Assembly: GCF_016433145.1 (NCBI RefSeq)
Contig: NC_058135.1
Location: 275,136,214-275,200,213, forward strand
Reading direction: 5' to 3'
DNA length: 64,000 bases
Source of the DNA: Gracilinanus agilis
Lineage: Eukaryota
The translations under genes were made by a program, and so were the position numbers. This document shows positions 1 through 64,000 of this stretch, one piece after another (the first letter of the stretch is position 1; every line of letters starts with the position of its first letter). Below the pieces are notes generated by a model. The model was not told the origin of the DNA. It did no database searches and saw only the letters and a program-made list of their open reading frames with translations.

Positions 1-243
1 TTTTAAGCTGTTATTTTCTTGCCAGATCTCTTCCATTTTCCTCAAAATCTCAGATTTGAACTCTTCCATAGGTTGTGAGGAGTTTTCCTTATTTGGGGAG
101 GGTCTGGATGGTTGTTTGTTCTCCTCCTCTGTTTGCTCGGTTGTCTGGATTTTCTCTGTGTAGAAGCTGTCGAGTGTTAAAGACTTCTTTTTTTTGTTAT
201 TATTCTTTCTCTTCTGAATTTCCTGTAACTGGTTAGCCATCAT
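1..243 (-). CDS. L1 ORF1p N-terminal portion (partial, open to the window edge)
   Basis: Hand translation from ATG 243/240 gives (M)MANQLQEIQKRKNNNKKKKSLTLDSFYTEKIQTTEQTEEENKQPSRPSPNKENSSQPMEEFKSEILRKMEEIWQENNSLK with no stop. It has a basic N-terminus and the start of a coiled coil, directly after the L1 5'UTR. Confidence 0.8.
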   Translation of the reverse strand, partial: MMANQLQEIQKRKNNNKKKKSLTLDSFYTEKIQTTEQTEEENKQPSRPSPNKENSSQPMEEFKSEILRKMEEIWQENNSLK

Positions 244-472
244 TAGCCCAGCAGCTTCTCAGGTTTATCCTCGCTCTCAGTGTCTGTCTGAGATCTATTG
301 GCTCCTGAGGACTGAGTTCTAGTTTTTTCCAAGGTCAAGCCCCCTGGTGGATTCCCTTGCTTGAACCTCTGCAGGAGGTTTCTTTACAAGTCTCAGGGAG
401 CTACTTCCACAGTCGTATACCCGTCTGCACTGGTTCCCCACTTAGGCTTTAGTTCCTGGTTGTGTTTGCCTC

Positions 473-587
473 CACCCACGCCTCTGCTCAGCCGGCACCC
501 ACGCCTCTGCTCAGCCGGCACCCACGCCTCTGCTCAGCTGGCACCCAAGCCTCTGCTCAGCTGGCACCCACGTCTCTGCTCAGCCGG
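473..587. repeat. 23-bp minisatellite, 5 head-to-tail copies, inside the L1 5'UTR
   Basis: Unit CACCCACGCCTCTGCTCAGCCGG at 473, 496, 519, 542 and 565, with 0-2 mismatches and no spacers. Confidence 0.95.
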
Positions 588-1384
588 CGCTCCGCTCCCA
601 GCGTCCGCTCCCGCGGGCGCGCGCGCTCAGATTTCGCGCTCAGATTTCGCATGCGTTCTTGACTTAATGGGGTCCTAAGTCTTGCTGCTCTCAGGAACAG
701 GTCCCGGAGCTGCTGATGACTCAATGGGTGCCCCAAACTTGCTCTATTTCTTTTTAGCTGGGTTCAGAGCTATAGGTGAGTGTGGAGGGGGTGGGGGTGG
801 GGCGGTTGCTCAGCTTGCGCTTGAGTGAGAGCCCTTTTTAGCTTGGAAATGTCTCGATTCCACGTACCTTCCACGCTGTGCCCTGTTGTGGGGTTCCTCC
901 GTTCGTCTGGACTTGTTTTTATGTCCCCTTGAGGAGTTTTGTGTGTTTCGGTCAGGAGAGGTTTAGAGCTGCTTCTTACTCTGCCGCCATCTTAACCCGG
1001 AAGTTCCACCATTTAAAATTTTTAAACTATGTTGTTTATCATCCAAAATCATAAATAAAAGAAAGATTACTGAGGAGAGACTTAGGTTTTATTTCATCAT
1101 AGCCCTAGGCAGAAAGGTCTTAACTCCCTTTATATTGTGTGTGACAAACATATACATATATACACATGCACTAGTATGCATGTTTTATATAACACATATG
1201 TATAACATATAATACATTTAAGTAATTTGTGTGTATAATTCATCATATAAATTTGTGTATGTATATCAAAATATTCATTTTATTTTATGGCCCCATTCAG
1301 AGTACTCTCAACTCCCTTAACATATGTGCATATCTATAAATGTATATATTTATAATATGTAATATATATATATATATATTGTTA

Positions 1385-2235
1385 TGTGGAGATGGAAAGC
1401 ATGGAATCCCTGCAAAGATACAGGGACAGCCTCACCCAGAATTCCAGGGGACCCCCCCTGGAGAACTTTGGGTGAGGGGGCAGTTGAGAGGAATTGGCAG
1501 TTACTTTGTGTAGGTTGAAGTGAGCAGACACCCTGCTTACTACTCCAGACTTGGGGATCACCTGAGAGGCCATTGTGGCATAGCCAGTGTGGTTTCTACA
1601 TAAGGGTTAGCCTGTTTAATAGGATTAGTCTTTGTCAACTTCATTACAACAAATATTTAGTGATTAGAGAGTAAAGATATTCATTAATAGCAAGAGAGCC
1701 AATTTTAGTTAAGTGCCCTCATCCCCTCCTGTGAGGGGGGGAAGGGCAGCTTCAACCTAACAGTTCAGGGTCACCTTTCATTATCCTAAAACCCTCATTA
1801 ACCTCTCTTGTTTTCCTTGTTATTTCCTAATGTAACCTTTACCTTCAATATCTGTGCCTGGAAATTATTTGGGGAATACTCACTACTCAGTCTGGACATC
1901 TAGTTTGAATCCTGTCTGCAGCCAGTTTTAAGAAGATCATCTCTGTCTTCAACAGTTATATAGCTAGCTTCTATTTACTCATCTATCAGACCTGTGAGGA
2001 ATATAAATTAAAGGAAAGGAATATCATTGAGGTTTCAGCCATAACAGAAATTTACCAGAATCTCATCTTGTCTTCATTACCAACTGAAGCAGCAACTGTT
2101 AGAGGGGGAGGGGTTTGAGATCCAGCAGAGTTTAACCCCCTCCTTCCTCACTGAAGCCTGCCAATCTGTGGCTCTTGACTTGAAGCTCTATTTGACCCTG
2201 ACACATCTGCTTCTCCAAATTATCTGTTATTATCA
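1385..2235. mobile_element. possible LTR/ERV-derived segment(s)
   Basis: GC-richer block starting TGTGG, embedded between (TA)n tracts. No clear TSD or family assignment. Confidence 0.3.
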
Positions 2236-3414
2236 TCATAACTATATATATATATATATGTATATATAGTTTTATTTTATGGTACCATATAAGGGAGTCA
2301 ACTCCCTTAACAAATGTGTATATATGTGCATAATATATTGTGCTTATACCTTTATATGCATATATATATGCATATTTCAATAAATCTATGTATTTTATTG
2401 TTTAAAATCATTTAGAGAAGGGATCCACAGGCTTCTTTTGACTTTCCAAGAAGGTCTGGGACACATAGGAAGAGTAACAAAGCTGATCTAAGCCTTTTTA
2501 GAGTGTATGAGAGAGCCAGTAGCATGTCTGAAAGAAATGTTGTATTATAACCATTCTTCTTACCAGTGCAATGCATATAATATAAACTTAATATATTTTG
2601 TTTTCTTTTAAATTTTCATTTAGAACAATTGAAGTGAATTATTATGAATTTAATTCAATTGAATCACATTGAATTGGATTTAATAAAATAGAATTTCCTT
2701 ATGCAATTATACAATGCAAAGTTTCTCCAACAGGTCCTTGGATAAGGGGATGACCAAATACAAATTTCAAATATCCCTTTCTTATACTGACACTACTATA
2801 TATGGTGATTCAGATCAGAACTCACTTAATTACTCCTCTACTTCCCAGTGGCAAATGACCAAAATGAATTATATTTTCATCATAATTTTCTATTTTTTCA
2901 TCCTGGGAGGGTTTGGCATTAATATTTTAAAAAATAGATATGAAATAGCTTCGTGTGTTTGAAAAAAGTGAATGCCTTTTCTCCATTTTTCTTATATTAT
3001 AAATTTAACAATAATTAAGACATATAAGTATTTTAATTTACAAAAAACAAAAAATAATCAAATTTCAATTAAATCCAAAACTGGGAACCTTCTCTTTTTC
3101 CTTAATATATTCTAAACTTTATAAGGTATCAAAAATGTAGCTATTTGTTCAGATATTTTTTAAGAAAATCTCATTCAATAGTTATGACACAGGAGACAGA
3201 AGATTATCTTTAATCATCCCTTGTGGCCACTGGTTAGGGAAATAAACAAAGTAGAATATACCCACAAAGATTCTTAGCAGCCTTATTCCCTCAGGTATTG
3301 AAAATAAATATAAGTTCAAAAACATTATTAGATTGACTTACATGATATTTTAGAATATAATTGCATATTATATGATTCTTTCTACCCTGAATTTGTCCAT
3401 TACATGGCCAATGA

Positions 3415-3558
3415 AAACTAATTAAAGCTTTTTTTTGCTATTCTAATATATTTCATGAACTTACTGATTCATAATTCTGAGAATGGTATTATTTTTTCAC
3501 CCATAGAATAAAAGGAAGAGGAAATATATCAGCCAAGAGAGCACACCTTCAGGTAAGT
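3415..3558 (+). promoter_or_regulatory. candidate promoter and non-coding exon donor of the OR at 6046
   Basis: CTAATTA homeodomain site near 3418 and perfect donor CAG|GTAAGT (GT at 3553). O/E-like TTCCCTCAGG near 3285. Confidence 0.4.
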
Positions 3559-5659
3559 CAATGGATCTGAATATCATTGAACTTGCCTTACACAGTTTCA
3601 GTTCCTGGAAATCAGAGACATTTTATTGGCATCCCTATGGTTAGTGTATGAGAAAGGTGCTTCTGGGCAAAAATAATTTTTAAGTTGAAATGGTGTCAGT
3701 TCTAATGGTCATAATTTTCTATCACTCTAGTATATGTTACATACAAAACATATTGCTAAATCCTGGGAAATAAAACAGTTTTAAGGATAATTCCTGCCCT
3801 CAAGAAAATTAAAAGTTATGTGAGACTAGAGAACTTTTTCCCCCCTACTTCAAGAGCCTCTCATTTCTTATGTGTTTGTTATCTCTTCAATAATAAATAT
3901 CGTAAAGATTCCCTGACAATCAATATTTTGGGAGAATTGTATTCCACCCCTGCTCCCCATTCTCCCCAACAAACAAAAAGAATATCCTACAAGAACTTTA
4001 ATAGATAACCAGTTTGTGATTGTACTTTACCATAATACCCATGCATAGAGTTTTTCAAGATTGATTAGACCTGCCAAAGTTCAAGTTCTACTGTCCCAAA
4101 TATTTATAGGGATAATTAAACTTGTGTTTGTTAATATAAGGAAATCTTATTTTAACAAATATAACTCCAACTATTAACTCAGGTAACTTAGAAGGTCACT
4201 GACAACACTCAGAGATTAAATAGTTTGTCCATGAAGACACAACATATGTCAGAATTAGCATTTGAATCTAGGTTGTCTTGGACCTAAGTCCAGAATTCCA
4301 TTTTCTTTGCTTCTTAGCAACACTATTGTCTTATCTTTCTATAGATCTGGGTGGTTATCATGTAATGATTATAGGAGAAGATTTTTCAGGTCGAATGATG
4401 GAAAAGTTTTACACATACACTTGCATATATGTGTATGGTTTTGATGTGGTAGGGAGACACTGATATGGGAACATATGTTAAAAAGAAAATAAGTACTGGG
4501 GATACAAGAAACCTAAGATAATTCCTTATCTCAAACAGTTCATGGTCCTGTGCAAGAAAAAAGTAAGAATTATTTATAAAGAAGCTATACACAGGATAAA
4601 TTGGCAATTATCAAAAAAAGATTTTAGTGGGGGGGAGAACAGGGGGTGAAGTGAAAGTAGGGGCATGAAGCATGTAAACAGGTTAAAATGAATATTGATA
4701 AATGTTTAAAATAAAATTTTATATAAAAAAAGATTTTAGAATTAAGAAGCTTTCGAGAAAGACATATCTTAGAAGAATGGCTTTTTGCTGGAAATTGATG
4801 GAATTCTGGGAAACTGTGGAAACCGTGAAAAAGACAAAAGGAGAGTGAAAATTTCAGTGTTATGAGTAGCCAGTTAAAATGTCCAAATTAGGAAGATGCA
4901 AGGTCTTTTTAATGAATAGTGAAAGGAACAGAGTTATTGGAACACAGTGTAGATGGCTAAGTTGTAGGAAGAGACTGGAAAGATTGAAGGTTGAGCAGTA
5001 GAAGAGGTTGTAAAGGTCTTTGAACACAAAACAGGATCATATTAGTTCCAGGAGGTGATAGTCACTGGAGCTGCTTAAATGGGGAGTTTGTGCAATCATT
5101 AGACCTATGCTTTTTGAAGACCATATTGACACTTAGGTGGAGATTAGACCACAAAAGGGATAGACTTGCGGTAGAGCCACCAATCAGTGGATTATTGCAA
5201 TATACTAGATAAGAGATGGTTTATTCTCAATTTCAACTGTCCTAGATTACCCGAGGAGATCCCATCTCCCCCAGAAAATGTCTTCCTGAAGCTGAAATGA
5301 AAAGGGGCTCCAAAACTCGCAGTTTAGCTTGTACACTGTTTTCAACATTCCTTGGCTAATCTTTTCCTGGATAATCAGTGGAAGAACCAAGATGGCATTC
5401 TCAAAATTCACACACTTACTCTAAATGGCAAATTATCTCACCTACTCTACATGAGACTACTGAAATCACCATACTTTGAAACACACTCCCCAAACTTAAT
5501 TTTATTTTTCTAAGATCATTCAAATGTGTGACCACAAGCTATGTACCTTATGTTATTAGTTCTATTGTGACCTACCACATCATTCCCATATTAGCATCAT
5601 GACCAACAAATAATCCATACAAACCTTGGGGATCTTGATGAACTTCCCCTTCCAGAATA

Positions 5660-5898
5660 CTATAATTGTTTGGTTGTATCTTAGACGTCAGGCCTGATTT
5701 GGGGTATTCTCGGGAAAGGTATTGGGATGGTTTGCCATTCCCTTCTCTAGCTCATTTTAAGATAGGGAAACTGAAGCAAACAGGGTTAAGTGAATGGCTC
5801 AGGATAATACAACTATTAAATATATTTGGCTGGATTAAAACTTCGGACTTCCTGACTCCAGACCTGGTTCTTTCTATCCACTTTGCCATCTAGTTGTC
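5660..5898 (-). mobile_element. MAR1/MIR-core marsupial SINE
   Basis: Reverse-complement MIR core (GAAACTGAAGCA...GGTTAAGTGA...CTTCCTGACTCCAG) with an RTE-like tail (GGTTTGCCATTCCCTTCTCTAGCTC). Confidence 0.65.
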
Positions 5899-6014
5899 AC
5901 ATTCAGAATGTACAATGCTATGTCTCCATTTTTCCTTTGCAGACTTTAAAGTCTCAAACTTTACCTCTTCTTTTTCTGAATGTCTTCCAGGCTCATAAAT
6001 ATTGTGTCTAAAGA

Positions 6015-6040
6015 TTAACCTTTTATTTCTTCCCCTTTAG
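6015..6040 (+). promoter_or_regulatory. 3' splice acceptor preceding the OR coding exon (alternative acceptor at 5990)
   Basis: TTAACCTTTTATTTCTTCCCCTTTAG|GTACTATG: branch-like TTAAC, pyrimidine tract, and AG at 6039-6040, 5 nt before the ATG. A second tract ends TCTTCCAG at 5990. Confidence 0.7.
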
Positions 6041-6045
6041 GTACT

Positions 6046-7005
6046 ATGCTGAGCACTGACAAGAACCAAAGTGGTACGGTCACATTCATCCTCTTAGGAT
6101 TTTCTGATACACCAGAGCTCCAGGTCCCACTCTTTCTGGTGTTCCTTGTCATTTATATTGTGACTGTGGTGGGGAATCTGGGGATGATTACAATTATTAA
6201 GATCAACCCCAAACTCCACACTCCTATGTACTTTTTTCTCAGCCACTTGTCCTTTGTGGATTTTTGTTACTCTACTGTGGTTACCCCTAAATTGCTGGAG
6301 AACTTAGCTGTGGCAGATAGAACAATTTCCTTCAGGGGATGCATCACTCAGTTCTTTTTTGCTTGCACATTTGTGGTGACAGAAACATTCATGTTGGCAG
6401 TGATGGCCTATGACCGTGTCATAGCCATTTCCAATCCCTTGATGTACACAGTAGCCATGTCTCAGACACTTTGTACCTTGCTGGTGACTGGGACATATGC
6501 ATGGGGTATTGTCACTTCCCTTGTCATCATGTTCTCTCTCCTTTCATTATCCTTTCATCGATTTAGCATCCTGAATAACTTTCTCTGTGAATATTCTGTC
6601 ATCCTGTCTGCTTCCTGCTCTGATACCTATGTGAGCAAAATGCTCCTTTTCACCTTTGCTACCTTCAATGAGGTGAGCTCACTTGTAATAATCCTCACCT
6701 CCTATCTTTTTATTTTGGTCACTGTGATACAAATGGATTCAGCAAAGGGGAGGAGGAAAGCTTTCTCCACATGCACCTCACATTTCATGGCCATTACTAT
6801 CTACCATGGGACAATTCTCTTCCTCTACTGTGTACCCAGGAATCAGAATCTAAAGGAGGAGATCAAAGTAGCCTCTGTATTTTATACGGTAATAATTCCT
6901 ATGCTGAATCCCCTGATCTACAGTCTGAGAAACAAAGATGTGAAGGAAGCTGTCACCAATCTAAAGTTCACAAAAATATTATATCAATTAATTTGTTCTC
7001 ATTAA
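6046..7005 (+). CDS. OR5D13-like: olfactory receptor, class II family 5, OR5D13-like (319 aa)
   Basis: N-glycosylation NQS; [28 protein letters not shown] and [15 protein letters not shown] motifs. [23 protein letters not shown] and EVSSL match recalled OR5D13 features. Confidence 0.93.
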
Positions 7006-7689
7006 CTCTCTGTTTTATACCCTCATTTTACATTTTACTTTCTCCACTATTCAATAATGCTAGACTTTGTTCTGTTCCTTACACACAATTCATTTTCCCT
7101 CTCTGTTTTTTTTTTATTTGTCAAACTCTCTGGAAAAATGGAATATATTTCCTCCTTGCCTTCTAAATTCCTATTCTTCTTTGCAGACACATTTCAAACA
7201 CTACCTTTTACACAAACTTTTTATCCTAACTGCTTTCCCCCTCAAATGTTATTTCTTTTTCTCCCTATCTTATACTTGAATATTTTGGAGGGCACTGATT
7301 TGATCTATACTCATTATTTATATTTTTCTATGATATTTGTTACTTCCTTAGTAAAATGTAAAGATCATTTTCATCTTTGTAGTTGTAACCCCAGACCCTA
7401 GTACATGACTTGACTCATAGCAGACACTTCATGAATTCTTGTTTACTTACTTTATCTTTAAGCATTACAGACCATTTCTTAGGTTTGAGTCAGGCCTGCA
7501 ATTCTATCATTTACTTTTCCCTAAACACATTGTTTCTAACCCTCCTTTTTTCCCATCATGCTTTCTTGATTTATTCATTAGAAATTTAATTGTTCTAATG
7601 GATTCATGATATTATTGATATGAGCAATCCCTCCACCAGCCATGCACTCTTACCTTCATTAGCTGTGAAATTCCTATTCAACTCTTTCT

Positions 7690-8345
7690 TCTTCACTAAA
7701 GAGGATAAACCATAAGTCGTCTGGTGGGTCTCCCTGCTTCAAATCTTTCTCCATTCCAATATCCTTCATTCAGCCTTGAAAACAACCTTCCTAAAATGCA
7801 ACTCCAAACATTGTGTCCCCATACTCAGTGAATTCCATTGCTTCCTGTCACCTCAAGGTTCAAATACTCTACCTGGTATTCAAAGCCTTGCATAATGTAC
7901 TTTACTCCCACCTTTCCAGACTTGTTATACCTTACTCCTTACCATATATTCTTTACTATAGTTAATGTTATCTTTTCCAGGCTGAGAACAAGAAACTCTG
8001 TCAGCTCAAGAAAATTCATCTGGCTATCCACCATGCCTGGAATGCTCTCCCTTCATATTTTGCCTTTACAGCTACTTTTTTCTTTTTTATCTTAAATAAA
8101 AAACTGTTTTTCTACAAGAAATATTTCCTAGCATCTCCTAATTCTAGTGCCTTCCCTTTATTAATTATTTTCTATGTGCATAGATCTCATATACCTATTT
8201 GTTTGCATGTTGACTCCTCCAGTAAATTGTGAGCCCAAGGTGGGCAGGGAATAGATTTTGTGTCATAATAAAAAAAAAAGTATCCTAGTGCTAAACACAG
8301 TGCCTAGAACATATTAGGTGTTTAACAATTATTTACTGACTGATT
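7690..8345 (+). mobile_element. old LINE-2 3' fragment
   Basis: L2-like CATGCCTGGAATGCTCTCCC and terminal ACAGTGCCTAGAACATATTAGGTGTTTAACAATTATTTACTGACTGA. Confidence 0.6.
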
Positions 8346-8701
8346 TACTGGGGCTAGGTGATAGCAACCTTCTTTTAATGTTCCCTAGGCATCATGGCAT
8401 TTCCAATTGGGCATAAATTACTTTGCATCTGTTTTTGGCTTATTTTCTTTTTTGACCATCTGTTTCAAGGATGGTACATTTTATGATCCACTTTACTCCT
8501 CCCTTGCTGCCACACTGAATCTCCTTCTCTATCCTTAAAAATTTTAAAGGCAAAGATTATGCCATTATTTATCTTTGTATCTTCCAGGTGACTTGACAGA
8601 ATTCTCTGCATATAGTTGGTGCTAAAACAAAATAGAACAGAATAGAACATAGATCAATACATTTAAAGAAGTCATTTTAACTATAAACAGTAAATGCTTT
8701 T

Positions 8702-8893
8702 TTTATTTTAGTTTTTTAAACCCTTAACTTCTGTGTATTGGTTCCTTGGTAGAAGAGTGGTAAGGGTGGTCAATGGGGGTCAAGTGACTTGCCCAGGATC
8801 ACACAGCTGGGAAGTGTCTGAGACCGGATTTGAACCTAGGACCTCCCGTCTCTAGGCCTGACTCTCAATCCACTGAGCTACCCAGCTGCCCCC
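8702..8893 (-). mobile_element. SINE1_Mdo-type tRNA-derived SINE
   Basis: Reverse complement of GGGGCAGCTGGGTAGCTCAGTGGATTGAGAG...GGGTTTAAAA, flanked by the TSD ACAGTAAATGCTTTT. Confidence 0.9.
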
Positions 8894-10664
8894 TGACAGT
8901 AAATGCTTTTTAAAAATATCTGCTTATATTTATGCTGTGTAATCATTAAAATGTAGTTTTCTTAATTAAATTAAGTTCAGTATAATTAAATTATTATGTT
9001 GCCACTTCAAAAATTATTTCTTTTGACTCTCAGTTTATGTTCCTCTTGGTGATCCTGAGATGAATCTTGGAGGTCACCTGAGATAGTGTTCCTGAGGCAG
9101 AAAAAGTAAAGAATTCTCAAATGACCTTAGCATAAATTGGGACCAACATTCCCTCATTTTGACCTTCTAATTAGAAAGTTCTGGTTATGATGAACTGCTC
9201 CTTGAGGGAGTATCCAGGTTTTCAGTACATCATTTTGTGCATTACTCCTTATCTTACTCTTGCCTTTCTTCATCTTAGAATCTGAGACCAGAAAGGATTA
9301 GTCAAGAATTTCTTCCAAGGGAATTAATCAAGAACAAACTTATCTCTCCTCCCTTTTCTTCCTATCCTGCATGGTAAAAATGTCTACTTTTCCTTTGGAG
9401 TATTGATGACGGGTTTATGTAAGGAATATCATATTTTCATCATCCTGTTTTCACCTTCCAGAGACTGTGAAATAATGTAACACTTGAAAATTATTAAAGG
9501 GATATCTTACCAACTGATCATAATTCACTTTACATATGCTTTGGGGGAAAAATCTGTAGTTCATGACTTCAAGATTGTAACAATCCACCTTGCTTTGAGA
9601 AGCTCTTTTCACACTTGCTGGTTTTCTGTGCATGATGTCATTTTTAATGTGAATATAGATTACGAGGGCCATCCATATCATCTATTTTTCAGCTCAGAGA
9701 GAGAGGTAAAAAGCCTTGCAAGACTATGCTTTTCATTATTAAAGATGAAGAAAAATATTCTATGATTTTGAGAAACTTTGCTTCAGATAGGCCTTCCCTA
9801 GAACATTTTTTTTGACTAGTAGAATATAATCATTCAAGTTCAGTTACACTTTTTCAAAATTTTATCATGAGTGTCTCTCTCATAGCCTGACACAAGATAT
9901 ATACTTTAAAAATACTTATTGAGTTGAATATAATATGACAAATAACTGATTATTTTTCCTAAAATCTTGGAAGATAATTTCGGTTTTTTAAGTTCATTCA
10001 TTTATTTAATTAATTTAGAATATTTTTTCCATGATTCATGTTCTTTTCCTCCCCTCTTCCCACTCCCCTTCCATAGCCAACGAGCAATGCCACTGTGTTT
10101 TACATGTGTCAATGATGGAAGATCATTTTATTTTCATGTATATTCATGTATAGCATCACCATAATTTAATTTTCCAATCATCCTCTCTGGGTAGATTTTA
10201 AGAGGACTGTTTCCACCATTTTGCACATTAAGAAATTAGAAGGCTTAGAGTTTGAAAATTGCTAGTTTTGAGATAGATCATAAATATCACAGAGAGTATT
10301 TGAAGCTATCTCCATTACTCCAACCCTGGCACAGGGACCATTATGCAATGGAGTATTTGGATTTAAATTACGAGATAGTAGGACTTAATTTAATGGTTCC
10401 TCATTTGCCACTTAGATACTCTTTGTATTTCAAAATGATTCTTCCAGAGGTAGTTCTTATAGGAATGGGAAGAATTCGCTAGTCCAAACATCCTCTAGTA
10501 CATGGATCTGTCAGTTCACATGGAACAACTAGTCCCTTCTTTGTAAAGGGGGATTAACAGCTTGTAAAACATAAAGTTTTTGCCACAGCTTCCTTTTATT
10601 GCATCATTTTGGAACCCTCCACATCATTATTTACCTTTGGGATTTTGCATTAGCTACAAAGGAG

Positions 10665-10898
10665 TCAAGATAATTAGCTTCAGTATACTTTCTCCTGGGA
10701 TTTCAAGGAAATGGTCCTTTGAAAAGAGGGCCCAAGAGGCTTGGAGATTCTAAATTATATGGCTTATAGCTTAGCAGAAACTCACAAGGGCTCATGCCCC
10801 AAAGGTCAAAGAGATATGTAAGATCCAGAGAATTGGCCCCAGATTCTGTTTCCAGACGTAAGAATTTTGAGACTCATTTCTCTCTCCAGCAGGTAAGG
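10665..10898 (+). promoter_or_regulatory. candidate promoter and first non-coding exon of the OR5D14-like gene
   Basis: TAATTA (10671-76) lies about 15 bp from O/E site TCTCCTGGGA (10691-10700). A second O/E-like CCCAAGAG is near 10732, and donor CAG|GTAAGG has its GT at 10893. Confidence 0.55.
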
Positions 10899-11091
10899 AG
10901 ATGGTTTTTCATCTCCTTTTCCACTTTATATGTTAGGAAAAATGTTATTCCTGTTATGTAAAGCATCAAGAAATTTCATCCATTTACCCATCCCTCAATA
11001 CATTCCACAGCAAGTATTTATTGAATTATATATGTGTGCAAGATATTTTATGAAGTGTAGGAGATACATTGATTAAAAATAATGGAGATCT

Positions 11092-11270
11092 GGGGGCAGC
11101 TGGGTAGCTCAGTGGATTGAGAGCCAGGCCTAGAGACGGGAGGTCCTAGGACCAAATCAGGCCTCAGACACTTCCCAGCTGTGTGACCCTGGACAAGTCA
11201 CTTGACCCCCATTGCCTATCCTTACCACTCTTCCACCTATGAGTCAATGCACAGAAGTTAAGGGTTTAAA
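11092..11270 (+). mobile_element. SINE1_Mdo-type SINE
   Basis: GGGGCAGCTGGGTAGCTCAGTGGATTGAGAGCCAGGCCTAGAGACGGGAGG..., TSD AAAAATAATGGAG. Confidence 0.9.
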
Positions 11271-11770
11271 AAAATAATGGAGGTCCTCTTATGAAAGAAT
11301 ATATAGTTTAGATTGAAAGGATGCCCCACATACAAGGTATAACACCATGTTTATTAGGATAGGGGCAAAGGAGTAATCCAGATAAAATGTTCTAGGGAAT
11401 CTTGAAGATAACAAAGCTCTCCTAGATAAGAATGAAGTGGTAATTTTAGAGAAGATAAAAAAATGGTGTATATCTTATTATTCCAAAATGTGTATATTTT
11501 AAAATGCTATATAAGACCTAGGTTTGATGTTAAATTAAGTGAAACTTTTTTTTCCAAACATAATGAAAGATCTATACGAATACAGGAAGTCACGGTAGAC
11601 TAATAACAGACTGGCTAAGTAACATATAGTAGAACAACATTATTGGAATTAAAAAAAAACAAACAAATATAAAAGTAGTAACATGAAGAAGGTCTGAGAA
11701 ATTACAGTGAAACTAGATTATAGAGTGCCTTGAATGCTAGGTTAGCATATTTACATTTAATTTTATAGGC

Positions 11771-11969
11771 CAGTGATAGGCAAACTATGGCCTGTGGGGC
11801 AGATGTGGGCCCCCTGAAATGTTCTGTCTGGCTGGGTAACATTATTCCTAATTTGACAAATACAATGAGTAGGATACAATACTATGAAACTTTGAAAGCG
11901 TTGCCTTAGAAACAGACTGACAGATGAGCATTTCCTTTGGCCCCTCTTTAAAAAGTTTGCCCATCACTG
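11771..11969 (+). mobile_element. non-autonomous hAT (Charlie-type) MITE, family A, copy 1
   Basis: TIR CAGTGATAGGCAAA...TTTGCCCATCACTG; 8-bp TSD TTATAGGC/GTATAGGC. Confidence 0.92.
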
Positions 11970-14289
11970 GTATAGGCAATAGGGAGCAACTGACATTTTG
12001 TTTCATTTTTTAATCAGGACAATGAAATAGGACTATCTATCTATTTATTATTTATTGTCTTGGAATCTAGGTAAAAGAATGGATTTGGAAATGTAGGAGA
12101 TTGAATAGAGGAAGATCAGTTTGGAAGATTTTGCAATATTGCATGTAATGATCAAATACCCTAAGTGGGGTGGAGACTAGGTGAGTATTGAGGATATGTA
12201 AGAGACATTGTGAAGTATAAACAAAAGTATGTAACAACCCTTTAGCTGCATGAGGTGAAAGGAAGAGAAATGTAAAAAAAAAACAGATTTCAAGACTGGA
12301 GGACTGAGAAGAGAGGGGGTTGAGTTTAATAGAAATATGGATGTTCAAAATTGTTTGAGTTCTTGCCTATCATAAAACTCAATTAGTCATCTTCTGATTC
12401 ATCTTGGATCTAATACTTTTTGGTTTCCTATCTATGATAAAATGCAATTAGTCATACTTGATCATAGATGTATCTAATAAGAGATTTTGAACTCACAATC
12501 TCCTCAGCATGAAGTTCACTAACAAAACAATAAGTTAATAGTGCCAAGTAAACTCAGCTAGAAGATGATTCTTACCTTCTATTTGAGAGCACATATTTTT
12601 ATGCTTCAGAAATCACTACAATGATTATGAGAAAAAAGGAAGCTCAATGTACTCTCTTTATAAGACATCAATATGAGATCCCTATGCAGATGATCATCTC
12701 CTTTAGGTTACTTTACAAAAGGTATAGGAGGATTTTGAGGAATAGAATGATGAAGTTCTGTTCTTCTTCCTTTACCCTTTCAAAAGTATCTTCTTGAGGC
12801 AAATGGCAAGCATTTATGAAAAAACTGGAAAGGGTCAAAGGTTTAGTGTATTACCAGGTTGTGTGAAAAAAAGAACTTTTCAATAGTTTCAAACCTGAGA
12901 TCTGATATGAACCATTTATTATCAACCTCTAAGTAACTATGCTCACAATTTAGAATTTTATTTAATATTCCAGTATTAGAATACATGAAGATATTTCTTT
13001 CTGTACTATTTTATAAGAGAATAGAAAATATGTTTGATTTCTTTCTTATTTCAATGAATATTGAATCTTCAAATAACTAATGGAGTTTAGCAAAATAATT
13101 GAGAAAGTTTCGAAAGCTATGCTTGTGAAAGACAGAGAAAAATGGGCTGGCTGGGAGTACAATTAGCTGGATGCGGTACTGTTTGTTTATGTGAAGTTAT
13201 GAACAACTCATAAAGTCATCAAAGGAACATTTTGTGACACTGATGAAATTTCTATGTACCTGAAAGAAAAGAAAGGGGTAGAAGTGGATGGAAGAAGCAT
13301 ATTTGTACATCATATGAAAATGAATAAATAACCAATGAAAATTAATACAATATATTTATAAAGGAGGAAACACCTTTAACAATTAACCTATTATTTGGAC
13401 TTCTTTTGGATAATTGAGGCAATGATGCAACTAGCAAAGCTGATCTCAATGTTTTAATAATCTTTCATATCATATAGGACATAGGATAGTATTATGAGTC
13501 TATCAATTAGAAAATATTTACTGTTACTGCTATAACAAGATGTTGAGCATTTTGCTGAAGACAGGGATCTAAATACAATAGTGAAACAATAGTAATCAAA
13601 AAAGCAAAGTATTAGCTGATTAGATGGTAGAATTTTATTTGGAAAAGAACTTCAAAATTACTGGTTAAGTGTTCTTCATTTAGCAGCTTTTGTTTTTTTG
13701 TTTGCTTTTTTTTTAGTCAAGTCACTATTGTCTTGGCAAAGATACTAGAATAGTTTGTCATTTTTTTCTCTTGGTGGTCAAGTTAGGATGGGTTATAAAC
13801 AGAAATGTCTGACATTTTAACTCAAATTAATTAAATATTAATTTTACCTGATTAAAAAAAGTATTAATGCATAGTAATAAGTATGTTATCTATGGAGAAT
13901 ATGTGAAAAACCTGTGAATAAAAATTGATCAGTCTGAAAAGAATAACATCGGAAGGGATATGTTTGCCAGTGGTTATGGGAGTGGCTATACTGGTGAGAT
14001 CACAGGTATGGTAAGGTATTAAAATGAAAATAAATATGACATATTGGAAGAGTTAAGAATATATAACAGAGATTTTTCATGATAGCTTTGACTGTCATGA
14101 ATCAACTCATCCAAGTATATATTATTGCTATTTTTAGTAAAGAAATCATTCCTGTTTGAAAGTCTAATCTTCAACTCTTATTTCTTACCTCTCTAGGAGT
14201 AGAGACCACATTCAGAACGTTTTTCTGACTCACTCTACATTTCATTATGCTCTATAGGATTGAGTCCCCAATTCCCTTTATCAGGAGCC

Positions 14290-15234
14290 ATGCTGAACAC
14301 TGACTACAATAAGAGTTCTGTGACCACATTTATGCTCTTAGGATTCACAGATTATCCAGAACTCCAGGTACCACTTTTCCTGGTCTTCTTGGCCATGTAT
14401 GTCATCACAACCGTGGGAAACCTGGGCATGATCTTAATCATCAGAATTAACCCCAAATTTCATACCCCTATGTACTACTTCCTCAGTCATTTATCCTTTG
14501 TTGATTTTTGTTACTCCTCCATTGTCACACCCAAGTTGTTGGAGAATTTAGTTATGGATGATAAAAGTATTTTTTACTCCAGTTGCATGCTACAATATTT
14601 CTTGTCTTGTACTGCAGTGGTGACCGAGTCCTTCCTACTGGCTGTGATGGCCTATGACCGCTTTGTAGCAATTTGTAATCCTCTGCTCTACACAGTCATC
14701 ATGTCTCAGAGGCTTTGTGGCTTCCTGGTGGCTGCATCCTATCTCTGGGGCATGTTTGGGCCCTTTGTACTCCTTTGTTTTGCCCTACAATTAACCTTCA
14801 CTGGCTTTAATATCATCAACCATTTTTTCTGTGAATATACCGCTCTTATTTCCGTCTCCTCCTCTGATATCCATATCCCACATTTACTGCTTTTTGGTTT
14901 TGCAACATTCAATGAGGTGAGTACCCTCATCATCATTCTTGCCTCTTATGCTTTCATTTTTGTCACTGTCCTTAAGATGAATTCAGCGAGTGGAAGACGT
15001 AAAGCGTTTTCCACTTGTGCCTCTCACCTGACAGCCATCACCATCTTCCATGGGACCATCCTTTCCCTGTACTGTGTGCCCAATTCCAAGAACTCAAGGC
15101 ATACAGTCAAAGTTGCATCTGTCTTTTATACAGTGGTGAACCCCATGTTGAACCCCCTTATTTACAGCTTGAGGAACAAAGACGTGAAGGAGGCCTTCAG
15201 GAAACTGATATTCAGAAATACCTTTTCCCACTGA
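14290..15234 (+). CDS. OR5D14: olfactory receptor OR5D14-like (314 aa); the true start is ATG 14290, not the TTG at 14260
   Basis: [72 protein letters not shown] and TVVNPMLNP match recalled OR5D14. Kozak gccATG; NKS glycosylation site. Confidence 0.95.
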
Positions 15235-15637
15235 CCATGCTTATTTCAATGTCACTAGATCATTAGAGGTTGGCAGTAAGGTTATACCTTACTGATTATT
15301 AAAATCTCATTTTATTACTGAGGTTCAGAAAGTTGAGAGAAAATAAAAAAAAAATTTGGTCTAGGCCAAAAAGCTAGATAATCATAATGAACAACCTAAA
15401 GATTTAAACTCCGGATTCTTAATTATGTGATATATCCTATTGTTTCTTACTTCATTTCTATACTTGGTATGTTAACAAAGAATAAATCAGTTGATTTGGC
15501 AACTGCTCTAGTAGTCTATATCCTACAATACATTGCTTCTCTTTTTGTATTGATGATATTGACATATTATTGATAATTTAGTTTTCCATGGAATGGATTG
15601 AGTCAAAGAAAAAGCTTGATTTGGACAATGATTCCAT

Positions 15638-15870
15638 AGGCAGCTAGGTGGTTCAGTGGATAGAGGGCAGGGCTCCTCCTATGGAGTTCAAGTCTTGTCT
15701 CAGATACTTACTGGCTATGTGGCCCTGGCCAAGTCACATAACAGTTTGCCTTAGTTCTTCATCTATAAGACTGGTTGGAGAAGGAGATGGCAAACTAATC
15801 CAGTGTCTTTTCCAAGAATATTCCCAATGAGGTCATGAGGAATCAGACATGAGTGAAAAATAACTAAAAA
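15638..15870 (+). mobile_element. MAR1-type SINE (MIR core plus RTE tail)
   Basis: GGCAGCTAGGTGGTTCAGTGGATAGAG head and GGAGAAGGAGATGGCAAACTAATCCAGTGTC tail. Confidence 0.75.
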
Positions 15871-18800
15871 TTCACAGGATTCTGAAATTGTATCAGCTAT
15901 TAGAGTTGTCCCTGAAACAAATTAATACGAGTCAGCTCCATGCAAAACCAAACAAGTTTGTGTTACATCAGTATGTTAAAAGAAACAGAAAAATAATTTT
16001 ATGCAACATTAATTTAAATTTACTTTTTTAATTACTAATCATGGATTTTCTTCCCTCACAACTACTCTCTGAATTAAAAAGAACAACACATGCACATAAT
16101 AAAAGAAAAAAAATTGTCTTGTAAAATATGCTTTTCGTAAGGCAAATTGAAATTCAACATTGTGGAAATATATTTTGCATTATTTCACATGTATAATTGA
16201 TATCATATTGAAGGTCTTTTTTATAGGTGGATGAGGTATTGAAGGGGAATAGAATTTGGAATTTAATTTAAAAAACAAAAATGCATATTAAGTATTTTTA
16301 AAATGTTTCAGTCTCCATATTTAGTATATCACTACTTACAGGAAATGAATAGCAAGCTTCATCATTAATGCTCTGGATTTGAGGTTGGTCATTGAATTCA
16401 TTAAAATTGTTAAGTCGCAAATGTATTTATCTTTGCAATGCTATTTTATTTGTTTTCTTTACTCTTTTGATTGTTATAATGTGAAAAATCAGGATTACTT
16501 TAAATCATATTACTCTAAATATTAGTGATTTGGATCATTTTGTATCATCTCATATGTTTATTGATAGCATAGATTTATTTTTATCAGCTGTCTATTCACT
16601 TCATTTGACCATTTATCAGCTTGGAAATGTCATTTGCTCCAATATATTTTAACAAAATGTAACATTTTGAAAGTGATATTTATAAAGAAAACTTACTGAG
16701 AAGAGTTTTATCCCAATTAATTGTTTCCATTCTATGTTTAGTTGCATTTAGTTTTGTTTGAGCAATTCATGGTGTGAGAAATGATTGAAATGTCTGAACA
16801 AAAAAATGACAGCCTGATTATGTGTGAGGGGCTTTTCATATGGGAATCCTTTATAGCAACGAAATCACAGGTCCAGTCATCCCTATTATCCTATTACTAT
16901 CTATTCTACCATATTATTAATGAGTATTGTGAATTTTAAATAATGGGAAATTTAAATGAAAAAGATTGAATTAAAGGGCAAAATAATGTTTAACTCTAGG
17001 CTGAATGAAAAATTAAATTTAGTGAGTAGGTGAGTGACATACTCAATCCTGCAACTTAGCAAACTTACTTATTACTTCCATCTGTTACTATTCTCCCCAT
17101 TTTTCAAAACAAAACAAAAAGTAACAACAAACACTTATTCTTGTTTTATTCCTCTTCTTATCTACATTAATCTCTCTTCCATCCTTCCTCATTTCTCTTC
17201 TTTCTCAGCCCTTTGGAATCTATAGATCCCATCATTCAACTGTTACCCCTAAACTTACCAGTGTTCTTTGTAACATATCATCCCACAAGCTACCTTGTAT
17301 TTAAATTTTTTAATGCACTTATATCTATTAATTTTATATTTATGTCATGTGTACTCATAATAACATTGTTTCTCTGCCAATGGAATATAATTTCTTTGTG
17401 AACAGGAATTGTTTCCTTCCCTATGCTCCTAATTACAAAATGAATTCTAACCATATGGACCTGCTTGAGCTTCCATATTTTTCCCCAAAACATTTATGCT
17501 TTTTTGGAAAAACTTAAACTTTGGAATACTAACCCATGAACTGAGCCCTTATCTGGATGTTCTAACTGATTCTGGACTTGGAACAATCTAAGGAACCTTT
17601 TCTGATAAGACAATCATTTTTATTGATCAAGAGAAGCTCCAGAGATTTCCAGATAAAATAAATCATCATCCTAAGTCCCCAGGACTCCAAAATCACTCGA
17701 AGGATTTTATTTCAAGTCCATATCAAGAATTTGCTGTCACATTCTTTCTCTTAAGCTATGATATTTTTCTTTTTTCTTCCTCATTTTGATGCAATAAAAA
17801 GTTATCTAATTCTTGTATCTAATGGATTTCTCTATTTAGGAGAAGAGTTCTGCATGCATACTTTCTGCTGTGAAGAATAAAGTAAACATGTCTTTTGCTT
17901 CTCCCTCAGTTTGTGGTGTCTTTTCCTCACTCAGTTTCACTCCTATCCCAGTGTGATCAGACACCAGGGAAGGCAGTAGGTTGACAAATTATTATGCCTA
18001 CTACCAAACTTTAGGCTCAGCACAAATTATATAATTATAAATATTTGTATAATATTGATGACTATATGATTGAGCAAATGAAGTATGTCCAAAGTTAGCT
18101 GACTTGCAATGACATTATTAAAAAGTCCACAGATATTAATGATATTCTGTTTTGTCTATATGTTTCTAAGCATCAGGAACTGCCCTTTCTACTCTCACTT
18201 CCCCCTTTGTGTGTCAAATCCTTAGTAAGTGAGGACTGGGGTCAGGAATTTGCTTTTCATGAGCAAATGGTGGCACTAGCAAAATTTCCATTTGAAGTTG
18301 AGTGATTATAACTTGAAAAACGTCTTTAAACCAATGACTGTAAGTGAAGAATATACAGTTCAAGCAAACCCAGTCTGGGTTGTGTTTACATTACAAAGCC
18401 TTTTGCCAACATGAACTAGACACTGGATATTTTTCTGGGCTAGAGGTTTATATTTGGGCTGAAGAAACCACAATTGCTCCAGGCTCACATGTATATCACA
18501 AACAACATATTATATATATATGTATATTATAATAAAATGTATTATTGCCTTGAAGTAATTGAAAAACAATTTTATCAACTCTAGACCATTGAAGTAAGCA
18601 GGAGTTAGACTGTAATTGTATAAATCTTCTTTCTTTCTTACTTACTTACTTCTTAGCCAAAGTCTTTCAGAATTCACACAGTGTCAAACAGCTAGTAAGT
18701 TGTCTGAATCTGGATCTGAAATCAGGTCTTCCTAACTCCAGTCCCAGGACATTCTGTCCACTGGGCAGTTTAGCTACCCCAGATTTATCTGCAATTTAAT

Positions 18801-19462
18801 GTCTTAGATGTCAAGAGGATTGAGAAGTTAAATGAATTCCCAGTCAATATTTTCCAAAATTAGGATTTGGACCCCAATTTGACTAGCTCAGAGACTAATA
18901 CTCTATCCAGCATGCCATGTTGCCTCTTTTGTCATAGTAACATGAACACAGAGTCATGTATTGGCATTCCATGCTAACATGATATTGATGATAATACTCA
19001 TTGGACATCATGATAAAAAATGAAGATCATATCTATAGATGATTTCTAAGATCCATTCTAGCTCTCAGGATTTGGTGTCATCATCAGCTGACTCTGGAAG
19101 TCAGGCCATATAACAAAAAGAATATTCACCTAGGAAACAAGACACATGGGTTTGGATTCTGGCCTGAATACTTACTAGCTCTGTGACCTTAGACAAGTAA
19201 CATGAGTCACAAAGATCAGATTCTTCATCTCTTCTTCTCCATCCACAATGGACAAAAATAATTTCAGACCTGTCAGTAATAAGATCATTATAAAAATCAA
19301 CAAGACAATGAATTTCTGGGACTTTGGGTAGCATAAATATGTATAATCATTAAGGAATTATTAAGATGCAAGTAAAAATATATTAAAAGTAACTTTCCTC
19401 TTCTTCCTCTTTCTAAGTCAGTGTCCCTTTTGACTTTAATTCCATCAAGATGATCTGAATGA

Positions 19463-19672
19463 AGAGGCAGCTGAGTGGCTCAGTAGCTCAGTGGACTGAG
19501 AGCCAGGCCTAGACCCAGGGGATCCTGGTTCAAATCTGGCCTCAGTTACTTCCTAGCTGTGTGACCCTGAGGGAGTCATTTGACCCCCATTGCCTAGCCC
19601 TTACCACTATTCTGTCTTGGAACTGATACACAGAACTGATTCTAAGATAGAAGGTAAGGGTTTAAAAAAAAA
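19463..19672 (+). mobile_element. SINE1_Mdo-type SINE
   Basis: Head GAGGCAGCTGAG...CAGTGGACTGAGAGCCAGGCCTAG, tail GAAGGTAAGGGTTTAAAAAAA, short TSD AAGATGA. Absent from the paralogous region at 34500. Confidence 0.85.
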
Positions 19673-19699
19673 GATGACCCGAGAAACAAGACATTCCTT

Positions 19700-19858
19700 T
19701 TAATTGCTTTTCTGTGACATGTGGAGAATAATGAAGTAGAGAGTAGATTCTCCAGGGTGTATCCCTGGAGGACACTGCAGATATAAGATCCTCAGTATCA
19801 TGAATACATACAACTTTAAGAGCGAGGAGAGTAGTTTGGATCCATTCAGAAGGTAGGT
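19700..19858 (+). promoter_or_regulatory. candidate promoter and non-coding exon 1 of the OR at 24720
   Basis: TAATTG (19701), TAATGA (19729-34), inverted pair of O/E-like sites CTCCAGGG/CCCTGGAG (19750-70), donor CAGAAG|GTAGGT (GT 19853). Homologous to 34539-34696. Confidence 0.65.
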
Positions 19859-22199
19859 TTGCTTACAATGGAGTTGTTTAAATCTTCATGTAAAATGTTC
19901 TAGTTTGTTTTTTAAAGCAAATATGAAATGAAATTGAAATGTCTACTTCTTTCCTCTTGACATTTTTTCTAGAACTTTCTCTTACTTAAAAAGTCTAGCA
20001 ACTATGTAGCTCACTCCTATTCAGAACCCTGGCAAGATTTGTCTAGAAACAGGACCAATAGGGAAAATATGTAATGGACTGAGTTCCTAACTTCATGATC
20101 TTTGTTAAGTCATTTGCCTCTAGGTGCCTTCATTTCTTCATCTGTAAATAGAAGACATAGAACAGATGATTTCTAAATTTCTTTCACCTCTAAATCCCAC
20201 GTTTTTTTAATATATTTCCAGGATCATTGAAGTAAAGATTAAAATATGGATACATTAAAGATCTCAGAATTGCAACAGAAATGTATTTCTTTCCTGAATC
20301 TTAGTAATTTAAAGAAGGGAAGATATATATGAATAATGGCTAGACTAGGCCAGGAGATGGGCTACATAACTGGGTTTCCTGATTTGTGTGATTTTGCTCC
20401 TCCTTTCAAAGAAAACAGGCTGTTGTTCATCACAGGACGGCTGAAGACAACTCATTGACTCCAAAACATTCAATTAAAGCCTATAGTTTCAGATTCAATA
20501 GGAAGGTATTATAGAATAGAAGGGAAATTTGGATGTCTCTCAAATGACATTATCCACTGGAATTAACTGTTTTTGGAGGTAAGACCTGGAAACTTCTATG
20601 TGACATTAAGCAACAACCTAGAATACTGGGAACACTCATCTGGATTTCAGATGATTTTATTTATAGCAAGTGGATTCTTCCTGGAGTGAATCCTTTCCTT
20701 CCATCTACAACAAAATTTCCTGTTTTCAACAAGAAATGAACATTAGGTTATTTATAAAACTCATTCCCAGATCACAAAGTATGTCTAAATTTTTGATGTG
20801 AATGTAAAAGTCTTGAATGCTGGGCCAGTTTTGGTTTTGTCTTTGCACCTCCAGGGTTGGGTGTAATGCAGACCATGTAATATGGCTTAATAAAGGTCAG
20901 TTGAATTGAAAGGCTCTTAGAAGAGCTTTTGAACCATATCTAGTTTTTTGAATTGTGTAAATATATAGCTTCTTGGTTATGTTCTTGTGATTAGATTGAG
21001 TAGGAGCCTAGCTAAATATCATTTAAGAAGTATAGAAGTCAGTAACCTTGGTATGACAGAACATTAGTTCAAAAAAAGAGAAGGGATAGAGCTCCTGGAC
21101 TAGATAACTAGAAGGGCTCACAGAGGAGTAAGCTGTAGTCCACAGAGGTAGAAGTATTTGCCTGAGATTTCATGGCCCATCACCATTCTGGGACCACAAC
21201 AAGTGTATCATGCTTAAGATCATGTAAATTTAAGAAAGGCAGGGAATTAGAAAATGTCTCATCCAACTCTTTTTACAATTGAGAAAACTAAGTCCTAGAG
21301 AATTATATTCCTCATACAAGGGATACAGTCACATAGGTAACATGTGAGAAAGCTGGTATTCTTTGCCTCAAATGTAGTACTTGCTTCCAGTTAAATAATA
21401 ATTCCTGGTTGAATTTCAATTAAATAGAAGTTTCAGGATATGAACCTTGCTCTTCCTGATCCAAATACTGTGAGTGTTCTTCACTAGGCCACATGTCCAA
21501 AAAAATGATTGAGCAGAGATTCTGCCAATGAAAGAAGGATGTGTACTAGGAGTTAACTAGTTAACTAGTAACTAAACAAAGGTATCTAAAAGCAAAACTT
21601 TAAGAGTATTTTCTCCCAAGATGGGCTCTATCCTGCTTCTATAGGCTTAGAATGGACTTCCAGTATATACTTTATTTATTAGTAACATTATTACAGTTTT
21701 GTACAGTGGAATGAGCACTGGCTTTAGAGTCAGAGGACTTTGGTGACAACACAACATCCAACACCACCTGTGTTGTCACAAGGAACAAGTCTTCTAACAT
21801 ACTCAGCTCCTTTTTTTCAACTGTAAAATGAGGTAGTTCAACTAGATGTTCTCTGAGCACCCTTATTGCTTATGATTTAAATCAATTTTATTACCCCCAG
21901 GATACTTGGCCATAGATAATACTGCTTCATCTATCAGTCAAGGAGAACTCAGGAAGAAACCTTATTCATTAGGCTACAGCCCTGGGAATGAACTCTACCA
22001 CCCAACTTGTCAGTGTCAGTAAAGGAAGAAAGTCATTCATTCTTTTTATCATTCATTTAATATATAAACATTATGTTCTAAACAACTCTGTGAGAATCAC
22101 TGATCAAATCAGTTCAGAATAAAACTAGAAAAAATCTCCTTTGGATCCTATGAAAATTTTGTTCTACTAGAGATAAATAGATAACAGAACTTGTTTTTA

Positions 22200-22312
22200 T
22201 TTTTATTTTTTTGTTTTTTACCTTTACCTTTTGTCTTGGAATTAATGCTAAGAATCAGTTCCAAAGCAAAAGAATGGTGAGGGCTAAGCAATTTGGGTTA
22301 AGGGACTTGCTC
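22200..22312 (-). mobile_element. truncated SINE1_Mdo-type SINE (3' half)
   Basis: TTTTTACCTTTACCTTTTGTCTTGGAATTAATG...GGGTTAAGGGACTTGC matches the reverse complement of the SINE 3' half. Confidence 0.65.
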
Positions 22313-22339
22313 ATCTAAGGACATTCAAAGAAGTCCGGG

Positions 22340-22664
22340 TGTGATAAACCTCAGATCAGATCTAAGGGCTCCAAGTGTGATTGTCCTGAAGGAATTTCAG
22401 AGATCCCAGAGCCAGGGTGGAGAGTGGGTTTGCAGATCCAGAGCCTGGGTCTACTGGAGGGGAAGTACCCAAGTCTGAGAATGGGGAAAATGCACCCATC
22501 TGCTGTGTTTGCATCAAGCCTGACCTGGACTCCTTTGAATGTCCTTAGATGTCAATTATTCCTTCTCCTTGATGCCTCTCACAAGCACTCTTCACTGTTG
22601 AAATCCATTTAAACCCTGCACTTTCTGCCCCTCTTCAGCATTCCTGTACTCTGGTGTTATCACA
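22340..22664. mobile_element. probable solo LTR
   Basis: Termini TGTGATAA...TTATCACA form a perfect 8-bp inverted pair with TG/CA ends. GC-richer interior; no TSD found. Confidence 0.5.
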
Positions 22665-22858
22665 ACACCTTGAATTACAACTCCCTTACCTTGATTAAAG
22701 ACCCTTAATAATTATATATATATATACGTATATATATATATATATGAAGTATTTTAAATGCTCTGCTCTAAAAAATATTCATAAACCTGCATGACAAAGA
22801 TCAGAGGCATGTGTACTGAAAGTAAGTAAAGATTAAAAAAGTTTTGAATATACTAGAG

Positions 22859-23271
22859 CAGTGATGATGAACCTATGGCACAGGCGCCAGAGATGGCACA
22901 CAGAACACTCTCTGTGGGCACTTAGCTGCCTCTCCCATCCTCTCCAGAGTTTATTACTAGAAAGGAAGAGGGACTTGAGTGGAGTTGCTCCCTTCCCTAC
23001 TCTCCACCAAGCCTGATGACATTTTTTCACATCAGATGACCCTCTGTCAAGCAGCCCAATGGGATTGCACAGGAGGTAAGGTGGGTGGCTCACAAGCAGC
23101 AGAACTAGAACTCTCAGGCTACCCCCATCACCCTCTCTACACTCACTTATGGCATTCCTCATTCCAGCCACCCCTCTGCCTTGCAGTCTAATGGGATCAC
23201 TTCTTCCCTCCCCTATGTGAGTTAAGGGGCATGGGGGTAGCACTCCATCTCTAAAAGATTCGCCATCAGTC
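22859..23271. mobile_element. non-autonomous hAT element (hAT1-like TIR)
   Basis: Left end CAGTGATGATGAACCTATGGCAC, right end AGATTCGCCATCAGTC; perfect 8-bp TSD TACTAGAG. Confidence 0.88.
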
Positions 23272-24719
23272 TACTAGAGCATTGGTCTGAGCCTAATAAA
23301 AACAAAAAAAATCAACCTGCATTTATAAATTGCCTACTAGTTAAAAATGTAGCATACTAGTAAACATGGAGAGAGGGATAAAATGGCACAGATAGAAACA
23401 ACAACAAAAGAAATAAACAAACAATTGCTTCTTTCAAGCATTTTACATTTTATTGGGGAATAGAAAATGTGCATGTTTTTAAAGAACATATAGTAAATAA
23501 ATAAATGCAAGCTGCTTTAAGCATAAGGAATGAGTATCTGAGATTCACAAGAAAGATCTCATGTATGAGATAGACTTGCATCTCTGTTTTGAAGAAAACT
23601 ATTCTAAGAGGCAGAGGTGAGTAGGAAACATGTTGTAGTCATGCACAATATTAAAATTAAAACCTTTGTTCTCAAATATGAAGGGAAAGAAAGTTTGTAA
23701 AAATGGTACTCCCTCTCTGACCAATTTCCTAAATTCACAAGAAGGGGAGATGTCCCTTTAGATAACTGGATAGTCACCATTCAATCTTATACCAGTCTTC
23801 TACCTTGGTGGAAAGTAAGAAATACCATTTTTAAACCAGAGCTATTTCATATTCTTGAGGAATTCTACCATGAACTGAAACCTCTATGTCTGTTGATAAC
23901 CTACATGAATTCATTCTTCAAGGATTAACAAACTCCCACTTGGTCATTTATTCCTCATCCCATTGGTCCTTCAACCTTCACTGTGAGCTTCCTATTTTCA
24001 TCTTCTTCCTCTGAATAGCTTCAGTATCACACTCTAATTACACTCATTCCTTCCAGTGTGCTTTCTGGAATGTATTTTTTCATAAGAAATAATTTTATTT
24101 CATTTTAATTGTGTTTTTAACACACCATTACTTTATCTCCTCCTTTGAAGCTTACTTAAACCATATCTATCATCCAGTTGAAATTCTGGTAACAGTTGTC
24201 ATCATTGGTGTTGTTGCACAGTAGGAAAAAAAAGAAACAATGGTTAAAAACTGAAAAGAGGTAATATAAAGTTGGGAGATAGGTGTCATGTTAAAATTTA
24301 GAGCAATCCCAAAGTAAAGTGGAATGCAATGGGAAGAAGTAGATTCTCCCTCACTGGATGTTACTAAGAAAAAGATAACTGACACTTCTTAGATGTGTCA
24401 AAAATAGTCTTTTGAACTAGAGTTTGGATGTAATGTTCTTTGATTGCATTTCACAGTGAAAATATTTCAGTCTTTTATTTGGATTTTATTATCCAGTTAA
24501 TAGTAGAATAGAGACCCCAATCAACATTTATAAGTCTTCCCATGGTCTTCAAAATATCTAGATTTCCATTAGGCTCTCTAATCCTTTAAAATGGAAGATT
24601 TAACATTTTTTCTTTTCTTTTTACTTCATATCATTAATGTGTACCATAGTACTATGTTTAATATTAATTTTAAAAATTGTTTTCCGGGCTGACTTTGTGT
24701 TTCTTTTTTCCAGAATGAC

Positions 24720-25691
24720 ATGGTGACCAGTGAGGGAAATCACACTTCTGTTGCTACATTTGTCCTCTTAGGTTTCACAGATTACCCAGACCTTCAGTTG
24801 CCTCTCTTCCTGATATTCTTGATCATATATTTTATAACTGTGGTGGGAAATCTGGGAATGATTGGCATCATTCGAATCAACCCCAAACTTCACACCCCTA
24901 TGTACTTTTTCCTCAGCCACTTGTCCTTTGTGGATTTCTGTTATTCCTCCATCATTGCTCCCAAGATGTTGGTGGATTTACTCATAGAAGACAGAAGCAT
25001 CTCCTTCTCTGGCTGTTTGGTTCAATTTTCATTCTTTTGTACCTTTGTGGTGACTGAGGCTTTCCTGCTAGCAGTAATGGCTTATGATCGCTTTGTGGCT
25101 ATTTGCAATCCTTTGTTGTACACAGTTGTCATGTCCCAGAAGCTTTGTACCCTGTTGGTGGCAGGATCCTACTCATGGGGTATGGTCTGTTCCCTCCTAC
25201 TCACATGTTATGCTGTCCAATTATCATTTTATGGATCTAACACAATTAATCACTTTTTCTGTGAATTCTCATCTCTGCTGACTCTCTCTTGTTCTGATAC
25301 ACATTTCAATCAGATGCTGCTTTTCATCTCTGCCACCTTTAATGGTTTGAGTACACTTTTGATTATCCTGGCCTCTTATGTATTCATTTTTGTCACTGTC
25401 CTGAAGATGAATTCATCTAGTGGAAGACGTAAAGCCTTCTCTACATGTGCCTCTCATCTGATGGCCATCACTATCTTCCATGGGACTATTCTTGTCCTTT
25501 ATTGTGTGCCCAACTCCAAAAACTCTCAGCTTATGTTCAAAGTAGCTTCTGTGTTTTATACAGTGGTAATCCCCATGCTAAATCCCCTAATCTACAGCCT
25601 TAGGAACAAAGAGGTAAAAGAAACTGTCCTCAAGTTAATGGATATTAACATCAAGTTAAGGGACATTCTCCATGTGCACATTAACAGTTAA
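24720..25691 (+). CDS. OR5D18-like: olfactory receptor OR5D18/OR5D16-like, paralog a (323 aa)
   Basis: NHT site; [63 protein letters not shown] and [12 protein letters not shown]. Acceptor TTCCAG at 24713. Confidence 0.93.
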
Positions 25692-26088
25692 TTAGAAATT
25701 TTACCTTGTGGAACTATTTTAAGCATTTCTTGTAAAAAATTGTACAAAGTTCTATAAGAATGTCCCATCTTTGTTTAAGGATTTTTATAATTATGAAAAA
25801 AAATCTATCTGTTTATGTATATACATATGCATGTATGTATGCATGTATTTATCTATGACTTCATCATTCCTTCAACACAGGCAAGATTTTAGATGCATTA
25901 GAAGTAAAAATCTCCTGAATAATTTAGATTTCTTTATAGTCTGATAAAAATAGCCAGATTTTAGAATTTGACCCAATTTTTAAAATTGGTATAACCTTAA
26001 AGAAAAAAAAAGTCAAATTTTATCTGTAAAACTTTGATTCCTCCAGTACACTTAGAACTTAAAATACTTTCATCATTCTATTCTGTGG

Positions 26089-26666
26089 TGTGACGGTTAA
26101 ATTTTGGGGGTAGGAGTTTGAACAAAAGTCAGGAGAGCAGCTTCTTAAACACAAAACAATTAGTTTATTATTAGGAAAATACAGATAGGAAATAGAAAGG
26201 AGGATATCAAGAGGAATCTTATAATAGCATATAACTATACATAATATCCCAATCCTAATGAAATTTTTTCTAGAAAAACCTAAATCTATTTGCCTTTGAG
26301 GGCAGTGCCTTCTGCCAGAGCCAGGTTCTGGCCTAACTTTTCTACTCTGACTAATAATTTACTCATTATCTATCTACCTATCTACCCAAGATAATCAATC
26401 GTCAATAAAGCTGTTAAGGCTTTAAATCCATTTCTCTGACTCAAACAATCCCATAGAGAACAAGTGACACATACTCCTCTCCCCAGGGGATCCAGACACC
26501 AAAGCCCCTTTCCAACTGCCAGCTGCAACTATCACTCACTTTCAGGGACTGAAAGTGAGTGTCAATTGTACAACAGGGGGTTTCTTACTCAGAAATCTTT
26601 TTGCTCCCTTGCCTCTTTAATAGAAAAAGGGAGAAACTATGAAAAACTCTCTTTAACAGTTGCACA
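26089..26666. mobile_element. probable solo LTR
   Basis: Starts TGTGACGG and ends TTGCACA, with internal TTTATT and AATAAA signals. TSD not clear. Confidence 0.4.
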
Positions 26667-28299
26667 TGACAAACTTAAAAAAAAGTCTTTCTTCATAGTG
26701 ATACTGAAAAAATTAAAGAATAGTCAGAATGGTTATAATAACAAATCTTTAATTTGGGCAAGGGAGATAAAAATTTAAAAAAAAACTTAGTATAGAGCTA
26801 CTGTAATGGGAGGACTATAATCTTGGGAAAGACACACAGTGATGTAATACTCGAAATTCCTGCTCATCTACAAAAAGTGGTGAGTTTATATAGTTTTTGG
26901 GACAAAATCGGGGGAGGGCAACAGACTGCATGAGGGGTTACAGAAGATTAGGAAATCAAGGTAGTTAGAGACTAGAGTGAGTGGGAACAGCCTAGATGAA
27001 ATACCCATGTGCTAGGGTGGCTATAAAGGTATTTAGGTTGGATTGTCTTTAACTAATCCTGGATAAAGTAATTGGAAAAGTACTTAAGAATTCATTTTCT
27101 TTAAACTCAGTCCTTGGGACAAAGGCATTTCATAGTTCATTTTATCTTTTTTTTGTCTTCTCTTATCCTGGTCATTAAGAGCCTCCAAACTTAAAATATG
27201 TTCTCTTCACGGTAGAGAAATGAGTAATGACTCTTCTAATTGCCCTGGCAAGTTTTTGCTTGATTTTTTTTAAGGATTAACTATACCTTTTTGAGGCAAT
27301 AATCTACCCATTCGTGATATTTGTGCATCTGTGGTGCTTTTACTGAATTTCTTTTTCATTTGATTGCAACAGATCTTACCCCAATGTGGTCTTGAATAAT
27401 CCTGCAAACATTTGACTTCCCCAGATTTAAAGCTGTTAAAATATCTTAAACAGTTATATAAGTGTCTTTTTAGGAGTTAAAATATGTATATATTTCCTTT
27501 AGCAAAATCCATTTATATAACTTTATATAGCATATATAAAAATCCATTTATATAAAAAAAAGAAATGAAATAAATATTTATGACACAATATGACATAATA
27601 GCATTCAGATAGAGGACAAGAAAGTAAAGATGGATAAACTATGCTAATAAGATTTCTTCTGTTCAAGATCAGATATTTTGAGTGAGCCTAATGTTAATTG
27701 AATTAAACACTGATGTCCATTACTGTCAGAAAATGAAATGAACTTAAAATTATTATTTATCTCTTATACTTCATACATCTCTATATTATAGAATCTTAAA
27801 ATATAATATAGCTTTGCACTAGTTATCTCGTTTTAAAATAGAGATAAAAACACATCATCTCTATGTCAAAGTATGTTGCTGAGAAACATATTTTGTAGAG
27901 TGAGAAGTATCACATAAATGTGAACTATAATTGTTCAGCCAGTCTTGAAATTAGGTATAGTATCCTAAACAAAATCAACAGTTTGATGATTGCTAGAAGA
28001 TAGAGAAAGGTTCTAGGTGATTTCTATCTAATTGAAACAATTAAGTTTGACCCAGGTGGACAAGAACATGAATTTAAATAACAAATCTCTGTCACCAAGT
28101 CTAAAAGATAAAAAAAAATTTAATGATCTGTCACATTACATGTATATAATAGAATTGGTATCAATTGGGGGTGGGGGGAGAGGAGAAGGATCAGGAGGGC
28201 ATAAAAATTTGATCCACATGCCCAGAAAGTGTACACATTTGTTTTGATTACCATATTGCAATCCACAGAGATTTAATAATTTCAGGAGTATAATTTATA

Positions 28300-28606
28300 G
28301 ACAATTCCCAAGAGGAAAAATGAATTATGAAATCCCTTGTAATGCACATATGGAAAGGTTTCTGAGAAATTCAGACATCTCTCTCTATCTTTCAGAAGGG
28401 TGAAGCAGTTTAAACCTGTTCTGCTGGTAAAACTAGAGTGCATGTAATTTTTGAAATTAAAATTAATTAAAAAAACCTATTACAGAAAAAGGAATAATTT
28501 AATTAAGCCCTTCTTGCTGGCATTTTATCCCCCTCTTTTGTTACAGAATCTATCTGTGAAAATTTGATTTACACTCTAATGAAAAGAAAATGAACATTAG
28601 GTAATT
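28300..28606 (+). promoter_or_regulatory. orphan OR5L-type promoter and 5'UTR exons (no OR5L coding exon follows)
   Basis: O/E-like TTCCCAAGAGG (28305-15), AATGAATTA (28319-27), donor CTG|GTAAAA (28427), acceptor TTGTTACAG (28546), donor CATTAG|GTAATT (28601). Collinear with 46750-47085, upstream of the OR5L-like gene. Confidence 0.6.
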
Positions 28607-28627
28607 GTACTATTATTCAAGCATCTT

Positions 28628-28860
28628 GGTGTCTCACAGGATAGAATGCCAGGCCTGGAGTCAAGAAGACACATCTTCATGAGTTTAAATCTGGCCTCAG
28701 AATCTTATAAGCTTTGTGACCATGGATGATTCACTTTACCCTGTGATATCCTTAGATAGATAAGTATCCTTATCAATAAAATAAAGATGATACACCTTAT
28801 AGATAAGTACGCTTATCTATAAAATAAACAGGGGAAAGAAATGCCAAACCACTCCATACA
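28628..28860 (+). mobile_element. MAR1-type SINE with an internal duplication/hairpin
   Basis: GATAGAATGCCAGGCCTGGAGTCAAGAAGAC head and GAAAGAAATGCCAAACCACTCC tail. Confidence 0.65.
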
Positions 28861-29632
28861 TTGCTATTGGAAAAAAAATAGTTTTGATTATACAAAGCTT
28901 TGTTACCTAGATGTTTTCTTTGCTTTTTAGTATGCTATCCAGATTGGTCACAGCTTTTCTTACAAGAAGCATCTTTTCATTTTATAGATGCAGTTCTTGT
29001 CTTCGGTGGTCTTTGAGCCCAAGAATACAAAATCTGACATGGCTTCTATTTCTTCTCCCTGTTTTCAAGGAAGTGATGGGTCCAGTTGCCAAGATTTTAG
29101 TTTTTGTGGTTAAGCTTCAATTCAGACTTTATGCTTTCCATTTTCCCTTTCATCAAGAGAATCTTAATATATATATATATATGCATATATATGTGTTATT
29201 TTATGCATATGAATTTGTTCTTGCTTTCTCAGGCAACCTTAATTCCAACTTCTGATTCATCCACTCTGACATTTCACATAAAGTAGGCAGTATGTAAGTT
29301 AAATAAAGAAGGTGATGCTATAAAGCCTTCTTGTGCTCCTTTTCCAATTTTAAACCTATCAGTTCTATGTTTCATTCTAAATATTACTTCTTGGTCTGCA
29401 TATAGTTTGCTCAGGTAAAATAATCTAGTCTTTCCATCACCCTGAGGACTTGCTACCTTTCATTGTGGTCCACTTGGTTAAAGGCTTTGTCAATGAAGAG
29501 ATAAATGAGTTTTTTTTTAATTTGTTTTCTGGAACTGTCTTGCTTTCTTCCTAATCCCATGAAGATTGGCAATTTGTCTTTTCCTTTGTCTTTTCATAAA
29601 CCAGGCTGCTCTTCAAGTAATTCCCACTTTCT

Positions 29633-30134
29633 TGTTCCATTTTCAGTTTAGCCAGGCAAGAGGAAAGTCACTCAAGAGTAAGTAAGGAAGGAGATTTATT
29701 ACACATGTGGACCCAGACGGGATCGTTCCTCAGGTCTGAGCATTGGAGAGAAGGGTTCTTGTTATTTTATAAACTTAGGTTACATGACTGGACACACATG
29801 ATTGGACACAAAGATACGGGGAATTATATGATTGGATGAAGAAGGGGAGTGGCCCTGCATTCCGTTGCAGCATTGTTCTTGGGGTAGCCCAGGCTTGTAT
29901 AGTCCTTAGTATGATAAAGACAGTATAAGTCCAGAACATCAATCCATCATGGTTATGTTAGATCACAGCATGGGAAGTAACAGTGTCCTATGAAGGAGAA
30001 CCACTTGCTTTGTTCTGGAATTTCAGCAGGTCATTGTGTTTGTGGCAAGCTGGTGGCTCTGTCAGCCTTGCAAAGCCAGTCCTTAGAGCATAAGGGAGAC
30101 CTTAAAGATGGGGATCTGAGGATTATCTACTACA
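29633..30134 (-). mobile_element. solo ERV LTR nested in the RTE
   Basis: TG...CA ends; AATAAA (TTTATT near 29695) and TATA (TTTTATAA near 29766) on the minus strand. It splits otherwise collinear RTE sequence. Confidence 0.65.
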
Positions 30135-31029
30135 ACTTCACATATTATTTAATATAGCTAGTGTAATCTTGAGTGTAACCTTCCTGGCATGTGAAGGGAG
30201 AATACTTGTTTGAAAATTTGAATATTCTTTCATATTTCCCTTTTTAGAAATTAGGACATAAACTGATTGTTTCTCATCTGGTGGCCATTGCTGAGTTTCC
30301 CAGCTTTCCTGGAATTTTGAGTGCTTCACTTTGAAAGCATTGTCTTTTAGGATTTCAAGTATCTCTGCTGGAATTTTGTTGCATCCTCTGGCTTTATCAT
30401 TAACAATGCTTCTTAATAACCACTTAACTTTACTCTGGCTCTAATTGAGTAACCACACCATCATTGTTTGGTGATGTTAAGAACTTTTTTGTATAGTTCT
30501 TTTGTATGTTCTTGACACATATTTTAATCTCTTCTAGTGCTTTTAAATTCTTACCATTTTTATTTTTAGTGCCTATTTTTTTCATTAAGTATTCCCTTGA
30601 TATCTCTAATTTTCTTAAAGACCTCTTTGGTCTTTCCCATTTTATTTTTTTCTAATTCTTTGCATTGCTAATTTAAGGAAACTATCATATCTCTCTTTGC
30701 TCTTTTCTAGAATCCTGGGTTCCATTGGTATATCCTTCCCTTTCTCATTTCCCTTTCGTTTTCCTTCTTTCCTCAGTTATTTATAAAGCCTCATCAGACA
30801 ACCAGTTTGATTTTTTTCTATTCTTTTTCCTTGGAATGTTTTCTGTTGCTGTTTCTTCTATGAAGAAACTTCACTCTGTCTCGTAGTTAGTTCCCTAAAT
30901 CTATTCATCACTCCCACTTCATATCCATAAAAGAGTTATTTAGGATATTTTTAAACAGTCTAATGCTTTCCCCTACTTTCTTTGATTTAAGACTGAAATT
31001 TGCAGTCATAGCTCCACATCTCATTTTAT

Positions 31030-31217
31030 TTTTGTTTGTTTGTTTTTAAACCCTTACCTTCTGTTTTGGAATCAATATTCTGGAGTGGTAAGGACTAGGC
31101 AATGGGGGTAAAGTGGCTTGCCCAGGGTCACACAGCTAGGAAGTGCCTGAGGCCAGATATGAACCCAGGACCTCCTGTGTTTGGGGCTGGTTCTCCACTG
31201 AGCACCCTAGCTGCCTC
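31030..31217 (-). mobile_element. SINE1_Mdo-type SINE nested in the RTE
   Basis: TTTTTAAACCCTTACCTTCTG...GTCACACAGCTAGGAAGTG...CTAGCTGCCTC. Confidence 0.85.
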
Positions 31218-32599
31218 ACAAGTCTTGTTTTAAATGAATAATTTTAAATGATAGAGTTGCCTTTTGGGTTGTTAACAAGAATATTTTCTATGACCAGAGT
31301 GTAATTTTGTCAGTATTTTATTGTATTTACTGTCCTGCTTCATTTTGTGCTCCAAGACTGAACCTGAACTTGCCTTTTATTACAATTATGATTTTTATTT
31401 CCTACTTTAGTATTACAAATCCCTATGATGATTTTGCATCTTTTTAATGTTATTTCTAGATGTTGTAAATATTTTCAGAACTGATCAACTTTGTCCTCTT
31501 CAGTATCAGGCTAGAGTACAGACTTCTATTAATATGATGTTGAATACTTTCCATTGGATTTGAACAGATATCATTCTGTAATTTTTGAAATTACACTCTA
31601 GTACTTCAATTCTCAATGATTTATTAACTATGATGATATTTCATTTCTTAAAATGGATATTTTCTCACAGCAGTATACGTAATGATCTCCTGAATTAAAT
31701 TCATACAATCCATGTATTTAAGTTCACTAACACCTAAGATGTCAATGTTTAATCTTTCATCCCATTTGTGACCACACCCACTTTACCTTGACTTATTGAT
31801 CTTTATTGGTCATATATTCCAAGTTCTTAGGTAGTTTTGAGCTTTACAGTATTGGAGTTTCCTTTCATCATCAACCATAATATCCACAAGTAAGATTCCT
31901 TTTGGTTTTGGTCCAGTCTTTTCATTAATATTAGAACTACATATAGTTGTTCTCACCAAAATGTCACTGGACATTTTCCTTTTCCTTTTCTTTCTTTTTT
32001 GACAAGGACTTCAAAAGACATTTTGTTCAATATCTTTATTTTAGAAATAAAGGACCTGAGTCTCAGAGACAACATATTGATTGATTGATTGGCATAAGGT
32101 TTTAGATATGGTAGGAACTTTCCACCTTCTTTCATTTTACAGAAGGAAAACTGAGTCTCAGAGTAGAATATAATATCACATTGAGTGATTAATTGGTTGA
32201 TATATAGGTCTTAGAAATGACTGGGACTTATGAGCCCACCCCTTCCATTGAAGAAATGGAAACTCAGGGAAAATTTACATCACATATTGACTTTTTTATT
32301 CATTTATGTGTGGCTATAGATGTAGTGGGAACCCCTAAGTCCATCTCTTTTATTATATTGTTCAGACAAGGCAGCCCCAGTCTGGGCTCAACAATCTCTC
32401 AAACCAGTGGTCTAGGATGTAGATGAAACTCAAGAAGTCAGTACTCTCAATGTGCCATGTTATCATGGAGGAAGATCACTTTTCTGAACCAGTGCATGAC
32501 ATTTACTTACATCTCACCACCCAGCCATCTCTTTGAGGCCCACACTGGGTGGTCTCTAGGACTTAATGAGACCCAAGGCCTTTAGGCAGACCAAATCCT

Positions 32600-33420
32600 T
32601 TTCTGAGGATCAGGCAGGTGGGCAGAAGCCTTATGCTTGTGTCATGGAGGTCAAATGTCTGGGCCAGACCTAGAGGGGGCAGAGAAGAGGGCAGAAGGAA
32701 ATGGAAGTCATCTAGAATTTTGGTACCGGTCCTAGTCTGGGTCCAGTTGTTGTCTACTGGCTCCGGGGCTTACTGAAACAGTGTCAATAGCAGTTTTAAC
32801 TCCACTTTCTGACCTGAGGATCTCATTTTGTTTCATATCTTTTATTTTTTTAAATATTTTCTCTATTATTTTTGGCAAAGATATTATAGCAGTTTGCCAT
32901 TTACTTTTCCAGTAAGTCACCTTTTGACAGAACTCTCCACTATAGTCTGTTGTTTTGAGTAAATATTCTGACCTCCAGATCTAGGTCTGAAAACAGTAAC
33001 ATGAAAAACCTGAAGCTAGGGAAAATTCCCCCTCCACCTCAGAAGTAGAGCCTAATTTTAACTAATGTTAACAGTCAAGAAACAGGCTAGAGAAATGAGG
33101 AAACAAATAGAACCAGATGACATAAAATTATTATGGTGACTGGAAAGATAAAAACAAACTCAGAAGACAACATTGTCAAAACATCTACTTGCAAAGAATC
33201 AAAGAAAAATGTGAAATGGTCTTGGGCCATAAAAGAATTCTTGGATGAACTGAAAAAGGATATGAAAAATCAAATGAGAGGCATAGAGCAAAAATTGGGG
33301 AAAGAAGTGAGAGACTTGCAAATAAATGAATAATTATTCAAAAGTTTGGTAAAGAATACACACAAAAATACTAAAAAACAAAAACAACAATAAAAAAATT
33401 GGCCAAATGGGAAAAAAGGT
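32600..33420 (+). mobile_element. old L1 5'UTR/ORF1 fragment
   Basis: ORF 33133-33333 (KKNVKWSWAIKEFLDELKKDMKNQMRGIEQKLGKEVRDLQ) is typical of a marsupial L1 ORF1 coiled-coil start. Confidence 0.7.
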
Positions 33421-33639
33421 TGTTGTTTTTTAGATATATATGTGTGTATAAAAGTTTATGGCCTTATATATAGATTAGATGAATTAGACATCAAACAGCT
33501 CGCTAGATAAAACTTTCCATGATGTTTTCAATGTAATTGAACTTGATATGGCTTCTAAGCTAGTTAAAATCCAATTTAACAGATCCCAGAATTGTTCCAA
33601 GGGTATAATCCAAATATATTGAAATTATTGTTAGAAAAA

Positions 33640-34330
33640 AATCAAAACCTAATTTTTAGTTTTATTGCATGCATAAGAAACACAACTAAAAAAAAAGAAA
33701 CACAACTACTAGGTCTGTATACCAAAGAGATTTTTTTCCAAAGGAAAAGGACCTATATATTCAAAAATATTTATAGGAGCTTTTTTTATGATGGCAAATA
33801 ATTAGGAATTGAGAAGATCCCATTCAATCAAGGAATGACTGAAAAAGTTGTGGTATATGGTTGTGATGAAATATTTTGTTTGCATGAGAAATTATGATCC
33901 TCATGTTTTGAGGGCGAAAAAAGCAATCTGAAAAGATTTACATGAACTGGTATTAAGTGAAGTGAGCAGAATCTGGAGAACACTGTAAACAATAACAGCA
34001 ATACTGTGTAATGATCAACTACGAATGACTTATTAAAGAAATATAAGCTAAGACAGTTCTGAAAGATTTATGATGAAAATTCTATGCACTTTCAGAGAAA
34101 GAACTGATGTAGTCTCTGTAAAAACTGACATTTATTTTTTCTTATTTTGTCTGTTTCTTTCTTTTATTATATGATTAATCTGGAAATATGTTTTGCATGA
34201 TTGCACATGTATAGTCTATATCAAACTGATTGGCTTCTCAGTAAAGAGTAACAAGAGGTAGTGAAAAAAATTGAGTTTAAATTAAAAAGAGAATTTAAAA
34301 TTATTTTTGTAGGCAAGTGGAAAAAAGATA
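33640..34330 (+). mobile_element. old L1 3' fragment (ORF2 end and 3'UTR)
   Basis: CTACTAGGTCTGTATACCAAAGAG...GAAAAAGTTGTGGTATATG...GATTTACATGAACTG are L1 3' hallmarks, and the fragment ends in an A-rich tail. Confidence 0.75.
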
Positions 34331-34538
34331 CTAAATTTTAAAGAAAAATGGCCAGATGAGATAATGGAAGCATTTGAGCTTTAATCAGTTTAAATAGCTA
34401 TAATTAGTAAAGAATTATTCATTTTAATATATAAATTAAGCATGGAAAGATTAACCTTTTCCTTCTTTTTCCTACTACATCAGTTTCCCTCTTGATTTTT
34501 CCTTGATCAAGATAGCATCAAATATAGTTTAATCTTTT

Positions 34539-34696
34539 TAATTACTTATCTTTGGCCCATGGAGAATAATGAAGTTGAGGGTGGATTCTCTAGAGCCTTG
34601 TCCCTGAAGGATACTGAGACATTAAATCCTCAGTATCATGTCCATATGCAGCTTTCATAGGCAGGAGAGTAGCTTGTCTCCATTCAGAAGGTAAGT
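34539..34696 (+). promoter_or_regulatory. candidate promoter and non-coding exon 1 of the OR at 38274
   Basis: TAATTA (34539), TAATGA (34567-72), degenerate O/E TCCCTGAAGG (34601-10), perfect donor CAGAAG|GTAAGT (GT 34691). Paralogous to 19700-19858. Confidence 0.65.
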
Positions 34697-37600
34697 CTGC
34701 TTATGATGGAGTGTTTTGGGGCTTGCATGAAAAAGGCTAGCTTCTCTGTAGCTTACACATATTTACATGGAGGCAATAAAATGCCCAAATTGTAACACAG
34801 CCTGAGAGGTTTTTCTAGAAGCAAGATTAAAAGAGACAATATGTAATAAAAAGAACTACTAGCTCTATACATTTTCCTTTAGGTGATTTTCTTTATCTAT
34901 AAAAGGAAAGCATAGAACTTTATGATCTCTAAATTTTATTTCACCTCCAGATCCCACTATTTTCTATAACTATCTGGTACTATAGAAGTCACAAATTAAA
35001 ATTATGCCTGATCTGTGTTTCTGGTAGACCTTTAATCTGAGGAACAACTAGTATGTTGAACCTATAGGGGCTGGCATGCTGTCCCTATTTCCCAGTCTTC
35101 CAAAGGGCCAAATATTGGAAACTCATGTTTAGTAGCAACAAACACTGGATTTGGAGTTAGAATTTAGAAGAGCTAGCTTAACCAATTCTTGTACTGTGTG
35201 ACATACTAAGGCTCATTTTCCTTAAACTATAAAATGATTGGGTTGAAGTATGTGTTCTATAAAGACTCTTTCAGCCTTGTACCATTTAATCTAATAAATC
35301 AATTATATCTGAAGGTACTCTAATACACATTTGCATATCCATTTCGGAGTCTTCCTTAAATCCAACAGATACTCCTTTCTGAAACTTCTACCCATTTCCC
35401 CAGTCCAATGACTCAGCAATTAACTCCCTCCTAGCTCTGACTTACATGAAAGTCATCATGGTGAAACTCCATAAAGTAGTTTAAAGAGAAGAATTAGTTC
35501 TAAAATTGAATAGTTTCAAACATCTTCACTATATTCATTGTGATGAAGATCTTTTGCAATCTTCTCTTAATCAGATGCCTCTATGTAGTGGTCTGCTTAT
35601 AAATGTGTTATTACCTCTCCAAAAAATAAAATACATTCAACGAAATTTTATTTGTAATCTGTATTATTAACATTTTCTCCATCATTTAAACCTAATCAAT
35701 AAAAACCAAATTAAAACGATAAATCAATCCCTGATGTATCGCATTTACCAATTTCAGAGATGAAATGCTCACACTAAAACATTTGAGCTGACTCCAATTC
35801 ACCCTTGTCCCTGTCAGAGAAAGCTAGTATGCTCAGTACTCTCATGCTGCTTTTCTTCCCTGGTAATGGTGCTAATTTTAGGTGGTAATAACAAAAGCCT
35901 GAATTGCAAACTTTAGCAAAGTTGAAAGGTAAAAACATAAGATTTAATAATTAGGTAACTAAATAATTAAACGTTAGAAATATTAAATTTAATAACCAGA
36001 GTAAAGTAGAAAAAAATATATATAAGAAAAAAATAGACTGAGAGAAGATTCACATTTTCATTGAAAGGATGGGGGGATTTAGGCAAAAGTATACTATAAT
36101 TGGAAGCTCAATGAAGGTAGACAGAAAATAGTATAATTCCTCTAAGGTGAAGAAGAAATAAGTTCAAATCCAGGCACTGATAGTTATTAGTTGTATGACT
36201 CTTGGCAAGTCACTTGACTTTTATATGTTTATCTTTATTTGTAAAATAGGTGGAATAATAATAATACCTATCTCCAGGTTTTGTCATAATGATAAAATTA
36301 GATGTTTATGAAGTGTTTAACAAAAATGTGTTATATAAATGTTAGTTATTATTATTAATAGTAGTAATCAATTTCATTACTAATTTCATAAATGATTGAA
36401 TGGAATTATCCAAAAATGAATGGTTCCTAATGAACTTGGAAAGAATCATCTAGTGGAGTACTTTAGGTATCTGCACTTTATTTTATTTTTTGCAAAAATG
36501 TATGAATAATCTGCTTATAAACCCAGCATGACAGAAATCATGGAGGCATGTGTATCATGCTGAATGAGAATAAAGATTAAAAAAAATCTTTGGATATGAT
36601 AGAGTGTTAAGCTAATCTAATGAAAAAATTAATCAACATGTATTTATAAATTGCTTACTTAACAGAAAGCACTATTCTAATCATGGGGGGGGGAATACAA
36701 TGTCACATATATAAGAATAAAAAAGTACCTTCTCTTATGGATCTTATATTTTATTGAGGAAGAGAAAAAAGTACATATTTTTAAGACTACAAAGTAAATA
36801 AATATAAGATTCTTTAAGCAAATGGAATGAATATCTGAGTGTATTTGGGTGAAAATCATGTAGATTTCCCTGGATCTCTGTTTTGAGAAACTGTCATATA
36901 CTTAAAGAGATCTGTCTCTCTTTTAAGAGGCAAAAGTGTGTGCTCTAGTTATGTACAATATTAAATATAAGGCCTTCGTCCTTAAATAAGGTAGGAAAAT
37001 AGTTCATAAAATTTTAATCAATCTCTCATCTGTTTCCTAACTTCAGAGGAAACATAAATTCCTTCAAAATAATTGAACACTGTTCTTTTTTATACCTCAC
37101 TCCTACATTGGGGGAAATTGAGAAATACCATCCTCAGGCATGAACTATCTTATACCTGGAGGGACTCTGAATCCAAACCTCTGGGTATGTTGATAACTCT
37201 TTGAATTCATTCTTTAGGTATTAAAAGATTCACAAATGATCTTTCTTTCCCCATCTCAATAATTCTCTATTCTTTACTATTAATTTCCTATCTTCATCCT
37301 TCCTCTCTGAACTACTCAATATTCCATTCAAAAGAGAACCAGTTCTTCTGGAATATTCTCTGAAATGTCTTTTTCATAGGAAACAATTTCATTTCATCTT
37401 AAAAGTTTTCCTTGAATACTCCACCACTTTGTTATCCCTCCTCTTTAGAAATTTATTCAAACCATATAGGCCATACAATAAAAATGTCTATTAGTTGTTT
37501 TCATCACTGATGTTGTTCTGCATAATACCACAGGAAAAAAGCAACAATGGTTAGGAATTATAAAGAGGTAATACAAAGTTGAGGGTGGGTGGCATGCTAT

Positions 37601-37806
37601 CATTTAGAACTGACCAAAAGTGAAATGGAATGTCTTGGTAGGGATTAGATTCTCCCTCAATCAACATTACAAAGAAAAAGATTGCTGATCACTTCTCAGA
37701 TATGTCAAGCAGGAGTCTTTTTCATGTATATGTTGGATGCAATGGCCCTTGATTGCACTTCCCGATTAAATTATTTGAATTTTTACCTGGATTTTATTCT
37801 CTAGTT

Positions 37807-38014
37807 CAGTGATGAGCAAACTATAGCCTCTGGGCCAGATGCAGCCCCCAGAAATGTTCTATCTGGCCACGTGACATTATTACTAATCTTATGAATACAA
37901 TGATACAATATGATACAATAAAATGAAACTTCGAAAGAGTTGCCTTAGAAACAGACTGATAGATGAGCATTTCCTTTCCTTTGGCCCCCTCTTTAAAAAG
38001 TTTGCCCATCAATT
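37807..38014 (+). mobile_element. hAT MITE family A, copy 2
   Basis: CAGTGATGAGCAAA...TTTGCCCATCAATT; TSD CTCTAGTT/CTCTAGTC. Absent from the paralogous site near 24495. Confidence 0.9.
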
Positions 38015-38273
38015 CTCTAGTCATTAGAAGAATAGTGACTTCAAAGAACATCAAAAGTACTTTCTCAGATTTTTCAATCTATATAAATTCCCATTAGGCT
38101 CCCTATTATTTGAAAGCAGAGAAAAAATTAGGTGGGATTTTGCTTCATATGTTATAGTTTTATTACCTAGTAGAGTTCTATGCAAATAATAGGCATTCAA
38201 TATTTGTTTTTTTAATATTATTTTTAACCTGTTTTCAAGACTGATTTTCTGATTCTTTCCCTCAGCATGAATC

Positions 38274-39218
38274 ATGGTGACCAGTGAGAGAAATCACAGT
38301 TCTATTGCTACATTTGTGCTCTTAGGTTTCACAGATTACCCAGACCTTCAGGTGCCCCTGTTCCTAGTATTCCTGATCATATATTCAATAACTGTGGTGG
38401 GAAATCTAGGAATGATTGGCATCATTCGAATCAATCCCAAACTTCACACTCCTATGTACTTTTTCCTCAGCCACTTGTCCTTTGTGGATTTCTGTTACTC
38501 CTCCATCATTGCTCCCAAGATGTTGGTAGATTTACTCATAGAAGACAGAAGCATCTCCTTCTCTGGGTGTTTGGTACAATTCTTTTTCTTTTGTACTTTT
38601 GTGGTGACCGAATCTTTCTTATTGGCAGTGATGGCCTATGATCGCTTTGTGGCCATTTGCAATCCTTTGTTGTACACAGTTGCCATGTCCCAGAAGCTTT
38701 GTGCCCTGTTGGTGGCAGGGTCCTATACATGGGGTATGGTCTGTTCCCTCCTACTCACATGTTCTGCTGTCCAATTATCATTTTATGGATCTAACACAAT
38801 TAATCACTTTTTCTGTGAATTCTCATCTCTGCTGACTCTCTCTTATTCTGATACACATTTCAACCAGATGCTGCTTTTCATCTCTGCCACTTTTAATGAA
38901 GTGAGCACACTTTTGATTATCCTGGCCTCTTATGTATTCATTTTTGTTACTGTCCTGAAGATGAATTCATCTAGTGGGAGACGTAAAGCCTTCTCTACAT
39001 GTGCCTCTCACCTGATGGCCATCACTATCTTTCATGGGACCATTCTCTTCCTCTATTGTGTTCCCAACTCCAAGAACTCAAGGCATACAGTGAAAGTAGC
39101 CTCTGTGTTTTATACAGTGGTAATCCCTATGCTAAATCCTCTAATCTATAGCCTGAGGAACAAAGATGTAAAAGAAACAGCCATGAAGTTAATGGACATT
39201 AAAATTTCTTCTCCATGA
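38274..39218 (+). CDS. OR5D18-like: olfactory receptor OR5D18-like, paralog b (314 aa); closest in this window to recalled mouse mOR-EG
   Basis: [78 protein letters not shown]. Acceptor CCCTCAG at 38265. Confidence 0.94.
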
Positions 39219-39329
39219 GCATATCTTCAATTAATTAGATACTTCCAATGAGAAATATATAAATCAACATCTCATACTAGATATGCTCCAATTGGATACT
39301 TGATTAAGATGAAAAAATCTTTTCCTATA

Positions 39330-40900
39330 ACAATGAAATTAGAGAAATATGAGGGGCTAGGCATTAACTGATCAGATTTTTATTAAAGAAAGCTCATGAC
39401 AAAAGAATGGATGAAGAGGATTTTTTAAAAAGATGAAATACAAATTTTTATTAAAGTTAAACAGTTTTATACAAAAATTTTCAATAAAGGTAATTTTAAA
39501 AGGAAATAGTAATTCGGGGAAGTTTTAGAACACACTTCACTGATTGGATTCTCATTTCTTAGATATATGAAAGTAATTCAAATTTACAAAAAAAATATAA
39601 GCTATTCTCTATATTTAAAAGGATAAAGGGTATAAACACTATTCTAAAGAGGAAAAACAATTTATCTATATATTTATGAAAAATGTTTCTAATAACTATG
39701 AATTAGAGATAGGTAAAATAAAATGTATCTTACTAAGAACTTTGAGATTGTTGAAGATAACAAAATCGATAAATATTAAAGGAATTAAGAGAAAGTACAC
39801 ATAGTAATATACTATTGTTGGTCCTGGAATGTGTACAAATATTGAGAAAAGTAACATGGGATTATATAAGAAAACATGAAAAATAGTTTACTTTAACTGC
39901 AGTATTTATCTGCAAGGTGTATACTTAAAAGGACAAAGAAACAGAAATTTCTATATGTACTAAAATAATTTTAACCTTTTTGACATAGCAAAAATGAGGA
40001 AGCAAAAAGGGTACCCATCAAATAAAAAATTCATAGTATAGATTCTGATCTGAAAATTAAATGGAGGGGGCAGCTGGGTAGCTCAGTGGATTGAGAGCCA
40101 GGCCTAGAGACGGGAGGTCCTAGGTTCAAATCTGGCCTCAGACACTTCCCAGCTGTGTGACCCTGGGCAAGTCACTTGACCCCCATTGCCTACCCTTACC
40201 ACTCTTCTACCTTGGAGCCAATACACAGTATTGACTCCAAGATGGAAGGTAAGGGTTATAAAAAAAAAAAAAAAAAAAAAAATTAAATGGAATACTATTG
40301 AGCTAAAGGAAATAAGAAAATAGATTATTTCAGAGATGTGGACAATCTAATATGAGCTAACACAAACTGTAGCATAACTAGAATCAATATTATGAACACG
40401 AAAAATTTTGAAGATTTTTATAAAATAAATTAAACTAAAATAATCAGAACTGGAAGAACCATTTATAAAATAGCACTGTTGAATATTTTGAATGTTGTAA
40501 GAATTATGATAAATAAAATTACCATCAGTGTTTTCAATGGATCAAAGTTGAAACCTGCTATCAATTCCTGATGGAGTGATGATGGATTTAGCCTGCAGAA
40601 GGATAAGCATTTTTTTCATACAATCATTGACATAATTTCTTATACTTGACTATGAATGTTTGTTGGATTTTTTCTTTTACCTTTTTTGTTCAGTGACATA
40701 TAGGATGGGAAGTAGAGAAAATAGTTTTCAGTTAATTAAAAAAAATAAAAATGGATTCTTTACAAGGATACCACAAATGTGGAATATGGCATATACTTTC
40801 AGTTAAGGTTTAATATTTTTTATTGACAGCTCATAAATTAGGCATAATCTAGAAATGTTTATAATGTAAAAACATGTAAATATTTTTTGATGGTAGAGAA
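39330..40900 (+). mobile_element. old degraded L1 ORF2 3'/UTR fragment (contains a young SINE)
   Basis: A-rich, L1-like sequence (TTAAAGTTAAACAGTTTTATACAAAA, AAGGGTACCCATCA, GAATACTATTGAGCT). Confidence 0.55.
40066..40282 (+). mobile_element. young SINE1_Mdo-type SINE
   Basis: Near-consensus full-length element with a poly(A) of about 23 nt and TSD AAAATTAAATGGA. Confidence 0.95.
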
Positions 40901-41220
40901 AAGACAAGCTGTAAATGCATGTGGTCCTTGGATTTTAAATTAGACATATATGCAATGTATTTTCAAGTATAATTATTTGATTCTTGGAATATAGTTTTTC
41001 ACATTAAAAAGATGGATGATGCATAGATTTCCTACCAGATGTAATAACATTGTGGAATACATGAGCTTCAGTGGCCCAAGTTGGAACATTATCCATTTGT
41101 CATCATGGAAATGAATTATACGAATGACAAAATTTTGGACTAAGATAGCTTTTTCTCTTCTTTCAGTATCACAGACCAGAAACACACAGTGGAAAGATAA
41201 AATCCTATTATGTGAGTTAG

Positions 41221-41243
41221 TGTGTGTGTGTGTGTGTGTGTGT
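41221..41243. repeat. (TG)n microsatellite
   Basis: Directly visible. Confidence 0.95.
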
Positions 41244-42234
41244 ATGTAGGGAGGGGTATATTTCTTCCCAAATTCCTCATTTTAAGTATCTTCAGACTTC
41301 ATGTATGTTCAATAGGGAAAATTCTGCTTATAAATACTTCTTTGGGGGTTTCACTGCAGCTATTGTCATGAGTGAATAAAAAGTATGATTTTATTTTAAT
41401 AACATTTTTGTTTTTCAAAAGAAATTGACATGAGCAATAATGGCTAAATTTCCTGTAATTATTAGAAAAGTAAAATGTTCAGAACTAAATTTCCTGCATG
41501 AATAAAATATAAAAAGCCATTGGGGGCCTAATTGTTATTTAGATCGTTGATTCATGGAAATATTTATAAAATATTTCATAAATGCAATTAAAACATAGTC
41601 CAATCATATTTTATTGATTTGAATTCTTTAGAACAATTAAATATTTTATTTTCTGTTTCTTTTCATAGTATGGAGATATTGAAATTAATTATTTTTCAAC
41701 TTTTTTCCTTGCCTTACAAATAACATTTGATTTCAGAATATTGATCTAAGTGATTTTTCATTTTATTTTATATCATTTGACTTTCTAAAAAAAATTATGC
41801 TTCAGGGTACACAATGTCCTTGACTTCATGCAGTCTGTAACATGGCTTTCTTTCAAAATAATATGTGAATAAAATGCTTACTCAGTCAATTTGTTGACCT
41901 CAATAAAGATGCTCATTTTTACTTGCTTAAACCTCTGTTGATTTTTTAAAATGAAAATTCAAACGATTATTTTTTCAGTATCGGAAATCACTTAGTGTGG
42001 TGGATGGCCCATTGTACTCTACATTGATTAGTAAAAAATTGAATTATTTTGCTCTTTGAAAACTTAAAACTGTCAAGAGTATGGCAAATAGAAGAATTGA
42101 AGAATTTGAATTCATGCCGTATAGAACGAATTGAAGAAAAATGTGATATTTTATTTATAAAATTGAAGATTAGTGGGTAAAATGAGAATAACAAAATAAT
42201 CTAAATAAAGACCTCTAAGTATAATGCATTAAGA

Positions 42235-42840
42235 CTGGAATGTCCTGGAACAAAGGGACCGTATTTTTTCCATTTGTTGTCCAGTCAAAGATAACTGAAA
42301 TGATATTACAGAGTGATGTGTTTTTATTTGCATGTAAATTGGATTTAAATGTGGCACAATTGAACAAAGTCATCCACTACACTTTCTCTTCTAGAGTCTT
42401 CAAAGTAAAATGGCAAGACGAAGCTCAAGACAACTGGTGATGCCTAAGGATGTAGTGGATGACTTTAGTGTCTTGACATTTGAGGAAGCTCTGTTTCACA
42501 ATGCCCAACTCCACTGTCTTCATGATCATAGGAACAAATTGTTCTTTTTTCCCTTCCATGGAAGTCAATGTTCATATGTCTGGCACAGACTCCACCCCAC
42601 TTCCCAATTCATAGATGTATTTGAGGCTTGCTACTTACCCTCCACCTGGTTTGGCTTGACTTACAAGATGGTTTGCCGGGGTGTGACCTCTGTACAGACT
42701 ACAGCTTATTGGAACCACAGATGAGAGCTGGGTGTGAAGTGGACACCAAAAGAGCCTTAAAAAAGGCTCAGTAAGCCCTCCTACCAGAGCCACTAATCTT
42801 CCCTAAGCATCTACGTACATCATCTTTATAGCAAGGCCTA
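42235..42840. mobile_element. marsupial RTE-related SINE/LINE fragment (WALLSI-like)
   Basis: TTTGCATGTAAATTGGATTTAAATGTGGCAC...CACTTTCTCTTCTAGAGTC resembles recalled marsupial RTE-tail SINEs. Family uncertain. Confidence 0.45.
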
Positions 42841-44874
42841 CCAAATATAAATATTTTGAAACTGCCCTGCTGTTGTTCTCCCATAATATCCTTAACAAGA
42901 ATGGACCTTTAAAACCTATACCTAATTAAATATCAAATCTTTTGAAAGTGAATCCATCTATATTTTAAATCCCTCTCTGGGGCTAAGAAATCATGAAAGG
43001 ATGTGAAGTGAATAAAAACAATCTTTAACCCACTTTATCTAAGTGGCTTCAGGGCATATTTATCATCGTATCTAGACATCCATGAGGATATCAGAGTACA
43101 AGCACCTTGCATCTTTTCTTATGATCTACTGTACCTTTGCCTTCACTAACACCATCTTCCTTATATATACATCCGTACCCGCTTAGCACTTTCTCTTCCT
43201 GTTTGGAAATAAGGATCCAATTGATGCTATCATCACTATTGTAAATGGCTTGGGAATATAATCATTTGTGGCCTTCTTTCACATTTTTCTTGAGTGCTTG
43301 GATCAAATTTTTCTTCTCTGATCATTATTCTCCTACATGTGCTTAAGTTCCTTGAAGACAATGGTTGTCTAAAATTTGCCACAGATTTTTTTTTAACATA
43401 TAGCTACAAACCTTAAAAAAATTATGGGGAAAGAATGTTGAGGTTCTCTCAGAATTAGATTCCTATCTATCTCCTCAAGCTTTAAAAAATTCAATCAAAT
43501 TCCATCATGCAAGTCATCACTAGTTTATCTTTGTCAATCACATCTAGATGTTTTGTCAGTAAGATATGAGAAAAGTGGAACTTCTGACTTTTTTCATAGG
43601 TCTCCCAAAAGTCTTAGTGAAGTTCTATCGTTCTATGGAATCTTAACCCAGGAGTCTGATTTTTGAGACATCCCTTATGTTCAACCCATTTTTGTCTCAG
43701 CATTCTGAAGGGACAAAATGAGTTCATTTTAAATTTATACACTTTTAAATACATTACATTAGGTCCTGATAGAAATGGAACCTATCACTAATTGTATTGG
43801 GGAGAAAGCAAGTGAGAAGTATAATATATTATGTTTTATTAGAAGGCTAAGAATATTAGTAGTAGTGATGGTGTTAGCAATACCATTAGAAGCAACAGTG
43901 GTCATATTAGTAATAATAATAATAATAATATTCAATTGAAAATTGCCTTATTGTTTGCAAGGCACATTACAAATGTTATCTGTAAAAGGATCCATGTAAA
44001 AGGATAAAGGATGTAAAAGGATACATATAAAAGGATCCATGTAAAAGACTACACTGAGAGGGTGAGGGGTAAATGAGTCAGAAGATTCATCCACTGTCAT
44101 CTGGGAAAAATAGAAAGTGAGAAGTCATAAAAATGAAAAAATATATATTTTCTAATTGGTTGAAATATCACTGAGTTTCACACTATGCCACATATGGAAG
44201 GTGATGTTGCCCTGCAAAAGGAAATTGAGATAGACCTCAACCATAGGAAAAAGAGACAGTTAATACTGTCATATGGCCACTAGAAACCTAAATATTTCTA
44301 TTGTCAAAGATATGAAGATTCATTTATAATTAGTGTCTTAGTAAAGATCTTTTTTTTCCTGTTACTTGTTACTAAGACTATGAGAAAATTATTTTTTCTC
44401 TTTAAGTCTCATTTTCTCCATATGTAAACTGAGATGCCCATAAGATTGTTTCTACGGTTTCTAATTATATCTAGGACTATGTCCACTGGATCACTGGATA
44501 CCTTTAGCTACAGGATGACATGTCTGAGAAAGTATCAGGTAAAAGAGGGATTATTGTGACTTTCTGCCAGGTAATGACAAGTTTCATGTAGAGAGAATTA
44601 GACTTTAAGTCAGAGAGCTAGAATTTGTTTTACTCCTGAATAACAATGGATATAGAAATAGGTCATATACATCCTCAGATTCGGTTTTCTCTCTTGAAAT
44701 AATGAGTTCCATTAGATCAAAGGTTATTATAAAATTGATGTAATGGACTCCTTTGACAAACTTATGGAACATATTGACTCTTTTCCATATTAATACCTTT
44801 AAATGCATAAAATAATATATGTAAGATTAAAAAGGAAACCAATAGTATTGAAATACATTTCAAGCATATCTCTG

Positions 44875-44949
<75 letters not shown>
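44875..44949. repeat. (TCTA)n microsatellite
   Basis: About 18 perfect units. Confidence 0.97.
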
Positions 44950-45039
44950 GGATCTACTGTTCTATTGATCTATCTATAATTCCATCAATAAAAGTAAGAC
45001 TTTCAGAATTTCTCACTAGAAATAAACATGTGAGCATCT

Positions 45040-45260
45040 AGGATGTACAGTGAATAGAGTATTGGGTCTGATGTTAGAAAGACTAATTTTCCTGAATTCA
45101 AATCTGACCTCAGACACTCAGGATCTGTGTGACCCTGGGTAAGTCACTCAGCCCTGCACATTTCAATTTCTTAATGGTAAATTTCTCCTGTATATTTGCC
45201 AAGAAAACCTCAAGTGGGATCACAAAAAGTGGAACACAATTGAAAACAATTGAACAACAA
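45040..45260 (+). mobile_element. MAR1-type SINE
   Basis: CAGTGAATAGAGTATTGGGTCTG...TCAAATCTGACCTCAGACAC...TATTTGCCAAGAAAACC. Confidence 0.7.
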
Positions 45261-45908
45261 ACAAAAATCTCTGGAACAGTTTAGATGTTCTCAGTCTGAT
45301 GAATATGCCCATATCTTGGAGGCTGACAAGGCTGCCTTAATTGCTATAGTCTTGAATTAAAAAAATAAATAAATAAAAGTTTCATTTGCAAGATTTTCCT
45401 TTTTCCCTCAAACATCAACAGCTATTTAAATATCTTGAATTATCATTTAATTGTTAACAGATATGATCATTTAAATGTTAACAGATAAAATGTTTGTATC
45501 ATTATATTTCCTTGGAGTAATATCCATTAAAATGCAAATAATATAATACATATGAAATAAATATATATGACCTAATATTTAGCATTTAACTAGTGGATAA
45601 GAAATTAAAGATGGAGAAACCAGGCTAATTATGATTTTATCTGCTCAATATTAGATATTTTGAATCAATTTACTGTCAACTTAATTCCACCCTCAATTGA
45701 TATAAAAATGAAACTAAATTAAAATTATGATTTATCTACTGTAATTAACAAACCTCCATATATATCATAATCTTAAAATATAACAGCTCTCTACCTCAAT
45801 TATAAGATAACTGGGTATAAATAGACTTGCATTTTTATGTCAAAGAGTGATGGTGTAAAACGTTTTCAAAGTTAGAAGTAGTATATAAATGTGTACTTTA
45901 ATTACTAA

Positions 45909-46398
45909 TGTAGATTTCAACTCACATAAAGGAACTGTAAAAGGGAATTCTCTATCTCTTTCTCTAATTTAACTGGGGCCTTGGGGTCCTTTTACCATAG
46001 AGATGTGTAAAGATATATCATCCCACAGTGAAAGGAAGTAGAAACCAGAGGAACAGGAAGAGAGGTAAGAGGGGGTTATAAAAGGCCAGCATGGGGACTC
46101 TTTGGACCTTTTTTTTGGGTTAGGAGTTGGTTGTTGGGAGGTGGTTGGTCATTGGTAGTTGGTTGTTGTGTGTTGGTTGCTAGTGGTGTGGGTTGTTGAT
46201 TAGTTGCTAGTTGGTTGCTTGTGAGCTGAGCTGAAGGGTGATCAGCTGGACTTTCTTCTATAGGCAGTTATAGGTAGTTATAGGATAGCTAGTTAGTTAT
46301 TAGGCAATTTATTTCTCTACCTCTTTCCTGTATTTCCCTCCTTTTTACCATATATTCATTAAAATTAAATTTTAAAAAGCTGTTCTCTTATTTTGTCA
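45909..46398 (+). mobile_element. solo LTR in sense orientation upstream of the OR5L-like promoter
   Basis: Starts TGTAG; TATAAAA at 46077-83, ATTAAA at 46358-63, GT-rich tract. Absent from the paralogous block near 27935. Confidence 0.65.
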
Positions 46399-46749
46399 AA
46401 GTCCAATTTAAACACTATAGAACCTTAAGGAAATGAGAAGTTTGAAGATTGCTAGGAGAGAGAAAAATTTTCTAGGCCATTTCCATCTTATTGAAACAAA
46501 ATATCCATGTTTAACCCTGGTGGACAAGAACATGAATTGCAATAACAAGTCTCTGTCATCAAATCTAAGAAGTGAAAAAAGCCAAGTGCTCAACTATAAC
46601 ATATATTTGTCATAGAATTCATACAAGCTATTTTTGTTGGGAGAAGGGTATAAACATTTTGTTTCAGATACCCAGAAAGTGTATACATTTGTTTTGATTG
46701 CCAATTTGCAACCCACGAAGGAACATAACTTCAGGAGGATACTTGGGGG

Positions 46750-47085
46750 ACTCAATTCACAGAGGAAACAAATGAATTATAAAATCCCTTGCCTTTCAAA
46801 CACAGAGAAATTTTCTGTGTGAGAGATTCAGATATCTCTTTCTCAACCCTATATATTGGCTAAACAGTGTCAGCCTATTTTGGTAAGTAAAACTTAAAGG
46901 ATATGTGATTGTGTTTTTTAATTAAAACTAATTTTAAAATACCTTACAGAAGGAGAAATGTTATAATTGTGCTCTCATTCTAGAATTCTTCTTGATAATG
47001 TTTTCCCTACCTCTTTTGTTAGAGAATTCATATGTGAAGATTTATTTTATGCTGTAATAAATGGAAAATGAACATTAGGTAATAG
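46750..47085 (+). promoter_or_regulatory. candidate promoter and two non-coding exons of the OR5L-like gene
   Basis: TTCACAGAGG/AATGAATTA/ATCCCTTG cluster (46756-91), donor TG|GTAAGT (46883), acceptor TTTGTTAG (47022), donor CATTAG|GTAATA (47079). Confidence 0.6.
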
Positions 47086-49037
47086 TGATTATATTATTAA
47101 AATAATATAAAAATAATCCTATTATCAAAGAATAACCTTCAAAGACATATAATGCTTTAAGGTTTGTAATTTTTTCATATGTGTTTACTCATAACCCCTC
47201 TTTTCTCAGTCTTAAGGCAAGAAGATATGATTAGAGGCAACAGTCAAGATCTATAGCTTGAGAAGCTACCAGAGAAAAGGCCCATTCACAATTGAAGTAT
47301 ATTCAAGATAAGTGTACGCCTGGATATGTGTCCAATGATGTATCCAGATTTTCCTCTAAGTTCTCTCTTTGTGCCCAGCAAGGTGTAAAGACATGACTTT
47401 TAGAATTGTGCATGCACAAACAGACTCAGGATTTGACTCTTTCTTCTCATCCTTCTGATAATGCCATGTACTTTTGGTTAGCCCTTCCCTTGGAAATATC
47501 ACCAAAACTGTCCTTAATTAACCAACAAGAGACTGACTTCTTTCCTACAGGTTAGCACATTGGACTGATTTTTTTTCATAGTATAGACATAGAATATTTT
47601 TTCCCCAGAATGGTTACTAACTACTTATGTAAACTACAAAAATATTTACTTCTATCTTCTGGACCTCATTTTTTCAAATTTAAATAAGTGAATTAGATAA
47701 TTAACTGCTAATATTCCTGCCCGTCTAAATCTACAATTCCATGATTCTTTTTGAATCAGGGAAGTGGTGAATCATAGTTTCATGGTTTCTATTTCCCTAC
47801 CTTGTTTTCCTCTCAAACTGTATTCATATGCAGGTCAAAGGAAGATTCATTATTTCTAGTAAAAGAGATTCTCCCATTTTCCAAAATGGTGCAAGGTTAT
47901 AAATATAATATGCCCCCCTAAAGAAGTCATTGTCAGTCATTACTTACTGATTTTCAAACTTCCAAGACAAAAAAAGGAATATACTGAGCAATAACCTTAA
48001 GGATACTTAACCTCCAAAGGAAATGACATTCTAATACACTACATTGGGTACAGTATAGACACACATATAGCTGGCATTTACATAGAGCTTTAAGGATTAA
48101 AGAACTCATTTCCTATTTCTTATATTTTAATGCCACAATAACCCTATAAAATAGATGTGGTTAGCATTAATATCTCCATTTTGTACCAGATGGATCTTGG
48201 GTTCAGAAAACTTAAATGACTTAAGAATAATCAATTAAATGAAAAATACTGGAATTAGGATTACAACACAGGTTTTTCCTGAAGAGATTAGACTAGCTGG
48301 ACTCTAAGGACTCTTCCAATTCTCAATCTTTGCACCTATGCTCCTATTATTCCAAATCTTGTATTCCTTGATAGCCTCATGTGCCTTTATGTAAGTAAAA
48401 AATGTATGATATATATGTATATAAATACTATATGTATATATGTGTGTGTGTCTGTGTGTATAATGTGTGTGTCTTCCTATATGTATAGATATGTGTGTAT
48501 AAAACTTTAGGTTGTATGTAGGATAGATGAAATAGGCATAGTATAATAAAATTTTACATGATGTGTTTGACAAAGGAAGTTGAACTTGAAGTGGCCACTA
48601 AACTAGATGAAATCCCATCTATCTGATCCTAGAATTGTTCCAAAGGTAAAATCCAAAGTTTTTTGATTGATTGAAATTTTTGATGGAAAAATTAAAAAAT
48701 ATATATATATATACTTGTATATTTAGCTTTATTGCATGCATAAGGAATATTTCATAAGTAAATTGAACAGTGATTTTTAGAAATGGTAACATTTATAAGT
48801 GTGGGATGTGTGCGTGTAGGTATGTGTGGGGAAGAAAGTGAAAGATACAAAGATACAAAGGCAGAGACAGAGACAGAAACAAAGATAAAGATATATGTAT
48901 ATATAGAAAGAGAGACAAAGAGAAAGTTCTAGAGAGACAAAGAAAGTTGAATTTCTTAGCTTCTTTGGAATTGACACAATCCATATAGCTAGGTTATACA
49001 TGTGATCTGATCTTTCAACAAGGAGTATACTATATGT

Positions 49038-49241
49038 CAGTGATGGGCAAACTATGGCCTATGGGCCAGATGTGGCCCCCTGAAATGTTCTATCTGGCTG
49101 GGTGACATTATTCCTAATCTGATGAATACAATGAGTAGAATACAATACAATGAAACTTTGAAAGAGTTGCCTTAGAAACAGACTGACAGAAGAGCATTTC
49201 CTTTCCTTTGGCCCCCTATTTAAACAATTTGCCCATCACTG
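49038..49241 (+). mobile_element. hAT MITE family A, copy 3
   Basis: CAGTGATGGGCAAA...TTTGCCCATCACTG; perfect TSD CTATATGT. Confidence 0.95.
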
Positions 49242-49267
49242 CTATATGTGGTACATACAGTCAGAAC

Positions 49268-49270
<3 letters not shown>

Positions 49271-49307
<37 letters not shown>
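49271..49307. repeat. (TA)n microsatellite
   Basis: Directly visible. Confidence 0.95.
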
Positions 49308-49310
<3 letters not shown>

Positions 49311-49640
49311 CAGGTAGTATATATGATCAACATATTATTGTCTGTTTCACAGATATTTTCATTATCTATATGGCATATTGATCTATATAATATCTATCAC
49401 CATACATGTTGTGCTTGATCTGAATGGTATCTCTGCATGGTGTGTGTATTCTCAATTCTATTTCTATGATCTTTAAAGTATAGACATCAAGGTAACACAA
49501 TATAATTATATAAAATTTCTCTCCTAGTACATATGCATTGTTTTTTATTCTGATTTTTTTTCTACTAGGACATGGTTAAAACTGATTCGTGGATCAGATT
49601 TTTCATTTCGGCTCTATTTAACCTCTAATATAACAAAATA

Positions 49641-50612
49641 ATGGATGAGGAGGAAAATTGTACTTCAGTTACTGAATTTATGCTCTTGGGATTTTCAGAT
49701 CATCCAGAACTTCATGTTTTCCTCTTCCTGATATTTCTAGTGATCTATACTATCACAGTTTTGGGCAATCTTGGAATGATTATCCTGATTAAGATCAGCT
49801 CCCGCCTTCATACCCCTATGTATTTTTTTCTCAGCCACTTGTCCTTTGTTGATCTCTGCTATTCCACTATCATTGTTCCTAAAATGTTGGTCAATATATC
49901 AACAGAAAACCAAGTTATTTCTTTTCTGAGTTGCACTATACAATTCTTTTTGTTTTGCACATGTGTAGTCACTGAAGTTATATTGTTGGCAGTGATGGCT
50001 TATGATCGCTTTGTAGCTATTTGCAACCCATTATTGTACATGATTGCTATGTCCCAGAAGCTTTGTGTCCAGTTGGTGTGCGGTTCATATATTTGTGGTA
50101 CAGTGTGTTCTCTTATTCATACATGCTTAGCCCTTAAGATATCTTCTTATAGATCCAATATCATCAATCACTTCTTCTGTGATCTACCCCCACTCTTATC
50201 TCTATCCTGTTCTGATGTCTCCATCAACGAACTGCTGCTTTTCATAGTGGCCAGTTTCAATGAGATCAGCACCATCATGATTATCCTAACTTCTTACATA
50301 TTTATCCTTATCACCATTCTGAGAATCCCTTCTTCTGAAGGCCGGCGCAAAGCCTTTTCTACCTGTGCCTCCCACCTCACAGCCATTGTAGTTTTTCATG
50401 GTACAATTCTTTTTATTTATTGCAGACCAGGATCTGGAAATACCCTAGATTCAGATAAAGTTGCTACTATATTTTATACTGTGGTTATACCAATGCTAAA
50501 TCCTCTTATCTATAGTTTACGGAACAAGGATGTAAAAGATGCCTTCAAGAAAGTGACAGGATCCGAAAAATTGTCTCTGTGTCCAAAATTGGGTGGAATG
50601 AGAGAACATTAA
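49641..50612 (+). CDS. OR5L-like: olfactory receptor OR5L-like (323 aa)
   Basis: [49 protein letters not shown] and IYCRP.SGN..D.DKVAT match recalled OR5L1/OR5L2. Acceptor CTACTAG at 49568. Confidence 0.94.
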
Positions 50613-51699
50613 TATCTATATCAATGTCAATGAACAGTTTTAGCTTACCTATCAATGAGCTTTCCTTGTGCAATCTCATACTGAGTTATCTTTTATATGT
50701 TCCTATTAATATTAAATTTAAAGATGAGGAAAATAAAACATCATTGTGGAATTCTAGATAAAATACCAGACTTGTTCCCACAATGTCTGTATTCTAATTC
50801 TTCTTTGTATCCTTACTAGCTGTGTTATTCTGATCAAGATACTTAACATCTCTCCCTAGATTTTCCTTATTTTTAACATGGGGGTAATAACTGTTGGTCT
50901 GGCTTCAAGTCAACAAATTTTAAATAACATGTTTGTTAAGAAATTTAAAAATTCAGTGTCTACTGTCATCATATTTATTTATCCTTTTCTTTCCCCACTT
51001 CCTCCTTATGGTTAACAATGATATAAATAGATATCATCTATTAATGTTACATGAATAGATTTATCAGTTAGTCCCTTCATTACTGTATATTAATTTATTT
51101 CTCCCTATTTAGTTGTTTAATGGAAAGTTAGATATACTGATTTAATAGTTAATATATAATTTGATATGTTGAACCTAATCCCTGCTGGGTACATGAGGAA
51201 TCAAGTATAATAATAGAGGTTGTAGTATTATTTGTTTTGTCTATATGTTTCCTTATGCCAAAATTTGGGGCTGTAATAACTGATATAAAAGAAAACAAAT
51301 AACAAGGAAAGAATAAATTCTATAATTGGTGCTTTGCATTTCAAGTCCTGAATGCATTTATATATAGAATATTTTCATCAGTGCAACCCACAATCAGTCT
51401 AGACTTTTAATCAACCCCAAATCATTCTAAAAATAAGAGATCTGCTATTTGTGAATGTCCTGGGAAATAAGGATACAAAGAAAAGAAATGAAGTTATTGT
51501 TAGTCTCAAAAAACTCTTGAATTCTATTAAGAATTCCAAATATTAGCTAAACAATATTTATTAATTGGCAACATTTAGAAATTTGTTTTAACACCTTCAA
51601 TGTATCATGTAAAGATTGCGATTGGCCCTGGGGTTATAAAGATAAATGTGAAAGTGTCCACCTTCTAAATGTTGATATTCTAACATATGATAAAACATG

Positions 51700-53050
51700 T
51701 ACCAATAAGATATATGGTAACGTTGGAGTGGGAAACATTAGCATCCAGAAGGAGGAAGATCATGAAAGACCTTTGCAGGAGGTGATACTCGAACCAATCC
51801 TTGATGTAAAACAAATTCCACTGTGCAGAAGTGAGGAAAGAGAATTTTCTAGCCATGAGAGCTAGTGAGTGGGAAAATATTGAGTTGAAATATCTAAGAA
51901 AAAAAAAAGTAGATCAAAATAACTTGATCTTAGAATACTTTGAGGTAAACTGTATGTGAGAAATGGGAAAGTTAGGAAAAATATAAAAATGTAATGAATA
52001 ATACATATATGCAGGATAAATACCAAATACTTATTCATTCTATTAAATATTGGAAAGTCAGGGGAAGTGATTAATAGTCATTGGAGAATAAGGGGGAAAG
52101 CTAAGGGTTGAAGATTTAGCTTGAACTATATCTTGAAGGAAGTAAAAAAAATGTCAGATATAGAGATGGGGAAGGGATTTCATGACAGGATGGAAGGGTG
52201 TTCATTCACTACAAAAGCACAAAGACAGGAAGTGAAATTTAATGAGTGAAGAATTGAGACAAAACTACTTTAGATGACCCACAGCATTTGAGGTGGGGAG
52301 TATTTTATATAAAACTAGAAAAACAGATTGGGACTTCCTTCTGGCAATTAAAATGTATCCACTGAATGTCTACTATTCATTAGGGACTATTCTTGACCCT
52401 GAGTATACAAATTCAATAAATATAGCAACATACATAGAGCTTGAAGAGTTTTAGAAAACATTTTTATATGTTAGTCTAGAAGAATTAGGTAATCACTATA
52501 GTTTAGTGAATAGCTAATTTTGATCAAATGTGTAATTAAAAAATCAACTTGGAAGCTCATTGGAGAATGGATTGAAGACAAATATAATTGAGACAGAAAA
52601 ACCAATTAGAGGGCTATTGAAATAGTCTAGGACAGAGATTCTGAGTGAATTTAGTAAGATGTGAACTCCAAGAGCAAGGTGAGGTGCATAAATATGGGTA
52701 AACTGTATAATGGATGAAAATCAAGAACTCAGCAACTCATTGATTATGTGAGGTGAGGAAGAGTAAGCAGATGAAATCAATGCTAAGGTGATTAAGCTCT
52801 TTAAATGAATAGTAATACCTGCCAAAGAATTAGGGGAATTCAGGTGGAGACATGGGGAGAGAGATAAAGAGTTCTCTTTGAAATAGGAACTTTGAAATTT
52901 GAACTTGAAATATTCAGTGTGAAATGTCTAAAAAATGAATGATGATTTGAGATAGAGACTTGGAGAAGAGAGTAGGATAGGAATTATCCTGAAGGCATCA
53001 GCATTGAAATAATTAGGAAATTTATGGGAGTCAATGAGTTCATCTAATAC
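51700..53050 (-). mobile_element. old L2-type fragments
   Basis: Purine-rich GAAGGA/GGAGAATGGATTG...GAGGGCTATTGAAATAGTCTAGG, typical of L2 read antisense. Boundaries approximate. Confidence 0.45.
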
Positions 53051-54204
53051 AATTTTCAAATGTCTTTCATAGATTGTGTATATAATGTTCTAGAGGCCTG
53101 GTTTAAATATGGTTTATATGTTATTGTAATGTTGGTTGGTCTATCAATTAATTATTATAGCTCTTTTGGAAAGCATTTTGAAATTAGAATCTCCAAATGA
53201 TTAAATCTAAAACTCTTTGTCATATCAGACATGTTGAAATTTCTTGTTTAAATCCATTGAATTAAATTATGATCCAACCACATTTTCATACTGGTAACCT
53301 ATTTTTTGTATTTCCTAAAGGTGGCATATGAAGAGATTATGATTTTATTGATTAACTTAATCACAGAGTGACTAGGTGCTTGCCAAACCTTCAAAAGAGC
53401 TTGTCATTTGTAATGCCTAGATGGGTCTCTCTCATGTTTCTGAAAATCATGAAGAACAAATTACGTCATAAATATTATTCATTCTTTTTAAGGATATGCC
53501 ATTTTCCCATGTGGCTGATTCTTTGGGGACCTAGCAATCAGAAGTATATAGGTTTGGGAGCACACTGAGTAATCTTATCAAGGAAGTGTGTTTAAGAAGA
53601 CCAAGAGTCACATATAAAAAGTTCCAAATTTTCCTTAGAAACTATAGATTTACTTTGGGATGTGGGAAATAGTGCCCTTGATTAAAGGAAATTCATCGTA
53701 GCCCAAGAAAATTCACATTTCCCACTGAAGACTCATCCATCTAATAAAACCTACACTTTACAAAGAAAGCAGGTAAACAGAAAGGTGGTAACTTGGTAAG
53801 TACTCTGGATTTGGGAGAACTCCTAAAACAAGCCATGAAAATCTTCTTTTTTAAAAAATAAGTTTGAGGCACCTCCATTTATTATATAATGGCTCTTTCC
53901 TATATTTTAATTTAAAATTCATTTCTTTGAATTTGCATGCACTCTGAGCATAACTTGATTAATTATATAACTGTCTAGAAGAGAAAGATAAAGCCATTTA
54001 TGAGATCTAACCATAGGAAATGCCTTTAAGTTGTCAATATGGATTTTTGGATGACTCAGTTTACCTTTACTTCTGAGACATCCCAGTGCCAACTACCCTG
54101 ATTTTTATTTGAATGTTAAGCAAATATTTGCTTTGAAAGGCTTCTCTATTGGATAAAAGTTTCCTCTCAGGACAAATGATATAAATAACATGCAAATGAC
54201 TTGA

Positions 54205-54372
54205 CCCAGGCTCGGTGGTATATGAATATAATACTTGCTATCTGTAGAGGCTGAGGTTAGTGAATTTCTTGTGCTCAGAAGTTCTGAGTTTCAAAAGGGC
54301 TAAAGATGATCAATAAGACATATCCAATAGCAATGTGATACTATTGTCAGGTTGTTGTAGGAGAGAGAGCCA
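54205..54372 (+). pseudogene. 7SL RNA-derived copy (5' part), degenerate
   Basis: CAGGCTCGGTGG...GAGGCTGAGG...TTCTTGTGCTCAGAAGTTCTGAG aligns to the 7SL Alu domain. Confidence 0.6.
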
Positions 54373-54627
54373 CTTTTTTAATAAGGGCAAAATGATAAAT
54401 GCTTTGCTAGAGAACAATTTATCTAACAATGAAATTGAGAGCTTTAGTTTATAACTGCAATATATATGAAAAGTATTACATGATAAGAATCTAATACTTA
54501 AGGTGAAGAGTGCCCAAGGTTAGAGAATAGGTATTCTCACTACGCCATGCATTGCATGTAGACCATCTGTAGGAGAATATGCTGAGTTCTGAATGCTATA
54601 TTTAGGAAGGATCTAAATCTAAAGAAT

Positions 54628-54930
54628 GGGGCTGGTCCATGGCTACACACATCTGGACTCCCTATTACTAAGACCAATAGATTGCTTGAGGTCAGGAGTT
54701 TGGAGCTGTAGTAGATTTCAGTTAATGGGATTTCTTCACTAATTTTGGTACTTTTATTTTAAATTCCCAGGAGTTGAGAATCAAAAGGTTCTTTATGGAA
54801 GAGCAAACTGGCCAAGGTCTGTAGCAGAGCAGATCAAAGCTTCCAAGTTGATTGTTAGTAGGGATAGGTCCCTGTGCAACTACTGTAATTTCAATTTGGG
54901 AGTACTGAGATTGCAATTGGGAGACCTAGA
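54628..54930 (+). pseudogene. near full-length 7SL RNA retrocopy (P7SL-type)
   Basis: GATTGCTTGAGGTCAGGAGTTTGGAGCTGTAGT...ACTGGCCAAGGTC...GAGCAGATCAAAGCTTCC...GTAGGGAT collinear with 7SL, including the S domain. Confidence 0.75.
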
Positions 54931-56561
54931 TTATAATAACAATGATTTTAAAAGCATAAGGTGATATATCAAACATAAAGAAAAAACCAAACAACTTACC
55001 TTTCCTGAACTATACCATTCATAATCTCTCTTAGCTATAGCAAAATTAAGAAATCTAAAGGGAGCAAAAAAGTTGTTTGTTACTTTTCAACAAAGTCAAA
55101 GTGACAAAAGTAAATACACTAGGTATGTATTATGAGTGTTGCCCATATGAGAATACCTTATGTCCTCCATTAGGAGATTATTTACTCTTGTTTTAAACCT
55201 TACTCTGAGAAATTGGGCAATTTGTTTTTCAAATCTTGATAATTATAACAAATTATATATTATTTATATATGCATATAAATTATAATGTTTAGAAATGAA
55301 TAATCATAGGCAGATTGTCAAAATGGTGATTGTTTCCGCCTGAAAAGTGGAAGAGAGAGAAAACATAATAGGTACAGACTCAAAAATCATAGTAAAGTCA
55401 TCAAACATTTATTAAGCGTTTTTTTTTTAATGTACCAGGATGAGTGCTAAGGTAAAGGGTTACAAAGAAAGGGAGGAGAAAGGAGTAGGAGAGGGAAGAT
55501 GCAAAGAGGGAAAGTTCCTAAGAAGCTCATAGTCTAAGAGAGAAAATTCAGACAACTGAACCAACAAAATATATACATGATTGTATACAATCGCATGGGA
55601 GAAGGAATCATCATTGAGGGAGATTTAAAAAAAAAAAGATTTCTTGCAGAAAATGTAATTTAAGCAGAGACCTGATGGCAAGTATGGAAGGCAGGAGATG
55701 GAGATGATGAGGAAGAGAATTAAAGGATTGGAGGATAGCAAGTGAAATTACAAAGATTCTGGAGTTGGAGTATCTTATGGAAGGAAGAGCAAAGAGGTCA
55801 GTGTCACTGGTTCACAAAGCAGGTAGAATTGAATAAGGTGTAAGCTGCCTGGAAATGAAGAAAAGGTCTCTATAATGAAAGTCTTTAAACACAAAAATCA
55901 TATCTGATCCTAAATGTAATAAGAAACCACTGGAATGTCTTGAATAGGAGTGGTGATATCAATTTAACAGCTAAGTAAATGATAGTTAGGAGTGGGGAGA
56001 AACTTGAATCACAGAGATGAACCAACAGAACATTGTTATAGTCTGGAAATAAAAATGAATGCTTGCATCAAATTACGCAGTGAAATGTGGATACTGAGGA
56101 TAATAATATAAGGAATGAAATAATCCTTATTGAAGGAAATTTCAGTCTAAAATAAGCACCGATATATGTGACAACCATAATCCTGAACAAATCATTTTGA
56201 CTCACTGAAATTCTGATTAATCAATTAAAAATATCGAAGCTGTACTGGATATCTAAGATAACTTCTAAATCTCAGATTATAACAAATGTCAAACCCTATC
56301 ATTTCTGCTTTGATGATGTATCTCATTTAAGTCATCTTTTCTATACTCACACAGCCATCACTCTAGTTTAGGCTTTTCATATCTCATGGCTGGACCACTG
56401 CAATACGCTATTAATTGGTCCCCCAAATTTAGTCTTTCCTGACTTTAAGAAATGTTCTACTTGGCTGCCATGGTGATTTTATTAGAATATAAATATGTCC
56501 ATGTCATCATTCCCTGCTCTTTTCCACCCAAGAAATTTTAGTGATTCTCTATTACCTAAAG

Positions 56562-56755
56562 CAGTGATGGGCAAACTATAACCTGCAGGCCAGATGTGGC
56601 CCTCTGAAATGTTCTATACAGCCACAGACATTATTCCTAATCTGATGAATACAATGAGTAGGATACAATAAAATGAAACTTCGGTTGCCTTAGAGACAGA
56701 CAGATGAACATTTCCTTTCCTTTGGCCCCCTCTTTAAAAAATTTGCCCATCACTG
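56562..56755 (+). mobile_element. hAT MITE family A, copy 4
   Basis: CAGTGATGGGCAAA...TTTGCCCATCACTG; TSD ACCTAAAG/ACCTATAG. Confidence 0.93.
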
Positions 56756-57554
56756 ACCTATAGGATCAGATATAAATTTCTTTGTTTGGAACTGAATTCC
56801 CTTAATGCCCTGATCCTTCCCTACATTCAAACCTCCACAGGAATAATCTTCCACTAATTCCTCTAGCATTTGTTTATAAATGAAATGGTACTGACCTAGA
56901 ACAAATACAGAATTTATTTAGGATTTGATAACAGATTAACAAATTTCTCAAAGTAATGTTTAAAAGAATTTGTGAGGACAATGGTGTGTGTTTGAGAATC
57001 CTACTGCACAGTATGGATCCATTCCAGTATGAAGGAGAGTGAAAACAATATAATTGTCTTCAATGTGGTATTGTAGTATTAAAAACAAAATTGTTAAGCC
57101 CTAAGAAAAATGTTTCATTTATTCAATGATTTTTGAAGATTTACAAAATTATCTTTCTATTTTGAGTGTGGATATTAAACTCATTTCATTACTGCATATA
57201 ATTTCTTTAAAATATTATATTAATTTTCTTATATAATTTAAATTCTATCTCTCAAAGAGAACATCATGTGAATTCAGATTCATTTCTTTTCCTCACTTTG
57301 ACAAGTCAGAAAACATTTCTTGACAATAATTTTGTCAAATGACAAACATTTATTAAAGACTATAATGTACCAGGTATTACTTTAAGTGTTTGAGATAGAT
57401 GGGAAGAAAGACACAGAACAGTTCCAGCTATTAATGAACTCACATGTACCAAAGGAATGTACAACTTGCAAATTATGTATGAACAAGTTATATAGAGGAA
57501 AATGGGAGACTATAAACAAGTTGAGAATAAAGACACTTAAAAATATCAATAAAA

Positions 57555-57740
57555 GGGGTAGCTGGGTAGCTCAGTGGATTGAGAGTCAGGCCTAGAAATG
57601 GGAGGTCCTAGGTTCAAATCTGGCCTCAGACACTTCCCAGCTGTGTGAGCCTGGGCAAGTCACTTGACCCACATTGCCCACCCTTAACATTCTTCTACTT
57701 AGGAGCCAATACACAGAAGTTAAGGATTTAAAAATGTAAA
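57555..57740 (+). mobile_element. SINE1_Mdo-type SINE
   Basis: GGGGTAGCTGGGTAGCTCAGTGGATTGAGAG...; TSD AAAAATATCAATAAAA. Confidence 0.9.
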
Positions 57741-58445
57741 AAAATATCAATAAAAAAGGCAACATATACTCTGGAATTTTTTATTTTGTTACCATTTTGA
57801 ATTTCCTTCATTAGGCAATTGAGATGGGTTTACATACCAGTTTTAAGCAATTACTATCCTAAATACATCTGAGTAACTAGTAAAACACTCAAATCAGAAA
57901 ATAGCATTTAGTTTTGGGATTCATCATATTGGATGTTAGATACTTTATCTCTTTAATTATATGGAAACTATTTTTAGAAGTATGAGGGAAAGAAGAGGAG
58001 TTGCTACAATCTCCATAGATAGGTTACATTTCTATACATTCCTAGATTTGAGGAAAGGCAAGAATTGTGACTAAAAATCTATTCTGGAATTACTGGTTAA
58101 AGGGCACCCAGATGGATATAAACCCATATTCCCTATCATTCCTCTACCCATTTTCACCATCAAATATTCTAAATTAATGATATCAAACTCAAATTCAAAT
58201 GGAGAGGTATTAAAAAATGTATACAGATTTCTCTAGGTAACCTGTTGACTTAGAAAACTGTATAACTAGATTGTATTGTATTTTTATTTTTCTTGTTAAA
58301 TATTTCCCAATTACATTTAATCTGATTCTGGCAAGATTAGGGAATGTTGTACCTCTGGGACTGTGTATTGGATACCTCTGTTCTGAATCATTAACATAAC
58401 CATTTTTCTTCTTACACAGACAAGAAATCACAGATAACTACAGAT

Positions 58446-59381
58446 ATGGATAAAGACAATAGTAGTGTGGAGACCAGTTTTTTTCTCCTGGGTTTCAGAG
58501 ATCACCCAAAGCTTCAAGTTTTACTGTTTTTGATATTCTTTTTCATCTACATCATGACCTTGTTGGGAAACCTTGGAATGATTACATTGATCACAACTAG
58601 TTCACACCTACACACTCCTATGTATTTTTTCCTTGGGGTTTTATCATTCATAGATGCTTGTTACTCTTCAGTCATAGCTCCAAAGTTGCTGGCGGACTTA
58701 TTCTCAGAGAGGAAAACTATTTCTTATAACGGATGTGCAACACAATTATATTTCTTTTGTTCTTTGGTAGATACAGAATCTTTTCTCTTGGCTGCCATGG
58801 CTTATGACCGGTATGTTGCAATCTGTAACCCATTGCTCTATACAGTAATAATGTCCAAGAGAGTTTGCTGCCAACTAGTTTTTGGAGCATTTTTGGGTGG
58901 AACTATGAGCTCTATTATTCACACAACAAACACATTCAATCTGTCTTTTTGTTCTAAAGAAATTAATCATTTCTTTTGTGATATTTCACCTCTTTTCTCC
59001 CTGTCTTGTTTCGACACTTACATCCATGATATTGTTCTGGTAGTCTTTGCAAGTCTTGTTGAAGCCATCTGTCTTCTGACTGTCCTCCTTTCATATGCCT
59101 ACATCATAGTCACCATCCTCAAGACTGGTTCTGCTGAGGGAAGAAAGAAAGGGTTTTCTACTTGTGCCTCCCACCTGACAGTAGTTACCATCTATCATGG
59201 GACTCTGATCTTTATTTATTTACGTCCAAGCACAGATCATTCTCTAGATATTGACAAAGTCACTTCAGTCTTCTATACACTTATCATCCCCATGTTGAAT
59301 CCAATCATATATAGCCTAAGGAATAATGATGTTAAGAATGCATTAAGAAAGATAATCCACCAAAAAATACTTTCTCATTGA
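58446..59381 (+). CDS. class II olfactory receptor (311 aa), probably OR9M-type by recalled similarity and synteny
   Basis: NSS site; [42 protein letters not shown] and [12 protein letters not shown], with all four ECL2/TM3 cysteines. Acceptor TTACACAG at 58419. The subfamily call is an inference. Confidence 0.92.
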
Positions 59382-60079
59382 GTATCTTAAAAGTATATGG
59401 CATATTATAGACCAGTCACCTGAAGGTTGGAAACTGAAGCAATGGAATTCTTCTTTTATTATTATTTTTAACTGTCATTTTGGAGCTCTTTTCACAAACA
59501 ATAAAGACAAGACACATACTGTAATCAGAACAGGTAGATTTCATTCCATTTAATTTTATACTCTTTGTATTAAAGCAGAAGTGCTTAAGAGATAAAGCCC
59601 CATGGCCTCAGCACTTGGATATCATCAAATGCCATTAAGAAAAATTAAAAGTAAAATAATTTGGAAAAGGGACTATTTCATTTTTGTCTTTCATTCCTCA
59701 AAGTCTAGCATAGTTCCTGACAGATAATTAACGTGTAACAGATTTTAGTTTCCTTGTATTGTATTATATTTAATTGAATTAAATTGATTTGAATAGAATA
59801 TTCCTATCTGTTATTGTTTTCTTTTTTCCTCTTAAACCAGCTTTCTTCTCCTTCTTTTTCCTCTTAAGAACCTATAAGATCCAGAGAATGAACTGAGAAG
59901 TGGAAATTCAAAAGAAATAATCTTATTATACTGAATGATATCTTCTATAGTGTAATGACAGGAAAAAAGGGGCTAAATAAAAAATCCTAAAATTACTAAG
60001 CTACATAAGCAACCTTCTTTGCACCCTAATAATGAGTTTAAAGTGGTTTTCCTTTTTTCCAATTGTTCTCCATCTACAC

Positions 60080-60272
60080 CAGTGGTTCCCAAACTTTTTT
60101 GGCCTACCGCACCCTTTCCAGAAAAAATATTACTTAGCGCCCCTTGGAAATTATGAAACTATTTATTGAACTCAGAATAGAATGTAATACAAAAAAAGTG
60201 TGGCCATCACCGCCTCCCTGAATCGCTGCAGCACCCACCAGGGGGTGGTAGCTCCCACTTTGGGAATCACTG
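60080..60272. mobile_element. hAT (Charlie-type) MITE, family B
   Basis: TIR CAGTGGTTCCCAAA...TTTGGGAATCACTG; TSD ATCTACAC/ATCTAAAC. Confidence 0.9.
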
Positions 60273-60323
60273 ATCTAAACATTTGGATAAAACATGTTTT
60301 CACTGTCCCTATTAAAATGATAT

Positions 60324-61130
60324 TGTTAAGGGAGAAACCAGGGGAAAGGTGCCTTAAACAGTAAACAGGTGGGTGTGTGGGAGACAGGAATGACAGGAAG
60401 GGGCCCAACAAGTAGGGAGACTGGATTATAATGGCTGTTTGGATGTCTGTAACAGAAATGACTGCTGGCCTCCATCTGCCACCCAGTAACAACAAGACAG
60501 AGCCTATGGAAGCTGACAAGTAAAGGCAAGATTTTAACAACACCTTTTAATCAGGGACAAACTAAGGTATGATGGGAATTGGGATTCTACACTTACAAGC
60601 TAAGGGCAAACGACAGACACAGGGGAAGGACTTGACTACACTAAATTAAGACCTAAGCCAGGCAGGGCCCAGAGAATAACAGGACTGGAGTGGGAATCCT
60701 CACAGTATAGTCCAGAGATGTTTTCAGGATGCCAGGAACCAACTCCTCCAGAACTGATGGTCTAAAGCAGCCTAATAGGCAGAGGAGCCTGCAAGCCATC
60801 CACCAGATCACAGATCACTCCCTACTCAGTGCTGTTGTGCAGGATAGATGTCCTCTGCTTCCAACCTTCACCATACTCCAGGATCCCAGGGAATCAGGGT
60901 GCAACTCCACAAACTCTGAGGTCTCCCAGAGAATCAGTGACTGCTTGTAACTCCCACCATGGAGTCCTTCTCAGAGAGTGCCAGCCACTTCCTGCTTCCC
61001 CATTCCATGTGGAATTTTCCAGCTCTTCCTGCTAAGTCCACATTAACTATATATAAACTAATACCTAAATAATCTTCACAACAATATTTATCTCTTAGTC
61101 ATTTAGCATCCAGTTTAAGACACCGTAACA
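60324..61130. mobile_element. probable solo LTR
   Basis: Inverted termini TGTTA...TAACA and a GC-richer interior. No TSD found. Confidence 0.55.
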
Positions 61131-62133
61131 TCTCTAATTCCCTTTATAAAAGATGACTTCTCTGAAACTCGTTAACATCTTTTTCATGTTTCTCTACTAA
61201 ATTTTTCATATATATTATAGTTATTTGTATGCAATCTTGTTTTATATCTTATAATAAACAAGCTCTTTGAACTGAGAAAAAATTTATGCTGGTAATTGAG
61301 AGGCCTACCAACTAGCTCTCTATGTTTTGCTCTTGAGAATGTAGATGAATAGTTCTTAAAAAAAATGAAAGGGTATTAATATCTTCTATGTATAAGATTT
61401 TGATTTGCTCTTGGAGAAAATAAATATATATATTTTTTTATTTTATTAGTTTCATCACAAAGCCATTAATTTATACACATATTTAACTTGGCAATCATTG
61501 TCTATTAAATTAATAATTATTTTATTTTTTCTAATTTTAAATGTATCTTAAGAATGTAAAACATAATTTCCATATTTAAATATATAATCCATTTTTCTCT
61601 ACCTGGAAGATGGAAAATTCTTAGGAAAAAATGATAAAATAATCAATTTCTTAATTATTTAATTTTTCAAACTTGCTACCTAAGTCCTTGGCTATCAAAA
61701 AGTTCAACATTATAAACTGCTATAATGTTTAACATTGGAGATTACATTGAGGAGAAGAGTCATCTGCCTTGCCACTGTACTCTAAAGACTATTAGCCCTT
61801 TCCATCTGACTTGTAACAGACTCTTTTATTATGTATTGCTTTACTTATGTGGGATCTTTGAAAGCAGGGACACTGTCTGACTTTTTTCTATTTCTATCTC
61901 CAGGGTTTAGCAAAATTATTCAAATAAAAGAAATAATAAACATTTCATTCATTCATTCATTCATTCAATCAGAACTTTCTGAGTTGTCTAAAACCATTAG
62001 TTCCCTTTTCATCCTGATTCTTTTTTTGTGGGGGAAAAGGGATTTATTTCCTCTATCTTTTCTATTTACTTAGGATACTAGAATTATAGAGTTATAGGAT
62101 TATTGTTGGAAGAAAGTCTAAATCCCTCCTTAT

Positions 62134-62742
62134 TAGAAAATTCAAATTAAGACAACGCTGAAGTACCATCTTACACCTAAGAGACTGGCCAGTATGGGAG
62201 CAAAGTGATAAACGTTGGAGGGAATGTGGCAAACTGGGACACTAATGCACTGCTTCTGGTGAAGTTGTGAATTGGCCCAACCATTCTGGAGGGCAATTTG
62301 GAATTATGTGCAAAGGACTTTAAAAGAATGCCTACCCTTTTACCCTGCCATAACACTGCTGGTTTTGTACCCTAAAGAGATAATAAGGAAAAAGACTTGT
62401 ATAAAAACATTTAGAGTCATGCTCTTTGTGGTGACAAAAAAAAAAAAAAGGAAAATGAGGGGGTATTCATCAATTGGGTAATGGCTGAACAAATTGTGGT
62501 ATCTGCTTGTGATGGAATATTATTGTGCTGAAAGGAATAATGAACTGGAGGAATTCCATGTGAACTGGAAAGACCTCCAGGAATTGACGCAGAGTGAAAT
62601 AAGCAGAACCAGGAGAAGATTGTACACAAAGACTGATACATTGTAGCACAATCAAATGCAATAGACTTTTCTACTAGCAGAAATGCAATGATCCAGGACA
62701 ATCCAGAGGAACCTATGAGAAAGAACACTATCCACATCCAGA
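62134..62742 (+). mobile_element. L1 ORF2 C-terminus/3' region fragment
   Basis: CAAATTAAGACAACGCTGAAGTACCATCTTACACC...GGCTGAACAAATTGTGGTAT...GAACACTATCCACATCCAG. Confidence 0.85.
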
Positions 62743-64000
62743 TATTGCTCCCCTCCCTACCCACCAGCCCATTTATTACCCTTCTACTTCTCTATAGGGT
62801 ACAATACAATTCTCTGCTCCAATGGTTATGATTGTTCTCTCTTTGATATGCAAGAATTAAGTATTACCTGTCACTAACCTTTCACCCTTCCATTGTATTG
62901 GTCTTTGCCCCTCCCCATGTGCTGCTTTATGAAATATAAATTTACCCCATTTTGTCTCTTTTCCTATTTCTCTTAGTATTATCCTCCTTTTTTTTTTAAC
63001 CTCTAGCTGGTCAATTTTGGCTTTCAGGGCACTATTTTCTTGTTTTAGTTCATGTACCTCTGTTTCCAGATGACCTATTTTGCTTTTTAAGTTCTTTCCC
63101 CAATTTTCTTCAGCTTCTCTTGTTTATAGAATTGTGTTTTGAATTCTTCCAAAACCTGTGTCCAGTTTGCTGGAGTTCCTGAGTTTTTGCTTGGTGTTCC
63201 TTGGTCTGCCTCTGTTCCATTTGTTCTCTGTTCATTACCTGGATAGAAGTTGTCAATTATAATTTCTTTTTTTCACTTTCTGTTGTTTACTCATATTTTT
63301 TTTCCTTCTTTCTCCCCTTAGGCTGTATTCTTGCTCCTCTGTTTATTTGCTGGATCTGTGGGTTTGGGGTTTTCTGTCATGAAGGGGCTTCTTCTCTGCT
63401 CTGCTAACTAACTGGATTAAGCTGATGCAGCTGGCCTGTTGTATTGATGAGATCTCAAACTAGATCTTCCCCAGCTGCCAGCAGAATCCTAACTGGAAGA
63501 TGAAGGTGCTGAGGCTGAAGGGTAGTTGTCCTCCTGTCCTCCCCCTGCCAGCCACATCCCTGTAGGCTGACTGGCCAGACCAAGTCTCCACCCCTGTCAC
63601 TAAGGTACTCTTGCAGTTACAGTCTTTGCCTTAGGATCCCAGTCCTTGGGATTTTTAATGTGCGTCTGAGTGCAGAAGGTGGGCATCCTGTTTTGTAGAC
63701 TGGGTTTCCCTGTTCTCAGAAGGCTTCTTATCTGAATTATTGCTAGATTGAATTAAGCCTAGTCTGCCAGAGCTAGATTTGCCCAGTGGCCAATTCCCCC
63801 CAGAGGCAAAAGCCCAAGATGGAAGAGTATTGGCCAAAGCCAGTGCAACCAAACTGATCTTGTCTCTTCCCCTCTCCTCTAGCTACCTCTCTGCAGGCCA
63901 CTGGTTTAGAGCCCAAAGCTTCCCAGTCCTGGTACCAGGACACTTTGTTGCAGTTGTAGGCCTTGTCCTTGAATCCCAGTCACCCAGATTCTTATTCTGG
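62743..64000 (-). mobile_element. L1 fragments in minus orientation (inter-ORF/ORF1/5'UTR pieces)
   Basis: T-rich antisense L1 sequence (TTCCCCAATTTTCTTCAGCTTCTC, GAATTCTTCCAAAACCTGTGTCCAG) abutting the plus-strand fragment. Confidence 0.65.

Follow-up and report, generated by a model that had tools for sequence, protein, structure and literature searches.

It is already textbook knowledge that a divergence peak may stand out between paralogues subject to gene conversion, as in the opsins and in RHCE/RHD. In the OPN1LW and OPN1MW genes of human and Old World monkeys, which are tandem paralogues homogenised by conversion, the divergence peak in exon 5 was read by Fawcett & Innan 2011 (PMC3924837) as the outcome of selection against conversion, and likewise by Teshima & Innan 2008, as cited in PMC3924837. 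For RHCE/RHD, a two-locus model of conversion with selection gives high divergence, linked silent sites included, around a selected difference and low divergence elsewhere (Innan 2003, as cited in PMC3924837). Among olfactory receptor (OR) genes, conversion in the primate 17p13 cluster was described by Sharon et al. 1999, as summarised by Kambere & Lane 2007 (PMC1995454); OR paralogues within a cluster swap sequence, resulting in mosaic receptors or in entire coding regions being homogenised between diverging flanks (PMC1995454).

The genes described here, A and B, form a tandem pair, encode class II odorant receptors of the OR5D18 type and offer a further example of such a peak. They lie in the window, i.e., the whole stretch of 64,000 nucleotides of Gracilinanus agilis DNA that was analysed. 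As in the opsins, they are tandem paralogues with sharp divergence peaks around a few residues, which in the opsins set specificity. In the opsins, however, neutral introns are homogenised while the exon stays diverged, which makes a direct case for selection, whereas in A and B the flanks are not homogenised, conversion is confined to the exon and the peaks lack a neutral homogenised bracket; moreover, the function of the opsin sites is established, while that of the A/B sites is argued from their position. The peaks, silent sites included, and the low divergence elsewhere resemble what the RHCE/RHD model predicts, but the data behind that model came from populations, and the A/B nucleotides compared here come from one genome. 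Gene conversion between OR paralogues was reportedly described by Nagawa et al. in 2002 for the mouse MOR28/MOR10 pair. What sets A and B apart from the earlier OR cases is that the pair predates the marsupial radiation and that its unconverted patches coincide with the residues diagnostic of the orthologue groups. The two genes and the outgroup paralogue found in the window are:

24720–25691, + strand: gene A, class II olfactory receptor, OR5D18-like (A-type), intact ORF of 323 aa with a long C-tail
38274–39218, + strand: gene B, class II olfactory receptor (B-type), intact ORF of 314 aa, resembling placental OR5D18
14290–15234, + strand: paralogue C, the in-window outgroup, with 70% aa identity to A

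Both translations are single-exon 7TM proteins of the ~310–325 aa class with the motifs MAYDR[YF], KAFSTCxSH and PMLNPxIYSLRN, by which they are recognised as ORs; they align with each other without gaps and are identical to the annotated proteins P0135 (A) and P0141 (B). Almost all the non-fused best matches of the pair, its nearest named relatives, are OR5D18 or OR5D18-like, with the PF13853 domain (Pfam 7tm_4). Among solved structures the top relative of A is consOR5 (9wpm; E=4e-126, gapless), and the alignment to the consOR5, consOR1, consOR2 and consOR4 structures is gap-free. B is 82–85% identical to placental OR5D18, with which it has TESF, NEVS and RHTV in common, and 91% identical to wallaby B (P0013). 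A, by contrast with placental OR5D18, is a sister copy confined to marsupials; it has G209, Q-L-x-F at 270–273 and a longer C-tail. A protein search with a 170-aa piece of B (codons 95–264) gave a placental best match at 82% and no didelphid fragment proteins.

The similarity of A and B is distributed in blocks along the exon, and the nucleotide differences counted by hand in the sequence-only reading were reproduced exactly in every block. Only 2/114 nt differ in codons 60–97, 3/159 in codons 153–205 and 3/123 in codons 212–252, compared with 15/72 in codons 98–121 of TM3 (12 of them silent; 12.5 silent and 2.5 replacement by Nei-Gojobori), 5/18 in codons 206–211 of TM5 and 16/72 in codons 253–276 of TM6/ECL3. 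The features defined by these blocks and by the comparison of the flanks are:

24650–25610, + strand: homogenised zone in A, from about -70 to codon ~297, with its partner in B at about 38204–39164
25011–25082, + strand: unconverted island 1 in A, TM3 codons 98–121 (3.24–3.47), partner in B at 38565–38636
25335–25352, + strand: unconverted island 2 in A, TM5 codons 206–211 (5.44–5.49), partner in B at 38889–38906
25476–25547, + strand: unconverted island 3 in A, TM6 top/ECL3/TM7 top, codons 253–276, partner in B at 39030–39101
23293–24498, + strand: upstream flank of A, homologous to 36612–37806 (E=1e-99)
36612–37806, + strand: upstream flank of B, partner of 23293–24498
27565–28608, + strand: downstream flank of A, ~69% identical to 45552–47086 downstream of B

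In a sliding comparison the identity of A and B is 0.84–0.98 within the zone (-70 to codon ~300), 0.59–0.75 upstream of it and <60% past its end; for the coding exon it amounts to 91–98%. The upstream flanks are 67.7% identical by BLASTN over 1248 columns, and in a MAFFT alignment 340/1136 sites differ (p=0.30, K80=0.39); the earlier estimate by eye of roughly 70% thus agrees with the measured 68–70%. Because the downstream flanks are homologous as well, the old duplication unit reached past the genes. Silent divergence within the exon is far below that of the flanks: 6/132 third positions differ in the coldest blocks (binomial 1.6e-13 against the flank p=0.30), as do 3/60 of their 4-fold sites (p=1.5e-6 against 340/1136), and this gap indicates gene conversion confined to the exon, following an old duplication, a conclusion that is well supported. 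The age of the duplication, as first proposed from the letters alone, is borne out both by the flank K80 of 0.39 and by the occurrence of A- and B-type orthologues in didelphids and australidelphians alike; the marsupial radiation, which the pair predates, lies some 80 million years back by our own rough dating.

Recurrent conversion of the coding sequence had been proposed too, and the exon-restricted homogenisation, with tracts that fall into two or more age tiers, agrees with it. Third-position divergence is 0.045 in the coldest tier (6/132), 0.135 in an intermediate one (15/111) and 0.44 in the hot blocks, where 13/20 of the 4-fold sites differ. The intermediate tier, consisting of codons 1–59, 122–152 and 277–297, differs from the coldest blocks (Fisher p=0.02), so that the picture of a pair homogenised everywhere except in pocket segments is too tidy, although the cold and hot blocks themselves are real. 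Besides, the TM6/ECL3 hot block grades into the diverged 3' end, as island 3 extends into a graded hot zone and merges with the end of convertible homology. The TM5 island, 18 nt long, is flanked on both sides by nearly identical sequence.

The unevenness of silent sites along the exon, also part of the sequence-only reading, was significant in permutation tests (p 0.002–0.01), including those of third-position dispersion (p=0.006) and of the longest identical A/B run (p=0.01). A scan for the top three segments without prior boundaries (p=0.002–0.004) recovered codons 98–121, i.e., island 1, and codons 253–304, and the TM5 patch stands out within codons 153–252 (300 nt, 11 differences; permutation p=0.011). 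The GENECONV-type check for a mosaic that the reading had called for gave a longest concordant fragment of the Sawyer type at codons 164–190 (p=0.02), the mosaic structure being significant overall at p=0.002–0.02. A signal of biased conversion sought through GC3 gave nothing clear, with values of 0.43–0.51 in all tiers. The in-window paralogues C, D and E were considered as donors of the hot blocks and rejected, no block being near-identical.

Comparisons with orthologues were made on proteins, among them P0003 (Monodelphis A), P0013 and P0011 (wombat A), while the nucleotide comparison of A and B concerns one genome. Both types have orthologues in Monodelphis, Trichosurus, Petaurus, Phascolarctos and Vombatus: the A-type is characterised by G209, Q/K-L/V-x-F at 270–273 and a long tail, and the B-type, as in placental OR5D18, by E209, RHTV at 270–273 and a short tail. 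In these five genera G209/E209 and Q-L-x-F/R-H-T-V at 270–273 are fixed by locus. G209, Q270, L271 and F273 are common to the A orthologues of Dromiciops, possum, glider, koala and wombat; the bilby and devil A copies have these states at 270–273, with A and V in place of G209. Codons 209, 270, 271 and 273 are locus-diagnostic across all the marsupials sampled. For residue 114 this holds in most marsupials, A114 having been lost from three australidelphian A copies, and S104 occurs only in didelphids; S/F104 and A/S114 (A/B) are the two replacement differences of the TM3 island. The unconverted patches carry the locus-diagnostic residues, and the divergence peaks, silent sites included, are centred on differences conserved within each orthologue group among the proteins compared. 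By the same orthologues, the A- and B-types are older than the marsupial radiation.

The prediction that pocket segments would group by locus was supported by the protein tree of the patches, in which the A-type clade has a support of 96; a tree constrained to unite the A and B copies of didelphids was worse by 9.6 lnL, with p-AU 0.07. In the scaffold protein tree the didelphid A copies lie amid B copies, and a locus-wise topology passes the AU test (p-AU 0.60), AU tests on such protein partitions having low power. Species-pattern sites, at 8 distinct sites versus 5 for the control pattern among marsupial proteins, hint weakly at conversion in other marsupial lineages; none of them falls in codons 206–211 or 253–276, and one, site 101, lies in TM3.

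In generic numbering residue 209 is 5.47, 114 is 3.40, 104 is 3.30 and 259 is 6.53, and residues 270–273 are 7.31–7.34 (273 being 7.34), at the ECL3/TM7 rim. In OR1A1, position 5x47 has been tested as a residue of the pocket. The label of odorant-pocket segments therefore suits residue 209 well, but the other sites fit it loosely and for them it was overstated. A role of the peak residues in ligand specificity may be proposed from their position.

The account that we regard as probable combines the old duplication and exon-limited conversion with islands kept by purifying selection. A and B were duplicated before the living marsupials split, and in the didelphid lineage several interlocus conversion events of differing ages partly overwrote the single coding exon of one copy with that of the other, the flanks being left untouched. 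Three stretches escaped, i.e., TM3 codons 98–121, the six-codon TM5 patch around 209, and the region from the TM6 top through ECL3 and the TM7 top to the 3' end. Their persistence would be due most likely to ordinary purifying selection on the diagnostic residues within each gene: a tract overwriting these residues would act as a deleterious multi-site mutation and be lost, and linked silent differences would survive along with the protected residues. The sharp edges of the islands look like the result of a few discrete events rather than of an equilibrium.

That selection, and not chance placement of tracts, maintains the islands is plausible. We consider it possible, though rather unlikely, that conversion was real but the islands mark only chance tract ends, patchy heteroduplex repair or branch migration blocked by divergence, with specificity playing no part. 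Unconverted remnants retain old silent and replacement differences alike, and since they keep all the old differences, the diagnostic residues inside the islands are partly circular as evidence. The edges are sharp and 3–5 events suffice, all in one genome; dN/dS is very low in the TM3 island (2.5 replacement vs 12.5 silent), A114 is not kept universally, and the 3' island adjoins the end of homology. Nevertheless, when tracts were modelled simply as random and continuous, an 18-nt island of the TM5 type, between at least 100 nt of converted sequence on each side, arose in 0.5–7% of runs, and one containing the diagnostic codon 209 was rarer still (in at most 0.2%). Moreover, within each orthologue group, genera of both major marsupial clades have kept residues 209 and 270/271/273, and changes there are therefore evidently selected against.

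It is very improbable that the pair was recently homogenised and that the divergent patches were brought in later from a third, more distant OR paralogue. The silent divergence of the hot blocks is at the A-vs-C/A-vs-D level (0.44 vs 0.46), their 4-fold divergence exceeds that of the flanks (13/20 vs 0.30, Fisher p=0.002), and in codons 267–273 B equals C at 8/9 differing sites, as an import would have it. Yet in TM3 B and C differ at 18/72 and A and C at 23/72 nt, B and C differ at 11/72 in codons 253–276, and the A-type states are common to A orthologues and the B-type states to placental OR5D18, which makes them ancestral to each locus.

We give an equally slight chance to a history without conversion, in which the exon would be conserved, silent sites included, as a mutation cold spot or under synonymous constraint, with relaxed hot blocks. 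OR coding exons are indeed under purifying selection, and the p-AU of 0.60 by which the scaffold tree admits the locus-wise topology suits such a history. It is contradicted by the 4-fold sites, of which 3/60 differ in the coldest blocks and 13/20 in the same exon's hot blocks, against 0.30 in the flanks; and, as the cold codons of A/B differ from those of C/D at 0.4–0.55 of third positions, no intrinsic constraint operates there. A chimeric collapse of two close paralogues in the assembly, to which their long identical runs make them prone, is the least credible explanation, since both proteins are annotated at NCBI, the flanks are distinct, and the independently assembled Monodelphis genome has the same locus-specific residues in A and B at 12 sites, with 1 species-pattern residue shared between it and the window, which shows the mosaic to be real and old.

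A farther-reaching extension of the account with purifying selection is offered tentatively, and we think it doubtful. The pair, older than the marsupial radiation, would have been kept in partial concerted evolution, with selection guarding a minimal set of specificity positions, 5.47, 7.31–7.34 and perhaps 3.30 and 3.40, and the same islands would have been spared in independent marsupial lineages.

The A/B pair leaves the understanding of OR evolution and of gene conversion unchanged. It is a vertebrate example, well dated, of conversion limited to the exon of a single-exon gene, in which the duplicated flank serves as internal clock. Should the islands be kept by selection, the candidates for specificity determinants would come down to very few positions, residues 104, 114, 209–210, 259 and 270–273, set on an otherwise almost identical receptor background. 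And if protection is indeed limited to the minimal set of positions, A and B would represent a natural 'minimal swap' experiment, showing by which positions a class II odorant receptor discriminates between ligands.

Six intact olfactory receptor (OR) open reading frames are present in the window, all on the + strand, and a tblastn search across it with gene A as query matched six OR loci and no additional OR remnant. The tandem OR5D18-like pair considered here consists of:

24720-25691, + strand: gene A, 323 aa, the same as the annotated NCBI protein P0135
38274-39218, + strand: gene B, 314 aa, the same as the annotated NCBI protein P0141

Each contains the OR motifs [16 protein letters not shown] as well as [13 protein letters not shown]; the named relatives are OR5D18 or OR5D18-like proteins. 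The top matches to A are Monodelphis proteins (92-93% identity), and an alignment of A with solved class II OR structures needs no gaps, the best match being the consensus OR5 receptor 9wpm (E=4e-126). Within A, 24876-24976 codes for the strongly conserved TM2 motif region. In gene C, another paralogue in the window, the mechanical ORF begins at TTG 14260, and ATG 14290 lines up with the other OR starts.

The coding sequences of A and B align without gaps, and every block difference count of the sequence-only reading was reproduced in this alignment. Near-identical scaffold stretches, the coldest blocks, occupy codons 60-97 (2/114 nt; Nei-Gojobori pS 0.09), 153-205 (3/159 nt; 0.03) and 212-252 (3/123 nt; 0.10), while the hot blocks, or islands, are codons 98-121 (15/72 nt; 0.77), 206-211 (5/18 nt; 0.71) and 253-276 (16/72 nt; 0.58); over the whole coding sequence dS is 0.28 and dN 0.039. 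Codons 1-59, 122-152 and 277-297, missing from the earlier reading, form an intermediate tier in which 15 of the 111 third positions differ, compared with 6/132 in the coldest blocks (Fisher p=0.02) and 24/54 in the hot ones (p=3e-5). Isolated in the middle of a coldest block, codon 191 (38844-38846 in B) is a locus-specific C191Y difference common to Monodelphis; the cysteine is the ECL2 residue usual in ORs, the B copies of G. agilis, Monodelphis and Petaurus have tyrosine, and diprotodont A copies have serine.

The heterogeneity of dS, on which the reading depended, proved significant under permutation. Permuted third positions gave p=0.006 for dispersion, p=0.01 for the longest identical run and p=0.02 for the densest 24-codon window, and a maximal-segment scan with boundaries not preset recovered codons 98-121, 253-304 and, as a minor segment, 28-31 (permutation p 0.002-0.004). 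A Sawyer-type test, run on the 545 positions at which the six paralogues vary, picked out codons 164-190 as the longest fragment over which A and B agree (p=0.02). The TM5 patch, codons 206-211, has p=0.011 within codons 153-252 and is too small for silent sites alone.

Outside the exon the two loci are far more diverged. The upstream flanks, 23293-24498 for A and 36612-37806 for B, are 67.7% identical by BLASTN (global alignment: p=0.30, K80=0.39), and a downstream pair, 27565-28608 on the A side and 45552-47086, is about 69% identical; the latter stretch precedes OR gene E (49641) by 2.5-4 kb. This arrangement fits an old duplication unit of two genes, with the second coding exon lost between A and B; no OR remnant was found between A and B in the window. 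Sliding A-B identity is 0.6-0.75 upstream of about -70, 0.91-0.98 from there on, and drops steeply past codon ~300. Some 200 bp at about 37810-38020 are found upstream of B and are missing upstream of A, leaving an alignment gap. Copies of a dispersed repeat, about 190 bp long and probably a SINE, are present at 19483-19672, 40078-40268, 11104-11233, 57558-57718, 8729-8881 (-) and 31017-31215 (-), and are 74-86% identical to one another.

Compared with the duplicated flanks, which differ at 340 of 1136 positions, the coldest blocks differ far less at third positions (6/132; binomial p=1.6e-13) and at four-fold sites (3/60; p=1.5e-6). Their codons are not intrinsically invariant, since A and B differ from the paralogues C and D at 0.4-0.55 of the third positions there. 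In the hot blocks third-position divergence is at the A-C or A-D level and not significantly different from that of the flanks; four-fold sites (13/20) exceed flank divergence (Fisher p=0.002) in these blocks, which were picked post hoc. The exon was thus homogenised well after the duplication, and the claim that the scaffold underwent gene conversion following an old duplication is well supported by its silent sites, far below flank divergence. The three tiers of divergence indicate several conversion events differing in age. Kambere and Lane (2007; PMC1995454), citing Sharon et al. (1999), already describe conversion confined to the OR coding region that yields mosaics or homogenises it wholesale.

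A-like and B-like proteins of many marsupials, taken from cluster look-ups, were aligned and tabulated per site, and both orthologue groups occur in didelphids and australidelphians. A and B orthologues include XP_001373332.3 / XP_001373355.3 in Monodelphis (assembly GCA_027887165.1), XP_036621057.1 / XP_036620030.1 in Trichosurus, XP_027702522.1 / XP_027702553.1 in Vombatus, XP_020830076.1 / XP_020830079.1 in Phascolarctos and XP_068947090.1 / XP_068947091.1 in Petaurus. A further protein search, with codons 95-264 of B as query, yielded no didelphid fragments. The A-type is characterized by G209 (A or V in the bilby and devil), Q/K-L/V-T/M-F at 270-273, mostly A114, and a C-tail 4-9 residues longer (the bilby protein is cut short there); the B-type has E209-V210, R-H-T-V at 270-273, S114 and the short tail IKISS-, states common to placental OR5D18. 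A tree of full-length proteins, which groups all the marsupial copies (97*) and recovers an A-type clade (94), accords with duplication along the marsupial stem. Between G. agilis and Monodelphis, a locus-wise pattern is seen at 12 residues (6, 11, 32, 104, 114, 137, 191, 209, 259, 272, 273 and 298) and a species-wise one at a single residue, 155; together with the taxonomic spread of both types this makes the islands old and locus-specific. P0136 (Monodelphis, 363 aa) is an over-long model of the B copy with a different C-terminus, and P0148 (Sarcophilus, 634 aa, flagged 'LOW QUALITY' and outside the alignment) may similarly represent the two devil genes run together or fused.

Segment-wise trees were built from proteins. 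As predicted for the pocket segments, the patch tree (54 residues) groups copies by locus, the A-type clade having support of 96*; a tree in which the four didelphid copies are made to group is worse by 9.6 lnL (p-AU 0.07). In the scaffold tree (248 residues), where grouping by species was predicted, the didelphid A copies fall among B copies, with the G. agilis A nearest its B, and a constraint of A-type monophyly on these proteins was not rejected (p-AU 0.60). Quartet species-pattern sites outnumber control-pattern sites for almost all pairs of species, the distinct sites being only 8 versus 5. Suggestive examples are T20 in both didelphid genes, A101 in both diprotodont, C22 in both koala, F159 and V290 in both wombat and M155 in both G. 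agilis genes. Codon 155 (25182-25184; 38736-38738) is Met ATG in A, B and C and Thr in both Monodelphis copies; M155 in A and B could have arisen by conversion once the two species had separated, or by parallel CpG transition.

Maintenance of the islands by selection is somewhat favoured. Within each orthologue group the diagnostic residues have been kept throughout the marsupial tree, so that changes to them are evidently disfavoured, and conversion operates right beside them. A neutral or mechanical patchwork, which we regard as possible but rather doubtful, would need few events, and old differences persist in any remnant, which makes the coincidence of islands and diagnostic residues partly circular. 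In its favour, the TM3 island holds 2 replacements versus 12 silent changes, A114 is absent from three australidelphian A copies, and the 3' island runs into the end of homology. Against it, besides the retention of diagnostic residues, an 18-nt TM5 island flanked by two near-identical stretches arose in 0.5-7% of runs simulated under a simple model with 2-8 random continuous tracts, and at codon 209 in <=0.2%. Assembly chimeras and recent imports are ruled out by the old, locus-specific residues common to Monodelphis; of the in-window paralogues C, D and E, none has a near-identical counterpart of any island.

With R124=3.50, Y220=5.58, H254=6.48 and P289=7.50 as numbering anchors (ORs carry F6.47-Y6.48-G6.49; the offset was confirmed by OR5K1 L104=3.32 and L255=6.51), the islands span TM3 (3.24-3.47), TM5 (5.44-5.49) and the top of TM6 to the top of TM7 (6.47-7.37), and their replacements fall at 3.30, 3.40, 5.47, 5.48, 6.53 and 7.31-7.34. 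Described as odorant-pocket segments in the sequence-only reading, they deserve the label at residue 209 (5.47), which fits well, 5x47 being a pocket residue in OR1A1 whose mutation abolishes responses; the remaining sites fit loosely. In a TAAR, 7.34 is among the positions lining the site; 3.40, which varies among class II ORs, is the equivalent of the PIF connector; and 6.53 should, from helical geometry, face away from the cavity.

The observation is confirmed, and selective purging of conversion tracts is plausible but unproven. In favour of selection, the A-B pattern matches exactly the 'peak of divergence' signature given for the red/green opsins and RHCE/RHD (PMC3924837); the phenomenon itself is already known, and the A-B pair is a new, tidy instance of it.
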